Below, piece after piece: positions 1 to 64,000 of a stretch of 64,000 bases of DNA. Both the position numbers and the translations under genes were made by a program. Within the stretch, counting starts at the first letter, position 1. The number at the start of each line of letters is the position of its first letter. The notes beneath the pieces were generated by a model. The model saw nothing but the letters and a program-made list of their open reading frames with translations. It ran no database searches and was not told the origin of the DNA. The DNA comes from an uncultured bacterium (lineage in GTDB: Bacteria > Bacillota_I > Bacilli_A > RFN20 > CAG-826), in assembly GCA_949288485.1 (NCBI GenBank), contig CASEKC010000001.1, positions 283,806 through 347,805 on the forward strand, read 5' to 3'.

Positions 1-533
1 AGTTCTTTTGGAAGCCCGAGGAAGAAAGATCTTATCAAAAATAAACCAAATACACCTCCCAAACCAGGAAGAATACATCCGATAAGATAAATCCATGATG
101 GATTACCAGCTATTCCTAATGAATCCATGAAATCATATAATGGAACCATCGTAACAATTCCAGGGAACATCATAGAGGAAAGAATAATTGTAAAAATGGC
201 ATTTTTAAATTTCCAATCTAAAAAAACTAATGCATAAGCAGCAAAACTAACAACAATTAAATATAGACATGTATGAATTAAGCCTACTACTAAGCTATTT
301 AATGTCCATCTTAAAACTGGATAATCTAATGAAGTAAATGAAAATAATTGTTCATACCAACCAAAATACCAATTCCCACTTGAAGGAAAAATACTATCTA
401 CATCAGTTAAAGTATCTGGTTTAAATGATGCACCAAATGCCCAAATTAATGGCAAAATCCATATAATTGCTAAAGCAGTTAAGCAAATAGTTGAAATAAT
501 TCTACCAATTAAAATACTTCTTTTTGTTTGCAT
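1..533 (-). CDS. Carbohydrate ABC transporter permease (MalG-like), runs off window start
   Basis: Manual translation from ATG at 533: MQTKRSILIGRIISTICLTALAIIWILPLIWAFGASFKP...NSLVVG...AAYAL...MMFPGIVTMVPLY...FLIRSFFLGLPKEL (leads into EAA loop). Confidence 0.9.
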   Translation of the reverse strand, partial: MQTKRSILIGRIISTICLTALAIIWILPLIWAFGASFKPDTLTDVDSIFPSSGNWYFGWYEQLFSFTSLDYPVLRWTLNSLVVGLIHTCLYLIVVSFAAYALVFLDWKFKNAIFTIILSSMMFPGIVTMVPLYDFMDSLGIAGNPSWIYLIGCILPGLGGVFGLFLIRSFFLGLPKE

Positions 534-535
534 AA

Positions 536-1522
536 CTATGCCTCCTTAACATATGCATGTTGCTTTTTAAATATTCTGCGATGTGAATCTTTTTTATCCC
601 TTGTTACATAAAGTTGAATAAGGGAAATTGCTAAAATAATTAAAGCAAACAAAATGCACATTGCATTAGCAACACCAGCTCCACCAACACCTTGGTTAAC
701 ATCTCTTAACATTTGTAAAACTCTTTGAATAAACATATAAGTAGATTGAGCAGGCCCACCTTGAGTAATAAGTTGAGCTTGACCATAAACATTAAAGGAA
801 GCAATAATTGTTGTTATTGAGCAAATTAAAACTTGATTGCCAATTTGAGGTAAAGTGATATGAATAATACTCTTAAATTCGCCACAACCATCAATTGCTG
901 CAGCTTCATATAAGGTACGGTCAACTTGTTTAATTCCGGCGTTTAAAATAACCATATTATTACCGACTGTCCACCATAATGTTGTTAAAACAAGAACAAT
1001 CCAAGCTGAAACAACATCGCTTTGGAAAGGTAAAGTTTTAATAAAACCAAAACTAGAGTTAAATAAAAATTTAAAAATTAAACAAACTGTAGAAACACTT
1101 AAGATATTTGGTAAAAAGAAAAGTGCTCTAAAAAAACCTTCTCCCCATGGCTTTTTATTTAAAAGTAATGCTAAGATTAATGGTATTAAAATTAAAAAAG
1201 GAACAGTTAAAACAACGAATAAAGTTGTATGACCTAAACCTTGTGCAAACCATAAATTCGCATTTGGGAAATCAGGATTATAAATAATAATATTTTGATA
1301 GTTTTGCCATCCGACAAAAACTTTTTCTGAATCCCCAAAATTATAAAAGAAGAAAGAATCAATAATACCTTGAACTAATGGATATAAGAAAAAAAGAACA
1401 AAGAAAAATAAATAAGGTCCAAAAAATAATATGACTGTACTATATTTTGAAAGCATTGCATTTCTTCTACTAGCTCTTTTTTGTAGTTCAATTCTTTCTT
1501 CGAAAGTTAAATTATCTTTCAT
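536..1522 (-). CDS. Carbohydrate ABC transporter permease (MalF-like)
   Basis: FVGWQNY, LYEAAAIDG EAA motif, HITLP, TQGGP; start moved to ATG 1522 behind GGAG. Confidence 0.92.
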   Translation of the reverse strand: MKDNLTFEERIELQKRASRRNAMLSKYSTVILFFGPYLFFFVLFFLYPLVQGIIDSFFFYNFGDSEKVFVGWQNYQNIIIYNPDFPNANLWFAQGLGHTTLFVVLTVPFLILIPLILALLLNKKPWGEGFFRALFFLPNILSVSTVCLIFKFLFNSSFGFIKTLPFQSDVVSAWIVLVLTTLWWTVGNNMVILNAGIKQVDRTLYEAAAIDGCGEFKSIIHITLPQIGNQVLICSITTIIASFNVYGQAQLITQGGPAQSTYMFIQRVLQMLRDVNQGVGGAGVANAMCILFALIILAISLIQLYVTRDKKDSHRRIFKKQHAYVKEA

Positions 1523-1545
1523 ATTTAATATCTCCAATTATTTTC

Positions 1546-1577
1546 ATTTAGGGGCTAGCTAGTTATAGCCCCTAAAT
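1546..1577 (-). terminator. Intercistronic stem-loop (attenuator or mRNA stabiliser) after the solute-binding protein gene
   Basis: ATTTAGGGGCTA-N8-TAGCCCCTAAAT perfect 12-bp inverted repeat. Confidence 0.75.
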
Positions 1578-1592
1578 TTTATTTATATTAAA

Positions 1593-3029
1593 TTAATTAG
1601 AAGTGCCACCACTCATATCAGATTTGATTAAAGCAATGCCTTCGTCGTAATATTGTTTAACCCATTCTTCTAATTCTTGATCAGTAGGACGAGATTGTGC
1701 ATTAAGAACCATTGTTGTAGTTTGTTGAGATGGAGAGAATGCGCTATAAGTATAGCGATTAGCCTGCATTGCAACAAAATTATCAATTTCACCAAATCCA
1801 TCCAAATAAGGAAGTGCTTTATATTCATCAGTTTCTCTAGCAGGTCCATAAGCAGGGATTTTTCCAGATTCTGCCCAATCTTGAGAATGTTCAAGCATCC
1901 ATTGAATAAAGACCATTGAAGCTTGTTGACGTGCTACAGTATCTCCGCCTAATGTATGCTTTGGCATAACAAAAATATGTCCATTTGTATAATTTTGACC
2001 AGTATAATCAGGATTATCAGCGGAATTAAATAAAGTTGACATTGGAATAACATCCATTTCAAAATTATTTTGTTTTGCACTATTAGCAACATCATTTAAA
2101 AGCCAAATACCATCACAAGTAAATAATGAATTTCCTTGTCTAAACTCATTAATACCAGCATCAGTTGCAAGATTAACATCGCTTATTTTAGTTGCGTCAT
2201 CCCATAATAATTCTCTTAAAGAATTAGCAGCTTTATAAGTTGCGTCATTATAATAACAACCTGGTTGATATTCTAATAAAGTACCATCTGTTAATGTTTG
2301 GTCTGGATCAAAATCTTCATCTTCTTCTGTTATGATTTGTTTACCACCATAATTAAAGAAAGCATTAATATAAAAATATGTATCTGGATAGCCATTGGCA
2401 ATTTGGAATCCTTTATGACCAGCGGCAATTGCAGCTTGAGCAGCTTCGATAATACCTTCTCTAGTTGTAGGAACTTCATTAAATCCTAATTCATTAAGCA
2501 TACTGGTATTAACATATATACCGGCCATATGCATATCAAATGGGATACCATATTGTTCATCATTATATCTCATGTTATCCCAAACTCCTGAAGGGAAATC
2601 TTCAGGATTTAAAGTGACTTGAGCAAGTTCCATAATATCGTCAAGTTCTCTAAAATATCTGCTTGTTCCATCGCTATCTTCTTGTGCTGCAAATTGTAAA
2701 ACTCTTTCAGCATGCATAAGCATGACATCAGCATTACGATTATTTGCTGTTGTTAATGGCAAGTTGCCATATAAATCTGCAGGTTGTGAAGATGCGGCTC
2801 TAACAACAATTTGACCTTGGTATTCCTTGTTGAATTCATTAACAAGTTCAGTTAAGTAAGTATTATCTGTCCCTGTAATAACATGAGAGAAAGTTAATGA
2901 AACATTTCTAAAGACTGGTTTTCCATCATTACCAAAATCAATTTCTCCCTCGTTGTTTCCGCTATTACAACTTACAAGGCCTACCATTAAAGCTGTAATT
3001 CCAGCTAAAATTAAACTTTTTCTTTTCAT
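1593..3029 (-). CDS. Sugar ABC transporter extracellular solute-binding lipoprotein
   Basis: Lipobox LVSC, LVNEFNKEY, YGIPFD..GIYVN, PTT, DGIW; GGAGG RBS; upstream of two permeases. Confidence 0.92.
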   Translation of the reverse strand: MKRKSLILAGITALMVGLVSCNSGNNEGEIDFGNDGKPVFRNVSLTFSHVITGTDNTYLTELVNEFNKEYQGQIVVRAASSQPADLYGNLPLTTANNRNADVMLMHAERVLQFAAQEDSDGTSRYFRELDDIMELAQVTLNPEDFPSGVWDNMRYNDEQYGIPFDMHMAGIYVNTSMLNELGFNEVPTTREGIIEAAQAAIAAGHKGFQIANGYPDTYFYINAFFNYGGKQIITEEDEDFDPDQTLTDGTLLEYQPGCYYNDATYKAANSLRELLWDDATKISDVNLATDAGINEFRQGNSLFTCDGIWLLNDVANSAKQNNFEMDVIPMSTLFNSADNPDYTGQNYTNGHIFVMPKHTLGGDTVARQQASMVFIQWMLEHSQDWAESGKIPAYGPARETDEYKALPYLDGFGEIDNFVAMQANRYTYSAFSPSQQTTTMVLNAQSRPTDQELEEWVKQYYDEGIALIKSDMSGGTSN

Positions 3030-3048
3030 GATTATCCTCCTTAAAAAG

Positions 3049-4095
3049 TTAATTTTCGTAATCTATTCTTGGTCCTTTTACATTTCTCATGTAAGAAGGA
3101 ACATTTCCAGCTAATTCTGGGAAACCATTATTATCCCAAATTAATTTATCTAAAAACACATATCTACCATTAGGAGCAAATTTATCATAACCGTGATAGC
3201 ACATAAACCAATCACCAGCATCATCTTCTAAAAGAGAAATATGGCCAGGTCCTGCAACATTTTGGTCACTTTGGACTACCAATTCACCACGATTTTGTCC
3301 ACACATATCAATATCTTGACTATCTACATATGGTCCAGTAATTGATTTACTTCTAGCTACTTTTACATGATAGGTAGAATTAATTCCAGCACAACACGTC
3401 CCTTGGGAACCGAAGAAATAATAATAATCTCCAATTTTTCGGATATATGCTCCTTCATAAGTTGCACCATCCCAAGGCCCAACAACTCCAGCGATTAAAA
3501 TTTTGTCTTCTGAAGCAGTTGTTGGTGATTTTAATTGAGTTCCATCTTCTGTTAATTCAACCATGAAAATGCCTCTAAAACTTCCCCAAGCCATCCAAAC
3601 TTTTCCATTATCTTCGATAACACATGGATCAATTGAATTATCTACACCTATTTCTAAAGAATCGAAAATTTTACCTTTATCTTCCCATGGACCTTCTAAA
3701 GATTTAGAAGTCATTACACCGATTCCAGGATTTGGATCATCCCAAATACTAACTGAGTAATAATAATTCCATGTATCACCGATTTTAACAACATCTGGAG
3801 CCCAAATATCATTAAATGTATTGCCCCATTCAACAGTCCTTCTCACATCAGGAAGTTGTTCCCAATAACCATTATTTAAATTATCCGTTTTATAAACTCG
3901 GCCACTCGTCCCAAAAATATATAAAGTGTCTCCATCTCGAACGATTGAAGGGTCTGGACAATCAGCCATAATTATTGGATTTTGATAAGTAGAAGCAGGT
4001 ATATCTTCTACGCTTGTTCCTCCATTTGATGCAGTTGTACATGAACCAAGGCTAAATAAAGCCAACGCACACATAAAATATTTAGTTATTTTCAT
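3049..4095 (-). CDS. Glycoside hydrolase family 43 lipoprotein (arabinanase-like five-bladed propeller)
   Basis: Lipobox LGSC; NPII..CPDPS (base), WAPDV, SIDP (pKa modulator), YEGAYI (acid), GPGH, YHG. Confidence 0.92.
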   Translation of the reverse strand: MKITKYFMCALALFSLGSCTTASNGGTSVEDIPASTYQNPIIMADCPDPSIVRDGDTLYIFGTSGRVYKTDNLNNGYWEQLPDVRRTVEWGNTFNDIWAPDVVKIGDTWNYYYSVSIWDDPNPGIGVMTSKSLEGPWEDKGKIFDSLEIGVDNSIDPCVIEDNGKVWMAWGSFRGIFMVELTEDGTQLKSPTTASEDKILIAGVVGPWDGATYEGAYIRKIGDYYYFFGSQGTCCAGINSTYHVKVARSKSITGPYVDSQDIDMCGQNRGELVVQSDQNVAGPGHISLLEDDAGDWFMCYHGYDKFAPNGRYVFLDKLIWDNNGFPELAGNVPSYMRNVKGPRIDYEN

Positions 4096-5059
4096 CTACA
4101 TCTCCTTTATTAAAAAGTTTTACATCAAAGCACATTGAAATCTTTTCTCTTTTAGTAAGATTTGTTGTAACACAATAACTAACTGTTTTAGCTATACATT
4201 TATAATCAAATCCTACAGAAGGTATTTTTAATGTGCCATTTATATTTTGACTAACCGCATCATAACCAATAATTTTTATTTTATTTTTATCGATATTACT
4301 TTTATCCAATAATTCTAATATATTGAATGCATTTTCATCGTTATAACAAAATATTCCTAAATTATTGATTTCATTTAGATTACTTATATATTCATCGAAG
4401 TCTTCAATATTTATTTTTTTAAATTTCCTAGTTTTTTTGATATTTCTTAAATAATTTGAAAAACCTTGATATCGTCTATTTGCACATTCACTTCCACCAA
4501 CATTAATGTATAAAAAGTTAGTACAATTTTGTTCTACTAAATATTTAGCAGCAATTTCTCCACCCTTTTCATCATCGGTATAAAGCATATCGCAATAATC
4601 ATCATCAATTTTTCTTCCAAGCATTAAGAATGGAATATTATTTAATTTCACAAATTCGAGCGATTCTTTTGTTGGTTCTACAAATGAAACTATTCCATCA
4701 ACTCTTTGATATATACATTCTTTAACTGTTTCAGAAGTAAAACTATTTCCATAAAGACATATAATTACACAAGAATAACCTTCTTTTTTAAGTAAATACA
4801 TTATCTTTTCACTCATAATAGTGAAATAATAATTTTTCATATTATTAATTACTAAAGCGATTAATTTCGAATTTTCTTCATTCATTGAATGAATAATTTT
4901 GTTAGGCAAATAGCCTAATTCTAAGGCTTTTTGCCTAACTTTTTTCTTTGTTTTTTCAGAAATATCGCTACAATCTCTTAATGCTCTTGAAACGGTATTT
5001 ATAGAAACATCAAGTTCATAAGCTATATTTTTTAAGCTTACATTTCTTTTGTAGCTCAT
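4082..5059 (-). CDS. LacI-family transcriptional regulator
   Basis: SLKNIAYELDVSINTVSRAL HTH, ELGYLPN, periplasmic-binding fold with NDENA and IIGYD. Confidence 0.95.
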   Translation of the reverse strand: MSYKRNVSLKNIAYELDVSINTVSRALRDCSDISEKTKKKVRQKALELGYLPNKIIHSMNEENSKLIALVINNMKNYYFTIMSEKIMYLLKKEGYSCVIICLYGNSFTSETVKECIYQRVDGIVSFVEPTKESLEFVKLNNIPFLMLGRKIDDDYCDMLYTDDEKGGEIAAKYLVEQNCTNFLYINVGGSECANRRYQGFSNYLRNIKKTRKFKKINIEDFDEYISNLNEINNLGIFCYNDENAFNILELLDKSNIDKNKIKIIGYDAVSQNINGTLKIPSVGFDYKCIAKTVSYCVTTNLTKREKISMCFDVKLFNKGDVDENN

Positions 5060-5070
5060 ATTCCAATTTA

Positions 5071-6639
5071 TTATTCACTAACCTTAACAATTTGAATTGA
5101 ATCAACTGTTAATGTATAAGCTTGACTATATTCAGCAAGTAATAATCCAACTCTTAAATTGCCACCAGTAACATCTTCAACAGGAGTAAATTCTTGAGAA
5201 GTAAATGTTTGATATGTATCTGCAGCATCAAAAACTAAATCAAATTTAGCATTTGCATTTGGTGTTGCGCAGAATTCTCCTCTTAAAGTTTTTACATTTG
5301 GATTATCAATTTTTGCAACGACTTGGAGGACGTATGTTTCTCCTGCGGTTAATGTATTTCCAACGTTATTTTGTTGAATTTGTGCTGCCCAATCCGCTTC
5401 TGTAGATGAATCTTTGGTAGATTTAATGACAGCTGTACCATCAACGAAATCAATTGTTATATGGCCATTTTCTTCGAGATTCCAGAACATTGAATCCAAA
5501 TCAAAATCTCCATTATATGTATCATATGGATTTTCAGGTTCGTAAGAGAATCTCCAAGTAATTTGTCTTCTTACATATGAAAAATTACCTTCACTATCAG
5601 TATAAGAGTATTCTTCTGCCCAATTTGCTAAGGTCATTGTTGATGTAAATGATGTTGGAACAACACCTCTTTTTGTTAACTTAACTTCATTTCCGTTTGC
5701 ATCTTTTGCAGTAACTTCAGGCAAAGTTTCAAGTTCATTTAAATTAGAAATTTCAACGTTTTCTGCGTTTTCAAAAACAACACCACTTGTATTTGCTGTT
5801 TTTTCTAATTTATTAACATAAACATCATCAATCCAAACAGTTGATGGAGCATCATCTGCCTCTGTAAATCTGCCTAAAAGAATTCCTAACTTAATGGCAG
5901 ATTTTGCTTCGGTTGTAGTGTAATAAAATTTAAATTCTTGATATTCATCAGTTGTTGTTAAGCCTAAACAGTTTGCATATTCCCCAACAACAGCATAACC
6001 TTCAGCAGGAACTTCAATAGAAGCACCTATATTTCTTCCAGTAGTAGATTTTGCTTTAAAAGAAATTTCATAAGTTGTATTTGCATCCAAATTTAATCCA
6101 TTATATTCAACTTGGTTATTCCAATATTCTCCGCCAGAATTAGTTATGTCAACTCTTAAAGCATTTTCAGCTTCATCCCAACTATATTCCATAACAGAAC
6201 CAGCATTACCGTTTCCACTCCAGCCTGTTACTCCAGTATCAAAAGTTGAATTATCTAAAACTGTGCCTCTTTCAACAACCCAAGTTTTAAATGCATAACC
6301 AGTATCATCAGGGTCAACTTGTTCACCATCTAAATATGCATAATAATAAACTACATATGTTCCAGGATAACCGGTATCAACATATTGGGCACTTGAGTTA
6401 GTATCAATTCTAACTTCTAATTCAGTTCCATCACTAGCAACAGCTTTAACGCCTTCTAAAAGATCTGTAGGTTGAGGATCATTCATTTGAAGAGTTACTG
6501 TATCGACGCCGCTCCATGTAACCGTCAAATCTTCACCAGGATTAACAGTATTATCATTACAAGAAGTTAACAAACCTACCGTTCCAAAAGTAAGCGTCCC
6601 TAAAAGCATAGCGCCTAAAATTATTTTTCTTTTTTTCAT
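5071..6639 (-). CDS. Surface lipoprotein with Ig-like and two CBM4/9-like carbohydrate-binding domains
   Basis: Lipobox LTSC; DLLEGVKAVASDG Ig-like start; LDNSTFD..W..EYWNNQV..TTYEISFKAKS..VWIDDV and YNGDFD..W..DWAAQIQQ..LTVDSI. Confidence 0.8.
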   Translation of the reverse strand: MKKRKIILGAMLLGTLTFGTVGLLTSCNDNTVNPGEDLTVTWSGVDTVTLQMNDPQPTDLLEGVKAVASDGTELEVRIDTNSSAQYVDTGYPGTYVVYYYAYLDGEQVDPDDTGYAFKTWVVERGTVLDNSTFDTGVTGWSGNGNAGSVMEYSWDEAENALRVDITNSGGEYWNNQVEYNGLNLDANTTYEISFKAKSTTGRNIGASIEVPAEGYAVVGEYANCLGLTTTDEYQEFKFYYTTTEAKSAIKLGILLGRFTEADDAPSTVWIDDVYVNKLEKTANTSGVVFENAENVEISNLNELETLPEVTAKDANGNEVKLTKRGVVPTSFTSTMTLANWAEEYSYTDSEGNFSYVRRQITWRFSYEPENPYDTYNGDFDLDSMFWNLEENGHITIDFVDGTAVIKSTKDSSTEADWAAQIQQNNVGNTLTAGETYVLQVVAKIDNPNVKTLRGEFCATPNANAKFDLVFDAADTYQTFTSQEFTPVEDVTGGNLRVGLLLAEYSQAYTLTVDSIQIVKVSE

Positions 6640-6786
6640 AAAGTTCCTCCAAAAAAGTAAAGTATTGCCTTATTTATAAAAAGATTTGTTTTTAATGTCA
6701 AAAAAGTGGGTTAGAGTGAAAATTCTAATTTTATCGATTGTTACTTTATTTTTTAATTGAATTAATGTAAAAAACTTTATTTTTAA

Positions 6787-6800
6787 TGTAAGCGCTTTCA
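6787..6800. promoter_or_regulatory. LacI/CcpA (cre)-type operator
   Basis: TGTAAGCGCTTTCA, near-perfect match to TGWAANCGNTNWCA, ~150 bp upstream of the sugar operon. Confidence 0.8.
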
Positions 6801-7093
6801 AGTTGACTTGCATTCCGATTATAAAGGTGATGTCGTTAATGAAAATAGTTGATATTATCGAAAAGAAATTTATTTTTATGATGATAAATAAAAGTCAATA
6901 AGAAAATTAACACATCTTAATAATTTATTAGAAATATAATGAAAAATAATAATTTATTAATGTAAATACTTTAAATATTAATGAAAGTAAATAAGTTGTT
7001 TTTAATTAGTAATTTTTATTATAAAAAGAGCATCGCGGTATTTTTTTCAATATTAAAAGGTTTATTGGTTGTATAGTTTGTTATAATTGCATA

Positions 7094-7168
7094 AAAATAA
7101 TAAAATAAAAACTACCAATATTGGGTATTTATTTTCCTAAAAATTAGTAGTTTTTATTTTATTATTTT
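7094..7168 (-). terminator. Long hairpin downstream of tRNA-Gln
   Basis: 22-bp perfect arms AAAATAATAAAATAAAAACTAC / GTAGTTTTTATTTTATTATTTT. Confidence 0.6.
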
Positions 7169-7175
7169 CAATAAA

Positions 7176-7251
7176 TGGCTGCCAAGATTGGATTCGAACC
7201 AATGTATGTAGGTTTCAGAGACCTATGACTTTACCGCTTGTCTACTTGGCA
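7176..7251 (-). tRNA. tRNA-Gln(CTG)
   Basis: Acceptor TGCCAAG/CTTGGCA, anticodon arm TAGGT-CTCTGAA-ACCTA, TTCGAAT loop, encoded CCA. Confidence 0.95.
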
Positions 7252-7260
7252 ATATTTATA

Positions 7261-7292
7261 AAATCTCCTACTTATCATAAAGTAGGAGATTT
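7261..7292 (-). terminator. Rho-independent terminator after galE
   Basis: AAATCTCCTACTT-N6-AAGTAGGAGATTT. Confidence 0.8.
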
Positions 7293-7304
7293 ATATTTTT
7301 AAAA

Positions 7305-8327
7305 TTATTTACCTTCAGCTTTTCTTTTTTCTTCTTCTACTTGGAAATGATAGCCATCTTTACATGCATCTAAAACTGAATAATCACATGTAAAACCAAG
7401 TTCTTCTTTTGCTTTATCACAGTTAGCATAGGAAGTTGCAATATCTCCAGGTCTTCTTTCTTTAATAACATATGGGATTTTATGTCCACATGCTTCTTCA
7501 TAATAATGAATCATTTCTAAAACGGAAGTTCCTTTTCCGGTTCCAAGATTATAAATACAAAGTCCTGGTTTAGTTTCTAATTTTTTTAAAGCTAAAACAT
7601 GACCTTTAGCTAAATCAACAACATGAATATAATCTCTTACACCAGTTCCATCGACTGTATCATAATCATTTCCAAAAACAGAAACTTCTTTTAATTGTCC
7701 GGTTGCAACTTTAGCAATATAAGGAAGTAAATTATTTGGAATACCATTTGGATCTTCACCAAGTAAGCCACTCTTATGAGCTCCAATTGGATTAAAATAT
7801 CTAAGTAAAGCAATGTTATAATCTGGATTTACTTTTGCAACATCTTTTAAAATTCTTTCAATCATAACTTTGGTTTCACCATAAGGAGATGTTGCTTCTG
7901 TAACTGGATCAGTTTCATACATAGGAACTCTTTTTGGTTCTCCATAAACTGTAGCACTTGAAGAGAAAACAAAATTCTTTGTCCCGTATTTTTTCATCAT
8001 TTTTAAAAGTGCAAATGTTGAATCTAAGTTATTTTCATAATATTCAACAGGTTTAGAAACGCTTTCTCCAACTGCTTTATATCCTGCAAAATGAATAATT
8101 GCATCGATTTTTTCTTCTTTAAAAATCTTCTCAAGTTCATCCGCGTTTTGAACATCGGCAATAACAGTTTTAAAATCTTTATGAGTAATTTCTTTAATAC
8201 GATCTTTTACAACTTCCTTAGAATTGTAAAGGTTATCGATAACTACAACATCATACCCATGTTCGAGTAAAGCAACAACGGTATGTGAACCAATAAATCC
8301 TAAACCACCAGTAACTAAAACTTTCAT
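7305..8327 (-). CDS. galE: UDP-glucose 4-epimerase
   Basis: GGLGFIGSH, HFAGYKAVGES, FSSSATVYG, YGETK, LRYFNPIGAH, GVRDYIHV. Confidence 0.97.
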   Translation of the reverse strand: MKVLVTGGLGFIGSHTVVALLEHGYDVVVIDNLYNSKEVVKDRIKEITHKDFKTVIADVQNADELEKIFKEEKIDAIIHFAGYKAVGESVSKPVEYYENNLDSTFALLKMMKKYGTKNFVFSSSATVYGEPKRVPMYETDPVTEATSPYGETKVMIERILKDVAKVNPDYNIALLRYFNPIGAHKSGLLGEDPNGIPNNLLPYIAKVATGQLKEVSVFGNDYDTVDGTGVRDYIHVVDLAKGHVLALKKLETKPGLCIYNLGTGKGTSVLEMIHYYEEACGHKIPYVIKERRPGDIATSYANCDKAKEELGFTCDYSVLDACKDGYHFQVEEEKRKAEGK

Positions 8328-8341
8328 AATTCCTCCTTAAA

Positions 8342-8998
8342 TTACTTTCTTTGAGAAAGTTTTTTAGCTTCTTTATGTTCTTTTTTATTCTCGATTTTAT
8401 CAACCTTTTTATCGTTTTGATAAGCTTCGAGCGGTAAAACATCACGACTAATTTTATTCATAATTGAATCAGCAATTAATTTTGATGTTTCACTTTCTAT
8501 ATAAAGCCTAAGGGCAATATAAGATAAATCTAAATTTTCACTATTTTTATCTTTTTTCTTACGACTCTTCTCTAATGCATCTAATCTTAACTTTGTACGA
8601 TGAGTTTGGTTTTTTAAAACCTCATCATGCATTTCTTTGAATAAATTATATAATTTTTGTTTATCATTAGTTAAAATTTTATCCATTTCAATAAGAGTGG
8701 CTATTTCTCTCATTGATGCAGATTGTTTAAGCAAAGAAATCGCAATTAAATAAGCAATATGATCTTTATCATATTTTTTATTCTCTGGAGCGTTTAAAAT
8801 TTTAGCTTTTACATAGTTATTAATCATAAAAGGAGTAATGATAGTTTTATCATTTTCAATTGGTTCCAAAACACCTTGAATATAACTAACAACTTGTTCC
8901 ATATATAAAGGAATTGTTGATAATTCCTTATAATCTGGAAGTTTGTATGATTCTAATATTTTTATATAATCTTTTAAATTTGCAAAATTATCTTCCAT
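8342..8998 (-). CDS. DUF1836-family protein (putative DNA-binding)
   Basis: LP...LYMEQV...ITPFMINNYVK....P..KKY...HIAYLI pattern. Confidence 0.8.
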   Translation of the reverse strand: MEDNFANLKDYIKILESYKLPDYKELSTIPLYMEQVVSYIQGVLEPIENDKTIITPFMINNYVKAKILNAPENKKYDKDHIAYLIAISLLKQSASMREIATLIEMDKILTNDKQKLYNLFKEMHDEVLKNQTHRTKLRLDALEKSRKKKDKNSENLDLSYIALRLYIESETSKLIADSIMNKISRDVLPLEAYQNDKKVDKIENKKEHKEAKKLSQRK

Positions 8999-9114
8999 AT
9001 GAAAAATATTTTAGCACAATTCAAAGAAGTATTCTAAACAATAAAGAATAGTTTTTATTACTAGTTATATTATATTACTAATTAATTACTAAATAATCAC
9101 TTAATAATTACTAT

Positions 9115-9606
9115 TTAAAATAACAATTCGTATGTAGAAAATACTCCATATTCATATTCTTTGGTTTCAATTAGTTTAAAACCAAACTTTGAATATAAAT
9201 GTAACGCATTTATATTTCGTGGATCAACCATTATTCCAATACCAATTTCGCCCATATTTTTAATTTCTTCAATAACATTTGAAACTAAAAAATATCCTAC
9301 ATGTTTATTTTCATAGCCTGTCTTTACCATTAATCTACTAAAACAATATAGATTATGAGTTTTAAAAGGATATTCACTTTCTCCCCGTTCATCTTTAACT
9401 TTACTTAGAACAGTTGAAGCGATAATTTGATTGTTTTCTTTAATAATTCTTTCGCCACCACTTAAAACATCTTCTTTTATCAATTCATCACTAGGATATT
9501 CTTCGCTCCAAAAAGGAAGATTATTTTCTTTTAACCTTTTAAAAACATCTTGTTTAAGCAAAATACATTCATTTATATCTTTTTCAACAGCTTTTAAATA
9601 TTCCAT
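9115..9606 (-). CDS. GNAT N-acetyltransferase
   Basis: RLMVKTGYENKHVG motif A; N..ALHLYSKFGF motif B. Confidence 0.85.
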   Translation of the reverse strand: MEYLKAVEKDINECILLKQDVFKRLKENNLPFWSEEYPSDELIKEDVLSGGERIIKENNQIIASTVLSKVKDERGESEYPFKTHNLYCFSRLMVKTGYENKHVGYFLVSNVIEEIKNMGEIGIGIMVDPRNINALHLYSKFGFKLIETKEYEYGVFSTYELLF

Positions 9607-9617
9607 AAAATGATATT

Positions 9618-10580
9618 TTATTTAGTTTTATTACGACTAGAAAGTAAAATTAAAGCTATTGCACCAATTATTGATAAAATAATTGATACGACTAAAATAA
9701 TATAAAAGCCATAATCACTATGAGCTAAAGGTAAATCATCTAAATTCATTCCGAAAAGTGATGCAATAATATTAGGTATCGAAATAACAATTGTTATAAC
9801 TGTTAAAGATTTCATAATAACGTTCATATTATTATTAATAATTGAGGCAAAGGCATCCATCATTCCAGTTAAAACATCACGTAAAATATTACACATTTCA
9901 ACAGCTTGGTTAATTTCGACTTGTGTATCTTCCATTAAATCATAATCAGACTCAAATCGACTATAAGTTTGAGATTTTAAAAGTTTAGCCAAAACTCCTT
10001 TATCTCCATTTAATGCGGTTGAAAAATAAATTAAAGATTTATTAATATCCATTAGATCTAAAACTTCTTTATTTTTCGTAGAATTTCTAATCTTTTTTTC
10101 AAGTTCATCTGTATAATTATTTATTCTTTTTAAATATGTAATGAATAAAGTTGCAAGACGATAAACGATATTTAAAGTTAAACGGACATGTTTGTGTGGT
10201 TCAATTAATTTAACCCTTTTAAATAATTCGTCCATCAATTCAAAATTATGTCTTTCTATAGTCACATAATATTCATAATTATACGCAATAATAAAAGGAG
10301 CAGATGAGTATAAACCTTTTTCTTTATCACTTAAATAAGGTGTATCTAAAACAATTAAAGTATTTCCATCATCGACATCAATACGAGCGCTCTCTTCTTC
10401 ATCTAAAGCACATAAAAGCAAATCCGAAGGAATGTCGGTTAAAATAGATATTTTTTCTAAAACTTCTTGAGTTGGATCTTTAACATGAATCCAACTTCCA
10501 ACTTCAAGTTTTACTTCATCTATATTTTCATAAACTTTTTTATCTAAAGTTTTATTTATCTCTTTATATATCGTAATCAT
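9618..10580 (-). CDS. corA: CorA-family Mg2+/Co2+ transporter
   Basis: ALDEEESARI, NNNMNVIMKSLT, FGMN signature, two C-terminal TM helices. Confidence 0.93.
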   Translation of the reverse strand: MITIYKEINKTLDKKVYENIDEVKLEVGSWIHVKDPTQEVLEKISILTDIPSDLLLCALDEEESARIDVDDGNTLIVLDTPYLSDKEKGLYSSAPFIIAYNYEYYVTIERHNFELMDELFKRVKLIEPHKHVRLTLNIVYRLATLFITYLKRINNYTDELEKKIRNSTKNKEVLDLMDINKSLIYFSTALNGDKGVLAKLLKSQTYSRFESDYDLMEDTQVEINQAVEMCNILRDVLTGMMDAFASIINNNMNVIMKSLTVITIVISIPNIIASLFGMNLDDLPLAHSDYGFYIILVVSIILSIIGAIALILLSSRNKTK

Positions 10581-10627
10581 TGACTTTATTTTAACACTAA
10601 AAAGAGTGAAAAAAGAAACAAAAAAAG

Positions 10628-11245
10628 TTAAGAAATTGTTTTGTCTTCGTACTTATTATTGAAAAGATATAACTTATTTAATTTAAAATCATTTTCTTTA
10701 TAAACTGTGAAATAAGAGATTGAAAGATTTGGTATTTTAGTTAAGAAATTATATTCGTCCGCATTTATAAAAACTAATAAAGCTCGAATTATATTTGAAT
10801 GAGTGACGATTAATATTTTTTTATTGTCATATGTTTTAATTAATTCATTAATTCCTTTTACAACTCGCGAAATTAAAACACTTTCTGATTCTAAACCACT
10901 TTTATAATATTCACCTAACTTTTTATTCTTATAAGAATCGGTAAAAAGTATGTTCTTTTTTCCTTCAAAATAACCAAAATTCCTCTCAATAAAATAATTA
11001 TCTATTAAAATATCGTTCTTATTATTAGTAAGTTCATTTTTAATAATCTCAGTTGTTTCAAATGCTCTTTTTAATGGAGAAGAAATATATAAGTCAAATT
11101 TATAATTTTTTGCTTTCAATTCTTTAGCGACTTCACTCGCTTCTTCTTTTCCTTTTAAATTTAAAGGAAAGTCAGTTCTTCCTTGACAAATACTTTCCTT
11201 GTTCCATTCAGTTTCACCATGTCTAATTAAATATAATTCAATCAT
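10628..11245 (-). CDS. Histidine phosphatase (phosphoglycerate mutase family)
   Basis: LIRHGETEWN, SSPLKRA, ERNFG..EG, VTHS. Confidence 0.93.
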   Translation of the reverse strand: MIELYLIRHGETEWNKESICQGRTDFPLNLKGKEEASEVAKELKAKNYKFDLYISSPLKRAFETTEIIKNELTNNKNDILIDNYFIERNFGYFEGKKNILFTDSYKNKKLGEYYKSGLESESVLISRVVKGINELIKTYDNKKILIVTHSNIIRALLVFINADEYNFLTKIPNLSISYFTVYKENDFKLNKLYLFNNKYEDKTIS

Positions 11246-11248
11246 TTT

Positions 11249-11845
11249 TTATAAACCTAAATAATGTGAAATTAAAATCCATGAACCAAGTAAAACAAGA
11301 ATAGTTCCGCCGATTATATTTGCAATTTCATATTTGCCTTTTAATAACTTATTAATATTTTTTCCTAAAAATATACCAACAATGCAAAATAAGAAAGTAA
11401 TTACGCATATCATCGAACAATGTAAGAAAATAGTTGTTGAAGTTGAAATAGCCAACATACTAACGCCAGTTGCTAATGCATCAATACTTGTAGCAACTCC
11501 GGCAATTAAAACCCCGCTATAAGTAAAGCTTTTAGCAACTTGTTCTTCATCTTTTTTAATGACTGATTTTATTCCATCATAAATCATCTTTCCACCAATA
11601 AAAAGTAAAAGAGTAAAAGCAATCCAAGGAACAATATCTTTTATATATTCATAAAATAAATCAGCTATAAAAAATCCGATTAAAGGCATTAATCCTTGCA
11701 TGACACCAAAATCAGCGGCTATAAATAACGATCTTCTTCTATTTAAATTTTGATAAACTAAACCATCGCAAATTGAAACACAAAATGCATCCATTGATAA
11801 AGCAACGCCGAGTAATAAAACTTGAAAAATAATTTCAATTGTCAT
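11249..11845 (-). CDS. mntP: Manganese efflux pump MntP
   Basis: ALSMDAF, MPLIG, ATSIDALATG, GGTILVLLG; start set at ATG 11845. Confidence 0.9.
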   Translation of the reverse strand: MTIEIIFQVLLLGVALSMDAFCVSICDGLVYQNLNRRRSLFIAADFGVMQGLMPLIGFFIADLFYEYIKDIVPWIAFTLLLFIGGKMIYDGIKSVIKKDEEQVAKSFTYSGVLIAGVATSIDALATGVSMLAISTSTTIFLHCSMICVITFLFCIVGIFLGKNINKLLKGKYEIANIIGGTILVLLGSWILISHYLGL

Positions 11846-11962
11846 AACAAGAAAAAAATATAACACATTTAAAAAAATTAATCATTAGTTTATGACATTC
11901 TTTAAAAATACGAACTAAGAAACTATTAAATTTAATTTATTTTGTTATTTTTTCTTCAAAAT

Positions 11963-14383
11963 TTATTTTAAACCTTTAATAATTTCCAAAAGCATAAATT
12001 TATTAATGCTTTTCAAATGAGAGTTTTTTATATAAAAGATTATTTCATAAAAATTTTTAGATTTTTTAATATTCTCATATAAACTTATTCTTGCAGAATT
12101 TACATCATCAATATAATTTAATCTTCTAAAAAGATAAAATTGCGTTTCTTCAAAGTTTGAATTAAATGGGAGATAGGAAATATGGATAATACATTTTTTA
12201 TCTTTTGAAATATTTTTAACTTTAAATTCTAAATTATAACCTTCTAGGTGTATTTCATTAACCTCGCAATTTTCATATTTGATATCTTTTATTTTAAATA
12301 TATTTAAAACTTTAAAATTATATGTTTTATCAAATAATTTAGTATCAATAGAAATTTCCATAGTCAAATTTGATTTATCAACTATATTCTTAAAAGTAGT
12401 TTTATATAATTTTCCATCACTCTCTTTAGTATTAAAAACAAACTTTCCATTTCCTAAAGTGGTAAAAACATCATATTCATTAACATTATTCAATTCATAG
12501 TTTAAAGAAGAAGCAAGAATAAAATATCCGCCTTCTTTTATAAATAAAGGCATATCACCCCTTTCTCTATAAATTTTAATATTTTTATTCTTCTTATATT
12601 TATAACCGTATTTCAAATCATAATAATTTGAATTTGTAAAATAAATTTTCTTTGAAGTAATTCCATTGTTTCCTTCAGATTTATCAAATGGGGAAACCAA
12701 AAGATTTGCAGCAAAAATATATTCACTATCTTTGAATTTTTTTGCTTTTATAGAAAAATCGTCATAATAAATTGGTCTAATTAAAGGTTCGCCTTCTTCG
12801 TGAGTAATAAAATTATAACTATATAAATAAGGAATCATCCTATGTCTTAATCGTAAATAATTTTTAATTAAATCGCTATAACCATTAATATACAAATCGG
12901 GATCTTTATTTAAAATATCAGAACATGTGCAATGAAGTCTATTTATAGGAGAAAAAACACCAAATTCAAGAAACTTTAAATATAAATCTCCACTTTTCAT
13001 TCCTTCCATATGGCCACCAATATCATGACTCCAATAAGTGAATCCACAATCAGAAGAACCGATAGTCATCTTAATCAAATATGCTAAAGAATCAAAGGTT
13101 TGATAAGCATCTCCAGAAAAACCTAATGGATATCTTTGACCGCCTTTAGATGCAAAACGAGAAAGAATTATAGCCTCATCATTAGTTTCTTTTTCTTTTT
13201 TATAAAAATAGTGATTACAAAGCCATAATGGAGTTACACCAGAAAAGTTACTTTCTTCCCCTTGTTGCCAATCTATCCACCAAAAATCATTCCCGATATC
13301 TTTTAAAGGCTTTAATGTATATTTAAAATATGAATCTCTAAAAGTTTTATTAGTGAAATCAAATGGAACGCTTTCTTTAGAAGAGATATCAATATTATTT
13401 ATTAAAGCCATTTTTTTATAAGCATCTTCAAAAAAAGCTATACCATCGGCTGGATGTATATTTAAACCAACTTTTAAATTTAAAGAGTGTAATTCATCCA
13501 TAAGTTTTTTTGGATCATTAAAAAGAGCTTTATTAAAAGTATATCCGGTCCATCCATATCTCCAATTTTCTCCCTCATAGCGATAAGGTTTAGGAATATA
13601 AAACTTTTTGTCATTTACAGTCTTAAAAAATTCGTCATCATTAATATTTGCATCTTTATAAATGTTTCTTCCGTTAGTCCAAGAATAATGCCAATCCATA
13701 TCAATTATAGCAACACTAAAAGGTATTTCATCTTTTTTGAATTTCTTCATCAAATATAAATATTCCTCTTGAGTATAAGGATAAAATCTGCTCCACCAAT
13801 TTCCGAAAACAAAAGATGGTAATAATGGTGGAAAACCACTCAATTTGTAAAAAGTTTTTATGACATTGCTTCTATTATTAAAAGATAAAAATACATAAAT
13901 ATCATATTCATCATTATTTTTAATATCTAAAATTTCATCTTGTTCATCTAATAAAGAAGAATCTTCATCGTGCAAACAATAAATACCGCACTCACTAATA
14001 AGCCCATTAACATATTCATTTTTTTCACCATAAATAAGTTTTTCACCATCCATTCTATCTACGGTTATATATGTTCCGCCAATTGAATCTTTATAATCTT
14101 TTATTTCATATTTTTTGTCTTTATAAATAAGTATAAATTTGTTTATAGTAAAATCATAAATTAAATTATATGAATAAAATTTAATTTCAAAAAAATTTTT
14201 ATCAATTTCGCTTTGAAAAACCACATCATCAAAAAAACGATTTAATATAAGTTGAGTTTTAGAATCATTAAATTTTTTATTGGAATCTTTTTCGATACGA
14301 AAACAATATTCATTAAATAATGTAATTCTATAATCGTTAAAATAAATAATGTTTTTATTATTAATTTTTCCACTATAACTCAT
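11963..14383 (-). CDS. Glycoside hydrolase family 31 (GH31_u1-like alpha-glycosidase)
   Basis: GNWWSRF, IDMDWH, WWIDWQQG nucleophile, GFSGD acid/base, WSHDIGGH, FGVFSPINRLH. Confidence 0.92.
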   Translation of the reverse strand: MSYSGKINNKNIIYFNDYRITLFNEYCFRIEKDSNKKFNDSKTQLILNRFFDDVVFQSEIDKNFFEIKFYSYNLIYDFTINKFILIYKDKKYEIKDYKDSIGGTYITVDRMDGEKLIYGEKNEYVNGLISECGIYCLHDEDSSLLDEQDEILDIKNNDEYDIYVFLSFNNRSNVIKTFYKLSGFPPLLPSFVFGNWWSRFYPYTQEEYLYLMKKFKKDEIPFSVAIIDMDWHYSWTNGRNIYKDANINDDEFFKTVNDKKFYIPKPYRYEGENWRYGWTGYTFNKALFNDPKKLMDELHSLNLKVGLNIHPADGIAFFEDAYKKMALINNIDISSKESVPFDFTNKTFRDSYFKYTLKPLKDIGNDFWWIDWQQGEESNFSGVTPLWLCNHYFYKKEKETNDEAIILSRFASKGGQRYPLGFSGDAYQTFDSLAYLIKMTIGSSDCGFTYWSHDIGGHMEGMKSGDLYLKFLEFGVFSPINRLHCTCSDILNKDPDLYINGYSDLIKNYLRLRHRMIPYLYSYNFITHEEGEPLIRPIYYDDFSIKAKKFKDSEYIFAANLLVSPFDKSEGNNGITSKKIYFTNSNYYDLKYGYKYKKNKNIKIYRERGDMPLFIKEGGYFILASSLNYELNNVNEYDVFTTLGNGKFVFNTKESDGKLYKTTFKNIVDKSNLTMEISIDTKLFDKTYNFKVLNIFKIKDIKYENCEVNEIHLEGYNLEFKVKNISKDKKCIIHISYLPFNSNFEETQFYLFRRLNYIDDVNSARISLYENIKKSKNFYEIIFYIKNSHLKSINKFMLLEIIKGLK

Positions 14384-14387
14384 TTTT

Positions 14388-14807
14388 TTACTCCTTTTTC
14401 ATCTTTTTTAAAGCATTTTCAATATATTTTTTATCAAAATTAAAATCTTTATAACCTTCATAACAGATATTTAAATATTCTTCGCTTGGAGGCACATTTT
14501 TATTTAAATCATTCATTAAATAGATAAATCCTTCATTTTTATTTTTATTAAGCAAAAAAGAAATAAACTCTTTTCTATATAGCGAAGGATATCCTTCGTA
14601 AATATCGAGTATTTTTTCATCTTCTTCATTTATTTCCCAAACACCTATTGGTACAATTCCGTTTTTAGAAGGAATAATTGTTAGATATTTATTGAAATAA
14701 AGTTCATAATCTTTTAAAAGAAAAGAAGCAATTTTTTTAGCATTTTTACACCTTTTTTTCATCTCTTTTATGTTTAAATTTGAACCATAACTTAAATAAT
14801 ATTTCAT
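14388..14807 (-). CDS. Gamma-glutamylcyclotransferase (AIG2-like) family protein
   Basis: YLSYGSNLN...RC, LDIYEGYP..Y, PSEEY. Confidence 0.88.
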   Translation of the reverse strand: MKYYLSYGSNLNIKEMKKRCKNAKKIASFLLKDYELYFNKYLTIIPSKNGIVPIGVWEINEEDEKILDIYEGYPSLYRKEFISFLLNKNKNEGFIYLMNDLNKNVPPSEEYLNICYEGYKDFNFDKKYIENALKKMKKE

Positions 14808-14808
14808 A

Positions 14809-15729
14809 CTAATTTTCCTTACTTTTATTAAAAAAATAATTTAATACTTCGATTCTTTTATTTAATACTTCTTTTGTTAACGAACTTGATGAAACAATAT
14901 CGAAGCCATGCATCGTCTTTTTTGTTTCGTTTAATATAACTTCTTTATTAAATTTTTTTAAGTTATTTGCAAAATCAATATCTTGATCTCTTAAGCAATC
15001 AAATTCGCAAGATTCGATATAAGCTTTTGGAAAAATAGATAAATCATCCATTTCATTAAAAGATGGGCACTCTTCATTTATAAAATAATTTTTAGTAACT
15101 TTTTTAGTCGCTTTTGAATTCCACATTGGAGTATCAATAAATTCCTTCATTGATATAGAATCTAATCTTTTATCAACAAATGGATAAAATAACATCATAA
15201 ATTTAATTAAATCTGTTTTCGTTCTTTTTATTAAATCAAGCGCTAAAAATCCTCCAGCACTATCTCCAGCAATTCCAATATTATTTATATCAAAATTATA
15301 TTTTTCTTTATTTTTAATTAAAAAATTAAAGGAAAATAAAACATCATTAATTGAAGAAGGATAAGGTTTTATTAATTTATATTTCATAAAATAAACAATA
15401 CAATTTCCATTTATTGCATAGTTTTTAGCATTTTTATATTGATGAGGAACTGCACTAAACATAAATCCTCCACCATGAATATAAATTAATAAAGGTAAAT
15501 TTTTCTTATTAATAAGTTTTTTAGGAATAATAAAATAAGAAATAATTTTATGATTATCAATATCTTTATTTTTAATTTTAATTACTTTTACATTTTTATC
15601 AGATTTAATAAATAAATCAAAAAATGGAATTAAAAGTTTTGCTAAATAGGCAATAAAATTTGAAGATGGAGTTTTAAAATATCTAAAAAATTTAAAACTT
15701 TTATCTATGTTATATCTTTTCTTTTTCAT
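14809..15729 (-). CDS. Alpha/beta hydrolase (HSL-family esterase)
   Basis: HGGGF, GDSAGG, EFDCLRD, MHGF. Confidence 0.92.
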   Translation of the reverse strand: MKKKRYNIDKSFKFFRYFKTPSSNFIAYLAKLLIPFFDLFIKSDKNVKVIKIKNKDIDNHKIISYFIIPKKLINKKNLPLLIYIHGGGFMFSAVPHQYKNAKNYAINGNCIVYFMKYKLIKPYPSSINDVLFSFNFLIKNKEKYNFDINNIGIAGDSAGGFLALDLIKRTKTDLIKFMMLFYPFVDKRLDSISMKEFIDTPMWNSKATKKVTKNYFINEECPSFNEMDDLSIFPKAYIESCEFDCLRDQDIDFANNLKKFNKEVILNETKKTMHGFDIVSSSSLTKEVLNKRIEVLNYFFNKSKEN

Positions 15730-15731
15730 AA

Positions 15732-16157
15732 TTACTCTAAATTTTTATACATCAAAATATGAGGATAATTTTCTTCTAAAAAGAAATTGCCTTCTTTTTT
15801 ATATCCACATTTAATATAAAAATCAACCGCTCTTTTTTGAGAAGCTAAATAAACTTTTTTTACGTTTATTTTTTTAAGTTCGTCTTCTAATTTAAAAATA
15901 ATTTTACTTCCCATTCCTTCTTTACGATATTGTTTTAATATGGCTAATCGACCAATAAAATATTGATTTTTTGTTTTATCAAAATAAAATCTTCCACAAC
16001 CAACAGGAATACTATTTAAATAAGCTAAAACATGAGTTGAAATGTAATCTATATTATCAAATTCTTCTTTAAAACCTTGTTCTTTTACAAAAACAGTCTT
16101 TCGAATATATATTTCATCTTTATTTAATTCATTATAAAAAATCTTAAAAGTTAACAT
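15732..16157 (-). CDS. GNAT N-acetyltransferase (ElaA/YjcF-like)
   Basis: IRKTVFVKEQ, IGRLAI...YRKEGMG, ASQ..A..FY...GY, PHILM. Confidence 0.9.
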   Translation of the reverse strand: MLTFKIFYNELNKDEIYIRKTVFVKEQGFKEEFDNIDYISTHVLAYLNSIPVGCGRFYFDKTKNQYFIGRLAILKQYRKEGMGSKIIFKLEDELKKINVKKVYLASQKRAVDFYIKCGYKKEGNFFLEENYPHILMYKNLE

Positions 16158-16174
16158 AAATTATTTCTTAATTA

Positions 16175-17542
16175 TTATTCAATTATTATTTCTTTTTTAT
16201 TTTTCTTATATTCTTCGAATTCATCAAAATCATCATAAATAAATTTATTTATTATTTCACGCATTTTTTTACCAATTTCAATAGATTTTTCATCATCAAC
16301 CAATAAATAAGATGTATTAAAATGAAAAAGTAAAGGTACATCATAAGCATGAAAACTATTAATATTTTTCTTTTTTAAATATGGAGAAATAAATCTAAAT
16401 TCATATTTATAAGCTTTTCCTTCATAAGAAGATAAAAGCTTATAAATAGGTTTTTTATAAATAGTTGAAGTTAAAGCTTCATAGCAATTATAAGTAATCT
16501 TTTTATATTTTCTTTTATAATCAAATTTCATATAAATAGTTAAAGGAAAAAGTAAAAATTTTGGTAAAGAGAATATAAAAAGATTTGATTCATTGATAAC
16601 ATTACCAATTAAAATGGTTTTTTTAGAGTTTATAGCTAATATAGAAGGATAATCTAAAAGTAATTCTTTATCAATTATAGGAGAAAACGCACAACGATTA
16701 TCGCCTTTTTTTAATAAATACATTTTTAATTTAGAATTAGCTTTTTTAACTATTTCAGAATCTAAAGAATATAATTTATCAAGTTCGTTTTTCTTTATTT
16801 TTAAATATTTTAAATATTTTAAAGTTATTTTATGAGATTCTTTTTCATTAAAAAAATGATTTATAACAGGTGACAAAATTATTGCTTTAGAAAACAAATT
16901 TTCTATTTTTTTAATTGATAAAAGAGCGATGATTGAAGCTGCTCCAGCTGATTGACCTATTAAAGTAATATTATTTTTATCACCATTAAAATTTGAAATA
17001 TTATTATATATAAATTCTAAGGCGGCTTTTTGATCATAAAGTCCATTATTATAATCAAAATTTTTATCTAAAAAATGTAAATTTAAAAAACCATATAAGT
17101 TAAGGCGGTAATTTATAGTAACTACAATAGAATTAGTTTCTTTTGCTAAAAGAGTAGCGTCATATTTCATCTCGTGAGTAGTTTCATTTATTTCACCACT
17201 TCCACCGCTTTTAAAAGAACCACCAAAAATCCATACTAAAACTGGTAATTTTTGTGTATTATCATCATTTTTTGGTTTATAAATATTAAGATATAAACAA
17301 TCTAAATCAATATTTTCGCAATTTAAAATTCCACTTCCTTGAATTGGATTTTTCTTTCCATAATAAGCTTTATAAATTCCTTCCCAAGGATCTGGTTTAA
17401 TTGGATGTTTAAAAGTTAATTCATTTAAAGGAGGTTTAGCAAAAGGAATACCAAAATATTTGTAACACCCATCTTCTTCTTTACCTTCGATTTTTCCAAA
17501 TTCAGTTTCAACTATCGGACTTTTAATTAACTTTTCTTCCAT
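16175..17542 (-). CDS. Type-B carboxylesterase
   Basis: FGIPFAKPP, DCLYLNIY, VTINYRL...GFL, NNGLYDQ, GQSAGA; Glu (NES) and His (FHAYD) present. Confidence 0.93.
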   Translation of the reverse strand: MEEKLIKSPIVETEFGKIEGKEEDGCYKYFGIPFAKPPLNELTFKHPIKPDPWEGIYKAYYGKKNPIQGSGILNCENIDLDCLYLNIYKPKNDDNTQKLPVLVWIFGGSFKSGGSGEINETTHEMKYDATLLAKETNSIVVTINYRLNLYGFLNLHFLDKNFDYNNGLYDQKAALEFIYNNISNFNGDKNNITLIGQSAGAASIIALLSIKKIENLFSKAIILSPVINHFFNEKESHKITLKYLKYLKIKKNELDKLYSLDSEIVKKANSKLKMYLLKKGDNRCAFSPIIDKELLLDYPSILAINSKKTILIGNVINESNLFIFSLPKFLLFPLTIYMKFDYKRKYKKITYNCYEALTSTIYKKPIYKLLSSYEGKAYKYEFRFISPYLKKKNINSFHAYDVPLLFHFNTSYLLVDDEKSIEIGKKMREIINKFIYDDFDEFEEYKKNKKEIIIE

Positions 17543-17586
17543 ATAACATAATTTTAGTTTAAAAGAAGGAAGAATACATCAAAAAA

Positions 17587-19356
17587 TTAACCAGTGATTT
17601 GAAGTTCACTTTGAAGGCGATTTTCTTCATTATCATCACTTCCTCTAAATTGGAGGTCATAAAGAAGTTTATAAGAACCATTTTTAGCTATTAATTCTTC
17701 ATGCGATCCTTCCTCTTTAATTTTTCCATCAGAAATAACAATAATTTCATCTGCATTTTTAATTGTTGACAATCTATGAGCAACAACAATTGCGGTTCTT
17801 CCTTTACATAATTCATCAAACGCTTTTTGAATTAAAAGTTCAGTAGTGTTATCTAAGGCACTAGTTGCTTCATCTAAAATTAAAATTGATGGATTTTTTA
17901 AAAATATTCTAGCAATAGATAATCTTTGTTTTTGACCACCAGAAAGTTTAACACCTCTTTCACCAATATCTGTATCAAATCCATTTGGTAAAGACATAAT
18001 ATAATCATAAATATTAGCCTTTTTAGCAGCTTCAATTAACTCTTCTTCACTAGCTTCTAAATTTCCATATAAAATATTGTCTTTAATTGTTCCACCAAAA
18101 AGGAAAACATCTTGTTGAACAATTCCGATTTGTTTTCTTAAAGATTCTAAAGTGAAATCTTTAATATTTTTTCCATCAATCCTAATTTCACCACTATCAA
18201 TATCATAAAATCTTGGAATAAGGTGACAAATTGTCGTTTTTCCTCCTCCACTAGGCCCAACTAAAGCAACTTTTTTGCCATGAGGAATTTTAAAAGACAT
18301 ATCATTTAAAATACCTTTAGATGATTTATAGTGGAAATTAACATGTGAAAAAGTAATATCACCATTTAATTTAGGGCAAATTTTGTCACCTTCATGAACG
18401 TTTTCTTCTTCTTCGTCCATAATTTCAAGAAATCTTCTAAAACCAGTTGTTCCATTTTGAAATTGTTCAACGAAGTTAATAAGTTGATTAATTGGAGTAA
18501 TAAACATATTTACTGAAATAATAAATGTAGAGTAATCAGCTATATCAATATAGTTGTTGTATAAAAATATACCGCCGGCAAGCAAAACGATTATATTAAA
18601 TACATCGGTAATAAATTGAGAAGAAGCAAAAAATTTACCCATTGCATTAAAAGCCGAACTTCTTGCTTTAACAAAATTCTCATTACTTACTTCGAATTTT
18701 TCTTGTTCTTTTTTTGTATTTGTAAAAGCTTTTGTTACTCTAATACCTGAAATTGATGATTCTAAAGATGAATTGATTTCAGCCATTGCAATTTTTGATT
18801 CTTTCATTGCAACTCTCATTTGATGTCTGAAGTGAGCTGTAACAATAATAAGTAAAGGTACACAAGCAAAAATAATTAAAGCTAAAATCCAATTTATTAA
18901 ACATAAATAAACAAAACTAGCTAAAATAGTAAAACCGGCAATAAAAATATTTTCTGGTCCATGATGAGCAATTTCACTAATATCGAAAAGATCATTAGTC
19001 ATTCTTGACATTAAATTGCCAGTTTCATGTTCATCATAATAAGTATAAGGAAGTCTTTCTAATTTATTGAACATATCTGAACGCATTTGAGCTTGCATTC
19101 TTACACCCATTATATGTCCATAATATTGAATAAAATATCTTAAAAACATTCTAACTATATAAATAACTAGAAGAGAGACTCCACAAATAATAACTAATTC
19201 AAGTTTTTTATTTGGAATAAAATCATTAAGCATATAACGAGTTATGATTGGATAACCCATTCCTATAATTGCAACTAAAAAAGCTGCAGTCATATCTAAA
19301 ATAAAAATCTTTTTATGTGGTTTATAATATTTAATAAAACGTTTTAATAAATCCAT
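17587..19356 (-). CDS. ABC exporter, fused permease/ATP-binding
   Basis: Six TM segments, GPSGGGKT, LSGGQKQR, ILDEATSALD, AHRLSTI. Confidence 0.95.
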   Translation of the reverse strand: MDLLKRFIKYYKPHKKIFILDMTAAFLVAIIGMGYPIITRYMLNDFIPNKKLELVIICGVSLLVIYIVRMFLRYFIQYYGHIMGVRMQAQMRSDMFNKLERLPYTYYDEHETGNLMSRMTNDLFDISEIAHHGPENIFIAGFTILASFVYLCLINWILALIIFACVPLLIIVTAHFRHQMRVAMKESKIAMAEINSSLESSISGIRVTKAFTNTKKEQEKFEVSNENFVKARSSAFNAMGKFFASSQFITDVFNIIVLLAGGIFLYNNYIDIADYSTFIISVNMFITPINQLINFVEQFQNGTTGFRRFLEIMDEEEENVHEGDKICPKLNGDITFSHVNFHYKSSKGILNDMSFKIPHGKKVALVGPSGGGKTTICHLIPRFYDIDSGEIRIDGKNIKDFTLESLRKQIGIVQQDVFLFGGTIKDNILYGNLEASEEELIEAAKKANIYDYIMSLPNGFDTDIGERGVKLSGGQKQRLSIARIFLKNPSILILDEATSALDNTTELLIQKAFDELCKGRTAIVVAHRLSTIKNADEIIVISDGKIKEEGSHEELIAKNGSYKLLYDLQFRGSDDNEENRLQSELQITG

Positions 19357-19487
19357 AAATTACACCCATTCTTAATTTAATAAAAAACATTTCGTATTTT
19401 AAAAATTATCTTTAGAAATTTCTACAAAAATAGTAAAGATTGTAAAAATAAATATAAAATTATTCAATATAAAAATTCGTTTTTAAC

Positions 19488-19512
19488 AAAAAAGTACGAT
19501 TACTATCGTACT
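19488..19512 (-). terminator. Terminator after tRNA-Leu
   Basis: AGTACGAT-TACT-ATCGTACT followed by T-run on minus strand. Confidence 0.75.
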
Positions 19513-19524
19513 AATTAAACATTT

Positions 19525-19611
19525 TGGTGGCCCAATTCGGACTTGAACCGAAACGATATCGCTATCACCGGATTTTGAGTCCAGCGCGTCTACCAATTCC
19601 GCCATTAGGCC
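19525..19611 (-). tRNA. tRNA-Leu(CAA)
   Basis: GGCCTAATGGCGGAATTGGTAGACGCG, arm CTGGA-CTCAAAA-TCCGG, long variable arm, TTCAAGT, CCA. Confidence 0.95.
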
Positions 19612-19636
19612 AAAAGATTAAAAATAAATAAAATGT

Positions 19637-19960
19637 TTATTCATTTGTATCGTTCTTATTTTCTTCTTTCATCTTTTTTGAAATAAACTCTTTTTCATTT
19701 AGCATGCGAACCATTTCTTTAGTTTTTTCAGTTTCTTCATCTAGTCTTAGTTTATTTGCTTTTTTTAAAAGAATATAAGCAACAACAAAAATTATTATAC
19801 CTAAACCAAGTATAATAAATAAATAGTAAGATTTAGAAATATCTTCAATTGGATTCAAAAAAGAGAAAACAATTAAAAATAAGAAAATAATAAGGGCAAT
19901 GCTTATTAAAATAATGCCGCTTATATAATATGGTTTTGATGTTCTTTCTTTCTTTTTCAT
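19637..19960 (-). CDS. Hypothetical two-TM membrane protein
   Basis: Two hydrophobic helices and a charged tail; fills the gap between two tRNAs. Confidence 0.7.
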   Translation of the reverse strand: MKKKERTSKPYYISGIILISIALIIFLFLIVFSFLNPIEDISKSYYLFIILGLGIIIFVVAYILLKKANKLRLDEETEKTKEMVRMLNEKEFISKKMKEENKNDTNE

Positions 19961-19985
19961 ATTTATTAATTTTTTTAATTAAAAA

Positions 19986-20060
19986 TGGCATGTCCAAGAG
20001 GAATCGAACCTCTAATCATGGCTTCGGAGACCATTGGTTTACCAATTAACCTATGGACAT
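19986..20060 (-). tRNA. tRNA-Arg(CCG)
   Basis: Acceptor ATGTCCA/TGGACAT, arm ATGGT-CTCCGAA-GCCAT, TTCGATT, CCA. Confidence 0.93.
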
Positions 20061-20189
20061 ATTTCTTTTGCTTTAATATTTTACACTAACTTTCATTTAA
20101 TATTTAACAAAAAATCTAAAAAATGTTTAACATTACAAATCCTTTGTGCTTAAATATTAGCCGGTTTAAATACTTAAGGGGTTAATTTT

Positions 20190-21680
20190 ATGTTTAAAAA
20201 GTTATTTGCGCCAATTGATTTAACTAAAGGGAAAATTTATAAAGTTATTCTACTTTTTGCAATTCCAATACTTTTATCATATATTTTTCAACAAATTTAT
20301 ACATTAACCGATGCAATTATCGTTGGACAAAATTTGAGCGCTAATGAAGTTAATGGTGTTAACGATGTTGGATCTTTAACATTTATTGTTTTACAGTTTG
20401 CTTATGGATGTAGTGCTGGATTTAGTGTTGTTTCTTCAGCTAAAAAAGGACAAAATGATGAAAATGGAGTAAGAAAATCATTTGCAATTCAAACAATTTT
20501 AGGTTTTATAATTTCAATAATTTTAACAATTCTTGCAATTGCATTTATTGATCCGCTTTTATCACTCGTTGGTTTAACTCCTTCTCATGGTGGTTTAACT
20601 TATGAAAGCGCTAAAACATATTTGTTTATAATATTTTTAGGTACATTTTTTCAAGTTTTTTATAATCAAATCTGTTCTTTATTAAGATCAATTGGAGATT
20701 CTTTTACACCACTTATTTTCTTAATTGGTTCAACGATTTTAAATATAATTTTAGATTTATTATGTATTGTCGTTTTTAAATGGGGTGTTGCTGGAGCAGC
20801 AATTGCAACAATTTTCTCACAATTTATTTCGGCAATATTATGCTATATATACACTTTTATTAAATATCCTTATTTAAGGTTTAAAAAAGAAGACTTTAAA
20901 TTTGATTTTAAATTTTATTTTGAACATCTAAAACTTGGGCTTCCTTTAGCATTTCAATTTTCCATTTTAGGAATTGGATTAATCACTATGCAATCAACAA
21001 TTGTTAAATTTGATACAACAATTGCAGGAATTGTTATTGATAATGGCCCTGCACAGCTTGCTTACGGAGCAATCAATAAAATTCAAACATTTTTAATGTG
21101 TCCTTTAAATGCTTTAGGTACTGCAATGTTATCATTTGTTGGTCAAAATAAAGGGGCTAATGATATAAAAAGAATAAAAAAGGGTATTAATCAAGCAATA
21201 ATTATAATGTTTATCATTTATATAATCGTATTTATTATTGCAATGTTTCTTTTAATTGATGATACATTTTTAAAAATGTTTTATTCAATAGATTCAATTA
21301 ATGAAAAAACAGCTTATTTAGGACTTTTAAATTTACTTTCAGTTATGCCATTTTTCTTCTTAGTTGGCACTTTATTTATTTTAAGAGGTTCAATTCAAGG
21401 TGTAGAAAAACCATTTTTCCCATTTTTAGCAGGTATTTTTGAACTTATTGCTAGAATTTCAATGTGTTCTTTTGGACCATATTTATTCACAAATGAAATA
21501 TCAACTTCCTTAGATTTATATTCCAATAGTTATCCATATATTGTTACTTGTTTAGCTGATCCATTTGCATGGTTAATGAGTTTAATTCCACTATTTATTG
21601 GTTATTTTTTATATATTTATCGTCCATATATGCACTATAAAAAAGAAATATCTGGCTTGGTAAATAGAAAAACCGCATAA
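20190..21680 (+). CDS. MATE family efflux transporter
   Basis: DLTKG, QQIYTLTDAIIVG, RSIGDSFTPL, NIILD, GVAGAAIAT. Confidence 0.95.
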   Translation: MFKKLFAPIDLTKGKIYKVILLFAIPILLSYIFQQIYTLTDAIIVGQNLSANEVNGVNDVGSLTFIVLQFAYGCSAGFSVVSSAKKGQNDENGVRKSFAIQTILGFIISIILTILAIAFIDPLLSLVGLTPSHGGLTYESAKTYLFIIFLGTFFQVFYNQICSLLRSIGDSFTPLIFLIGSTILNIILDLLCIVVFKWGVAGAAIATIFSQFISAILCYIYTFIKYPYLRFKKEDFKFDFKFYFEHLKLGLPLAFQFSILGIGLITMQSTIVKFDTTIAGIVIDNGPAQLAYGAINKIQTFLMCPLNALGTAMLSFVGQNKGANDIKRIKKGINQAIIIMFIIYIIVFIIAMFLLIDDTFLKMFYSIDSINEKTAYLGLLNLLSVMPFFFLVGTLFILRGSIQGVEKPFFPFLAGIFELIARISMCSFGPYLFTNEISTSLDLYSNSYPYIVTCLADPFAWLMSLIPLFIGYFLYIYRPYMHYKKEISGLVNRKTA

Positions 21681-22308
21681 GAAAAGAGAATATAAAATTA
21701 GAAGAACTTATATTTACAATTCCTACATTAATATCACATAAAATAAAAAGGAAAAAACCAAATGCTAAAATTTGGTTTTTTCTAATTTTATAATCATTAA
21801 TTAAAGGATCTAAAAAATTAAATATTAGATTAATAAAATAAATAAGGGCGATTATATTAAGGAAATTAAAATAAGAAGGTAGAAAGAAATAAATAATAAT
21901 TATTATAAATATAGATAAAATTATTCTAAGAGATAAAGAAATAAGAAATTTTTTAAGGTTAAAATTTAAAAAATGAAATCTAAAAAAATAAATAAGTTGG
22001 ACAATATTAAAAGTAATTAAACCGATAATAAATGATTCATTATCGCTTTTAAAAAGTAAAAAATAATCGCTGATAATCGTAAAAATAAAAGCAAAAATAA
22101 CTAATAATTTATCTATTTTAAAATCCAATATTGTAAATATAATTAAAAATAATAAATTCAATATAATTGTCGAATATTTAATTGATGAAGAGACATCATT
22201 TAATGAAACGAAAAATAAATCAATTATTAAAAATGATATATATAAAATAAATTGAATAAAGAAATAGATATATAAAATATATTTTTGTATTAATTCTTTT
22301 TTAGTCAT
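21595..22308 (-). CDS. YhhN-like (lysoplasmalogenase-family) membrane protein
   Basis: FTIISDYFLL, F.IVQLIY, LFILCDINV, FYLPSQ. Confidence 0.7.
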   Translation of the reverse strand: MTKKELIQKYILYIYFFIQFILYISFLIIDLFFVSLNDVSSSIKYSTIILNLLFLIIFTILDFKIDKLLVIFAFIFTIISDYFLLFKSDNESFIIGLITFNIVQLIYFFRFHFLNFNLKKFLISLSLRIILSIFIIIIIYFFLPSYFNFLNIIALIYFINLIFNFLDPLINDYKIRKNQILAFGFFLFILCDINVGIVNISSSNFIFSFLMRFFYLPSQIFLFYSAYMDDKYIKNNQ

Positions 22309-22346
22309 AAATATATTTTTAACATTTTTTTAATATTTTTAAATAA

Positions 22347-22386
22347 GAAAATGGCTACTAAGAAGTTTTCTTAATAGCCATTTTTA
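22347..22386 (-). terminator. Terminator after EF-G paralogue
   Basis: AAAATGGCTA(C/T)TAAGAA...TTCTTAATAGCCATTTT inverted repeat. Confidence 0.75.
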
Positions 22387-22400
22387 TTTATTTAAAAATT

Positions 22401-24464
22401 TTAGCGATCTTTATTTAATGAATTTTCTTGAATTACACGATCTTTTAAATTAGCAGGAACTTCTTCATAACATTCAAATTGACGGTTAAAGTATCCTCCG
22501 CCTTGTGTAATTGATTTTAATTTAGCACTATAATCGTTAATTTCTGCTTCAGGAATTGAAACGATAATTTTTTGATTTTCTGCTCCATCTTCTTCCATCA
22601 TTAAATTCTTTGCTCGACGAGTATTAAGATCAGAAATAACATCCCCAATATATTTATTTTCAATATAGATTGTAACTCTCATAATTGGTTCTAAAATAAT
22701 TGGTTTACAGTGCATATAGGCTTCTTTAAATGCTAAGATAGCAGCCATTTTAAATGCCATTTCATTTGAATCAACTGGATGATATTTACCATCTTTTAAT
22801 GTTCCTTTTACACCAATTACTGGGAAACCAGCAAGTAAGCCTGATTGTAATGCTTCATAGAAACCTTTTTCAACAGCAGGGAAATATTGTTTTGGAACTG
22901 TTCCACCGAAAACTGTTTCTTCAAAACAATTTTCTTCAGCAGGTTCAAAGTCCATAACAACTACTCCATAGAATCCGCTACCCCCAGATTGTTTAATATA
23001 TTTTCCAGTAGCTTCAGCTTTTCCTTTAATTGATTCACGATAAACAATTTTTGGAGCAACTGTTTTACATTCAATTTTGTATGTATTTTTTAATTTATCT
23101 AAAATGTAAGATAAGTGATGATTGCCAAGTCCACCAACTAAAAGTTGTTTTGTTTCTTGATTTCTCTTAACTTCAATTGTTGGATCTTCTAAACATAATT
23201 TTTGTAAAACAGTTGAGATTTTATCTTCGTCCTTTTTATTTGCAAGTTCAATTCCTCTAAAATAAACGGCTGTAGGATATTTTGGAGTAACGTATTTGAT
23301 AATATTTTTTGGATCACAAATTGTATCACCAGTTCTTACATCTTCTAATTTTGCAATAGCAACAACATCACCAGCTTCTACTCTTTCGACAGGTATTTGT
23401 TTTTTACCTTCTAAATAGAAAAGAGATGAAACTTTTGTAGTTTTTCCTGAACTTGGACAATAAACTTCATCACCAAGACCAATTGAACCACTATTAACTT
23501 TAATTATATTGATAACTCCGCTATAAAGATCGGAAATAGTTTTAAAACAGTATCCAGAAAATGGCTCTTCACTTGTTGTTTTTCTTTCTACTAAGTTTCC
23601 ATCTTTATCATATGCTTCAAATGGTTCAAGATCTGAAGGAGATGGTAAATAGTCAATACACATATTTAATAATGTATGACATCCGATATTTTTAGTTGCA
23701 GAACCAACTAATAATGGGTCGATTTCACCATCTAAAACACCTTTTCGTAATCCTTTATGGATTTCTTCTCTTGTTAATGTTTCACCACTGAAGAATTTAT
23801 TTAATAATTCTTCTGAAGTAGTAGCAACAGCTTCAAGAACCATATTATTGTATTCTAAGACAGTTGGTTTTTTATCTTCATAAATTTCAGCATCTACACA
23901 TTCTTTACCATTATAAATTCGAGCTTTTAAATCAACACAATTTGCAAAACCATCAAATTGATCAGCATGTCCTAATGGATAACAGAATGGGGCAACCTTT
24001 TTGCCAAGTTTAGCTCTAATATCTGCCAATAATGAATCGAAATCAATATTTTCTTTATCCATTTTATTAACAAAAATTAAAGTTGGAATATTCTTTCTTT
24101 TTAGCATTCTGAAATGCTTAATTGTACCTTGTTGGACGCCACTTGTTGCATCAATTACTAAAATAGCACCTTTAACACAACTTGTAACACCTATAATTTC
24201 TCCAACGAAATCATCATTTCCAGGTAAATCGATCAAATTTATACGATAACCTTCATATTCAATAGGAACAACGGAAGCAGATATCGATGATAATCTATCT
24301 TGCTCTTCTTTTAAATAGTCACTAACTGTTGTTCCTTTTTCCACAGATCCTTTTGCTGGATTGTTAGTGGCTACTTGAAATAAGGATTCAACTAATGTCG
24401 TTTTCCCAGAGCTTTGATGCCCTAAAACGACAATATCCCTTATTTTGTCGGGTGTAAAACTCAT
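22401..24464 (-). CDS. Elongation factor G paralogue (EF-G2 type)
   Basis: Full five-domain EF-G layout: GHQSSGKT, DLPGN, NKMD, EDPT, YRESI, KQSGG, YHPVDS, LEPIM; not in an str operon. Confidence 0.9.
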   Translation of the reverse strand: MSFTPDKIRDIVVLGHQSSGKTTLVESLFQVATNNPAKGSVEKGTTVSDYLKEEQDRLSSISASVVPIEYEGYRINLIDLPGNDDFVGEIIGVTSCVKGAILVIDATSGVQQGTIKHFRMLKRKNIPTLIFVNKMDKENIDFDSLLADIRAKLGKKVAPFCYPLGHADQFDGFANCVDLKARIYNGKECVDAEIYEDKKPTVLEYNNMVLEAVATTSEELLNKFFSGETLTREEIHKGLRKGVLDGEIDPLLVGSATKNIGCHTLLNMCIDYLPSPSDLEPFEAYDKDGNLVERKTTSEEPFSGYCFKTISDLYSGVINIIKVNSGSIGLGDEVYCPSSGKTTKVSSLFYLEGKKQIPVERVEAGDVVAIAKLEDVRTGDTICDPKNIIKYVTPKYPTAVYFRGIELANKKDEDKISTVLQKLCLEDPTIEVKRNQETKQLLVGGLGNHHLSYILDKLKNTYKIECKTVAPKIVYRESIKGKAEATGKYIKQSGGSGFYGVVVMDFEPAEENCFEETVFGGTVPKQYFPAVEKGFYEALQSGLLAGFPVIGVKGTLKDGKYHPVDSNEMAFKMAAILAFKEAYMHCKPIILEPIMRVTIYIENKYIGDVISDLNTRRAKNLMMEEDGAENQKIIVSIPEAEINDYSAKLKSITQGGGYFNRQFECYEEVPANLKDRVIQENSLNKDR

Positions 24465-24734
24465 TATGATTCCTCCTAAATTATGTGAAGAGTTTTTAAA
24501 AATCTATATCAATAATAACACAGATTAATGATTGTGAGTATAGATTTTTTTATGAAGTTAAAAATTGTTAAAAAGCGACATTTTTTATCGAAAGTTTTTG
24601 ATTTTTTAATTTAGTTTTAAAAACTAGATACCATCGTAATTAAAATTTGAAATTAATATTTTTATGATAAATATGCTTGTTTTTTATGTTTTTTAAGTTT
24701 ATTATATCGTGGTTGGAAAATAATGGAGATTTTT

Positions 24735-26375
24735 ATGAGAAAAAATCTATTTTTGATAAATGTTTTATTTATTGTTCCGCTATTATCTTCTTGTTCTTTT
24801 TTTGAAAAGAAAGAAGAAAGTGAAACATATGATTTAAAAGATCCACTTTTAATGTATTCCTATTTAAACGATAAATATAATCAGGAAGATTTTAATTATT
24901 TTACTATTAGTGAATATTCTTTAACATCAAAAAGAGGAAATTCCCAATCTTTAAAATCATTTAAAGTTAAAAATAACGGCATGATTTATGAACAAAAAGG
25001 AGCTTTTTCAGAACTTTTTGGAACTAAATCGCTTAAAAGATTTTATTCATATAGCGAAAATAATTATGGAATAAGTATTGGAAACGAGGAAATTATTGAT
25101 GAAACTCATTTAACTTCTTCATCTTATTCCACATTATCTTTTATTGAGGAAGAAACTTATTTAAAAAATAATGGCGATACTTTAAAAAATATAACTAATT
25201 TTGAAATATATAAAGGATATGAAAGTTTATCTTTTTTGGATTATCAAATTTTAAATGAAAACGGAGATTCTATAACATATTCGTATACTTTATCTTTAGA
25301 TAATGTTAAAAAGCCTGATTTTAGTGAGGAAAATCATGAAATTAGTTCCTTTTCTAAAATTAACGCTCTAAATTATGAAAAAAATGAAATATTAAACTTT
25401 GTGGATTTTTCTTCTATTTCATTTATAAACGCATCTTTTGAATTATTAATAAATAAAAATAACTTAGAAATTGTATCTTTAAACGTAAAAGAAGATATTA
25501 AAATTTCATCAATTGAATTTAGTTATCAATATTTAACAACTTTTGAAACTTATAAAAGTTTAAATGATATTGATAATTTTTGTTCTTCTTTGATTAAAGA
25601 TATTGATAAAGAAATTGAGATTTCTACTTCATTAGGTAAAAACGAGTTATATTCTTTTTACGTAGATTTAAATAAAAAATATAAAACGTTAAATTATTAT
25701 ACAAATACAGATTCAAGTGTTTCTGCTTTAGGTGGTTTATATTCACAAACAGTTAAAGGATTTAAACTTAAAAAGGATGAAGAATATTTTTTCCAAACTG
25801 TAACTACTTCCGCTTTTGTAAAAAAAGCTGAATTACGTTATGAAAATGAAAAAAATAACTCATATTGGATAGCTAGTGGAAATAACCCAGATTCATCAGG
25901 TATTTATGGAAATGTTTCTTCTTGGAATGATTGGGAAAAAGAAAGTAAAGAAGATTATTTAGCTACCCTTGGTCATACAATGAATAATTTAACAAACTAT
26001 ATAGTAGATGAAAATAACCCTGCTGCTTCTTTTTTAGATGCATCATATAGCGAAAATGAAGAACATAAAATTTATACATATCAAATGTCTATAAACGAAG
26101 ATGAAAATCATATAGATTCAACAAAAGAATATAAAATTGAAATGGCTCATATGTCTGGTATGGGAGAACCATCATTTACTTATTCCACAATGGAAATTTA
26201 TATTTCTAAAGAAGATGAAACAATTGATAAAATAGTTCAAAAAGAAAAATATAAAACTGGTTCATTTGAGTGTGATTCAGTAATGAATACTTATTTTAAT
26301 TTATATGAAAATGAAAATGAAATTCCTACTGAAATTTCATCTGTTTATAATGAAAAAATAGGAGAAAATATTTAA
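24735..26375 (+). CDS. Hypothetical lipoprotein with two internally repeated domains
   Basis: Lipobox LSSC after ATG 24735 (GGAG RBS); two similar halves. Confidence 0.8.
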   Translation: MRKNLFLINVLFIVPLLSSCSFFEKKEESETYDLKDPLLMYSYLNDKYNQEDFNYFTISEYSLTSKRGNSQSLKSFKVKNNGMIYEQKGAFSELFGTKSLKRFYSYSENNYGISIGNEEIIDETHLTSSSYSTLSFIEEETYLKNNGDTLKNITNFEIYKGYESLSFLDYQILNENGDSITYSYTLSLDNVKKPDFSEENHEISSFSKINALNYEKNEILNFVDFSSISFINASFELLINKNNLEIVSLNVKEDIKISSIEFSYQYLTTFETYKSLNDIDNFCSSLIKDIDKEIEISTSLGKNELYSFYVDLNKKYKTLNYYTNTDSSVSALGGLYSQTVKGFKLKKDEEYFFQTVTTSAFVKKAELRYENEKNNSYWIASGNNPDSSGIYGNVSSWNDWEKESKEDYLATLGHTMNNLTNYIVDENNPAASFLDASYSENEEHKIYTYQMSINEDENHIDSTKEYKIEMAHMSGMGEPSFTYSTMEIYISKEDETIDKIVQKEKYKTGSFECDSVMNTYFNLYENENEIPTEISSVYNEKIGENI

Positions 26376-26378
26376 TTT

Positions 26379-28553
26379 ATGAGAAAAAAACCTTTATTTT
26401 TAGCAATCCTTTTACCACTTCTTTTAACATCTTGTAATTCTACCCCATCTCCAGATGGAGGAGATGAAACAATTTATCCTGATGATGATACAAATATTAA
26501 CTATACTTATTTAAGCCCAAAAACATATGAAGGAGTGATAAATTCCTCTATTTCATATGATATTTTATCTTCAATCGGCGTTGATTTAGATATTTTTTCT
26601 TCATATATTACTTTTACATATCAAGAATTAGATGGTGAAATTAATGAAAAAAATTATGATAAAGCATTTAAATTTCATTTAAATTTTGATCTTTATTCAA
26701 TAAAAGAAACATACGAGTCATCTTTATTAACATCCTCAATTGTTCCTTTAATTTTTAGTGATTTTAAATATCAAAATATTTTAAATAACGTTTCTGACTT
26801 AGATATATATTATTTAGCAGATGGAAATATCTATACAACTATTTCACGATTTATTGATAATAAAAAACCTTCAAGAAATAATAAAGAGGAAATAGCTAAT
26901 ACCGGAAGAGAATTAATTGGAACTTCAAAATTAGATATTTCTTCAGTTTTAGAAATGTTAAATTCTTCCTCAACTTCTTCAATTTCTTTAAAAGATATTT
27001 TTTCTCAAATAAGCTCGATGCTTAATGGATTAACTATCGATTTTTCAATTTTTGATATGATTATTTCATCGACAATCTTAAATTTTGTTAATGATGGGTT
27101 TTCATTATCTTTTAAAGAAAACGGATTAAAGGCTTTTTCTTCAATTTTTAACAATTTAGCTTCATATATATTTAAAAATAACGATATTGGACTAACTTTA
27201 GATGAAAATAATCCTTTAATTAACATTACTAATGCTTCTTTTGAATCAAATCCTTTAGAAATTAAAATGAGTTTTGAAGATGAAAATTCTTTAAAACCAC
27301 TTTTCTATCTTTCTTTAACTAGAAATGATTCAAAAAATTTAGAAATTGAGCCTCCATTTAATTTAGAAGAAGATTACTTAATTCAACAAAAAGCATTAAA
27401 AGATATTAATGATTTATATTATTTTTATGATAATTATTCTTTAGATAGTGAAACTCAAAATGGAATTACTAATGCAATTAAAAATATTAATTCTTTAAGC
27501 GAAGAAGAAAAAAAGAGAGTTGAAAATTTTAATAATTATTTATCTTATCCTTTATTAACAACTGATGAAAATAATAATTTTCTCGAATTAAGCGAAAAAG
27601 AAAATTTAAATAATTTATATAAAAATATCGAAAATGTTGTTACTAAAAAAGTCGATAATGATACATCTTTTATTAGTGCTTATAAAGCTTTAAATGAATT
27701 ATTTAATTCAAAATATTCAACTAATACAAAATATAATATTTTAAATGACGTTGCTAAAAATAATTCTGCTAGATTTGAAGAATTCAAAAATGAAATAAGC
27801 ACTTATTTAAATACTTTCATTGACCCAATTTATAATTCTTTGTCAACACTTTTAAATGAATTTAAAAATAATGAAAATAGCAACACTTTAAATGAATCAC
27901 ATACTTTATTAGAAAAAATCTACAAATTAGTTGTTTTAGATGATTTAGTTTTAAGCAATAATCAAAAAATAGATATCGAGGAATTTAAAAATACCGATAA
28001 TATTAAAACTTTATCAACCGAAATTATTAATAATACGATTAATTATTTATCACTTTCTTCTTCCTTAATTAATGAGGAATTAAATCAAGAAGTTTCAAAT
28101 ATTTTATTAGCTTATTTTAATGATTTAACTATTTTTTATAATAAATTAAGTGAAAATGAATTAACTAAATTCAATGATTATTCATCTTTCTTATTAATAA
28201 ATGATACAAATGATGATATTTATAGAATTTTTGAACTTATTTCCAATAACAATGAAAAATATTATTCGACATTAAAAAGAAAAAACGATGAATTAATTAA
28301 TCTTTTACTTACTAAAGTAGATAAATTTGCTAATAAACGAATTGATGAATATTTAACAAAAGATGAAATTTATTACATTTTAAATATCGAAAGATTAAAC
28401 GAAACTAAAAAAGGTTTAGATGATATTTTTTCAATGTTAAATGTCTATATTTCATCAACTCTTTTTAAAAATTACTCTTCTTCTTTGACTTATATTGATA
28501 AATATTATTCGCTTGTTGGACTAATCGAAGAACAAATCGCTAATCTATCTTAA
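26379..28553 (+). CDS. Hypothetical lipoprotein (helical C-terminal half)
   Basis: Lipobox LTSC, 724-aa open frame, 3-nt gap from previous gene. Confidence 0.8.
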   Translation: MRKKPLFLAILLPLLLTSCNSTPSPDGGDETIYPDDDTNINYTYLSPKTYEGVINSSISYDILSSIGVDLDIFSSYITFTYQELDGEINEKNYDKAFKFHLNFDLYSIKETYESSLLTSSIVPLIFSDFKYQNILNNVSDLDIYYLADGNIYTTISRFIDNKKPSRNNKEEIANTGRELIGTSKLDISSVLEMLNSSSTSSISLKDIFSQISSMLNGLTIDFSIFDMIISSTILNFVNDGFSLSFKENGLKAFSSIFNNLASYIFKNNDIGLTLDENNPLINITNASFESNPLEIKMSFEDENSLKPLFYLSLTRNDSKNLEIEPPFNLEEDYLIQQKALKDINDLYYFYDNYSLDSETQNGITNAIKNINSLSEEEKKRVENFNNYLSYPLLTTDENNNFLELSEKENLNNLYKNIENVVTKKVDNDTSFISAYKALNELFNSKYSTNTKYNILNDVAKNNSARFEEFKNEISTYLNTFIDPIYNSLSTLLNEFKNNENSNTLNESHTLLEKIYKLVVLDDLVLSNNQKIDIEEFKNTDNIKTLSTEIINNTINYLSLSSSLINEELNQEVSNILLAYFNDLTIFYNKLSENELTKFNDYSSFLLINDTNDDIYRIFELISNNNEKYYSTLKRKNDELINLLLTKVDKFANKRIDEYLTKDEIYYILNIERLNETKKGLDDIFSMLNVYISSTLFKNYSSSLTYIDKYYSLVGLIEEQIANLS

Positions 28554-28592
28554 ATTAATCTCTCTTTAATTATATTAAAGAGCACTTTGAGT

Positions 28593-28621
28593 TTGACTTT
28601 AATATAAAATAGTTATTTAAT
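28593..28621 (+). promoter_or_regulatory. Putative sigma70 promoter of the atp operon
   Basis: TTGACT-17bp-TTTAAT, just after a CTCTTTAAT/ATTAAAGAG hairpin. Confidence 0.5.
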
Positions 28622-28650
28622 AAAGAGGTTTTAAAAAGCGTGTTTTAAGT

Positions 28651-29034
28651 ATGAAAAAAGAAAGAAAAAATTTATATATCGCTTTAACGATTTTTTTAAT
28701 TTTATTACTTACTGGATTAACCGTTGGTTTAACCCTCTATTTTTTAAATAATATTAGTGAATTTATTATAATTTTTGCTATTTCTTATCCATTTATGCTT
28801 ATTACATATTTTTCTTTAAGATATGTTTATCAACATTTTGAAAATACATCAAAAGGAAAAATTTCTTTTTTAATTGGATATATTTTACGATTTGTATCGA
28901 TTATTGGTGCACTTGGATTTTCACTTCTTTATTTATTTTTAACAAGCGGAATTGAAGCGCCATCAATCTATTATATTTTTATTGCTCCAATTTTATTTAC
29001 TATTGGTTATATTGTTGGAATTTTGTTTAAATAG
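28651..29034 (+). CDS. Four-TM protein at head of atp operon (AtpI-like)
   Basis: 127 aa, four TM helices, YILRF motif, position before atpB. Confidence 0.7.
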   Translation: MKKERKNLYIALTIFLILLLTGLTVGLTLYFLNNISEFIIIFAISYPFMLITYFSLRYVYQHFENTSKGKISFLIGYILRFVSIIGALGFSLLYLFLTSGIEAPSIYYIFIAPILFTIGYIVGILFK

Positions 29035-29050
29035 GTAAGGTAAAAAAAAT

Positions 29051-29914
29051 ATGAATGAAGGCGGTTTAGATTTTAATAGAGTTATTGAATGGCTAAGTTG
29101 GGATGAAATACCTCCAGAATTTTTATCATCAATTTTAGCATTAATCATCTTACTTGTTTTTACTTTAATTATTTCATTAAAAATTAAAAAATACGATCCA
29201 TTACAGAAACCAAGTGGATTTATGAATGTTGTTGAAATGGTCACTGATTTTGCAGATCGACAAGTCTCATCTATTATGGGACCAGCTTTTAATGGATTTG
29301 GAGGATATATACTTTTTGTTGGATTATATATTTTCTTAGGATTCTTTATAGGAATGATAGGTATTCCTAATGTATTCCAAGTTGGCTCTCCTACCTATTT
29401 TGAAGCAATGCCAAACCCATTTACAAATATGGCAATGCCTCTATCAATTGCTTTGATTACTTTCTGTTTAACTCATTACACTGCTATAAAATATAAACAC
29501 TGGACATATTTTGAAAGATATACTGAACCAATTGCGTTATTTTTACCAATAAATCTTATAACAATGTGGTCTCCGGTTTTATCACTTACTCTTCGTTTAT
29601 TCGGTAATGCTTTAGCTGGTTATTGTATCATTACTCTTATTTATGTTGGTTTAGGAAGCGTTATTGAACCATATTGGGGTTTCTTATTCGAACCATTAAT
29701 CGCTCCAGTTGCTCATTTATATTTCGATATATTTGATGGACTTATTCAATTAGCAGTATTCACAATTCTTACAATGATTAATGTTTCAAATGAATACATT
29801 TCTCCAGAAGATTTTATAAAAATGGAAGAAAATAAGAAAAATAAAAAACTCGCTAAAAAGCAAAAAAGACTTGAAAAAAAGGCTCAAAAAGAAGCCACTA
29901 AAAATGCTATTTAA
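29051..29914 (+). CDS. atpB: F0 subunit a
   Basis: SLTLRLFGN (essential Arg), HLYFDIFDGLIQ. Confidence 0.96.
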   Translation: MNEGGLDFNRVIEWLSWDEIPPEFLSSILALIILLVFTLIISLKIKKYDPLQKPSGFMNVVEMVTDFADRQVSSIMGPAFNGFGGYILFVGLYIFLGFFIGMIGIPNVFQVGSPTYFEAMPNPFTNMAMPLSIALITFCLTHYTAIKYKHWTYFERYTEPIALFLPINLITMWSPVLSLTLRLFGNALAGYCIITLIYVGLGSVIEPYWGFLFEPLIAPVAHLYFDIFDGLIQLAVFTILTMINVSNEYISPEDFIKMEENKKNKKLAKKQKRLEKKAQKEATKNAI

Positions 29915-29968
29915 TTTAAGTTTCTAAACTTAATTAATATAAAAATTTAAATACAAAGGAGAAGAAAT

Positions 29969-30181
29969 ATGAATTTTATCGGATTAGGTATTGCTTGTAT
30001 TGGTATGGGACTTGCTGCATTAGCTGAAGGTTGGGCAGTTTCAAAAGCTATGGAAGGAATTGGTAGAAATCCATCTGCTTCAGGTGATATTCGTACAACA
30101 ATGATTATCGGTGTCGGTCTTATTGAATCAATCGCAATTTATATTCTTGTTGTCGCTATTTTAATGGCTTTCGTTATCTAA
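29969..30181 (+). CDS. atpE: F0 subunit c
   Basis: Hairpin, GRNP loop, GLIESIAIY. Confidence 0.97.
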   Translation: MNFIGLGIACIGMGLAALAEGWAVSKAMEGIGRNPSASGDIRTTMIIGVGLIESIAIYILVVAILMAFVI

Positions 30182-30201
30182 TTTATAAAGAGGTTAAAAA
30201 T

Positions 30202-30798
30202 ATGAAAAAGAAATTAAAAATTATTGCTACTCTTTCACTAGTTTCTTTATCATTAACTTCTTGTAACACTGAAGAAATTGGAAATAGAATCCAAGAAGTT
30301 GTTAATAATATGCTCCCAAATCTTTGGGTCACTTTAATGCAACTTGCCATTTTTATTTTTATTGCTCTATTATTTATCTTTTTAGCATACAAACCATTAA
30401 AAAAGAAAATGCAAAAAAGAGCAGATTATATTGAAAATAATATTAAAGAAAGCGAAAGTAAAAAACTTGAAGCTCAAGAAAAAGTTAATCAAGCTCAACA
30501 AATCATCGCTGATAGTGAAAAACAAGCTGGCGAACTTATTAAAGCTGCACAAAAAACAGCCGAAAATAAAGCACAACAATTTGAAAAAGATCTCGCTTTA
30601 ACATTAGAAAAACAAAAAAGACAAGCTCATAAAGATATTGAAGCAGAAAGAGAAAAAATGCTTCAAGAAGCACACGAAGAAATTGTTGATAGCGCAATTG
30701 CTGCTTCAAAAGAAATTTTAAAAAGAAATATCACAAAAGAAGATAATGATAAATTTATTGACGATTTTGTAAATGAATTAAATAAAGGAAATAACTAA
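30202..30798 (+). CDS. atpF: F0 subunit b with N-terminal lipoprotein signal
   Basis: MKKKLKIIATLSLVSLSLTSC, then TM and AYKPLKKKMQKRADYI coiled coil. Confidence 0.95.
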   Translation: MKKKLKIIATLSLVSLSLTSCNTEEIGNRIQEVVNNMLPNLWVTLMQLAIFIFIALLFIFLAYKPLKKKMQKRADYIENNIKESESKKLEAQEKVNQAQQIIADSEKQAGELIKAAQKTAENKAQQFEKDLALTLEKQKRQAHKDIEAEREKMLQEAHEEIVDSAIAASKEILKRNITKEDNDKFIDDFVNELNKGNN

Positions 30799-30800
30799 AA

Positions 30801-31388
30801 ATGAATAACGATTCTCTTATTAGCAAAATGGCTGAAGGTTTTTATCAAAACGCCATTGAAAATAAGTTAGTAACTTTATATCGAGAAGATTTAAAATTTT
30901 TAACACGGAATCTTAAAAAGAATCCAGATTTTTTAATGCTTTTAACTTCTCCTTTTGTTGATGATAAAGAAAAATATAAAGCATTAGACGATACTTTTGG
31001 CGAATTATTAGCTCCAGAGGTATTAATTTTCTCAAAAATGTTAATTAAAAATAAAATTATTAAACAAATCGATGAAGTATATGAAATATTTAATACTCTT
31101 GCTTATAGAGATCAAAATGTTTTAGAAGGTGTTATTTATTCACCATTTCCTTTAGATGAGTCTCAAATTAAAAAAATGGAAGAGGCTTTTGAAAATAAAC
31201 TAGGTAAAAAATGTGTTTTTGAAGTATCTATCGATAAAAGTTTAATTGTCGGATTGAAAGTTTTAATCGATGGAACAATGTATGAACTCAATGCTTCTTC
31301 TCGTTTAGAAGACATGAAACAAAATTTATTGAAAAAATATTTTAAAAAACAAAACGATGATGAAAGGGAGGAGACTAAAAATGAGTGA
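30801..31388 (+). CDS. atpH: F1 subunit delta
   Basis: [22 protein letters not shown]; operon position. Confidence 0.93.
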
Positions 31389-32928
31389 TAACAAAAACTT
31401 AAATTCTCTTTCAGAAATTATTAAAGATGAATTAAATAAATATGAACACAAAATAGATACTTCTAACGTTGGCCAAGTTGTTAGTGTTGGTGATTGTATC
31501 GCTACAATTTATGGACTTGATAATGCGATGTATGGGGAACTTATCGAATTTCCAAATGATAACTATGGAATGGTTATGAATATTGAAGAAGAAAGTATCG
31601 GTTGTTCTCTTTTTGGAAGTGTTATTAATATTAAAGAAGGCGATACATGCCAAAGAACTGGAAAAGTTGTTTCAGTTCCAGTTGGTGATGCTCTTTTAGG
31701 TAGAGTTGTAAATTCTCTTGGTCAACCAATTGATGGGAGAGGGCCTATAAAAGCAAGTGGATATCGTCCAGCAGAAATGCCTGCTCCTCAAATTATGGAT
31801 AGACAAAGTGTCAATGAACCACTTGAAACAGGTATTAAAGCAATCGATTCAATGATTCCAATTGGAAAAGGACAAAGAGAATTAATTATTGGGGATAGAC
31901 AAACAGGGAAAACCGCTTTAGCAATAGATACTATTATCAATCAAAAAGGAAAAGATGTAATTTGTGTTTATTGTTCAATCGGACAAAAAAACTCTTCTTT
32001 AGCACAAATTGTCGATCGTTTAAAAAGATTTGATGCTTTTGAATATACAGTCATTGTTAATGCTAGTGCGGCTGAACCTGCACCAATGCAATATTTAGCC
32101 CCATATTCAGCAACTTCTATTGCCGAATATTGGGCTCATCAAGGTAAAAACGTTTTAATTGTTTATGATGATTTATCTAAACATGCTGTCGCCTATAGAA
32201 CACTTCTTCTTTTATTAAGAAGAAGCCCAGGAAGAGAAGCTTATCCTGGAGATATTTTCTATATTCATTCTCGTTTATTAGAAAGAAGTTGCCGATTAAG
32301 TGAAGAACTTAAAGGCGGTTCAATCACTGCTCTTCCAATTGTTGAAACACAAGCCGGAGATATTTCCGCATATATTCCAACAAATATTATTTCTATTACA
32401 GACGGTCAATTGTTTTTAAATAGTGATATGTTTAATAGCGGCCAAAGACCAGCTATTGATTCTGGATTATCCGTTTCACGTGTTGGTAGTGCCGCTCAAT
32501 ATAAAGTCATGAAACAAGTTTCAAAAGATTTAAGAATGGAACTTGCAAACTATCATGAAATGCTCGATTTTTCTAGATTCGGAAGCGATCTTGATAAAGG
32601 AACACAAAAAATATTAACTCATGGTGCGGTTTTACTTGAAACATTAAAGCAAAGACAATATATGCCTCTTTCCCTTGCTCAAGAAGTTGTTGATATTTAT
32701 GTTGCTCAATCAGGCGAGTTAGATGAAATAAAGATTGATAAAATTCATGATGTTTTAAAACTTTTAGATAACTCAATTCTTTCTAAACCAAATAATTTAT
32801 ATGAAAAAATAAATGCAACTAAAGAATTTAATGATGAAGATAAAAAATATGTTATTTCATTATTAAAAACTATTAAATCAACTATAAAAGAAGAAAATAA
32901 AAACGATTTTAATGCAACTAAAGAATAG
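31381..32928 (+). CDS. atpA: F1 subunit alpha
   Basis: [29 protein letters not shown]; start ATG 31381 behind GGAGGAG. Confidence 0.98.
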
Positions 32929-32944
32929 TAATTTTAATTAAAGT

Positions 32945-35327
<2,383 letters not shown>

Positions 35328-35355
35328 CTTTTTATCATTTTAAGATAGTTAATAT

Positions 35356-35775
35356 ATGAATAGTAATGTAATGAAATTAAGAATAGTTACGCCTTATAAA
35401 GTTATCGATTTAGAAAATGTAAAAAGCGTTAACGCTCTAACCGATTTAGGAGAAGTTGAAATTCTTCCTTTTCATTGTTCTTATTTAGCAAACATTGAAA
35501 TATCTGTTTTAACTATTAAATTTTTAGATAAAGAAAAACATTATGCTGTTGGAGGAGGAGCACTCCATTTTATTGAAGAAGAAAATACTCTCGTTTTAAT
35601 TTTAAATTCAATTATTCCAGTTCAAGATATCGATGTTGCTAAAGCTAAGAAAAAACAAATTGAAGCAGAAGCAAAATTAAAAAGAGCTTCTTCTATTTTA
35701 GAACATCGTAAAGCAGAAGTTTCTTTAAGAACATCTTTACTTGAAATAAACGCTAAAAATAACTTCAAAGAATAA
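35356..35775 (+). CDS. atpC: F1 subunit epsilon
   Basis: LRIVTP, GEVEILPFH, AVGGG, DIDVAKA. Confidence 0.95.
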   Translation: MNSNVMKLRIVTPYKVIDLENVKSVNALTDLGEVEILPFHCSYLANIEISVLTIKFLDKEKHYAVGGGALHFIEEENTLVLILNSIIPVQDIDVAKAKKKQIEAEAKLKRASSILEHRKAEVSLRTSLLEINAKNNFKE

Positions 35776-35803
35776 ATATATTATGATATATTTATTAAGC
35801 GTT

Positions 35804-35879
35804 GGGGCTTTAGCTCAGTTGGGAGAGCGCTTCCATGGCATGGAAGAGGTCGCCAGTTCGATCCTGGTAAGCTCCACCA
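35804..35879 (+). tRNA. tRNA-Ala(GGC)
   Basis: GGGGCTTTAGCTCAGTTGGGAGAGCG, arm CTTCC-ATGGCAT-GGAAG, G3:U70 pair, CCA. Confidence 0.97.
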
Positions 35880-35890
35880 AAATATAGATT

Positions 35891-35916
35891 AACACGATTT
35901 ATATCGTGTTTTTTTT
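35891..35916 (+). terminator. Terminator after tRNA-Ala
   Basis: AACACGAT-TTAT-ATCGTGTT plus T-run. Confidence 0.85.
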
Positions 35917-35936
35917 ATTTCCACGTGTAAATTATA

Positions 35937-35985
35937 ATATATTACTAGAATACTTAATATTAATATCAATTAAGCTAGTTTCATT
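35937..35985. repeat. 49-bp direct repeat, copy 1
   Basis: ATATATTACTAGAATACTTAATATTAATATCAATTAAGCTAGTTTCATT; 48/49 identical to 39645-39693. Confidence 0.9.
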
Positions 35986-36034
35986 TAAAACGATTGTATT
36001 TTCAGTATTATAAATATTAAATTCATTTATTAAA

Positions 36035-36415
36035 TTAAAACGAATTATAAAAAGTAAAACTAATTCCGAAGATAAACAAAATAGTCGATAAAAGAAAAAT
36101 TATTAAAGATATATAAAAAGGAAACTCTTTATAATTCCTTAATATAAGTTTTGATATATAAAGAGTATTAAAAACTATTCCTCCAATATTCAACAAAGTT
36201 AACAAAATTGCTAAAATTGGCACTCTCTCAATCATCAAATAATTAATAACATAAACAGACGAAGAATCACTATCAATGATTTTATCTACATATACACCAA
36301 ATGAGGTGAAGGTAAGTATTAAATAAATTATCGAAAAAAACATAAAAATAATACTTAAAATTATAGATTTATCATTTTTAAAAAGTATTTTTATTTTTTC
36401 AATCATTTGCTTCAT
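36035..36415 (-). CDS. Small three-TM membrane protein, paralogue of 36452-36790
   Basis: Shared pattern TF..F...VD.....SS.Y..N......P.....T.....GI..NTL.......K..PFY..II. Confidence 0.8.
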   Translation of the reverse strand: MKQMIEKIKILFKNDKSIILSIIFMFFSIIYLILTFTSFGVYVDKIIDSDSSSVYVINYLMIERVPILAILLTLLNIGGIVFNTLYISKLILRNYKEFPFYISLIIFLLSTILFIFGISFTFYNSF

Positions 36416-36451
36416 TTTTTTGAAAAACCTTTATTATAAAATTGTGATTTT

Positions 36452-36790
36452 TTACCTAGTTTGAACAACAAAACTATTTATACCGCCTATTATAAAGAAG
36501 ATAAAACTTAGCGATAGAAAAATAATAGCTAGATAAAACGGATATCTTTTTTCAGTAGATATAATATCTCCAAGAGTTAAAGTATTAACAATTATTCCAC
36601 TAACACTGCTAATTGTTATTAATGCACACATAAGCGGGGAATTACTAACAATTGAAATGTTGTAAAAATAAATAGAACTTTCGCTTATAGGAGGATGGTA
36701 ATCAACGACAGTTTTAAAATTTACGAATGTAAATACCAATAATAAAATTTCTAAAAATAAAAATGTAATTAAAATAATCTTTTTAGTCAT
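36452..36790 (-). CDS. Small three-TM membrane protein, paralogue of 36035-36415
   Basis: Same pattern; ATGA overlap with upstream peptidase stop. Confidence 0.8.
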   Translation of the reverse strand: MTKKIILITFLFLEILLLVFTFVNFKTVVDYHPPISESSIYFYNISIVSNSPLMCALITISSVSGIIVNTLTLGDIISTEKRYPFYLAIIFLSLSFIFFIIGGINSFVVQTR

Positions 36791-37968
36791 AAGTTATTAT
36801 ATTCCTCAACTTTCCCACAAGGGCAAATAGATTTATTCGTTTGTGTATTTATATAATTATTTGAATGTTTATGTACGTCACTTTTAAACTCAATATCGAT
36901 TGAACCAAACTCATAAAAATTAGTGCCTGATTCATGACCATTGTCAAAGGTTTCCCACCATGTTTTAGCAATGTGCCCCCATCCAGTATGAACATAAACG
37001 AAATCTGAGTCGTAAGCAAAAGCAACTGTTGAATGTCCACAACCATTGGTTATAACCGGCCTATTTTCTTTAATAGTATTTTTAATTATATCTATATTTC
37101 TTCCTGAAAAAATATCTGACAGATTTCCTTCACAAGTATTTAAAACATAATTATCACCATCAAAACCACGAGACATTAAATAACGATTAACAAAATCAAT
37201 ATGAGCTTTAGTACCTAAACCATTGCCAGGATCATCGTACCATACATTATCTTTTAAAAATAAGTAAAGATAATCATGAAATGCACTAACCTCAAATTCA
37301 TCGGTGCCAGGTGATTGATTAAAACTTCTTATATTATTCGTACTATGTTCTTCTTTTGTAGGAATATCATATGTATCTAATACTAAACTGTCATTAACAA
37401 ATGTATCATAGTAACCTAAAAGTATCTGAGTCGAGACAATAAAACATGTCCCATCACTATTTTGACCATGCTTATTCCTTAACTTTTCAAAATAAAACGA
37501 ATTATTAATCTTTGTAGCACTTGTTGGAATACTGTATATCTCTTCATAATCTCCAGCTTCGAAATTTAATTCTGCAATTTTATGTAAATTGTCATCTTCA
37601 ATTATTATATCGCTATTTAAATCAATGAAATTCCTTCCATTAAAAACAATTTCGTTAATATCCCCTTTCTCAGCAAAAATTTTTAAGAATTTTTGATCAT
37701 AAGATTCATATGGAAAAAATGATTGCTCCCATTTCTTTGTTACTTCACCATTCAATTTGTTCTCTAAAATATAATTGTCATCATATTTATACAATGTGTA
37801 TTTATTAGCGCCACTTGGTGTATAGACTTCATCAATATATTGTTTTCTTAAATTTATAGTATTGCTTTTTAAATTACTATTTTCTAAATTATCATAATTT
37901 ACAAATGACCTGACATTTGTTGCCTCAAATAAAGAAGCCAAAGCAATACCGAGTAAATATTCAACCAT
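36787..37968 (-). CDS. Putative secreted papain-fold cysteine peptidase (C10/C39-like)
   Basis: GQNSDGTC (Cys), RPVI..GCGHSTVAFAY (His), VYVHTGWG; hydrophobic N-terminus; AGGAGG RBS. Confidence 0.7.
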   Translation of the reverse strand: MVEYLLGIALASLFEATNVRSFVNYDNLENSNLKSNTINLRKQYIDEVYTPSGANKYTLYKYDDNYILENKLNGEVTKKWEQSFFPYESYDQKFLKIFAEKGDINEIVFNGRNFIDLNSDIIIEDDNLHKIAELNFEAGDYEEIYSIPTSATKINNSFYFEKLRNKHGQNSDGTCFIVSTQILLGYYDTFVNDSLVLDTYDIPTKEEHSTNNIRSFNQSPGTDEFEVSAFHDYLYLFLKDNVWYDDPGNGLGTKAHIDFVNRYLMSRGFDGDNYVLNTCEGNLSDIFSGRNIDIIKNTIKENRPVITNGCGHSTVAFAYDSDFVYVHTGWGHIAKTWWETFDNGHESGTNFYEFGSIDIEFKSDVHKHSNNYINTQTNKSICPCGKVEEYNNL

Positions 37969-38132
37969 AAAAACCTCCTTAATCTCATGCGATTGATATT
38001 AATAATATTAACTTTATAATATATTTAACTATGATTGATAATCAAAATAATTATTACTTTTTTATTGTTCTTATTTCGAACATTTGATTTTTATCGCATT
38101 TTTATAGGCTTTTAGATAAAATATTTATTAGT

Positions 38133-38639
38133 ATGATTGATAAAAAAGTAATAGGACAAAATATTAAAAATATTAGATATAAGTTGGGGTTAAGTCAAGA
38201 TGAATTTTCATCAAAAATATTTATATCAAGGTCATCACTATCAAAAATTGAAAATGGTAAGCAACTTATTGATTTAGATTTATCAATAACTATTTCAGAA
38301 ACTTTTAATGTCCCTTTAAGTGAAATTTTAAAAGGTTCTTATAAAGAAAATAAAGAATCAACAATTAACTCAAATTATAAATTTAAAGTTTATTTTAATA
38401 TTTCTTTATTATCACTTATTTTAATACTTCTACTTTTTCAATATTTTTATTCGCTTTCTAACAAGCTTTATTATAATCAAGTTTATTCATCATTATGGCG
38501 GTATTTTAAATTTGACCAACCATATTTAATATTGTTTAACCTTTTGTTTTATTTTTTGCTTATTTTAGAAATAATATCTTTTGTTTTACTTATAAGGAGT
38601 TTAATTAATGTTAAAAAATTTGAAAATAGTCGTAATTAA
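38133..38639 (+). CDS. XRE-family HTH regulator with two C-terminal TM helices
   Basis: IGQNIKNIRYKLGLSQDEF...ISRSSLSKIENG...FNVPLSEIL followed by two hydrophobic helices. Confidence 0.9.
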   Translation: MIDKKVIGQNIKNIRYKLGLSQDEFSSKIFISRSSLSKIENGKQLIDLDLSITISETFNVPLSEILKGSYKENKESTINSNYKFKVYFNISLLSLILILLLFQYFYSLSNKLYYNQVYSSLWRYFKFDQPYLILFNLLFYFLLILEIISFVLLIRSLINVKKFENSRN

Positions 38640-39606
38640 TTTAATATCAATTTTTAGTTTTTGCACTTTTTCTTCTTGCGCTAAAGAAAATGCAAGTGAA
38701 TATACGAAAATTGATTTTATTAATGATTTTGATTTAAGCAATAATCTTATTTATAAAGTCAAAGATAATATCCATTCTCTTAATTTCACTTTTAATAGTC
38801 TTTCTTTTTTTAATAATATTTATTCAAATAAAAAATATATTATTGAGATTGGAAAATTAAACTTTGAAAAAAGTTTATCTATAAACGAAATAAAATTAAA
38901 ATCTTCTTTTGCTATAACTCCCTTAGCTTTAAAAGAAGCAATAAAATATATAGAAAAAATATATACAAATAATGATTCAAAAACATTTTTTTATTTTAAT
39001 GAAAACATAAATGAAGATTTAATTGAACATAATGTTTCATTTACTGTATTAAATAAAAACAATAATCTTTTAGGAATTTTAAAAGAAGATTTTTACATTT
39101 TTAAAAGTAATATAGATAATAATATTTACTATTCATTATTTAGTGATTATATTTTTTATCCTTATAATAATCGATATCGTATTAAAAAATTTAGCGATGA
39201 TTATTTAGTTAATCATTATGTTTATGAAAGATATCAATTTCCTTTAAATAGAAATATTAAAAATTTAAATGAATTTAATGATGAACTTTTTGTATCCTTT
39301 TCTAATAAAAATATAGATTTTTATATTAAAAATTCTTTTAATAGTTTTTCACCCAATATTAAAACCGAAGCAACTATATTAAATACAAATATATCATACG
39401 AATTTATTAACCCATCATCGAACAAATTCCCTTATATGGGATACTATTCCTCACCTATTTCTTTTTGTAGCTTTCTTTCGTTAAAAAAAGATAATTTAAA
39501 TGAAGAATTAAAAATAAATAAAAATATGGGCGTTTCAATATTAAAGTCAAATGGAAGTATTTTTGATAACGAAGAATATTCTTTTACATTAACAAGTTTT
39601 CTTTAA
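38608..39606 (+). CDS. Hypothetical lipoprotein
   Basis: Lipobox-like FSSC; 332-aa ORF overlapping the XRE gene by 32 nt. Confidence 0.7.
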   Translation: MLKNLKIVVINLISIFSFCTFSSCAKENASEYTKIDFINDFDLSNNLIYKVKDNIHSLNFTFNSLSFFNNIYSNKKYIIEIGKLNFEKSLSINEIKLKSSFAITPLALKEAIKYIEKIYTNNDSKTFFYFNENINEDLIEHNVSFTVLNKNNNLLGILKEDFYIFKSNIDNNIYYSLFSDYIFYPYNNRYRIKKFSDDYLVNHYVYERYQFPLNRNIKNLNEFNDELFVSFSNKNIDFYIKNSFNSFSPNIKTEATILNTNISYEFINPSSNKFPYMGYYSSPISFCSFLSLKKDNLNEELKINKNMGVSILKSNGSIFDNEEYSFTLTSFL

Positions 39607-39642
39607 AATGATCTTTTATTAATTAATAATATTATTGAAAAA

Positions 39643-40212
39643 CTATATATTACTAGAATACTTAATATTAATATCAATTAAACTAGTTTCATTAAAGATT
39701 GATGTATCTAAATATAAATAATATAAATTATAAGAAGAATCTTGATAAACTTTTATTCCTTCTTCTAACTTATCATCAATAATAAAATCAATACTGATTT
39801 TATTATTGAATAAATTATTTTTAATAGATACATAATAAGTAGGATATGAAGATGAATGAGTTATAATCAAAGTTTCAATTATCATTTTATTAACTAATTC
39901 ATTTTTAGTTAATAATCCTAGACTACCTTTATTTTCTTGAATAATCTCATAAAATGTTGAAATACGTTTATAATATTCTTCATAACCAAGTTTTTTATAT
40001 TTTAAAGAGTCATTTTCTAAATATTCATTAATAATATCAGATAATGTAAATTCATTTTCATTTGTCTTCCCAGGAATCGCAAAAAAACGAAAATGGCCAG
40101 CTTCTTTTTCTAAGTTATTAATCTTAAAATCTTTATTAATATTATTACAAGAAGTTAAAATATTAAATAATAGAATAAACGATATAGCTTTAATAAAATT
40201 TCTTTTTTTCAT
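39643..40212 (-). CDS. Hypothetical lipoprotein
   Basis: MKKRNFIKAISFILLFNILTSC lipobox. Confidence 0.75.
   Translation of the reverse strand: MKKRNFIKAISFILLFNILTSCNNINKDFKINNLEKEAGHFRFFAIPGKTNENEFTLSDIINEYLENDSLKYKKLGYEEYYKRISTFYEIIQENKGSLGLLTKNELVNKMIIETLIITHSSSYPTYYVSIKNNLFNNKISIDFIIDDKLEEGIKVYQDSSYNLYYLYLDTSIFNETSLIDINIKYSSNI
39645..39693. repeat. 49-bp direct repeat, copy 2 (3' end of the 189-aa lipoprotein gene)
   Basis: ATATATTACTAGAATACTTAATATTAATATCAATTAAACTAGTTTCATT. Confidence 0.9.
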
Positions 40213-40299
40213 ATTTTTTATACCTTTTATTAAAATAAGAAAAAAATAACTTAGTTTTGGTGCATAAATTTTGATTTTTAAATAAAAAATATAATAAAT

Positions 40300-40377
40300 T
40301 GGCGCCCACGAGAGGATTCGAACTTCCGACTTTCACCTTAGGAGGGTGCTACTCTATCCAAGCTGAGTTACGTGGGC
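40300..40377 (-). tRNA. tRNA-Arg(CCT)
   Basis: Acceptor GCCCACG/CGTGGGC, arm GCACC-CTCCTAA-GGTGA, TTCGAAT, CCA. Confidence 0.92.
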
Positions 40378-40395
40378 ACTTTTTATATTATATAT

Positions 40396-43300
40396 TTAAA
40401 AATCACTAAATAAAGATAATTCTTCACTTTCTCTTAAATGCGATAAACTACCCATAGTTTTTAAAACATCTATTACTTTTGAAGGTAATTTTGCTCTTTT
40501 AGTAAAATCTTCAACACTATCGAATTCTCTTTCTTCACGAGCTTTAATAACACTTTCTCCACCGTTTTCACCAATTCCATCTAAGACTTTAAATGGTGGA
40601 ATAAGAGATTTGGTTTCTTTATCGATAATAAAATCATTACTCATTGATCTATTAATATCAATTTTTTGGAATTTAAAGCCTCTTTCAGCAAATTCTAAAG
40701 CGACAATTAAAGTATCTAAAATACCTTCTTCTTTATTAGATAATTTTTGAGTTGGATCTTTTGAAACTTTACGTTTTTCAAATTCTTCAATTTTTTCATG
40801 AATTGCATCGATTCCTTTAATCATCACATCAATATCATATTGATCACATCTTAAAGTAAAGAATGTTGCATAAAATTCAAGTGGATAATAAATTTTAAAA
40901 TAACCAACACGAAGAGCCATCATAACATAAGCACAAGCGTGTCCTTTTGGGAAAAGATATTTAATTTTCTTACATGAATCAATGTAATAAGAAGGAACGT
41001 TATGATTTTCCATATCTAAAATTTGTTCATCAGATAATTTTTTACCTTTTCTAACTGTTTCCATAATAGTGAAGGCTTTTGAATTATCTAATCCCATAGA
41101 AATAAGATATGACATAATATCATCTCTACATCCAATAACCCCATTAATATCGGTAATTCCATTAGCAATTAAACTTTGAGCATTATTCGACCAAACATCT
41201 GTACCATGTGAAAGACCTGAAACAATTAATAATTGCTTAAATGATGTTGGTTTTGCTTCACGTAAAAGTTGTTTAACAAAGTTAGTTCCAAATTCAGGAA
41301 TTCCAGTTGTTCCAACATCATTTTTTATATATTTATGTTGAAGTTTTAAAACATCATTACTTGTAAATAAGGAGATAATATTTTTATCATCCATTGGTAT
41401 ATCTTTAATATCAACACGTGCTAAATTTGACATCATTCTTAAAGCTTGAGGATCAACGTGTCCAAGCATATCAAGTTTTAAAATAGTATCGTGAATAGCA
41501 TGGAAATCGAAGTGAGTCGTTTTCCATTCAACGGTAGTATCATTAGCTGGATATTGAACAGGGGTAAAATCATAAATTTCCATATCACGTGGAACAACGA
41601 CAATACCTCCTGGATGTTGACCGGTTGTTCTTTTAATTCCAACACATCCATAAGCTAAAGCTGCAACATATGAACCTTTAATTTTATCAGGATTTAATCC
41701 TTCATTTTCAAAAAACTTTCTTACATATCCATAAGCAGTTTTAAATTGAACTGAAGAAATAGTTCCTGCTCGATAAACCTTATCTTCACCAAGTAAAACT
41801 TTAGTAAAGGTGTGAGCTGTTGATTGGAAATCAGCAGGGAAATTTAAATCGATATCAGGGACTTTTTCAGCTTTAAATCCTAAGAATGTTTCAAAAGGAA
41901 TATTTTGTCCATCTTTAATCATTTTTGTTCCGCATTCTGGACATTCTTTATCTGGAAGGTCGTAGCCAGAAGTAATTCCATCACTCATATCATGGAATTC
42001 AACATGTTTACAATGTGGGCATCTATAATGAGGAGGAAGTGGATTAACTTCAGTAATTCCTCCACAATATGCAGCAAAAGATGAACCAACAGATCCTCTT
42101 GAACCAACGATATATCCTCTTTCATTTGTCATCCTAACAAGTTCATGAGCAATATAATAAGTAACCGAATATCCATTACCAATAATTCCATCAAGTTCTT
42201 GTTTTAAACGATTTTCAATATATGCAGGAAGCCTTTCACCATATTCTTCGTGAGCTTTTTTATAACAAAGTTCTGTCAATAAATTCTCACAGTTATCGAT
42301 TTTTGGAGTATATAATTTATCTTCGATTGGAATAATCACTTCACACATGTCTGCAATTTTATTTGTGTTAGTAATAACATATTCTTTAATTTTTTCTTCA
42401 TCTTCTAGCCAAGCAAAAGCATCTAACATTTCTTTTGTAGACATAAAATGTTGATCAGGATTTTCGAATTTTGGATAATTTTTTCTAGAATATGGATTTA
42501 AAGGATGGTTAACATCACCAACTCCCTTGGCAGTGATCATTACGTCGCGATAAATTTTGTCACTAGGATTAACATAATGACAATCTCCAGTAGCAACAAT
42601 CATCTTATTTTGTTTATTCGCTTCATCAATTATACTTCTTAAATACATTTTTAAGATGTCTTCATTTTGAATTTGATGAGTATTAATTAAAAAAGAATAA
42701 TTATTTAAAGGTTGTAATTCTATGTAATCATAATAAGAAATTGCTTTCGAAAGAGTTTTTTCATCTCTATAAGCTGCATCATAAAATACATCGCCATTAA
42801 AACAAGCCGAGCCAATAAGTAAATTCGAACGATATTTATTTAATAATGAACGTGGTACAAGCGGTATATTTCCAACATAATTACATTCAGAAATTGAAAT
42901 AATTTTATATAAATCTTTCAATCCTTCTCTATTTTTAGCTAAAACAGTCGCATGAGTTGCGCTTCTTGTATTTTTATAAAGTTCTTTAGGATAATTTAAA
43001 GCGGTTAAATCTAAAAGAGTTGGTTCTTTAATCTTTTGATCAATCATGACTTTTAAAGCAGCCCAACAAGAAGATAAAACTTGAGCATCGTAATCAGCTC
43101 TATGTGCGCTTTCATCATCATAATTAACATCTAATCTATTACATAAAGCTTTTAAACTATGACCTCTATTAAGTGGGAAAATATAACGTGATAAAGCAAG
43201 AGTATCGATAACAGGATGAATAAACTCAACTCCATAAGTTTCTTTAAAAGCACGATTAAGATGCTCATAATCGAAATTTGCGTTATGAGAAATCAAAATT

Positions 43301-44961
43301 GAATCACCAATAAATTTTAAAATTTGAGGAAATACCTCTTTAATTGTTGGAGCATTTTTAACCATTTCGTTAGTAATATTGGTTTTTTTAACAACTTCTT
43401 CAGGTATTTCTTTTAATGGATTAATTAAAATATCGAGACGATCAACGACCATTCCGCCTTCAATTTTTACCGCACCAAATTCTGTGATATTATCATAACG
43501 TGTTGATAAACCAGTTGTTTCAAGGTCGAATGCAATAAAATTACAATCTTTTAATTTAACGTTTTTAGGATTTAAACAGGCATTTAAATAATCAGGAATT
43601 AAATAAAGTTCACTTCCATAAAGCATCTTTAAATTATATTTTTTAGCTGCTTTTTGAGCATCTGGAAAACCTTGAACAACTCCATGATCTGTAATAGCAA
43701 TAGCTTTCATTCCCATATGAGAAGCAAGTTTACAATATTCACTAATATCACCAACTCCATCCATTTCACTCATTTTAGTATGTAAATGGAGTTCAACTCT
43801 TTTATTTTCTTCATTATCATCTCTTAAAGGATCATCTGGAAGCATATAAAAATAGTGTCCGGTTATTGTAAATTCTTTAGCGTTCTTAAAAAAAGTAACT
43901 TTTCCTTTAATTTCAATATTTTTCCCAATAATATCGTTAAAATTCGTTTCATTTAACTCTTTTTCTGTAGGATAAAGCGTTACATAAACAGCGCTTTTTA
44001 AATTAGTAACCCCAATTTTTACTGCTTTTTTATTGTTACGAATATCTCTAATTTCGCTTTCAAAAACTTTACCTATAAAATCAACTGAACCGCTATTTTC
44101 ATCAATATCTTCAAGATTCATTTTTAAATAGTCATTACTTTTTTTGAATACTTCTCTTTTATATTCTTGTTCTTGTTTAATTTCTTCGCTTTCTTTTTCA
44201 GCTTTTTTAATATTCTCAATAGTTTTTTTATTTAATTCCAAAAATTCTTCCTCCCTTCTCTTTTTAAGTTCTTCAACATCTAAAGATTTGTCTTTAATAT
44301 TAGCACTAGAGAAAGAAGAATTTTCTAAATTTTCATTTTCTTCATATATAACATCAACAACATTGTCACTATTATCGATAAATTTGTCATCATTTTTTTC
44401 AATATTAAAATCACTTTGATTATTAAAATAATCATCTTTTAAGATATTATCTTTTTTATCATCATTTTCATTTTTAATATGGTTTTTATTTTTTAACTCA
44501 TATATTTCTTTTTCATCATACAAGCCAATTTCAATAGGAAGGTTATAACAAGCAAAAGAAAAAAGATTTTCTAATTCTTTTTTAATTAATTCAAAGCTTT
44601 CTAAATCGATATGGCTATTAAAAAATATTTTTAATTTGGAATTTAAATGAATATAAGTATCATAATCATCGAATGTTTTCGAATAAATAAAATCACTTAA
44701 AAATTCACTTATATATGATAAAGAAATCTTTTCTTTATATGTAAAAATAAATTCATAATCATATGAATTTATTTTTTCAACGTGATTAATAAAATCAAGT
44801 AAAGAATCAAATTTCCATAAAGAATCTTTTAAAATATAATAACGATATTTATTTTTAATGCTATTCCCTTTATCTTTATAAATAGATATAAAATCCATAT
44901 CGTATTTAGATGTATCAGAAATTCCAATACTATTTAAAAAACGAATCATTTTTTCTTTCAT
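40396..44961 (-). CDS. polC: DNA polymerase III alpha, PolC type
   Basis: RVELHLHTKMSEMDG PHP, FDLETTG exonuclease, GSRGSVGSS, KVPDIDLNF, RTTGQHPGG, KYLFPKGHA. Confidence 0.98.
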   Translation of the reverse strand: MKEKMIRFLNSIGISDTSKYDMDFISIYKDKGNSIKNKYRYYILKDSLWKFDSLLDFINHVEKINSYDYEFIFTYKEKISLSYISEFLSDFIYSKTFDDYDTYIHLNSKLKIFFNSHIDLESFELIKKELENLFSFACYNLPIEIGLYDEKEIYELKNKNHIKNENDDKKDNILKDDYFNNQSDFNIEKNDDKFIDNSDNVVDVIYEENENLENSSFSSANIKDKSLDVEELKKRREEEFLELNKKTIENIKKAEKESEEIKQEQEYKREVFKKSNDYLKMNLEDIDENSGSVDFIGKVFESEIRDIRNNKKAVKIGVTNLKSAVYVTLYPTEKELNETNFNDIIGKNIEIKGKVTFFKNAKEFTITGHYFYMLPDDPLRDDNEENKRVELHLHTKMSEMDGVGDISEYCKLASHMGMKAIAITDHGVVQGFPDAQKAAKKYNLKMLYGSELYLIPDYLNACLNPKNVKLKDCNFIAFDLETTGLSTRYDNITEFGAVKIEGGMVVDRLDILINPLKEIPEEVVKKTNITNEMVKNAPTIKEVFPQILKFIGDSILISHNANFDYEHLNRAFKETYGVEFIHPVIDTLALSRYIFPLNRGHSLKALCNRLDVNYDDESAHRADYDAQVLSSCWAALKVMIDQKIKEPTLLDLTALNYPKELYKNTRSATHATVLAKNREGLKDLYKIISISECNYVGNIPLVPRSLLNKYRSNLLIGSACFNGDVFYDAAYRDEKTLSKAISYYDYIELQPLNNYSFLINTHQIQNEDILKMYLRSIIDEANKQNKMIVATGDCHYVNPSDKIYRDVMITAKGVGDVNHPLNPYSRKNYPKFENPDQHFMSTKEMLDAFAWLEDEEKIKEYVITNTNKIADMCEVIIPIEDKLYTPKIDNCENLLTELCYKKAHEEYGERLPAYIENRLKQELDGIIGNGYSVTYYIAHELVRMTNERGYIVGSRGSVGSSFAAYCGGITEVNPLPPHYRCPHCKHVEFHDMSDGITSGYDLPDKECPECGTKMIKDGQNIPFETFLGFKAEKVPDIDLNFPADFQSTAHTFTKVLLGEDKVYRAGTISSVQFKTAYGYVRKFFENEGLNPDKIKGSYVAALAYGCVGIKRTTGQHPGGIVVVPRDMEIYDFTPVQYPANDTTVEWKTTHFDFHAIHDTILKLDMLGHVDPQALRMMSNLARVDIKDIPMDDKNIISLFTSNDVLKLQHKYIKNDVGTTGIPEFGTNFVKQLLREAKPTSFKQLLIVSGLSHGTDVWSNNAQSLIANGITDINGVIGCRDDIMSYLISMGLDNSKAFTIMETVRKGKKLSDEQILDMENHNVPSYYIDSCKKIKYLFPKGHACAYVMMALRVGYFKIYYPLEFYATFFTLRCDQYDIDVMIKGIDAIHEKIEEFEKRKVSKDPTQKLSNKEEGILDTLIVALEFAERGFKFQKIDINRSMSNDFIIDKETKSLIPPFKVLDGIGENGGESVIKAREEREFDSVEDFTKRAKLPSKVIDVLKTMGSLSHLRESEELSLFSDF

Positions 44962-45030
44962 GCTTTTATTTCTTCTTCTTTAAAATTATAGAATATAAAA
45001 CTAAAAATATATAATTAATTATTTATTAAA

Positions 45031-46716
45031 TTAAAATAATCCAATAACGTCTTTGATGATAATAACAAAGAAAAGCGCAAAGAGTAAAACTAAGCCAACT
45101 GTTGACATAATATTTTTAATCTTTTGAGGAATATGCCATTCATCATCATAAGCAATCTTTTCTTTTTCGAGAGTTTCATTATTTCCAACTACTAAAGTAG
45201 TATTTTTATTAATTGAAACTTGATCATCTTGAATTTCACTAACAATATTATGTTCTTTAGTTAAATCAACTGTTTCTGCTAGTGTTTCTTCATTATTATT
45301 TAAAGAAACACTTTGATTATTACTATTTTCATCGTTTATAACTTTATTATCAGCAATAACTTTATTTTCTTTATTATTTTTATTTTTAATCTTTTTATGA
45401 AGTTTATAAAATCCGTTTACAATTCCTTCGATAATTTCGACTAAAATTTGCCAACCATCTAATCCAGGGAAAGGTAAAAGATTAAATAAAGCAAGATTAA
45501 CGGAAATAATACCCCATGAATTTAAATATACATAAAATGGTGAGTTAGTTAAAATTGTTGTTGTTTGAGTAAAAATAGCAATTGGCCCGCCAACATTATT
45601 CCAAGCTTCACTTTTTGAAAAAAGATCAATAAGAGCGTTTGAAACTAATGTAGTTGATTCGACCCAGTTTTCTCCAGCAACTCTAAAAGAATCCCAACCT
45701 AAATATGAATAATTAACAACTGGACCAAAACCAATTCTTTCAAAAACATTAGTTGCATCTTTTTTAAATGTAACATTAACTTTATTTTGAATTGGTTCAT
45801 TATTTTCACTATTTCCACTTCTAAAAGTTATTAAAGCTTTAATTTCATCATTTGAATTTAAACTAACTTCTTTTAAAGTTAAATCATCATTTAAAAGTGG
45901 AATATTGAAAGTTTCACCTTCATTAAAAGGAACAATTTCATTATTTACAACATGATAAATATTTTGATAATTAGTTGGAAGTTCTTCTCCAACAGTATAA
46001 GTATAACCTTCGAAAATACGAATATATTGGGCTAAATCTGTATCATTATAATTAAAATTAGCTACATCAAAAGCCAATACATAATTGCTTTTTCCATTAT
46101 ATTCAACAGAAGCTGAATTAATTATGTAATATTGAGGAGAAACTGTTTTAACAGTGTTACTTGAATCAAGAACTTCGATAGTTAAAACATCTACATTCAT
46201 TGCAGGATTTGTTTCGAAAAAAGTTAATAATTCATTATTTAATTCATTATTATTCTCATCTTTAACATGTGTTTTAAAAGAAGTTTCATCGTTTATTCCA
46301 ACTACATTAATATAGAAATTATCGATATTTGGAAAACAAACCGCTGAAATAAAAAAGATAATATATGCAAGAACAAAATTCATTACGATACCAGCGGCCA
46401 TAACGACAATTCTTTTCCATCTTTTTATACCTTCTAAAGAACGAGAACGAGGAATATTAATTCCATCAGGAGCTTCTCCTTCCTCTCCATACATCGAAAC
46501 ATATCCACCTAAAGGCAATAAACCAATAGAGAAGGTTGTTTCACCGTTTTTTCTTTTATGTTTAAAAATCTTTGGCCCGAAACCAATTGAATAATCACTA
46601 CAATAAACATTAAAACTTTTTGCAGCAATTAAATGACCAAGTTCATGTATTGAAACTAAGACTCCTAAAGCAATAAAAAAGAGTATTAAAGACAAAATTG
46701 TTGTTAAAATTTCCAT
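45031..46716 (-). CDS. rseP: Site-2 intramembrane zinc protease RseP/RasP
   Basis: HELGH, PLGGYV, AAGIVMN, GGPIAI, NLLPFPGLDG. Confidence 0.92.
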   Translation of the reverse strand: MEILTTILSLILFFIALGVLVSIHELGHLIAAKSFNVYCSDYSIGFGPKIFKHKRKNGETTFSIGLLPLGGYVSMYGEEGEAPDGINIPRSRSLEGIKRWKRIVVMAAGIVMNFVLAYIIFFISAVCFPNIDNFYINVVGINDETSFKTHVKDENNNELNNELLTFFETNPAMNVDVLTIEVLDSSNTVKTVSPQYYIINSASVEYNGKSNYVLAFDVANFNYNDTDLAQYIRIFEGYTYTVGEELPTNYQNIYHVVNNEIVPFNEGETFNIPLLNDDLTLKEVSLNSNDEIKALITFRSGNSENNEPIQNKVNVTFKKDATNVFERIGFGPVVNYSYLGWDSFRVAGENWVESTTLVSNALIDLFSKSEAWNNVGGPIAIFTQTTTILTNSPFYVYLNSWGIISVNLALFNLLPFPGLDGWQILVEIIEGIVNGFYKLHKKIKNKNNKENKVIADNKVINDENSNNQSVSLNNNEETLAETVDLTKEHNIVSEIQDDQVSINKNTTLVVGNNETLEKEKIAYDDEWHIPQKIKNIMSTVGLVLLFALFFVIIIKDVIGLF

Positions 46717-46722
46717 ATAATA

Positions 46723-47880
46723 TTAATATTCCTTATTTTTAATCAAATTTGATGTAGCAATTCTTATTTTTTTATTTAATTTAACAATATTTTGAATAGT
46801 TAATTCTTCCTTAAAATCGTACATCTTTAATATTTTATCAATTATTTTAGTTATATCAACATAATCGATAATTCCATATAAAAAAGCTTCAACTGCAATT
46901 TCATTTGCGGCATTAATAATTAAACCAGAAATTCCTTTATTTTTAATTACAAAGTAACCATATTTAAGAGCAGGAAACTTATTTAAATCAACATCATAAA
47001 ATTTATATTTATCTAAAGTGTTAATTTCAGTATCACTGAATTCTTTATTTTTTGTTTTAAAAAAAGATAAACAATCAGCTATTTGAATATGCATATCAGC
47101 TTTTCCAACCGAAAGTTTATATGTCCCATCTTTAAGTTCAATAAAAGAATGAACATAACTATTCCTATCTACTTTAACTTTAATTTTACTAGCTTTAACA
47201 TTAAATAAATAATGTGCTTCAATAATTTCAAAAGCTTTATTCATTAATGTTGAAGAATCAATTGTTATCTTTTTGCCCATTTTATAGGTTGGATGTTTTA
47301 AAGCATCTTCAACTTTAATATCTTTAAATTTCTTTTTATTTAAAAAGAAAAAAGGACCGCCTGAACAAGTTAAATATATCGTTTTTAAATCTTTTTTATT
47401 AACATTTTTTAAACATTTAGTAATTGCGGCATGTTCACTATCGATTGGGTAAATCATTTTCCTTCTTCCAACGATTTTTTTAATTAATTCTCCAGCAACA
47501 ACTAAACTTTCTTTATTAGCTAAAAAGACTTTTTTATTATTGTTTAAAGCAGAAATTGTTGTCATTACACCACTAAAACCAACTAAAGCATTTAAAATTA
47601 CATTATTTTCAACGATTTTTGTTAAAGAAATTAATCCACTATCACCGTGGAAAAATTTATATTGTTTAAATTGTGATTTTAAAATATTATAGTCAGTTTC
47701 GTTTTTTACACAGATATATTTAAGTTTTTCAAAACGCGGAATAATTCTAGTTTTTAAAAATTCAATATTTTCACCAACGCTTACACCTAAAAGACAATAT
47801 CTTTTCTTTAAAGAATATAAAAGGTCTAAACTTTGGCTCCCAATACTTCCAGAAGCACCTAAAACAATAATATTTTTCAT
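46723..47880 (-). CDS. dxr: 1-deoxy-D-xylulose 5-phosphate reductoisomerase
   Basis: LGASGSIG, LANKESLV, PIDSEH, SGGPF, HPTYKMGKKITIDS, NAANEIAV. Confidence 0.95.
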   Translation of the reverse strand: MKNIIVLGASGSIGSQSLDLLYSLKKRYCLLGVSVGENIEFLKTRIIPRFEKLKYICVKNETDYNILKSQFKQYKFFHGDSGLISLTKIVENNVILNALVGFSGVMTTISALNNNKKVFLANKESLVVAGELIKKIVGRRKMIYPIDSEHAAITKCLKNVNKKDLKTIYLTCSGGPFFFLNKKKFKDIKVEDALKHPTYKMGKKITIDSSTLMNKAFEIIEAHYLFNVKASKIKVKVDRNSYVHSFIELKDGTYKLSVGKADMHIQIADCLSFFKTKNKEFSDTEINTLDKYKFYDVDLNKFPALKYGYFVIKNKGISGLIINAANEIAVEAFLYGIIDYVDITKIIDKILKMYDFKEELTIQNIVKLNKKIRIATSNLIKNKEY

Positions 47881-47883
47881 TTT

Positions 47884-48936
47884 TTATGAAATAACACCGA
47901 CTCCCATAACCATGATTAATAAAGATGTGGTAATTGAAGTAACAATAATCGAATCAAAACGATCTAGAATGCCACCATGTGATTTCAATATCGTGCCAAA
48001 ATCTTTAATCTTGAAAGTCCTTTTAATTGAAGAGAATAATAAATCGCCTAAAGTTGCAGAAAGAGGCATAATGATGGAAATAATTAAGATATTATACCAA
48101 TGTTCTAAATCTAAAACTCCTTCTAAAAGTGGGTGTCCAAAACAAGACAAAAGCATTCCAAATCCAAATGAAATAATAAAAGAAATTATTACTCCGCCTA
48201 CAAAACCTTCAATTGTTTTTTTAGGAGAAATTTTAGGGCAAAATTTATGTTTTCCAAATAAAACTCCAATAAAGAATGCGCCAACATCATTAAAGCATGT
48301 TCCGAGTAAAAAATATAAAATTAATAATGATGAAGTGAAATATTTAAACATAGGATCAACTTCAACTGTGTTTGATACATTTAAAAATGGTAAAAATCTT
48401 AAATAAATCAAACATTGAAGTCCTAAAGAAACTACAAAAAGCATTGTAATTAAATAAAACGCATCGTGTATTGTAAAAGTATCATCAATAAAAACATTTA
48501 TAAAAAAGAAGGCTATTGAAATGCAAAAACATGTCAATGATATTTGTGGAGCTTTAAACCCTTTTAAAATATCATAAGAAAAACTTCCTTCTGCTCCGGA
48601 TTCGATAAAATTATGATACTCAATAATCAAATCTTTTAAAAATATATAGAAAACTAAGGCAAACATCATAAAATAGGCAAATAAATATATGATGCTTTTA
48701 AATTTTCTTTCGATAGATTGAGGAGCTTTGCATAGCTCATGAGTCATAATTAAAATAAGGAAGAAAATTAAAGCAAGCCAAAAATAACCCCCTAAAATAA
48801 TGCAAGGTATAAAAATTGCAACTAAAATAATTGCAATAACTATTCTAGAAACAATGTTTGTTTTAGCTTCTTTATTAAGCTGATTTATATGATGTTCTCG
48901 AGTTTCTAATTGAGAATCTTTATTATTGTCTTCCAT
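47884..48936 (-). CDS. cdsA: Phosphatidate cytidylyltransferase
   Basis: KISPKKTIEG, GDLLFSSIKR...IKDFG.ILKSHGGILDRFDS. Confidence 0.95.
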   Translation of the reverse strand: MEDNNKDSQLETREHHINQLNKEAKTNIVSRIVIAIILVAIFIPCIILGGYFWLALIFFLILIMTHELCKAPQSIERKFKSIIYLFAYFMMFALVFYIFLKDLIIEYHNFIESGAEGSFSYDILKGFKAPQISLTCFCISIAFFFINVFIDDTFTIHDAFYLITMLFVVSLGLQCLIYLRFLPFLNVSNTVEVDPMFKYFTSSLLILYFLLGTCFNDVGAFFIGVLFGKHKFCPKISPKKTIEGFVGGVIISFIISFGFGMLLSCFGHPLLEGVLDLEHWYNILIISIIMPLSATLGDLLFSSIKRTFKIKDFGTILKSHGGILDRFDSIIVTSITTSLLIMVMGVGVIS

Positions 48937-48944
48937 TTTTAAAA

Positions 48945-49490
48945 CTAAACTTTCATTATTTCTTCAGTTTTTTCTTTTAATAAGTTATCAATTTTAGCAA
49001 TAAATTCATCAGTTAATTTTTGAATTTCGCTTTCTTCTTTTTTTCTTGTATCTTCAGTGTAGGAGTCGTCTTTTTTAATTTTGTCCATTAAATCTCTACG
49101 AACATTTCTAATAGCAACTTTAGCTTCTTCGCCATAACTTTTTGCTTTTTTTGTTAATTCTTTTCTTCTATCTTCAGTTAAAGCAGGCATATTTAATCTG
49201 ATTTGTTTTCCATCAACAACTGGATTAATTCCAATATCTGAAGCATTAATTGCAGCGACAATGCTTTTAATATCTCCACTATCAAAAGGAATAATTAAAA
49301 GTTGTCTTGGTTCTGGAACTTTAATTGCTGCGATTTGTGTAACTGGCATTCTATCACCATAATAATCGCAAGTTAAATTTTCAAGTAAAGCAGCATTAGC
49401 TCTACCAGTTCTTAATGTGTTTAAACTTTCATGATAATTTTCAACACATTTTTCCATTTTTTTACTACATTCATTTAAAATATCATCCAT
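48945..49490 (-). CDS. frr: Ribosome recycling factor
   Basis: LRTGRAN, PALTEDRRKEL, AIRNVRR. Confidence 0.97.
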   Translation of the reverse strand: MDDILNECSKKMEKCVENYHESLNTLRTGRANAALLENLTCDYYGDRMPVTQIAAIKVPEPRQLLIIPFDSGDIKSIVAAINASDIGINPVVDGKQIRLNMPALTEDRRKELTKKAKSYGEEAKVAIRNVRRDLMDKIKKDDSYTEDTRKKEESEIQKLTDEFIAKIDNLLKEKTEEIMKV

Positions 49491-49494
49491 ATGT

Positions 49495-50226
49495 CTACTC
49501 CTTCTTAATTGTAGTTCCTATATTTTCATCTCCATTAATGACTTTCATAAAATTTGAGAAATCATCCATTGAGAATACTCTTGTAATTACATCGCTATCT
49601 TTGAGTAACTCTAAAGCTTGTTTATCCATAACTTTTAAATCATTTTCGATAGCTTCTTTATAAGTTAATGATTTAATAAATTTTGCATCAGCATATTTGT
49701 TTGGATCTTTAGTGTAAACTCCATCTACACCATTTTTAGCGGCTAAGATTAATTTAGCATCCATTTCTATTGCTCTTAAAGCTGCGCATGAATCAGTTGT
49801 ATGTTTAACTTTCCCTACTCCACCAGCAAAAAGTATTACATATCCTTCATCCATTTCTTTTTTAGCAATATCTTTATTATATTTAGGTGCAACATCTTCA
49901 ACCATTAAAGCACTATAAAGTTTATTTTTAATATTGTTAACAGTTAATAAAGCTGAAATAGCTTTTAAATTAATAACTGTACCAACCATTCCCATATAAT
50001 CGCCATCATCATAAGGGATACCATTTTCTTCGGCTATTCTTCCTCTAAAAATATTTCCAGCACCACATACAATTCCGACATTTATATTGTTTTTGATTAG
50101 TTCATTAACTAAATCAACAATCTTTTTTAATTTTTCTTTAGAAAAAATTAAATGAGAAGAAGTATCACTTAATGCCTCTCCAGATAATTTTAAAATTACT
50201 TTTGTTTTAACTTCTTCTTTTTTCAT
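49495..50226 (-). CDS. pyrH: UMP kinase
   Basis: LKLSGEAL, GAGNIFRG, DYMGM, TTDS.AALRA, DGVY..DP; start set at ATG 50226. Confidence 0.95.
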   Translation of the reverse strand: MKKEEVKTKVILKLSGEALSDTSSHLIFSKEKLKKIVDLVNELIKNNINVGIVCGAGNIFRGRIAEENGIPYDDGDYMGMVGTVINLKAISALLTVNNIKNKLYSALMVEDVAPKYNKDIAKKEMDEGYVILFAGGVGKVKHTTDSCAALRAIEMDAKLILAAKNGVDGVYTKDPNKYADAKFIKSLTYKEAIENDLKVMDKQALELLKDSDVITRVFSMDDFSNFMKVINGDENIGTTIKKE

Positions 50227-50284
50227 CTTAATAATTATAATCGAAAATAGAGTAATATTTAAGTTTAATTTAACTTTCTCATTG

Positions 50285-50311
50285 AAAAAAGACCCCAAAA
50301 TTGAGGTCTTT
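50285..50311 (-). terminator. Terminator after tsf
   Basis: AAAGACCTCAA-TT-TTGGGGTCTTT plus T-run on minus strand. Confidence 0.8.
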
Positions 50312-50333
50312 AATGTTATTTTTTTCTTAAAAA

Positions 50334-51203
50334 CTATTTAGCTTGAGCCATAACTTCTTCAGCAAAGTTATCAACTCTTTTTTCTAAACCTTCACCAACT
50401 TGGAAACGGATGAATTTAACGACTTTAGCACCTTTTTCTTTTAAAGCTTGGCCAACAGTCTTTGTAGGATCCATCATATATTCTTGGTCTTCTAAAGTAA
50501 CTTCAGCGAAAACTTTATGAACTTTGCCAGCAATAATATTTTTTAATGCTGCTTCTGGTTTATTTTTTAATTTTTCATCGTTTTTAACAGCTTCAAGTTG
50601 AATTTCAGTTTCTTTAGCTTTTGCTGCTTCATCAATTTGATCTTCGCTAATATATTTTGGATTATTAGCGCAAACATGGATTGCAATACCTTTAGCAAGT
50701 TCTGGATCATCTTTATCTAAAACAGTGATAACAGCAATTTTACCACCCATATGAATGTATGTTCCAACACCTTGTCCTGCTTCAGGAGTTACAACTTCAA
50801 ATCTTCTTAATGATAATTTTTCACCGATTTTAACAGTAGCGTCTGTAAAAAGTGTGTTACAAGCTTCATTAGCTTCTTCTAATGATTTGCATCCTTCTTT
50901 TAAAATTTTATCATTAACAGCTAAGACTAAATCTTTGAATGCATCGGAATGAGCAACGAAATCAGTTTCACTATTAACTTCAGTGACAACAACTTTTCCA
51001 CATTCATTGCATTTTGTAATTAATGCTAAACCTTCAGCAGCAATTCTATCTGCTTTTTTAGCTTGTTTAGCAATACCTTTTTCTCTTAACCAATCGCAAG
51101 CTTTATCGACATCATCGTTACATGCAACAAGTGCATTTTTACAATCCATCATTCCTGCGCCGGTTCTTTCTCTTAAAACTTTAATTAATGCAACATTTGC
51201 CAT
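50334..51203 (-). CDS. tsf: Elongation factor Ts
   Basis: LRERTGAGMMDCK, EVNSETDFVA, GEGLEK. Confidence 0.98.
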   Translation of the reverse strand: MANVALIKVLRERTGAGMMDCKNALVACNDDVDKACDWLREKGIAKQAKKADRIAAEGLALITKCNECGKVVVTEVNSETDFVAHSDAFKDLVLAVNDKILKEGCKSLEEANEACNTLFTDATVKIGEKLSLRRFEVVTPEAGQGVGTYIHMGGKIAVITVLDKDDPELAKGIAIHVCANNPKYISEDQIDEAAKAKETEIQLEAVKNDEKLKNKPEAALKNIIAGKVHKVFAEVTLEDQEYMMDPTKTVGQALKEKGAKVVKFIRFQVGEGLEKRVDNFAEEVMAQAK

Positions 51204-51208
51204 TAAAA

Positions 51209-52279
51209 TTATTCTCCTTTTGTTTCAGTATTAACTTCAACTTTTGTTTCGTTTGTTTCAGCTTTTGCTTCTTCTTTTTTAACATCTTTATTTGCTTTAT
51301 TAGCAAATCTTGCTTCATATCTAGCTTTTTCTCTTTCCATTCTTTCTCTTTGCATTTCTCTTCTTGCAGCTAAACGTAAAGCATTTTCTCTATCAGCTTG
51401 TCTGATAGCATCTTTCATAGTAACTTCTTCGCCTTCATCTTTGCTATAAGCAATTTCTGGAAGTCCGCCCTTTGCTTCAACAATTGCATCAGCTAAAACA
51501 GAAATTAATAATTTAACACTCTTTTGAGCATCATCATTTCCAGGAATAACATAATTAATACCATCTGGATCACAATTTGTATCACAAATTGCAAAAACAG
51601 GAATATTTAATTTAATAGCTTCTTTAATAGCGATTCTTTCTTCAGTTGGATCAATAACGATTAAAGCATTAGGAGCTTTTCTCATTTCCTTGATACCATC
51701 TAAGTTTTTAGCAAGTTTTTCTTTTTCTTTTCTTAAAGCAGCTTGTTCTTTTTTAGGAAGTCTATCCCAAACACCATCAGATTCTTCTTGTTCTAATTCT
51801 TTTAATTTTTTAATTCTTAATTGAATAGTTTTGAAGTTTGTTAATGTTCCACCAAGCCATCTATTTGTGATATAGAAAGATCCGCTTCTTTCAGCTTCTT
51901 CTTTAACGATATCTTTAGCAACTTGTTTTGTACCAACTAAAAGAACTTTACCGCCTTCTAAGACGATTTCTTTTAATTTTTTATAAGAATTTTCAACAGC
52001 TTCTTTTGATTTATTTAAATCAATAATGTAGATTCCATTACGTGCGCAATAGATAAATGGTTTCATTTTTGGATTCCATTTTCTAGTTTGATGTCCATAG
52101 TGAACACCTGCTTCAAGTAATTTCTTTAATGTAATGATAGGAGCATTTGGATCAAAAACTGCTTCTGCCATTTCTTGTTGTTCAGCTTCTTTTGCTGCCT
52201 CTTCTTTTTGTTCTTGTTCAGCGACTTTAACTTCTTTTTCAGCTTCGTCAAGAACGACATTTAAATTTTCTTCAGACAT
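51209..52279 (-). CDS. rpsB: 30S ribosomal protein S2 with N- and C-terminal extensions
   Basis: LLEAGVHYGHQTRKWNPKM, RWLGGTLTN, DTNCDPD, IPGNDD. Confidence 0.98.
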   Translation of the reverse strand: MSEENLNVVLDEAEKEVKVAEQEQKEEAAKEAEQQEMAEAVFDPNAPIITLKKLLEAGVHYGHQTRKWNPKMKPFIYCARNGIYIIDLNKSKEAVENSYKKLKEIVLEGGKVLLVGTKQVAKDIVKEEAERSGSFYITNRWLGGTLTNFKTIQLRIKKLKELEQEESDGVWDRLPKKEQAALRKEKEKLAKNLDGIKEMRKAPNALIVIDPTEERIAIKEAIKLNIPVFAICDTNCDPDGINYVIPGNDDAQKSVKLLISVLADAIVEAKGGLPEIAYSKDEGEEVTMKDAIRQADRENALRLAARREMQRERMEREKARYEARFANKANKDVKKEEAKAETNETKVEVNTETKGE

Positions 52280-52301
52280 TAAGTCTCCTCCTTATTTGTT
52301 A

Positions 52302-52374
52302 AGCCTCCACTACTTCGAACAGCCTTCCCTACATTAATAAAATGTAGACTAGGACGCTGAATTCATAGTGTGCG
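52302..52374 (-). ncRNA. rpsB (S2) autoregulatory leader
   Basis: GCACAC...nested stems (CAGC/GCTG, CTACATT/AATGTAG)...GTGGAGGC, matching conserved ends of S2 leaders. Confidence 0.7.
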
Positions 52375-52447
52375 TATTCTTTTAGGCATCAAAAAACCCA
52401 AAAGTATGAATATTATATATATATTTAAGGTTATATGCAAACCATTT

Positions 52448-53386
52448 TTACTTATTTTTTGTCGAATTTTGTGGGAAATATTTGTTATATTCGTTTTTAA
52501 TTTTTTCTTTTGAAACATGCATATAAATTGAGGTTGTTCCAACTGATTCATGCCCCATAAGTTCTTGAATCATTCTTAAGTCTGCTCCCTTATCTAAAAG
52601 ATGAGTTGCAAAAGAATGCCTTAAAACGTGAGGATGTAAATCAAATCCTAATGAAAGACCCGTTTTTTTAACAATTTCTTTTAAAATATATTCTAAACCA
52701 CGACTAGTTAATTGTTTTCCTTTAGAATTTAGGAAAAAATAAGGTGTTTTTTTATCAACTTCATTATCTTCTATTAATTGAACTCTTAAAAATTTAGCAT
52801 AATCAATCATCGCGATTTTAGCATCATTAGAAAAAGGAACGATTCTTTCTTTATTTCCTTTACCAATAATTCGCATATAACGAGATGAAAAAACAATATC
52901 GCTCGTTTTTAAATTAATTACTTCAGAACATCTTAAACCAGAAGAATACATCAATTCTAATAAAGCTTGATCACGGCTTTGCAAATTATCTACACGCTTT
53001 TTATTTGCTTCTAATAAAGCTTTAATTTGTGATTCGTATAAAACTTCAGGCAATTTATCATGCTTTTTAGGTGATACGATTAATAAAAACGGATTAGAAT
53101 CGACCATATTTAAATCATATAAATAAGAATAATATTTTTTTAAAGCCGAAATTCTTCTTCTAAGAGATCTAGGAGATTCATTATTTCCTCGATAAGTTTT
53201 ATTTTTCAATCGTTCAGCCATAAATAGACGAACATCATCACGTGTTATTTTTCTAAAATCTAATTGTTTTTCAATTAAAAAGTTCTCAAAAATATTTATA
53301 TCTTGAGAGTATGATTTAATAGTATTTTCACTATAATTTAATTCGTGTTTAAGATGCGATAAAAATAATGCTTGCTCTTTAGTCAT
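52448..53386 (-). CDS. xerC: Tyrosine recombinase XerC (CodV-like)
   Basis: SGLRCSE, GKGNKERIVP, HPHVLRHSFATH, LMGH, TSIY; synteny after trmFO. Confidence 0.9.
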   Translation of the reverse strand: MTKEQALFLSHLKHELNYSENTIKSYSQDINIFENFLIEKQLDFRKITRDDVRLFMAERLKNKTYRGNNESPRSLRRRISALKKYYSYLYDLNMVDSNPFLLIVSPKKHDKLPEVLYESQIKALLEANKKRVDNLQSRDQALLELMYSSGLRCSEVINLKTSDIVFSSRYMRIIGKGNKERIVPFSNDAKIAMIDYAKFLRVQLIEDNEVDKKTPYFFLNSKGKQLTSRGLEYILKEIVKKTGLSLGFDLHPHVLRHSFATHLLDKGADLRMIQELMGHESVGTTSIYMHVSKEKIKNEYNKYFPQNSTKNK

Positions 53387-54668
53387 TTAAATATTTTTTA
53401 AATTCTTCAATTGCCTTTAAAGAAGTATCGATTACTTTGTTTTTGTCTTCTTTATTTGCTCTATAAATTATACCAAAATTTGCATTCATCGGTTGAAAAT
53501 TGTTTAGTCCGGTATGTGTTATATATCTAACTAATGCACCTAAAACAGTATTAAAAGATAATGGCTTAAATTCTTTATTTTTAAGACGTAAATATAAATA
53601 TATTGCTGCTAATAAGCCACTAGCTGCGCTTTCAACATAGCCTTCAACTCCACTAAGTTGACCAGCAATAAAAATATTTTTATTAACTTTCATCGATAAA
53701 TCATCATTTAATATTTTTGGAGCATAAATATAAGAATTTCTATGCATTAATCCATATCTTGCAAATTTGGCATTTTCTAAACCTGGAATAAGTGAAAAAA
53801 CTCTTTTTTGTTCACCGTATGTTAAATTTGTTTGAAAACCTACTAAATTATAAAAATCTCCAATTAAATCATCCTGTCTTAATTGAACAACCGCATAATA
53901 TTGATGGTTGTTATTTTCTAATCCAACCGGTTTCAAAGGACCGAATCTTAATGTATCGATTCCTCTAGAAGCTAAAACTTCAATTGGAAGACAACCTTCA
54001 AAATAATTTTTATCAAAATCATGAAGTAACGCTTTTTTTGCATTAATTAGCTCATTATAGAACTTAAAATATTCTTCTTTTTCCATTCCGCAGTTTATAT
54101 AAGAGCCATCATCTTGGTCATATCTTGATTTTATAAAAACTTTTGAAAAATCAATTGAATCTTTATAGATAATTGGTGCTGAAGCATCATAAAAACCATA
54201 ACTATCAATTTTAGTTAAAGAATTAATTTCATCTAAAATTTCTTTTCCACTCAATGGACCAGTCGCAATAATATTAATTCCTTCAGGTAATTTTGTTGCA
54301 TTTTCCTTAATAATAGTTATATTAGGATTATTTTTAATTTTTTCTGTTATATAAGACGCAAAAATTTCTCTATCAACTGCCAAAGCATCTCCACTTTTAA
54401 CTTCGCTTACTTTGCTTGCTTCCATCATTATTGAGCCTAAACGAGAAATTTCTTCTTTTAATAAACCACAAGCATTATCAAGTTTTTTACTTTTTAATGA
54501 ATTTGAACAAACAAGTTCACCAAAAAGATCGCTATGATGGGCGCCATCGTTAAATTCAGGTCTTCTTTCATATAGATTAACTTTAATGCCACGATTTGCT
54601 AAGAAATTAGCAGCCTCTGAGCCAGCTAAACCAGCTCCAATAATATTTATAACTAAATCTTTATCCAT
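53379..54668 (-). CDS. trmFO: Folate-dependent tRNA m5U54 methyltransferase
   Basis: GAGLAGSEAA, ELVCSNSL, YFEGCLPIE, VGFQT, GVEGYVES. Confidence 0.96.
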   Translation of the reverse strand: MDKDLVINIIGAGLAGSEAANFLANRGIKVNLYERRPEFNDGAHHSDLFGELVCSNSLKSKKLDNACGLLKEEISRLGSIMMEASKVSEVKSGDALAVDREIFASYITEKIKNNPNITIIKENATKLPEGINIIATGPLSGKEILDEINSLTKIDSYGFYDASAPIIYKDSIDFSKVFIKSRYDQDDGSYINCGMEKEEYFKFYNELINAKKALLHDFDKNYFEGCLPIEVLASRGIDTLRFGPLKPVGLENNNHQYYAVVQLRQDDLIGDFYNLVGFQTNLTYGEQKRVFSLIPGLENAKFARYGLMHRNSYIYAPKILNDDLSMKVNKNIFIAGQLSGVEGYVESAASGLLAAIYLYLRLKNKEFKPLSFNTVLGALVRYITHTGLNNFQPMNANFGIIYRANKEDKNKVIDTSLKAIEEFKKYLND

Positions 54669-56742
54669 TATTTTTACCATTAATAGGTTCTATATAGTCG
54701 CAATTTGGATAAGAAGAACAGCCATAAAAATAGCCTCTTTTGCTTCTTCTTTTAACTAAAAGAGCTCCACATTTAGGACAGTATCTTTTTTCTTCTTCCT
54801 CTCCTTGATCAATATATCGGCAATTTGGGAAATTTGAGCAGCCAATAAATGTATCGCCTTTTTTGTTTTTACGATAAACGAGCGGAGAGCCACAATTAGG
54901 GCAATTTCTTCCTACCTCAATTGGTTTCTCTTTTTCTTCTTTTTTAATATATTTACAACTTGGATAATTGCTGCAAGCAACAAATTCCCCATATCTTCCT
55001 TTTCTAACTACTAAATCTGAACCACAAACTGGACATTGTTCACCAGTTTTTTTAAGAGGTTCTTTATACATTTGGTCTTTAACTTCATTAAATTTATCAA
55101 TAAATGGGAAATAAAAATCAGAAATAACTTTCTTCTCATCTGCTTCACCATTTTGAATTCTATCAAGATTATTTTCCATTTCAGCAGTATATTCAGTATT
55201 TATTAAGTCAGGGAAATATTTTGCTAAAACTTTAGAAGTTAAAACACCTTGTTCTGTTGGAGTTAAAATTCCTTTTGAAGAAGTAATATATTTTCTTGCT
55301 ACTAAAGTTTGGATTGTGGAAGAATAGGTAGAAGGTCTACCAATACCCTTTTCTTCCATCAATTTTACAAGCTTTCCTTCGCTATATCTTGCTGGCGGTT
55401 TTGTTTCATCTTCTTCAAGCTTTACATCAGTAAGATCATACTTATCTCCGATTTTAAATTCTGGAATTAAATTATCAGCTTCTTCGTCTTTAAAAACATC
55501 AAAACCAGGGAATAAAGTTTTTGAGCCGGTTAATTTGAAATTTAATGAATTTGTTGCTTCAAGTATAACGCTTGTTTGTAAGACTTTTTTATTGCTCATT
55601 AAACAAGAAACGCTTCTTTCAAAAATTAATTTATATAGTTTATAAGCTTTTGCTGATAAATATTTTTTCATTTTTTCTGGAGTTCTTTCTAAAGAAGTTG
55701 GACGAATTGCTTCGTGTGCGTCTTGGGCATTTTTAACTTCTTTTTTACTAACTTGTGGTCCTTTATAAAACTCTTCACCATATTTTGAAATAATATAATC
55801 TTTACAATAAGAGATAAATAAATCAGAAAGTTTTGTTGAATCTGTTCTAATATATGTAATTAAGCCAGTTAAGCCTTCATCAGTTTCAATACCCTCATAT
55901 AATTCTTGGGCTAAAAAAGTAGTTTCTTTTGTTGAAAAACCGTATTTAGAAAATGCAGCTTGTTGCAAAGTAGATGTTCTAAATGGTTCTTTCGCACTTA
56001 AAAATTTCTCTTTTGAATCAACTAATAAAACTTTAACTTCATTTGTTAATGTATCAAGAGCTTCTTTAGCTAAGTTTTCATCTTTAAAATTATCCATCTT
56101 TTCATTTTTATAAGAAACTAAACTCAATGGAAATTTATTTTCTTTAACTTTTAAAGATGCAAACAATTTATAAAATTTTTCACTTTTAAAGTCTTGAATC
56201 TCTTTTTCGTGATCACAAATTAACTGTAATGCGACTGATTGAACTCTACCTGCACTTTCACTATTAATTTTTGCCTTTAGAAGACTAGAAAGTTTAAAAC
56301 CAATGATTCTATCAATAATTCTTCTTGTTTCTTGAGCGTGAACAAGATTCATATCGATAGTTCTTGGATTTTCAATTGCCTTTTTTATTGAATCTTTAGT
56401 AATTTCATGAAATTCTAATCTTTTTGTTGATTCAATAGGCAAATCTAAAACTTTAGCTAAAGAATATGCAATAGCTTCTCCTTCTCTATCAGGGTCGGTT
56501 GCAAGAATAACTTCCTCAGCTTTTTTTGCACTTTTTTTAAGTGTTTTAACTAAACTAAGTTTATCTTTTGAAATAATATATTTAGGTTCAAAGTTATTTT
56601 CAACATCAACACCAAGTCCACCTTTTCCAGAAATAGCTAAATCTTTTACGTGGCCTTTAGATGCTTCGACTTCATAACCTTCCCCTAAATAATGAGCGAT
56701 AGTTTTACTTTTTGTTGGTGATTCTACAATAACTAATTTCAT
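54661..56742 (-). CDS. topA: DNA topoisomerase I
   Basis: IVESPTK, ATDPDREGEAI, SAGRVQS, ITYIRTDS, AHEAIRPT, three C4 zinc ribbons. Confidence 0.98.
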   Translation of the reverse strand: MKLVIVESPTKSKTIAHYLGEGYEVEASKGHVKDLAISGKGGLGVDVENNFEPKYIISKDKLSLVKTLKKSAKKAEEVILATDPDREGEAIAYSLAKVLDLPIESTKRLEFHEITKDSIKKAIENPRTIDMNLVHAQETRRIIDRIIGFKLSSLLKAKINSESAGRVQSVALQLICDHEKEIQDFKSEKFYKLFASLKVKENKFPLSLVSYKNEKMDNFKDENLAKEALDTLTNEVKVLLVDSKEKFLSAKEPFRTSTLQQAAFSKYGFSTKETTFLAQELYEGIETDEGLTGLITYIRTDSTKLSDLFISYCKDYIISKYGEEFYKGPQVSKKEVKNAQDAHEAIRPTSLERTPEKMKKYLSAKAYKLYKLIFERSVSCLMSNKKVLQTSVILEATNSLNFKLTGSKTLFPGFDVFKDEEADNLIPEFKIGDKYDLTDVKLEEDETKPPARYSEGKLVKLMEEKGIGRPSTYSSTIQTLVARKYITSSKGILTPTEQGVLTSKVLAKYFPDLINTEYTAEMENNLDRIQNGEADEKKVISDFYFPFIDKFNEVKDQMYKEPLKKTGEQCPVCGSDLVVRKGRYGEFVACSNYPSCKYIKKEEKEKPIEVGRNCPNCGSPLVYRKNKKGDTFIGCSNFPNCRYIDQGEEEEKRYCPKCGALLVKRRSKRGYFYGCSSYPNCDYIEPINGKNNG

Positions 56743-56765
56743 CTTTTCCTCTTTTTCGTTTTTAA

Positions 56766-56794
56766 AATATATAAATAATCTTAAGTTTTGTAAA
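56766..56794 (-). promoter_or_regulatory. Putative topA promoter
   Basis: TTTACA-17bp-TATATT on minus strand. Confidence 0.55.
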
Positions 56795-56842
56795 GTAGGA
56801 AAATTTCTTATATATATCTTATATATATAAAGATTTTTTCAT

Positions 56843-57613
56843 TTAAAATAAACCTTCTAAATCTTTGGCATTTTCAATTAAGGCAGCACCGTCTTTTATA
56901 AATTTATTAGGATTTGATTCTCTTAAAGCACTTGAAGGAACACAGCCAACATTTTTACCAAAATATATAGCATAATTAACTGTATTAACTGCTCCACTAC
57001 GATCATAAGATTCAATTAATAAAGTGCATTTTGATAAACCAGCAATTATTCGATTTCTAACTAAAAATGAATTTTGAGTTCCAACAACTCCATTAGGATA
57101 TTCACTTAAAATAAGTCCATTATTAGCTGGAATTTTCTTATATAATTCTTTATTACACTTCGGATATTCAATATCAATTCCATTTCCCAATACTGCAATT
57201 GTTTTTAAATTATTTTTTAATGCTTCTTCATGTGCTTTTCTATCGATTCCTTTAGCAAGACCACTTACTATACAAGTATCTTTTGGAAGATCTTTAATAA
57301 TTTTTAAAGTCATTGCTTCTCCATAAAGAGTAGAATTTCTACTTCCAACAACTGCTAAATAATGATAATTAGCATCATTAATCAATGTTCTATTTCCTTT
57401 ATAAAATAAAACAAATGGTGGTTTTTCGATGTTTTTTAAGACTAATGGATAATCCTCATCTAAAATAGTGATTGCATCAACATCAAGTTCATCAATTTGT
57501 CGAATGTCTTCTTCACTAAAATGAGTTCTTTTGTTTTTAAATTCATCCATCATTAAGTCCCAATCACCTTTATACTTCATTGATAAATAAATTAAAATAT
57601 TTCTTGATCTCAT
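56843..57613 (-). CDS. dprA: DNA-processing protein DprA
   Basis: PPFVLFYKG, AVVGSR, IVSGLAKGID..AH, LSEYP, RNRIIAGLS. Confidence 0.95.
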   Translation of the reverse strand: MRSRNILIYLSMKYKGDWDLMMDEFKNKRTHFSEEDIRQIDELDVDAITILDEDYPLVLKNIEKPPFVLFYKGNRTLINDANYHYLAVVGSRNSTLYGEAMTLKIIKDLPKDTCIVSGLAKGIDRKAHEEALKNNLKTIAVLGNGIDIEYPKCNKELYKKIPANNGLILSEYPNGVVGTQNSFLVRNRIIAGLSKCTLLIESYDRSGAVNTVNYAIYFGKNVGCVPSSALRESNPNKFIKDGAALIENAKDLEGLF

Positions 57614-57675
57614 ACTTTTAAAAAAGCCTCCTTAAATACAAGAAGGCTAAAAAAATAAAATTTATTCACATTTTT

Positions 57676-58296
57676 TTAAAAAAGTGTAATTGGCGGATAC
57701 AATATTTCCTTGACAGGTTTATAACTTTCTCGATAAAAACCTTTAATTATTCCATATTTTTTAATAATTTCTAGATGTTCTTTAGTGGGATAACCTTTAT
57801 GTTTATTAAAATTATATTCTGGATATTTTTTTGCATATTCATCCATAATTCTATCTCTTGTTACTTTAGCAATTATCGAAGCTGCGGCAATACATCTTGC
57901 TTTTGCATCTCCTTTAACTAAACTAATTGCTTCAAGATTATTAAATTTTAAAGGCATATAATCAGTTAAAATAAGATCAATAGGAATTTTAATTTCTTTT
58001 AATGATAAAAGCATTGCTTTTTTAGAAGCAGAATAAATATTAATTTCATCAATTTCTTTAGGCGAAACGATACCAATTCCAATAGCTAAAGCATTATTTT
58101 GAATAATATCAAAAAGTTTATCTCTTTCTTTAGCACTTAATTTTTTAGAATCATTTATAAAATCGTTTTTAAAATCAGCTGGTAAAATAACTGCACTAGC
58201 AACAACTGGACCACATAAAGGGCCTCTTCCTGCTTCATCACACCCAGCAATATTTTTAATATTATCGTTAAAATATTTATCTTCAAAATTTAACAT
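57676..58296 (-). CDS. rnhB: Ribonuclease HII
   Basis: GCDEAGRGPL.GPVV, DSKKL, KGD, AASIIAKVTRD, HKGYPT. Confidence 0.96.
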   Translation of the reverse strand: MLNFEDKYFNDNIKNIAGCDEAGRGPLCGPVVASAVILPADFKNDFINDSKKLSAKERDKLFDIIQNNALAIGIGIVSPKEIDEINIYSASKKAMLLSLKEIKIPIDLILTDYMPLKFNNLEAISLVKGDAKARCIAAASIIAKVTRDRIMDEYAKKYPEYNFNKHKGYPTKEHLEIIKKYGIIKGFYRESYKPVKEILYPPITLF

Positions 58297-59161
58297 CTTC
58301 AACTCTTTCAATAGTAAATTTTCCTATTATTCCATTTCTAAACTCGTTTAAAATAACTTTAATAGTTTTTTCTAAATCAACACTATTATCTTTATTTAAT
58401 AATCCTCTTTTTCTACCAATTGTTTCTAAAATAAAATTATTTTCATCATTTTCTTTAAATTCATATTTATAACGAATATTAAAATCATTTAAATAATATT
58501 TTTTTATAAAACTCATCATTTGTTCAAAAATTTCATCTAAAGGAAGGATATCTTCTTTGATAGTTCCTAAAAGAGCAAGATTTATTGCACTCTTTTTATC
58601 TTTAAATTGAGGAAGTAATATTCCAGGAGTATCCATTATTTCAAAATTTTTATTTACCTTTATCCATCTAATTGCTTTTGTAACTCCCGGCTCATTTTTG
58701 GCAATTGCAATACTTTTTTTAGCCATTAAATTAATAAAGGTAGATTTCCCAACATTAGGAATTCCTACAACCATTGCTCTAATCGATATATTTTTAATAC
58801 CTTTTTTTAAATATTTTTCTCTTTTTTCATCAATATAAACATTAATTAAAGATAAAATATCATTAACAATCTTTTGATTTTTTAAATCGACTACCATTGC
58901 TAAATCATTATTTTTAGTTAAATATTTTTCCCATTTTTTTGATTCATTTTCATCACTTAAATCCTTTTTTGATAATAAAAATACTTTCTTTTTATCTTTA
59001 ATTATTTCCATTAAATATGGATTATAGCTTGATAAAGGAATTCTTGAATCTAACAAAACTATCACAAAATCAACTAATTTAAGTTTTTCACTTATTAAAT
59101 TAGATGCTTTTTTCATATGACCTGGAAACCAGTGAATATTTTTAACTTTATTATTTTCCAT
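58283..59161 (-). CDS. rbgA: Ribosome biogenesis GTPase RbgA/YlqF
   Basis: HWFPGHM, DSRIPLSS.NP, GIPNVGKST, PGVT, DTPG. Confidence 0.96.
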   Translation of the reverse strand: MENNKVKNIHWFPGHMKKASNLISEKLKLVDFVIVLLDSRIPLSSYNPYLMEIIKDKKKVFLLSKKDLSDENESKKWEKYLTKNNDLAMVVDLKNQKIVNDILSLINVYIDEKREKYLKKGIKNISIRAMVVGIPNVGKSTFINLMAKKSIAIAKNEPGVTKAIRWIKVNKNFEIMDTPGILLPQFKDKKSAINLALLGTIKEDILPLDEIFEQMMSFIKKYYLNDFNIRYKYEFKENDENNFILETIGRKRGLLNKDNSVDLEKTIKVILNEFRNGIIGKFTIERVEDVKF

Positions 59162-59180
59162 ACGTTTTAGATTTTACAAT

Positions 59181-59215
59181 AAAAAAATAAGATGGGTAAG
59201 CCCCATCTTATTTTT
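59181..59215 (-). terminator. Terminator after rplS
   Basis: AAAAATAAGATGGG-GCTTA-CCCATCTTATTTTT on minus strand. Confidence 0.85.
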
Positions 59216-59221
59216 AAATAA

Positions 59222-59572
59222 CTATTTAAGAATTTGTTTAATTCTTGCAGATTTACCACTTCTTTGTCTAAGGTAAGTAATTTTATTTCTTCTAACTTTA
59301 CCTCTTTTAGCAACTTCAATTTTTGTGACGTTTGGTGAGTGTAATGGGAAGATTCTTTCAACACCGATTCCACTAGAAATTTTTCTAACAGTAAATGTTT
59401 CATTAACTCCGCCACCTCTTCTAGCCATAACTACACCTTCAAAAATTTGAATTCTAGTTTTGCCATTTTCTGTAATTCTAACGGAAACTTTAACAGTATC
59501 ACCACTTGAGAATACAGGGACGTCATCTCTTAATTGAGTAGCAGTAACTTCTTTGACTAAATTTTTATTCAT
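59222..59572 (-). CDS. rplS: 50S ribosomal protein L19
   Basis: [37 protein letters not shown]. Confidence 0.98.
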
Positions 59573-59601
59573 TGTTACTTTCCTCCTATTTTCGTTCTCT
59601 T

Positions 59602-59638
59602 AGTGTTCATATATAATAGTTAAATATAGCGGACCACT
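59602..59638 (-). ncRNA. L19 leader RNA
   Basis: AGTGGTCCGCTATAT...ATATATGAACACT: CCGCU motif in a stem just upstream of the rplS RBS. Confidence 0.65.
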
Positions 59639-59677
59639 CGTATCATTTTTAATTAAATTCCTTAAAAATGCTTTAAT

Positions 59678-59706
59678 ATTTTATATAAAACTTCCTATAA
59701 AGTAAA
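59678..59706 (-). promoter_or_regulatory. Putative rplS promoter
   Basis: TTTACT-17bp-TAAAAT on minus strand. Confidence 0.55.
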
Positions 59707-59767
59707 GTTTTTTCTATCCTTATTCTAGATTTTCTATAATCTATTTCACTATGTTAAGTATTTATAC

Positions 59768-59796
59768 TTGACACGTATAATTTTTTTCTATAATAT
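59768..59796 (+). promoter_or_regulatory. Putative rpsP promoter
   Basis: TTGACA-17bp-TAATAT (overlapping TATAAT at 15 bp). Confidence 0.7.
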
Positions 59797-59841
59797 TATG
59801 CATGTTGAATTTAAATTTTATTAAAAAGGAGATATGAATTT

Positions 59842-60255
59842 ATGGCAGTTAAAATTAGATTAACAAGAATTGGTAGACATAAAGATCCTATTTATAGAAT
59901 CGTCGCTGCAGATCATAAATATGCTAGAGATGGCAGATATATTGAACAAGTCGGTTATTACGATCCATCAAAAGGAATCGAAAATGCTACATTAAACGAA
60001 GAATTAGTTATTAAATGGTTAAATCAAGGTGCTCAATATAGCGATACTATTAAAGCAATCTTATCAAACAAAGGTTTAATTAAAAAAGCTAAAGAAAATA
60101 AAGGCGAAGTCGTTAAAAAAGCTAAAGTAGTTAAAACTGCTAGCCCAAAAGCTGAAGCTAAACCAAAAACAAAAAAAGTAGCTAAAAAAGCTCCTAAAGC
60201 TAAAAAGGTCGAAGAAGCTCCAGTTGAAAACACTGAAGTTAAGGAAGGAGAATAA
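59842..60255 (+). CDS. rpsP: 30S ribosomal protein S16 with Lys/Ala-rich tail
   Basis: MAVKIRLTR.G....PIYRIV, RDGRYIE.VG.YDP, WL..GAQ. Confidence 0.97.
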   Translation: MAVKIRLTRIGRHKDPIYRIVAADHKYARDGRYIEQVGYYDPSKGIENATLNEELVIKWLNQGAQYSDTIKAILSNKGLIKKAKENKGEVVKKAKVVKTASPKAEAKPKTKKVAKKAPKAKKVEEAPVENTEVKEGE

Positions 60256-60263
60256 TAATTAAT

Positions 60264-60521
60264 ATGGATTACATTAAATTAATCCACACAATTATTGATT
60301 CTTTTATCAATAATCCTGAGGCTGTTTTAATTAGAGAATTACCTCAAGAAAATGAAAAAGATAAAACAATTCTAATTTGTACAGAAAATGATGATACAGC
60401 TCGTTTAATTGGCAAAAAGGGCTGTGTTGCTAATGCAATAAGAGAAATCGTTACTATTGCTGGTAAATTAGAAAATAAAAAAGTTCATATTAAATTTGAA
60501 TCTTTCGAACAAGACAAATAA
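60264..60521 (+). CDS. khpA: KH-domain RNA-binding protein KhpA
   Basis: LIGKKG..ANAIR GxxG loop; synteny after rpsP. Confidence 0.88.
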   Translation: MDYIKLIHTIIDSFINNPEAVLIRELPQENEKDKTILICTENDDTARLIGKKGCVANAIREIVTIAGKLENKKVHIKFESFEQDK

Positions 60522-60524
60522 AAT

Positions 60525-60550
60525 AAAAAGGAGTTATAACTCCTTTTTTT
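60525..60550 (+). terminator. Terminator between khpA and rimM
   Basis: AAAAAGGAGTTA/TAACTCCTTTTT palindrome with T-run. Confidence 0.8.
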
Positions 60551-60575
60551 AATAAAAACTAATAGGGAATAAATT

Positions 60576-61091
60576 ATGGAATATTTAAAAGTAGCAAAAA
60601 TTCTTTCAACAGTAGGATTAAAAGGCGAAGTTCGTGTCTATACAACTTCCACTTTTAAAAATCTTCGTTATAAAAAAGGAAATTCTCTTTTTTATATGAA
60701 TGAAAATAATGAATATATAGAAATACATATAAAGAACTATCGAAATAAAGAAGGAAACATTGATTATTTAACATTTGAAGAATTCGATTCAATAGAAAAA
60801 GTAGAATTTTTATTAAATAAAGAACTTTTTGCCTTAAAAGATTATAAAAATTTAAAAGATAACGAATATTATTATTCCGATTTAATTTCTTCTACTTGTT
60901 TTGATGAAGATAATAACGAATTAGGAATTATAAAAGATATTAAAGAATTCAATGCTAATGTTTCAATTGAACTAAAACTTAATAATAATAAAATAATATA
61001 TATTCCTTTTAATGATTTTTTTATTAAAAATGTCGATATCACATCAAAAAAAGTTATTATTCATGTTATTGAAGGACTTTTAGAAATATGA
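60576..61091 (+). CDS. rimM: 16S rRNA processing protein RimM
   Basis: GLKGEVRV, EYYYSDLI, IYIPF, IEGLL. Confidence 0.93.
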   Translation: MEYLKVAKILSTVGLKGEVRVYTTSTFKNLRYKKGNSLFYMNENNEYIEIHIKNYRNKEGNIDYLTFEEFDSIEKVEFLLNKELFALKDYKNLKDNEYYYSDLISSTCFDEDNNELGIIKDIKEFNANVSIELKLNNNKIIYIPFNDFFIKNVDITSKKVIIHVIEGLLEI

Positions 61092-61867
61092 TTATAAAAA
61101 TTTTGACTACATTTCCAGAAATGTTTGATTCTTTTTTATCTTCATCGATTATTAAAAGAGCTATTTCTAAAAATTTAGTAAAGGTAAAATTAATCAATCT
61201 TCGTGATTATACTAAAGATAAACATCATCGAACAGATACACCTCCTATTGGTGGAGGAGCTGGGTTAATAATGAAGTGTCAACCTATTTATGATGCTTTA
61301 ATTGCTAATTCGACTAGCGATACTCTTCGTATTATTATGTCTCCACGTGGAAAAACATATAATCAAAAAATGGCTCAAGATATTGTCAAAAATTATAACG
61401 ATATAATTATATTATGCGGTCATTATGAAGGATTAGATGAGCGAATCTATAAATATTTCGATTTAGAATTATCAATTGGCGATTATATCTTAACAGGTGG
61501 AGAAACTGCCTCTTTTGTTTTAATAGATTCATTATCTCGACTTATTGATGGAGTTATTAATAAAGAATCTATAGTTGAAGAAACATTCTCAAGAAATTTT
61601 GTAGAATATCCTCAATATACTGAACCTTATGAGTTTAATGGAGATAAAGTTCCAGATATCTTATATTCAGGAAATCACGAGGCGATAAAAAAATATAATT
61701 TAAAAAAATCAATTGAATACACAATGAAATATCGTCCTGATTTGTTAAATAATTATGAATTTAATAAAGAAGAACTATCGTTGTTAAATGAAATAAAAGA
61801 ACAAAAAATGGCTTCTTGGGAACAAAAAGCCATTGAAAAAGGACATAAATTTATCAAAAAAGATTAA
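61088..61867 (+). CDS. trmD: tRNA (guanine-N1)-methyltransferase
   Basis: GGGAG, SPRG, CGHYEGLDER, SIGDYILTGGE, EYPQYT, SGNH. Confidence 0.97.
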   Translation: MIIKILTTFPEMFDSFLSSSIIKRAISKNLVKVKLINLRDYTKDKHHRTDTPPIGGGAGLIMKCQPIYDALIANSTSDTLRIIMSPRGKTYNQKMAQDIVKNYNDIIILCGHYEGLDERIYKYFDLELSIGDYILTGGETASFVLIDSLSRLIDGVINKESIVEETFSRNFVEYPQYTEPYEFNGDKVPDILYSGNHEAIKKYNLKKSIEYTMKYRPDLLNNYEFNKEELSLLNEIKEQKMASWEQKAIEKGHKFIKKD

Positions 61868-63195
61868 AATTTGAATCCAGGTGGTAACATGCCACCTTTT
61901 TTTCCTTTCATTTGTTTCATCATCATTTGCATTTGTTCGTATTTCTTTAAAACACGGTTAATATCAGCGTTAGTTTTGCCGCTTCCTTTAGCAATTCTAA
62001 CTTTTCTAGAATTTTTTAATATACTAGGATCTGCTCTTTCTTCTGGAGTCATTGAATTAATAATAGCTTCGAAACTTCTCATTTCTTTATTCAATAATTC
62101 TTGTTGTTCATCACTAATTGAAGGCATTCCAGGAATAAGTTTTAATAAACCTTTCATCGACCCCATTTTTTGAATTTGTTTCATTTGTTTTAACATATCA
62201 TCCAAAGTAAAACGTCCTTCCATTAATTTATTGACACTTTTTTTAGCTTCTTTTTCATCAATATTTTCACTAACTTTATCAACTAATGTTAAAATATCAC
62301 CCATTCCTAAAATTCTATCGGCCATTCTATCTGGATAGAAAATATCTAAATCGGAAATTTTTTCGCCAACACCAGCAAACTTAATACCTAAAGAGGTAGC
62401 ACTAGCTATTGATAAAGCAGCCCCACCACGGCTATCTCCATCTAACTTGGTCATAATTACACCGGTTAAGCCTACTTTTTCATTAAAACTGTTTGCAACA
62501 TTTAATGATTCTTGACCACTTAAAGCATCGACTACTAAAAGTTTTTCATCTATTTCAATAGAATTATTAATATCATTTAATTCTTGCATTAAAGCTTCAT
62601 CAATAGAAAGTCGACCTGCAGTATCGATAATTAATACATCATAAAGACCTAATCTAGCAGCTTCATCAGCTTTTTTAGCTATTTCAATTGGTGAAGTATT
62701 TGTTCCCATTTCAAAAAGAGTAACATCTATACTGTTTGCTAATTCTTTTAATTGATCAATTGCTGCAAGTCTATAAACATCACAAGCTGCAAGCATGACT
62801 TTTTTATTTAATTTATTTTTTAATAAATATGCTAATTTTGCTGCTGTAGTTGTTTTACCACTACCTTGTAAACCAACAAGCATAATTTTTGTTGTTCGAT
62901 TTTTTTGATAAAAAATATCTGATTTTCCACTACCTAAAAGTATAGTTAACTCCTCACGAACAATTTTAACAACCATTTCTGAAGGATTTAATTTATCATA
63001 AACATCTAAACCAAGGCATTTTTCCTTAATTTTTGCAATAAATTCTTTAACTACTTTGAAATTAACATCTGCTTCTAAAAGTGCTAATCTAATATCTTTT
63101 AAAATTGAATCCATATTAGATTCAGTTAACTTATGTTCACCTTTTAATCGTTTGATTATTTTCGAAAACTTGTCAGTAAGTGCTTCAAATGCCAT
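61864..63195 (-). CDS. ffh: Signal recognition particle protein
   Basis: ALLEADV, GLQGSGKTT, DTAGR, TKLDG, RILGMGD, Met-rich M domain. Confidence 0.98.
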   Translation of the reverse strand: MAFEALTDKFSKIIKRLKGEHKLTESNMDSILKDIRLALLEADVNFKVVKEFIAKIKEKCLGLDVYDKLNPSEMVVKIVREELTILLGSGKSDIFYQKNRTTKIMLVGLQGSGKTTTAAKLAYLLKNKLNKKVMLAACDVYRLAAIDQLKELANSIDVTLFEMGTNTSPIEIAKKADEAARLGLYDVLIIDTAGRLSIDEALMQELNDINNSIEIDEKLLVVDALSGQESLNVANSFNEKVGLTGVIMTKLDGDSRGGAALSIASATSLGIKFAGVGEKISDLDIFYPDRMADRILGMGDILTLVDKVSENIDEKEAKKSVNKLMEGRFTLDDMLKQMKQIQKMGSMKGLLKLIPGMPSISDEQQELLNKEMRSFEAIINSMTPEERADPSILKNSRKVRIAKGSGKTNADINRVLKKYEQMQMMMKQMKGKKGGMLPPGFKF

Positions 63196-63196
63196 A

Positions 63197-63493
63197 TTAT
63201 TTTAACTCCTTCATAACTTTATCTAAATATTCTTGCGGAATATCCATACTTTCAATATTTTTAATTTTAGCGAAAAGTTTAATTTTTTCTTCATAATATA
63301 TTAAATTATCACAGGCATGTCTTAAAGAATCTAAAACCGCAGTTCGGCTAATATTTAATTCTTCGCTAATTTCTTTTAAAGATAAATTATAAAAATAATA
63401 TTTTTCGATAATATCTTGTTGTTTTTTTGTTAATAATTGACCATAAAGATCGTATAGTTCATTTATGTAATCACGTAAATCTAAATTATTCAT
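63197..63493 (-). CDS. ylxM: YlxM/p13-like helix-turn-helix protein
   Basis: LYDLYGQLLTKKQ...YY..NLSL.EISE...ISRTAV.D; lies between ftsY and ffh. Confidence 0.9.
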   Translation of the reverse strand: MNNLDLRDYINELYDLYGQLLTKKQQDIIEKYYFYNLSLKEISEELNISRTAVLDSLRHACDNLIYYEEKIKLFAKIKNIESMDIPQEYLDKVMKELK

Positions 63494-64000
63494 TTTCAAT
63501 CAAACCATGGACATATTTACTTAAATCAAATAATTCTAAGTCATCCATTTTTTCACCTAAACCAATAAATCTAACTGGTATATCTAACTCATTTTTTATA
63601 GATAAAATGATACCGCCTTTACTAGTTCCATCCATTTTAGTAAGAATAATGCCACTTAATGGTAAAATTTCTTTAAAAGCTTTCGCTTGTAAAACTCCGT
63701 TTTGTCCAGTTGTCGCATCAATAATTAAAAAAGATTCATCTAATGTAAAGCCTTCTTTTTCAATAACTTTTCCTATCTTTTTAAGTTCATTCATTAGGTT
63801 TACTTTGTTTTGCAATCTACCTGCAGTATCAATAATGACTAAATCATATTCATTACTTTTGCATTTTTCTAATCCATTATAAACTACACTTGCTGGATCG
63901 CTGTTTTCTTTGCCACTAACTATATCAGCTTTAATTTTTTCACTCCAATAAGTTAATTGTTCTTTTGCTCCGGCTCTAAAAGTATCGGCAGCGATTAATA
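63486..64000 (-). CDS. ftsY: SRP receptor FtsY (C-terminal part; gene begins beyond window)
   Basis: AADTFRAGAKEQL, DPASV, DTAGRLQNK, DATTGQNG, TKMDGTSKGG, GLGEKMDDL. Confidence 0.96.
   Translation of the reverse strand, partial: LIAADTFRAGAKEQLTYWSEKIKADIVSGKENSDPASVVYNGLEKCKSNEYDLVIIDTAGRLQNKVNLMNELKKIGKVIEKEGFTLDESFLIIDATTGQNGVLQAKAFKEILPLSGIILTKMDGTSKGGIILSIKNELDIPVRFIGLGEKMDDLELFDLSKYVHGLIENE

Follow-up and report, generated by a model that had tools for sequence, protein, structure and literature searches.

The 64,000-nucleotide stretch of DNA analysed here (the window) contains a peptidase gene module bracketed by a direct repeat, one copy of which forms the 3' end of a lipoprotein gene. 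This raises the question of how the module came to lie at this site. The original prediction described a 49-bp repeat with 48 identical positions, and this holds (Table 1): the sole mismatch is G at 35974 against A at 39682, and ungapped similarity around the repeats extends to 63 nt at 89%. A search of the whole 1.36-Mb genome returned just these two copies, and the pair was the most identical of the nine direct repeats listed in a genome self-BLAST, filtered for pairs of 35–400 nt with ≥92% identity that lie 300 nt to 60 kb from each other on a single contig. As had been proposed, the last 16 codons of the 189-aa lipoprotein, NETSLIDINIKYSSNI, fall in copy 2, and copy 1 is an orphan of the same C-terminus, which in the lipoprotein frame reads NETSLIDINIKYSSNIL followed by a stop, without a gene body.

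Table 1. Features of the repeat-bracketed locus and its borders (positions in the window).
Feature	Position	Strand	Description
tRNA-Ala(GGC)	35804..35879	+	ARAGORN; Rfam tRNA 59.7 bits; conserved left border of variable spot
Terminator hairpin	35891..35910		Bidirectional; found on both strands by terminator scan
Copy 1	35932..35985	-	Apparent orphaned original lipoprotein 3' end; repeat 35937-35985 plus Leu/TAA stop 35932-35937
Imperfect palindrome, 36 nt	35944..35979		Inside repeat; 28/36 self-complementary; possible recombinase core site
Inserted cassette	35986..39644		3,659 bp
Small multi-pass membrane protein, 126 aa	36035..36415	-	ORF; paralogue of 112-aa protein
Small multi-pass membrane protein, 112 aa	36452..36790	-	ORF
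Predicted papain-fold cysteine peptidase, 393 aa	36787..37968	-	Nearest family C10 (streptopain/interpain-like); homologues, conserved residues, AF2/Foldseek
XRE-family HTH regulator, 168 aa	38133..38639	+	Hydrophobic C-terminal half; divergent from peptidase gene
Putative lipoprotein, 332 aa	38608..39606	+	ORF; FSSC lipobox-like; convergent with 189-aa lipoprotein gene
189-aa lipoprotein gene	39643..40212	-	Insertion target; lipobox-like LTSC
Copy 2	39645..39693	-	Working 3' end of lipoprotein gene; TAG stop 39643-39645 from cassette side
tRNA-Arg(CCT)	40300..40377	-	ARAGORN, Rfam; conserved right border of variable spot; polC next

The test proposed for an integration event, an empty-site allele with a single repeat, was answered by the sister species G008. 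In this genome the gene body that forms the right flank of copy 2 runs into one repeat and then into the Leu-stop and terminator that form the left flank of copy 1, the stop codon leading directly into the hairpin. When positions 35300–40450 of the window were compared with G008, only query positions 1–595 and 4346–5150 matched, and no cassette DNA was found there. As G008 has one repeat and no cassette, the possibility that all relatives carry both copies is excluded. At the level of sequence comparison these data demonstrate an insertion and its exact empty site. The copy 1 reading is identical to the end of the intact G008 lipoprotein, and copy 1 appears to be the displaced original 3' end, still adjoining its original Leu-stop and terminator. 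The hairpin would originally have terminated the lipoprotein gene as well, as it still appears to do in G008.

Both types of gene end recur among proteins from other sources. Only two clusters of the lipoprotein were detected among 5.8 billion proteins. In the main cluster, 15 of whose 18 members were listed, three variants of 190 aa are of the empty type and end in ...NIL (7 contigs), another 11 comprise 189 aa with the cassette-side stop (33 contigs), and the last is a 62-aa fragment; two more 189-aa variants (4 contigs) come from the second cluster. The equation of 189 aa with occupied and 190 aa with empty sites is based on three genomes plus sequencing run X5. Two gene bodies of 173 aa, which differ at 12 residues, are each found with either end (P0077/P0083 and P0082/P0079); occupied- and empty-type ends thus occur on two different lipoprotein backgrounds, within each of which the proteins are otherwise identical. 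Run X5, from chicken gut, appears to hold both alleles: the cassette contig has a depth of 49.1 and an alternative 60-nt path across the left junction 48.3, compared with 86–89 in the flanks. Related gut bacteria thus carry or lack the cassette at the same site, which makes it an ordinary present-or-absent insertion.

The explanation that we favour, with a probability of roughly 80%, is that a 3.66-kb non-autonomous cassette, similar to a cis-mobilizable element (CIME), entered through a single crossover in the ~49-bp core and now spreads by recombination. The incoming DNA would have shared the ~49-bp sequence with the last 16 codons of the lipoprotein gene, and one crossover in this core, either site-specific or of Campbell type, would have inserted the cassette. 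The gene would thereby have kept a working end (copy 2, ...SSNI plus a TAG stop from the cassette side), while its original end (copy 1, ...SSNIL-TAA and the terminator) was pushed 3.7 kb away. Having no recombinase, the cassette would now be non-autonomous and would spread among related strains and species by recombination, crossing over on the right in the 49-bp core and on the left in the conserved tRNA-Ala/terminator region or once more in the core. Recombination between the two copies would lose the cassette and regenerate the empty allele. Neither an excised circle nor a deletion joint was observed in the Logan contigs (k=31), in which a repeat of 49 bp hides such junctions. We infer the crossover mechanism, a circular intermediate and loss through the repeats from the arrangement of these sequences. 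The insertion reading draws on the empty site, the presumed ancestral state of the locus, recent transfer, the alleles on two backgrounds, the two alleles in X5, the lack of a mobility gene, the palindrome and the low GC content of the cassette. Of the attL/attR-like scar of integration originally proposed, the insertion is supported by the G008 empty site; either a site-specific recombinase or general homologous recombination may have made and moved the cassette. For the original event, a tyrosine recombinase that was supplied in trans, or that has disappeared since, has close to an even chance; Campbell integration of the RecA type can be put forward only tentatively, and some other process is rather unlikely.

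The more recent history of the cassette is illustrated by genome G064. Cassette DNA was matched in two of 60 genomes of the genus, the present one (G000) included. G064 and G000 are 88.2% identical over ~36 kb, but 98.6–100% identical in 500-nt windows across 36000–39500; the cassette contains 19 differences in 3,659 nt (99.5% identical), while the flanking genes are only ~88% identical. Judged from these identities, the cassette has been transferred recently between species. The right end of the high-identity tract lies inside copy 2, the first, dense differences starting at 39687, and on the left the tract runs ~220 nt beyond copy 1, with zero differences from 35716 to 36255. The tract in the left flank of G064 is more easily explained by allelic replacement through homologous recombination than by a new site-specific integration in that genome. 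The near identity of the repeats had been thought to reflect a recent event. This needs some qualification: the structure is common to at least three species-level lineages and occurs in two variants ~4% apart, yet it clearly moved recently (99.5% versus 88%).

The cassette has a GC content of 22.6%, compared with 28.4% in the flanking genes. The earlier observation that no integrase or transposase lies between the copies was borne out by searches of Pfam, PHROGs, NCBIfam and PADLOC, in which only the XRE HTH was recognised. The 11 PF00589 matches in the genome, ~7 of which are of phage-integrase length, are all elsewhere, with none at 319.7–323.5 kb of contig C1. These genes are relevant to a sharper form of the single-crossover explanation, which overlaps it: the cassette may be a strictly site-specific element, a CIME or the satellite of an unseen integrative element, in which the repeats are true attL and attR and a tyrosine integrase encoded elsewhere in the genome, or by a helper element, excises and integrates the cassette at a fixed point in the palindromic core. 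Apart from the PF00589 matches, this view is consistent with the classic arrangement of a direct repeat at a gene 3' end, the restored reading frame and the exact empty site, and with the presence of both alleles on two identical gene backgrounds. The self-complementarity of the core (28/36) was reached by 0.0175% of 200,000 random genome 36-mers, which is in keeping with a possible recombinase core site. Variation within the core points in two directions. In G000 and G064 the G at core position 38 remains with copy 1, and the Ser176 codon of G064 itself (core position 43) remains in copy 2, as would be expected if the crossover lay close to the core's stop-codon end; in contrast, variants at core positions 5 and 31 are found in differing combinations among the tails of occupied-type proteins, suggesting variable crossover points. 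A fixed site is also difficult to reconcile with the 220 nt of chromosomal left flank in the transferred tract of G064, and with the X5 variant, in which copy 1 has suffered a 10-nt deletion and two substitutions, which speaks against strong conservation of the site. No integrase gene was found within the cassette or next to it. A search for the core pattern matched only this locus in G008 and G064 among genome contigs and nothing in metagenome or viral contigs, revealing no second element with this core, and none with the core beside an integrase, in any collection searched. Strict site specificity is possible but doubtful. A bolder proposal is that the palindrome is a dedicated recombination site at which a recombinase encoded elsewhere in these bacteria repeatedly inserts and excises the integrase-less cassette. 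If this rather improbable view were true, uncultured Mollicutes-like gut bacteria would switch a secreted C10-type protease module on and off at the population level, and the cassette would be a minimal hitchhiker element that targets gene ends and for which no autonomous partner is known.

The target gene is likewise accessory within a small clade, being present in G000 and one of 40 relatives. The tRNA-Ala and terminator immediately to the left of copy 1, and the tRNA-Arg to the right of the lipoprotein gene, were not part of the original prediction. In the more distant relative G067, atpC and tRNA-Ala are followed by 57 nt that contain one hairpin, and these by tRNA-Arg and polC; the fetched interval includes neither the lipoprotein gene nor the cassette. 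In G016 ~240 nt separates the two tRNAs. We take this arrangement as the ancestral state and count it in favour of insertion. It also implies that the lipoprotein gene is itself an insertion, and the alleles are unrooted; the gene and the cassette could have arrived together as one 4.4-kb island between the tRNAs, with the repeat already internal, and every empty site (G008 and the 190-aa variants) could be a later precise deletion. Loss of the DNA between the repeats by deletion would leave precisely the sequence present in G008, and in the X5 variant cassette and flanks differ from G000 to a similar extent (135 of 3,757 letters in the cassette, compared with 21 of 883 and 27 of 707 in the flanks), as would be expected under co-inheritance. 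The duplicated gene end, however, still requires an earlier insertion, so joint arrival merely moves that event elsewhere. In addition, the empty-type path in X5 does not contain the 10-nt deletion seen in copy 1 of the occupied allele, and is thus no simple derivative of that allele. Joint arrival is, in our view, distinctly unlikely.

An assembly artefact, in which a free 3.7-kb circle or foreign DNA was threaded through the shared 49 bp, had been named as a possible refutation. At k=31 the graph of a circle plus an empty site equals that of the integrated form, and flank and cassette are joined in X1 and X4 solely through the 37-nt repeat unitig. The depths, however, argue for integration, with cassette and flank at 17.8–19.5 and the repeat unitig at 39.7 in X1, and values of 72–76 and 140, respectively, in X4. 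Placement is identical in two independent assemblies (G000 and G064), a Logan contig from X5 (record 18) begins in unique left flank (35912) and crosses copy 1 to enter the cassette, and the cassette-side stop is found in the 11 of 15 listed main-cluster variants described above. An artefact is therefore very improbable. The suggestion that the repeats support amplification found no backing in X1 and X4, where cassette depth equals flank depth.

Two further origins of the repeat pair, that copy 1 is the remnant of a mostly overwritten tandem duplicate of the lipoprotein gene or that a transposon generated a giant target-site duplication, are together highly improbable. In the lipoprotein frame, the 14 codons preceding copy 1 are NEFNIYNTENTIVL, compared with SYNLYYLYLDTSIF in the gene, a weak resemblance (8/14 nt identical, local score p ~0.04); a decayed copy, however, would diverge evenly, rather than showing 48/49 identity beside near-random sequence, and three coincident breakpoints would be required. 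The cassette ends display weak inverted similarity (local score p ~0.017), but only 10/30 terminal positions match and no clear terminal inverted repeats are evident. A transposase is absent, and a 49-bp target duplication is, to our knowledge, far beyond that of known transposases. Finally, an IMEX-type element, with the repeats as dif-like sites used by host XerC/D at the replication terminus, would need no integrase and would be consistent with the palindrome-like repeat, the convergent genes and a local flip in GC skew. The flip, however, merely reflects the orientation of the atp operon, and contig-wide cumulative skew peaks at ~105 kb of C1, 215 kb away. The best match to the Bacillus subtilis dif motif is at C1:107533 (5 mismatches), adjoining a Xer-like gene at 111.5 kb, while the best alignment of the repeat has 11/28 mismatches. 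The skew position and these mismatches contradict a role for the repeat as a dif site, and the IMEX explanation is scarcely credible.

Section 2.3 of PMC5704250 defines CIMEs by the loss of their integration and transfer genes and the retention of attL and attR. The cassette would fall within the definition given there, since attL and attR are kept and integration and transfer genes are absent, the att function of the repeats being assumed. Like CIMEs it is flanked by direct repeats, one of which provides the target gene with its working 3' end, and it carries only cargo and is present or absent at one fixed site. It differs in being only 3.7 kb, in residing in an uncultured low-GC Bacilli (Mollicutes-like) gut lineage rather than a streptococcus, and in having clearly spread partly by flank homology. 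Exact- and close-match searches, in which a diverged partner could be missed, found no ICE or IME with the same site specificity, and no match to phage or plasmid DNA was found. Tyrosine-integrase islands and prophages integrate into the 3' ends of tRNA or protein genes and supply a replacement end. The cassette resembles these in its duplicated gene end, restored frame, exact empty site in relatives, lower GC content and tRNA-flanked variable spot, but lacks the defining integrase gene, and its target, a lipoprotein gene specific to the lineage, is neither a conserved gene nor a tRNA. At conserved hot spots, accessory cassettes are exchanged by homologous recombination of flanking core genes, normally without a duplicated gene end. 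The transferred tract of G064, which extends from the atpC end and tRNA-Ala as far as the core, and the mosaic identity around the site recall such exchange, whereas the right-hand crossover is here confined to the 49-bp repeat.

The five cassette ORFs span 36035–39606, leaving one divergent intergenic gap of 164 nt. The peptidase label given to the module is supported by fold and distant homologues but not by Pfam on the 393-aa protein itself, for which no family, PF01640 included, exceeded threshold. The protein has 73 homologues, some with PF01640 or PF13529, and one carries the source name 'C10 family peptidase'. Among 24 aligned sequences C175 is nearly invariant and H312 invariant, residues that we take, by motif resemblance, to be the catalytic pair; six of the 24 match PF01640 at E <= 0.01 (best 8.8e-06) and seven match PF13529. 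The top Foldseek matches of the AF2 model (pLDDT 86) are prointerpain A and the SpeB zymogen, with probabilities of 0.99–1.0 and TM scores of just 0.25–0.36. These matches and the distant homologues point to a C10/papain-like cysteine peptidase, probably with a pro-region. It would resemble streptopain (SpeB) and interpain A in its papain-like fold, pro-region and conserved Cys175/His312, and would differ from the family in its low TM scores, in falling below every Pfam threshold and in a profile search of PDB sequences that found nothing. The XRE regulator matched PF12844 and PF01381 above cut-off, as well as PHROG repressor families, and its hydrophobic half may anchor it in the membrane. 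Neither the 332-aa putative lipoprotein nor the 126-aa membrane protein matched a family in Pfam, PHROGs, NCBIfam or PADLOC, and the former is unrelated to the 189-aa lipoprotein, with no significant similarity between the two. The 126-aa and 112-aa membrane proteins are 37% identical (E 4e-16).

The repeat at the heart of the locus is as near-identical as originally predicted: the 49-bp copies match at 48/49 positions, the sole mismatch being G at 35974 in copy 1 against A at 39682 in copy 2, and ungapped similarity between them extends to 63 nt at 89%. Translation of both copies bore out the view that copy 2 is a gene end and copy 1 an orphan of the same C-terminus. The final 16 codons of the 189-aa lipoprotein ORF (NETSLIDINIKYSSNI) lie in copy 2, and copy 1, in the lipoprotein frame, reads NETSLIDINIKYSSNIL-stop, with the gene body absent. 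The 3,659 bp between the copies (the cassette) is filled by five ORFs save for one 164-nt divergent promoter region. It encodes, as had been claimed, neither an integrase nor a transposase: searches with Pfam, PHROGs, NCBIfam and PADLOC recognized a single domain in the five ORFs, the helix-turn-helix (HTH) of the 168-aa protein, and all 11 matches to the tyrosine-recombinase family PF00589 in the source genome (GCA_949288485.1) lie outside the cassette. The two small membrane proteins are paralogues (37% identity); comparison of the 189-aa and 332-aa lipoproteins revealed no relationship. Elsewhere in the window, a 312-aa tyrosine recombinase gene (PF00589; 52448-53386) follows 433-aa and 693-aa ORFs in a minus-strand row (52448-56742). 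Judging by its size and neighbours it is probably a housekeeping XerC/CodV-like gene unlinked to the cassette, the row resembling the Firmicute topA-trmFO-codV (xerC) order in its arrangement and ORF sizes.

Features of the cassette and its flanks (window coordinates)
Feature	Coordinates	Strand	Position or remark
atpG, atpD, atpC	atpC end at 35775		left of tRNA-Ala
tRNA-Ala(GGC)	35804-35879
bidirectional terminator hairpin	35891-35910		between tRNA-Ala and copy 1
copy 1 of the repeat	35937-35985		orphan gene end
cassette	35986-39644		five ORFs
two small membrane proteins, 126 aa and 112 aa		minus	after copy 1
393-aa protein (peptidase)		minus	after the membrane-protein genes
XRE regulator, 168 aa		plus
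putative lipoprotein, 332 aa		plus	between the XRE gene and copy 2
copy 2 of the repeat	39645-39693	minus	end of the 189-aa lipoprotein gene
189-aa lipoprotein ORF	39643-40212	minus
tRNA-Arg(CCT)	40300-40377	minus
polC		minus	beyond tRNA-Arg

Of 40 relatives searched for the lipoprotein gene, 24 of which belong to the genus of the source genome, only G008 has it (94% amino-acid identity). In this genome the gene body, equivalent to the right flank of copy 2, runs through a single repeat directly into the Leu-TAA and terminator hairpin that lie left of copy 1, and strong matches to window positions 35300-40450 are limited to query positions 1-595 and 4346-5150. This is the exact empty-site allele, with one repeat, that was to be looked for, and the cassette is a discrete insertion with a duplicated target. 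The insertion altered the end of the protein from ...SSNIL to ...SSNI. In a more distant relative, G067 (71% and 77% amino-acid identity for atpC and polC, respectively), tRNA-Ala and tRNA-Arg are separated by 57 nt containing one hairpin, and in G016 by ~240 nt. The empty site and these short tRNA spacings therefore point to a two-layer history, in which the lipoprotein gene would have been gained between two tRNA genes and the 3,659 bp would then have been gained within its last codons. Two other origins fit the sequence poorly. A decayed tandem duplicate is unlikely, as it would not leave a copy 98% identical beside near-random sequence; similarity past the 49 bp on the cassette side is marginal (8/14 nt, p ~0.04). 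Transposition is also unlikely given the lack of a transposase, the 49-bp duplication and the weak inverted similarity of the cassette ends, which match at 10/30 terminal positions (p 0.017).

Two observations concern the lipoprotein locus more generally. The two G008 contigs stop at the locus because a multi-copy IS sits there, between tRNA-Ala and the hairpin (L006 2110-2194 on C11; L009 2085-2190 on C15). This IS-like element has terminal inverted repeats of 22 nt and a target duplication of 8 bp; its terminal repeat occurs nine times in G008, at least six of them ~55-95 nt from contig ends, and is absent from the source genome and G064. A paralogue of the 189-aa lipoprotein (38-42% identity) is present at an unrelated locus in the source genome (C3:49329-49868, L004) and in G008 (C2:54457-54963, L007). 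The tail of the G008 paralogue, ...LYYVYLDNSIYDLNKPIKINYDSLM, lacks the 49-bp core, and the cassette genes are not repeated in either paralogue neighbourhood.

A second occupied site was found in G064, which holds the whole structure with both copies, its copy 1 carrying the same G variant. Over ~36 kb G064 is 88.2% identical to the source genome (G008, 87-88%), and identity in 500-nt windows is 78-92% for the flanking genes against 98.6-100% for positions 36000-39500. Differences are dense up to 35715, number zero from 35716 to 36255 and total 19 in the 3,659-nt cassette (99.5% identity); to the right the next falls at 39687, position 43 of copy 2, and they are dense again from 39702 on. The exchanged tract thus ends on the right within the repeat. 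On the left it reaches ~220 nt beyond copy 1 and so includes copy 1 itself, the hairpin, tRNA-Ala and the end of atpC; no differences were observed in the 145 non-tRNA bases of this left part, compared with ~14 expected at a 10% background. On these identities the cassette has moved recently between species. The "recent event" originally predicted stands in the sense of an interspecies transfer (99.5% for the cassette versus 88.2% overall). For this transfer, the pattern is best explained by allele replacement through homologous recombination, with one crossover that would have fallen in the conserved tRNA region and the other in the 49-bp core; a site-specific event, with a further recombination on the left side afterwards, could also have produced it. 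Eight of the 19 cassette differences cluster at 38991-39088, ~100 nt of the 332-aa lipoprotein gene, and may reflect either a short recombined patch or diversification at this spot.

DNA of the cassette was detected in 2 of 60 genus genomes, the source genome included, and an exact-match scan of genome_contigs (185,579 species genomes) recovered the core pattern from G008 and G064 only. Equivalent scans of metagenome_contigs and viral_contigs yielded no matches, and a protein-guided scan of metagenome_contigs for more alleles returned 369 stretches, none of which was confirmed as a relative. A phage or plasmid origin was rejected, there being no DNA match in phage and plasmid collections and no core in viral_contigs. 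Identity around the insertion site is a mosaic. Between the source genome and G008 (loci L054/L055) it reaches 95-98.7% at 35000-35894 and 39645-40500 over a background of ~88%, and the neighbourhood (atpC end, tRNAs and lipoprotein gene) therefore looks to have been recently exchanged between these species also.

Both kinds of gene end occur among protein variants. Among 5.8 billion proteins the lipoprotein family forms only two 90%-identity clusters. The 15 listed of the 18 members of the main cluster comprise three proteins of 190 aa ending ...NIL (7 contigs), 11 of 189 aa (33 contigs) and one fragment of 62 aa; two more variants of 189 aa (4 contigs) come from the second cluster. The ...NIL end would be the empty-site reading, the link between length and occupancy resting on the source genome, G064 and G008. 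Two 173-residue gene bodies (the part before the repeat), 12 residues apart, are each known with either end, the first in P0077 (189 aa, the sequence of the window) and P0083 (190 aa), the second in P0082 (189 aa) and P0079 (190 aa). Both alleles are thus found on two backgrounds, so by this protein evidence the cassette has at least twice been acquired or lost, or else exchanged through recombination that ended in the core. Lys188 (core position 5) and Asn180 (core position 31) are confined to the occupied-type proteins of one group, in differing combinations, which hints at variable crossover points.

Sequencing runs extend these observations. Part of the stretch was present in 15 runs and most of it in four, all in the form of k=31 contigs. 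The 37-nt unitig 35937-35973 is about twice as deep as its neighbours in X1 and X4 (39.7 vs 17.8-19.5 and 140 vs 72-76, respectively), and the depth of the 3,731-nt cassette contig equals that of the flanks. These ratios mean that each genome carries two repeat copies and one cassette, without amplification. None of the junction joints listed joins the copies, although at k=31 a 49-bp repeat hides such joints; the skips listed have sides of 20-29 letters in all but two cases, neither of which joins the copies, and were read as noise. The strain in X5, a chicken-gut run, shares the left-flank variants of G008 at 12/13 listed positions. Its cassette contig (135 other letters in 3,757; depth 49.1) begins in unique left flank at 35912, bridging the left junction, and differs within copy 1 by two substitutions and a deletion of 10 nt. 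A second X5 contig of 60 nt (35912-35971; depth 48.3) lacks the deletion and ends at the start of the right-flank contig, and the flanks have a depth of 86-89. From these coordinates and depths we infer that occupied and empty alleles coexist in X5 at roughly equal abundance. The assembly artefact that the original prediction had allowed for is unlikely: two independent assemblies show the same structure, the depth ratios agree with it, and an X5 contig bridges the left junction.

Site-specific insertion, by a tyrosine recombinase acting in trans or since lost, is one of two main readings of the original event, at a probability of roughly 45%, its chemistry being inferred. The anatomy is classic, the gene end having been replaced and the original end orphaned; the genome encodes several phage-type integrases; and the core contains a 36-nt imperfect palindrome (28/36 self-complementary), a value reached by 0.0175% of random genome 36-mers, and still ~0.003 after allowing for the positions that could have been picked. 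Against this, the cassette and its vicinity contain no integrase, no partner element sharing the core was found in the collections searched, copy 1 is degenerate in the X5 variant, and the G064 tract includes left flank. Campbell-type homologous recombination of the RecA kind, for which 49 bp of identity suffices and which accounts for the G064 tract and the variable tail variants, is only somewhat less likely for the insertion, and some other route is less likely again. Whatever the original event, we consider present-day spread of the cassette to be mainly homologous, and its loss through recombination between the copies is plausible. It is doubtful that the palindromic core is the dedicated site of a recombinase encoded elsewhere, toggling a secreted-protease cassette within populations.

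Attachment sites derived from tRNA genes were rejected, as no match of at least 11 nt to either flanking tRNA occurs within 35880-40299. A dif/IMEX element, an idea arising from the converging genes, a local skew flip and the palindrome, was likewise discarded: the cumulative skew of the contig turns at ~105 kb, 215 kb away, and the repeat has 11/28 mismatches to the B. subtilis dif motif. The best match to that motif (5/28 mismatches) is at C1:107533, at the cumulative GC-skew maximum (~105 kb), with a Xer-like recombinase gene (C1:111506-112021) 4 kb away; this is likely the replication terminus and dif site.

Among described categories the cassette comes nearest to the CIME, defined in the relevant passage of PMC5704250 as an element without integration and transfer genes that retains attL and attR. 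The repeat anatomy of the cassette and its absence of mobility genes fit this definition, but the collections searched yielded no cognate ICE or IME, as would be expected for a CIME, and the att sites are putative; the cassette therefore appears to work like a CIME or small integrase-less island, rather than being a proven member. It also behaves like hot-spot cassettes exchanged by flank homology. The locus provides a clean, fully delimited case of small accessory DNA without mobility genes moving between species, here uncultured gut bacteria with reduced genomes, in which occupied, exact empty and ancestral sites are all documented and the transferred tract is mapped to within a few bases.

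The predicted cargo is a secreted or surface set comprising a streptopain-like cysteine peptidase, a lipoprotein, membrane proteins and a membrane-tethered regulator, and, because chicken-gut populations are polymorphic for it, may influence how the bacteria interact with their host or with neighbouring microbes. At E <= 1e-5 the search with the 393-aa protein found 73 homologues, some with PF01640 (Peptidase_C10) or PF13529 (Peptidase_C39_2) and one named at source 'C10 family peptidase [Anaeroplasmataceae bacterium]'. In a 24-sequence alignment His312 is invariant and Cys175 nearly so; single scans of these sequences (E <= 0.01) detected C10 in 6/24 and C39_2 in 7/24. The alignment profile matched no PDB sequence. 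For the AlphaFold2 model (mean pLDDT 86.1) the top Foldseek hits were prointerpain A and the SpeB zymogen, ahead of C39-like peptidases and papain; probabilities were 0.99-1.0 but TM-scores only 0.25-0.36. Because of the families of its homologues, the conserved Cys175 and His312 and these structural matches, the protein is predicted to be a cysteine peptidase of papain fold, closest to family C10 and probably bearing a pro-region; C10 zymogens (SpeB, interpain A) are the model's closest matches, although the protein itself has no Pfam family match. The genes around its homologues in G051 and G016 are different, and therefore the five cassette genes are not a conserved 'peptidase module'.

For annotation, an orphan gene-end repeat can flag cassettes that are invisible to integrase-based island finders. 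The genome-wide search for further copies of the core located exactly two in the 1.36-Mb, 15-contig assembly. Self-BLAST of the genome listed nine direct repeats under a filter on length (35-400 nt), identity (at least 92%) and spacing (300 nt to 60 kb, both copies on one contig), and the core is the most identical of them. Sequences and ORF maps indicated that none of the other eight similarly duplicates a gene end; they resemble terminators, paralogous genes, the ends of other elements or a repeat internal to a 945-aa ORF that has an ABC-ATPase-like motif. One 65-nt pair on C5 (59611-59675 and 90162-90226; 92% identical, 30.5 kb apart) lies near a tyrosine recombinase gene (61136-61642) and two adjacent partial recombinase matches (92099-92607), and resembles the att-like ends of an ordinary element that carries its own integrase. 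A 113-nt pair on C6 (85516-85628 and 91778-91890; 95% identical, 6.3 kb apart) adjoins a tRNA-Thr gene and may be another small island with repeat ends.

Follow-up and report, generated by a model that had tools for sequence, protein, structure and literature searches.

What does a block of five genes do in which a papain-like peptidase and two small membrane proteins are encoded back to back with a membrane-anchored regulator and a lipoprotein? The block lies in a 64,000-nucleotide stretch from an uncultured bacterium of the CAG-826 lineage (GCA_949288485.1), hereafter the window, to which all positions refer. A preliminary description, made from the letters alone, saw in it a possible polymorphic toxin/immunity locus with ToxRS-like transmembrane sensing. 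Our analysis indicates that the locus looks like a regulated surface protease system and not like a toxin-immunity locus. Its features are the following:

36035..36415, minus strand: tmB, a 126-aa small membrane protein with three main hydrophobic segments, paralogue of tmA
36452..36790, minus strand: tmA, a 112-aa protein with three transmembrane (TM) helices, its start overlapping the peptidase stop (ATGA)
36787..37968, minus strand: pep, a 393-aa clan CA papain-fold cysteine peptidase, short form, on the C10/C39-like border
37969..38132, no strand: divergent region of 164 bp between the peptidase and regulator operons, putative control region
38133..38639, plus strand: XRE-TM regulator, 168 aa, an XRE-family HTH followed by two TM helices
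38608..39606, plus strand: lipo1, a 332-aa probable lipoprotein, its gene overlapping the regulator gene by 32 nt

All five reading frames are present in the ORF list at these coordinates, and the sequence details first ascribed to them were borne out. The peptidase translation contains GQNSDGTC (Cys175), GHSTVAFAY (His312), VHTGWG and the HKHS...CPCG tail, the pep stop and tmA start form the ATGA of translational coupling, and tmA and tmB are paralogues (37% identity over 102 aa, E 4e-16). The XRE-type HTH is indeed fused to two hydrophobic segments, and lipo1, whose basic and hydrophobic leader ends in a Cys, does overlap the regulator gene; lipobox and TM calls were made with simple rules of our own and a hydropathy script, not a dedicated predictor. 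These are real genes and not chance ORFs: one sister genome conserves the block at 97-99%, and public protein sets contain almost identical versions of tmB and lipo1. This DNA was also recovered in assembled contigs, from 13 DNA runs among those listed, spanning four studies; four of these runs, one set of contigs each and drawn from four studies, were aligned to the window. The divergent region holds TTGATA-16-TATAAT at 37993-38020 (+), an 11/12 sigma-70-like match that is the best within the 4.7-kb region and is a match to consensus only, and an AAGGAGG ribosome-binding site lies 5' of pep. A sixth gene adjoins the block, encoding a 189-aa probable lipoprotein (39643-40212, minus strand), and lies outside the unit.

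The limits of that unit are set by a pair of direct repeats between two tRNA genes:

35804..35910, plus strand: tRNA-Ala(ggc) and the region's only terminator-like hairpin, in the left flank
35937..35999, no strand: left direct repeat, the duplicated 3' end of the neighbouring lipoprotein gene and left cassette boundary
39645..39707, no strand: right direct repeat, overlapping the 3' end of the 189-aa lipoprotein gene
40300..40377, minus strand: tRNA-Arg(cct), in the right flank

The repeats are 63 nt long and 89% identical (96% over the first 52 nt), with a spacing of 3708; the sequence is present at only these two places in the genome, and the left copy contains an imperfect palindrome. A sister species (G189) has flanks that are 92-96% identical, a single repeat copy and none (0/5) of the cassette genes. 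The repeats together with this cassette-free, single-repeat sister species uphold the early view of the five genes as one discrete unit: on sequence comparison they are exactly one insertion/deletion unit, 3.7 kb in size and variable among strains. Within the same genus, tRNA-Ala and tRNA-Arg lie 70 nt apart in G179 (L052), and a peptidase match is found in 2 of 10 genomes, just one of them a close copy. The cassette looks mobile, encodes no recombinase and occupies a variable site flanked by the tRNA-Ala and tRNA-Arg genes. It is a neat example of how genes can be gained and lost as a unit that carries no recombinase, its borders here formed by a duplicated gene end that contains a palindrome.

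The predicted structure of the peptidase reached a pLDDT of 91.5 and a pTM of 0.90, and divides the chain as follows:

Residues 1-17: uncharged hydrophobic helix (model)
Residues about 40-135: beta-rich N-domain (model)
Residues 148-366: catalytic domain with Cys175 and His312 (model)
Residues 366-384: HxH...CxC tail

Cys175 opens a helix (175-190) and His312 a strand (312-319) in the model, giving a predicted papain fold with the Cys-then-His order of clan CA. The best Foldseek matches, prointerpain A (E 7.5e-6) and the SpeB zymogen (E 2.5e-5), are both C10 zymogens and the nearest solved relatives, and VIA comparison of residues 148-366 with papain-fold enzymes gave Z values from 13.8 (rmsd 3.1, 176 aligned) to about 10. 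We collected 73 homologues, and across 74 sequences the conservation of Cys175 and His312 is 90% or more. As had first been proposed, the confident model is that of a papain-like peptidase of clan CA, and its Cys175/His312 pair is conserved.

The narrower placement in family C10 is not borne out by the profiles. pep gives no match to Pfam C10 (PF01640) at E<=1 and reaches 14.6 bits for Peptidase_C39_2 (PF13529), whose cut-off is 24, missing both thresholds; it has no significant match to solved C10 chains by sequence or profile, and Pfam, NCBIfam and PADLOC yielded no domain except a weak peptidase match. Across the family, 10 of the 74 members match PF01640 and 23 match PF13529 at E<=0.01. 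Among 12 homologues scanned against Pfam only P0025 reaches the PF01640 cut-off (26.5 versus 26 bits) and one reaches that of C39_2, while another annotation source calls one homologue a 'C10 family peptidase'. Judged by these profiles, the family is an unnamed one on the C10/C39-like border, and its members are patchily distributed across an order of small-genome gut Bacilli. Modelled alone, residues 18-147 reached a pLDDT of 80; Foldseek found nothing for them at E<=0.001, and their highest VIA Z was 4.2. In these comparisons the N-domain showed no likeness to the C10 prodomain, so that pep is a putative zymogen by position only. In a sister genome the conserved tail is removed by a nonsense codon, and the small genes are intact.

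pep is probably exported, to judge by the leaders of its family. Distant homologues have ordinary signal or lipoprotein leaders, 42 of the 74 members have in common a leader that closes with I/L-T-G near residue 15, and the partner proteins are lipoproteins. The leader of pep itself carries no basic residue and no longer has the T-G motif, so its own export is putative. Likeness to SpeB comprises the papain fold with Cys before His, the size (393 aa beside the 398 aa of proSpeB), the non-catalytic N-terminal region of about 150 aa ahead of the catalytic domain and the zymogen structures among the best Foldseek matches. It extends to gene order, with a small accessory gene next to the protease gene and also a gene for a regulator with an XRE-type HTH, the type carried by RopB. 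According to PMC10518010, RopB is encoded beside speB and controls the protease gene, and Spi is a small accessory gene adjoining the SpeB gene (cited in PMC2873492). Unlike SpeB, pep falls under the Pfam C10 threshold without significant likeness to any solved C10 enzyme and bears the HxH...CxC tail; the window regulator is membrane-anchored and has no peptide-binding repeat domain, and the 3' genes encode 3-TM proteins, not a propeptide-like inhibitor.

The regulator matches HTH_3 and HTH_19 above the Pfam cut-offs at residues 8-68, and a simple hydropathy scan places hydrophobic segments near residues 84 and 136. A DNA-binding domain is followed by TM segments, and these are conserved in four paralogues; the closest paralogue in the genome is 33% identical over 168 aa (E 2.4e-16), and end-to-end alignment with three paralogues reveals invariant residues in the TM/loop part. 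Pairs of an XRE-2TM gene and an overlapping lipoprotein gene occur at four loci in the window's genome, one of them frameshifted, and once more in G179; regulator and partner overlap by 23-32 nt in four intact pairs. An HMM search of the window's genome found three peptidase genes, and three of its four XRE-2TM pairs adjoin a peptidase paralogue, the remaining one having none adjacent, as is also the case for the G179 pair. Both extra peptidase paralogues (hhalign 97.1%/80.4% for one and 97.5% for the other) sit just 3' of an XRE-2TM and lipoprotein pair, and one peptidase paralogue is then followed by an ABC/FtsX gene. lipo1 belongs to no Pfam or NCBIfam family, and its homologue search returned only an own-species relative; its C-terminus gives two weak co-linear matches (E 0.006 and 0.012) to the lipoproteins encoded 3' of paralogous regulators, and hhalign gives 1.3% between them.

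The proposed ToxRS-like sensing gains from this recurrence of four paralogous pairs in one genome, which fits a two-part transmembrane sensor. BcrR combines an XRE-type HTH with four TM helices. The window regulator shares with BcrR and with ToxR an N-terminal DNA-binding domain and C-terminal TM helices, and with ToxR/ToxS a second, extracytoplasmic protein from an overlapping 3' gene, a pair kept here in four paralogous copies. BcrR is presented as a one-component sensor in PMC10269533. The differences lie in the HTH, which is of XRE type here and a winged helix in ToxR, in the periplasmic sensor domain, here shrunk to a loop of about 30 residues, and in the partner, which unlike ToxS is a lipoprotein of 316-356 aa of no known family.

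A neighbourhood survey covered 48 peptidase-selected loci, which collapsed into 31 non-redundant clusters. In 9 of these the peptidase gene adjoins an XRE-3TM-family gene and in 19 a gene for a lipoprotein or an N-anchored protein; only 5 have neither. The peptidase family is recurrently encoded beside an XRE-type transmembrane regulator and a lipoprotein. Partner lipoproteins elsewhere are roughly 190-270 aa long and could be placed in no known family; 14 partner proteins, drawn from 12 loci, group into a single sequence family, which is absent from the window's cassette. The window regulator, by profile comparison, is not a member of the XRE-3TM family: the TM profile of that family found nothing below E 0.57 in the window's genome, hhalign to the regulator gave less than 1%, and the regulator ranked 18th of 24 by the family's HTH profile.

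The reading that we hold with slightly better than even confidence is that the cassette encodes an exported protease under regulation and moves as a module, with regulator, lipoprotein and peptidase at its core. Transcription from the 164-bp divergent region would be controlled by the XRE-2TM protein, for which lipo1 would serve as the extracytoplasmic co-sensor, and the peptidase would leave the cell via its short uncharged N-terminal leader. Once outside it may degrade extracellular host or dietary proteins and peptides, by analogy with what is reported for SpeB and the Bacteroides C10 proteases. The least certain part of this reading concerns tmA and tmB, whose genes would share a transcript and translational coupling with that of the peptidase. 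They would have an accessory role in the membrane, perhaps as versions of the regulator's membrane module that lack the HTH, perhaps in anchoring or self-protection.

The Bfp proteases of Bacteroides fragilis provide a parallel from another gut commensal. According to PMC2873492, these SpeB-like C10 proteases come with the staphostatin-like inhibitors Bfi, are co-transcribed with small adjacent partner genes, several with lipoprotein leaders, and occur as several paralogues per genome, some on mobile elements. The present locus resembles this description in its gut-commensal SpeB-like proteases, small partner genes, lipoprotein leaders, paralogues and mobility; it differs in the size and lack of family of the partner lipoproteins, in the absence of the partner family from the window's cassette, in a membrane regulator that belongs to the unit and in a host of another phylum. 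Since a genome of 1.36 Mb keeps three such loci, and relatives across the order keep a differently wired version, the trio of regulator, lipoprotein and papain-like peptidase is probably important for animal-gut life. These three families have no curated model and no described member, and we found no account of the trio in these taxa in the literature searched. If the peptidase is surface-bound or secreted, it would be a candidate enzyme with which this little-known, uncultured group breaks down host or dietary protein.

An alternative that we consider unlikely is a regulated proteolysis switch, in which the peptidase cleaves or binds the conserved extracytoplasmic loop of the membrane-tethered regulator, or of its HTH-less 3-TM relatives, and so frees or inactivates the HTH; the locus would then be a signalling device and not a nutritional or host-directed protease. 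An XRE-3TM gene lies directly upstream of the peptidase and co-directional with it, in some cases with a 4-nt overlap, in 7 of the 31 clusters, and HTH-less members adjoin the peptidase in 2 more (L017, L110); the loop between TM1 and TM2 of this family carries invariant Tyr, Pro and Gly, and three of the four XRE-2TM pairs neighbour a peptidase paralogue. tmA and tmB have the same topology as the membrane module, and their alignment to the XRE-3TM TM domain, weak as it is (hhalign 34-35%, E 7.7e-5 to 4e-4), is co-linear over 117-119 columns; a shallower profile gave 2%, and an HMM search no match. Against the switch, the XRE-3TM family, found in 63 of the 401 genomes searched, mostly occurs without the peptidase (20 of 30 loci picked by its profile), and the window regulator is divergent from the peptidase and outside the XRE-3TM TM family. 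Rather improbable, too, is a wider proposal of an undescribed protease-coupled signalling system of small-genome gut Bacilli, made of peptidase, membrane-tethered XRE regulator and lipoprotein. There, an exported peptidase would act on, or be sensed through, the short extracytoplasmic loop of the regulator; the module would be HTH-fused (XRE-3TM, XRE-2TM) or standalone (L017-type, possibly tmA/tmB), and the units would spread through paralogous copies and through the movement of cassettes that have flanking repeats and no recombinase. Were a protease-coupled sensor confirmed, it would represent a new mechanism for transmembrane one-component signalling.

The toxin/immunity interpretation of the preliminary description, in which the peptidase is delivered to competitors and tmA and tmB protect the producer, appears quite improbable. 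It draws on the fast evolution of the small orphan paralogues tmA and tmB, their place immediately 3' of pep and the translational coupling of one of them, on the mobility of the cassette and on the precedent of Cpe1-Cpi1, a papain-like interbacterial toxin with a soluble immunity protein, which PMC12136450 reports from Gram-negative T6SS/CDI delivery contexts. Cpe1-Cpi1 shares with the locus a papain-like fold (9l5u, Z 10.2) and a small gene downstream, but the 9l5u match is no better than those of dozens of ordinary papain-fold enzymes. Domain searches of pep found no delivery or trafficking domain, its N-domain matches no known fold, and, in contrast to Cpe1-Cpi1, the 3' genes here are membrane orphans and the neighbours a regulator and a lipoprotein. 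Genes like tmA and tmB stand beside peptidase homologues in 0 of 31 clusters outside their own species, and the conserved neighbours are regulators and lipoproteins. As the peptidase has no recognisable delivery domain and no small immunity gene recurs beside its homologues in these clusters, the polymorphic toxin/immunity reading is not supported. The loss of the peptidase tail beside intact small genes in the sister genome neither requires nor rules out immunity. On sequence evidence tmA and tmB are orphans restricted to one species: when 1.84 billion proteins were searched exhaustively with HMMER, the 3 matches all came from their own family, the tmB search returned only copies 96-100% identical, and relatives occur only in the 97-99% sister genome.

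That the peptidase is the effector of an anti-phage defence or mobile-element accessory module, triggered via the membrane regulator, is very unlikely. Homologous pairs of XRE-3TM and peptidase genes do have neighbours of this kind: in L010 an integrase with a Bro/ANT antirepressor, in L006 a resolvase, in L013 a Pycsar-like cyclase, PycTM and an ArdC-like gene, and in L007 a TIR/ThsB-like gene; the window copy is itself a mobile cassette. However, PADLOC and PHROGs match none of the peptidase, tmA, tmB, lipo1 or a partner lipoprotein, with hits to generic HTH models only, the phage and plasmid collections searched gave no matches, and the lipoprotein partners and signal-like leaders suggest an extracellular location. 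Least credible of all is a C39-like peptidase that processes the leader of a secreted peptide signal or bacteriocin, as the cassette has neither an ABC exporter nor a double-glycine precursor gene and pep is free-standing, with a large N-domain and a C39_2 score far under threshold, even though C39_2 matches in the family outnumber those to C10, an ABC/FtsX gene lies 3' of one paralogue, and the C39-like structure 3erv aligns to pep with a Z of 11.4.

The five genes called in the preliminary description are exactly those found as open reading frames under genetic code table 11, and together with flanking repeats they make up the following cassette.

Genes and direct repeats of the cassette
35937-35999 and 39645-39707: 63-nt direct repeats, their first 52 nt 96% identical
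36035-36415, minus strand: tmB, membrane protein, 126 aa, ORF under table 11
36452-36790, minus strand: tmA, membrane protein, 112 aa, ORF under table 11
36787-37968, minus strand: pep, peptidase, 393 aa, ORF under table 11
38133-38639, plus strand: XRE-type regulator (XRE-2TM), 168 aa, Pfam HTH_3 and HTH_19 above cut-off
38608-39606, plus strand: lipo1, probable lipoprotein, 332 aa, 32-nt overlap with the XRE gene

The pep gene is preceded by a good ribosome-binding site and shares an ATGA between its stop and the start of tmA; tmA and tmB are 37% identical (E 4e-16). A hydropathy scan placed two hydrophobic segments C-terminal of the HTH in the XRE protein, with transmembrane (TM) and lipobox calls made by simple in-house rules. 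The window is AT-rich (G+C 18-34%) and belongs to a genome of 1.36 Mb in 15 contigs, rated 96% complete. Code 4 (TGA as Trp) was weighed because a public homologue, P0001, reads through the peptidase TGA stop and one paralogue carries an in-frame TGA. It was rejected: under table 11 the reading frames of the 1521-aa PolC and further long genes are uninterrupted, and TGA is therefore a stop in the window. P0001 itself is 95% identical and annotated six residues longer, its source having taken the TGA stop as Trp (code 4), and Arg replaces Trp in its VHTGWG motif.

The block is a mobile cassette. The genes tRNA-Ala(ggc) and tRNA-Arg(cct) enclose it, atpGDC and polC lie on opposite sides of it, and its genomic distribution is uneven: a sister genome (G167) holds the entire block at 97% identity, and a sister species (G189), whose flanks are 92-96% identical to the window, has the sequence after its tRNA-Ala terminator joined directly to the 3' end of the gene for the 189-aa lipoprotein (39643-40212 in the window). 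None of the five genes was found in a search of the G189 genome, which has a single copy of the 63-nt repeat. Since G189 has one repeat copy and no cassette, and the repeats bracket the block, the boundaries drawn in the preliminary description match a natural unit of gene gain or loss, and the 189-aa gene, the sixth, lies outside it. The repeat contains an imperfect palindrome and was not found elsewhere in the window's genome; the cassette contains no recombinase gene, and plasmid and phage collections gave no match. Within the same genus, the gap between the two tRNA genes is an empty 70 nt in G179 and contains one unrelated 163-aa gene in G220 (L053, 853-1344), so that this gap counts as a general hotspot of variable gene content. 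The public runs listed with this DNA number 13, none of them an RNA run. A 3731-nt assembly contig from a public run terminates within both repeats. Among the contigs of four public runs, none spans an empty site; the listed contig joints are unreliable, with sides of just 20-24 letters apart from a single joint of 75 letters, which falls outside the cassette. In run X6 the cassette contig had a depth of 49 against 86-89 for its flanks; this difference could reflect a mix of carriers and non-carriers, but contig depth adds up related organisms. Two G189 contigs, C11 and C15 (L057/L058), both end just past tRNA-Ala in inverted terminal sequences of about 22 nt; the site seems to be duplicated there, and this looks like an insertion-sequence-like element at the same hotspot.

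We then characterized the peptidase. Its only Pfam match was Peptidase_C39_2, scoring 14.6 bits where the cut-off is 24, and neither NCBIfam nor sequence and profile searches against solved structures returned a match. A search of 5.8 billion proteins yielded 73 relatives, one bearing the source label 'C10 family peptidase'. The model built from the 74 sequences was confident (pLDDT 91.5, pTM 0.90), and Foldseek ranked prointerpain A first (E 7.5e-6), followed by the SpeB zymogen (2.5e-5 to 3e-5) and a C39-like peptidase. For residues 148-366, the structure aligner VIA placed a phytochelatin-synthase-like enzyme at the top (Z 13.8), then IdeS/Mac-1 and the C39-like 3erv (Z 11.4), cathepsins (about 10.8) and SpeB (10.2-10.4). 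Cys175 is the first residue of helix 175-190 and His312 that of strand 312-319, each at least 90% conserved. Because the model folds confidently, matches papain folds and carries these conserved residues, assignment to clan CA is certain, with the catalytic pair intact. The family is borderline: at E<=0.01 Pfam C10 matches 10 of the 74 members and C39_2 matches 23, and among 12 homologues scanned singly one reaches each cut-off; the window's protein falls below both.

Outside the catalytic core, residues 18-147 modelled alone gave a beta-rich domain (pLDDT 80) with no Foldseek relative at E<=0.001 and a best VIA Z of 4.2. Lacking a convincing structural relative, this domain is a putative prodomain by virtue of its position. 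The conserved HxH...CxC tail may bind metal. A short hydrophobic helix without charged residues forms the N-terminus. Of the 74 members, 42 share a leader that ends in I/L-T-G near residue 15 (a basic residue precedes it in only 2 of the 42); the window's protein has lost the T-G motif, and more distant homologues carry ordinary signal or lipoprotein leaders. We read the short leader as a putative, unproven atypical export signal. Most relatives are about 560 aa long and carry an additional domain of about 170 aa at the C-terminus; the window's protein and a few others are short forms that lack it. This domain (P0003-P0053 and others, columns about 560-750 of alignment A1) ends in a conserved ...GRISIGN... 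and, searched from P0022, has no Pfam match. In a sister genome (97-99% identical; L004:6001-7182, L022), codon 367 of pep, AAA (Lys) in the window (36868-36870), is TAA, which removes the conserved HxH...CxC tail and leaves the ORF 26 codons short of the start of tmA.

Peptidase homologues are patchily distributed: a search of 201 genomes of the order matched 33 at E<=1e-5, of which 12 reached E<=4e-39, and among 10 genomes of the same genus 2 matched, only one of them closely. To describe their neighbourhoods, 48 loci selected by the peptidase from genomes and metagenomes, the window's own species excluded, were reduced to 31 clusters at 90% peptidase identity, and same-strand genes within 350 nt were classed by HMMs and simple rules. 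One membrane-protein family adjoins the peptidase in 9 of the 31 clusters. In seven the family member carries a fused XRE HTH (XRE-3TM) and lies directly upstream, sometimes with a 4-nt overlap; in two an HTH-less gene stands downstream (L017) or upstream (L110). In 19 clusters the peptidase's neighbour is a lipoprotein or a protein anchored by its N-terminus, about 170-270 aa long, and the stop and start of the two genes often overlap; two clusters have both partners and five have neither. Fourteen of the partner proteins, drawn from 12 loci, group as a single sequence family, to which a second, small family is linked at an hhalign probability of 72%. No Pfam model fits the partner proteins, no curated models exist for their families, and the partner lipoprotein of L026 has no Pfam family, Atlas matches below 0.9 and structural TM below 0.4 with a poor model. 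The XRE-3TM family has a broader distribution than the peptidase, occurring in 63 of 401 genomes of the order; among 30 loci picked by its profile, the peptidase lies directly downstream in 8, a remnant in 1, and 1 locus has the HTH-less form. Several loci have split or truncated peptidase genes, some of which may be assembly errors, as the related genomes are mostly metagenome assemblies. Some homologous regulator-peptidase pairs have mobile or defence-island surroundings: they lie beside a Pycsar-like cyclase with PycTM effector (L013:7751-9096), a TIR/ThsB-like gene with DUF4365 (L007:3098-4724), a tyrosine integrase with Bro/ANT antirepressor (L010:1616-3357) and a resolvase (L006:6017-6616).

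Profile comparison places the window's regulator outside the XRE-3TM family: hhalign gave less than 1%, the family's HTH profile ranked it 18th of the genome's 24 HTH proteins, and the best E that the XRE-3TM profile reached anywhere in the genome was 0.57. It has instead three paralogues of the same HTH-2TM build, alignable end to end with invariant residues within the TM/loop part, the closest at 33% identity (168 aa, E 2.4e-16). A lipoprotein gene follows each paralogue: two intact, of 356 and 346 aa (overlaps of 29 and 23 nt), and one frameshifted. These lipoproteins are mutually related (E 3.5e-6 and 7e-28), and two of them show a weak match to lipo1, located at one common C-terminal position (E 0.006 and 0.012; hhalign 1.3%). 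In other searches lipo1 had only an own-species homologue; it fell in no Pfam or NCBIfam family, gave no usable ESM Atlas match, did not resemble the profile of the peptidase family and was not linked to either family of partner lipoproteins (<1%).

The single pep sequence matched one gene in its own genome and the peptidase family HMM three, so 'single copy' was rejected. Each additional gene lies just downstream of a regulator-lipoprotein pair, so three of the four pairs adjoin a peptidase paralogue. On contig C4 (C4:104085-105230; L119:3486-4631) it is diverged with a single in-frame TGA, its halves scoring 97.1% and 80.4% by hhalign, and the Cys, His and HxH...CxC motifs are kept; an XRE-2TM/lipoprotein pair lies upstream and a fused ABC/FtsX gene downstream. 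On contig C5 (C5:32224-36429; L120) the order is XRE-2TM, frameshifted lipoprotein gene, 405-aa peptidase and 426-aa lipoprotein. The frameshift is identical to that in G167, and the 405-aa protein (hhalign 97.5%) has no N-domain but carries additional Cys pairs at the C-terminal end. The fourth pair, and the one inspected in G179, have no peptidase beside them. The XRE-2TM TM family is narrow: when 201 genomes of the family were searched, 9 matched at E<=0.001, five convincingly. The window's genome, with 24 HTH ORFs listed, has at least nine XRE-HTH proteins for which TM segments are predicted at the C-terminus, as well as many soluble ones. Five XRE genes of about 100 aa each stand in tandem on one contig (C5:67884-69445).

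For tmA and tmB, a word-indexed search with tmB found copies 96-100% identical only, and a tmA+tmB profile run with HMMER against 1.84 billion representative proteins found three: tmB, tmA and a fragment. Each begins with a basic N-terminus and TM1; a loop of about 28 residues leads to TM2, and a short basic loop to TM3, which closes the protein. The XRE-3TM membrane module is built in the same way. A 31-sequence profile of that module aligned co-linearly with them over 117-119 columns at 34-35% hhalign probability, and a shallow one gave 2%. Because TM composition inflates such scores, this likeness is suggestive and no more.

Genetic linkage between this family of peptidases, an XRE regulator anchored in the membrane and a lipoprotein recurs: it is seen independently in other genera, with one wiring, and three times in the window's genome, with another. 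We consider it somewhat probable that the regulator, aided by its lipoprotein, would sense something outside the cell and control the divergent 164-bp region, where the best predicted promoter-like site of the stretch falls; the peptidase would be exported to cleave extracellular proteins or peptides, with tmA and tmB as membrane accessories of its operon. The main rival, in which the peptidase would act on the regulator's own membrane module, appears unlikely. Two parts of the preliminary interpretation held up, the papain-like peptidase through its fold and conserved pair and the sensor pair through its repetition with the three paralogues; the third, a toxin/immunity locus, found no support, since relatives of tmA and tmB were absent from loci beyond the window's species, and we regard it as improbable. 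A defence module is very improbable, and a leader peptidase slightly more so.

The literature on SpeB and Bacteroides C10 loci describes an exported papain-like protease beside regulator or small partner genes, with several paralogues and mobile contexts (PMC2873492; PMC10518010). The window's system would work most like such loci, and its regulator pair most like transmembrane transcription regulators with a co-component (PMC10269533). Our literature search found no such system in these taxa; other papers or supplements may hold more.

Within the control region, an 18-codon hydrophobic ORF (38031-38087, plus strand) starts about 10 nt past the best -10 hexamer, and its first 12 nt (ATGATTGATAA-) repeat the XRE gene start. 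This ORF may encode a leader peptide, may be left over from a duplication, or may have arisen by chance.
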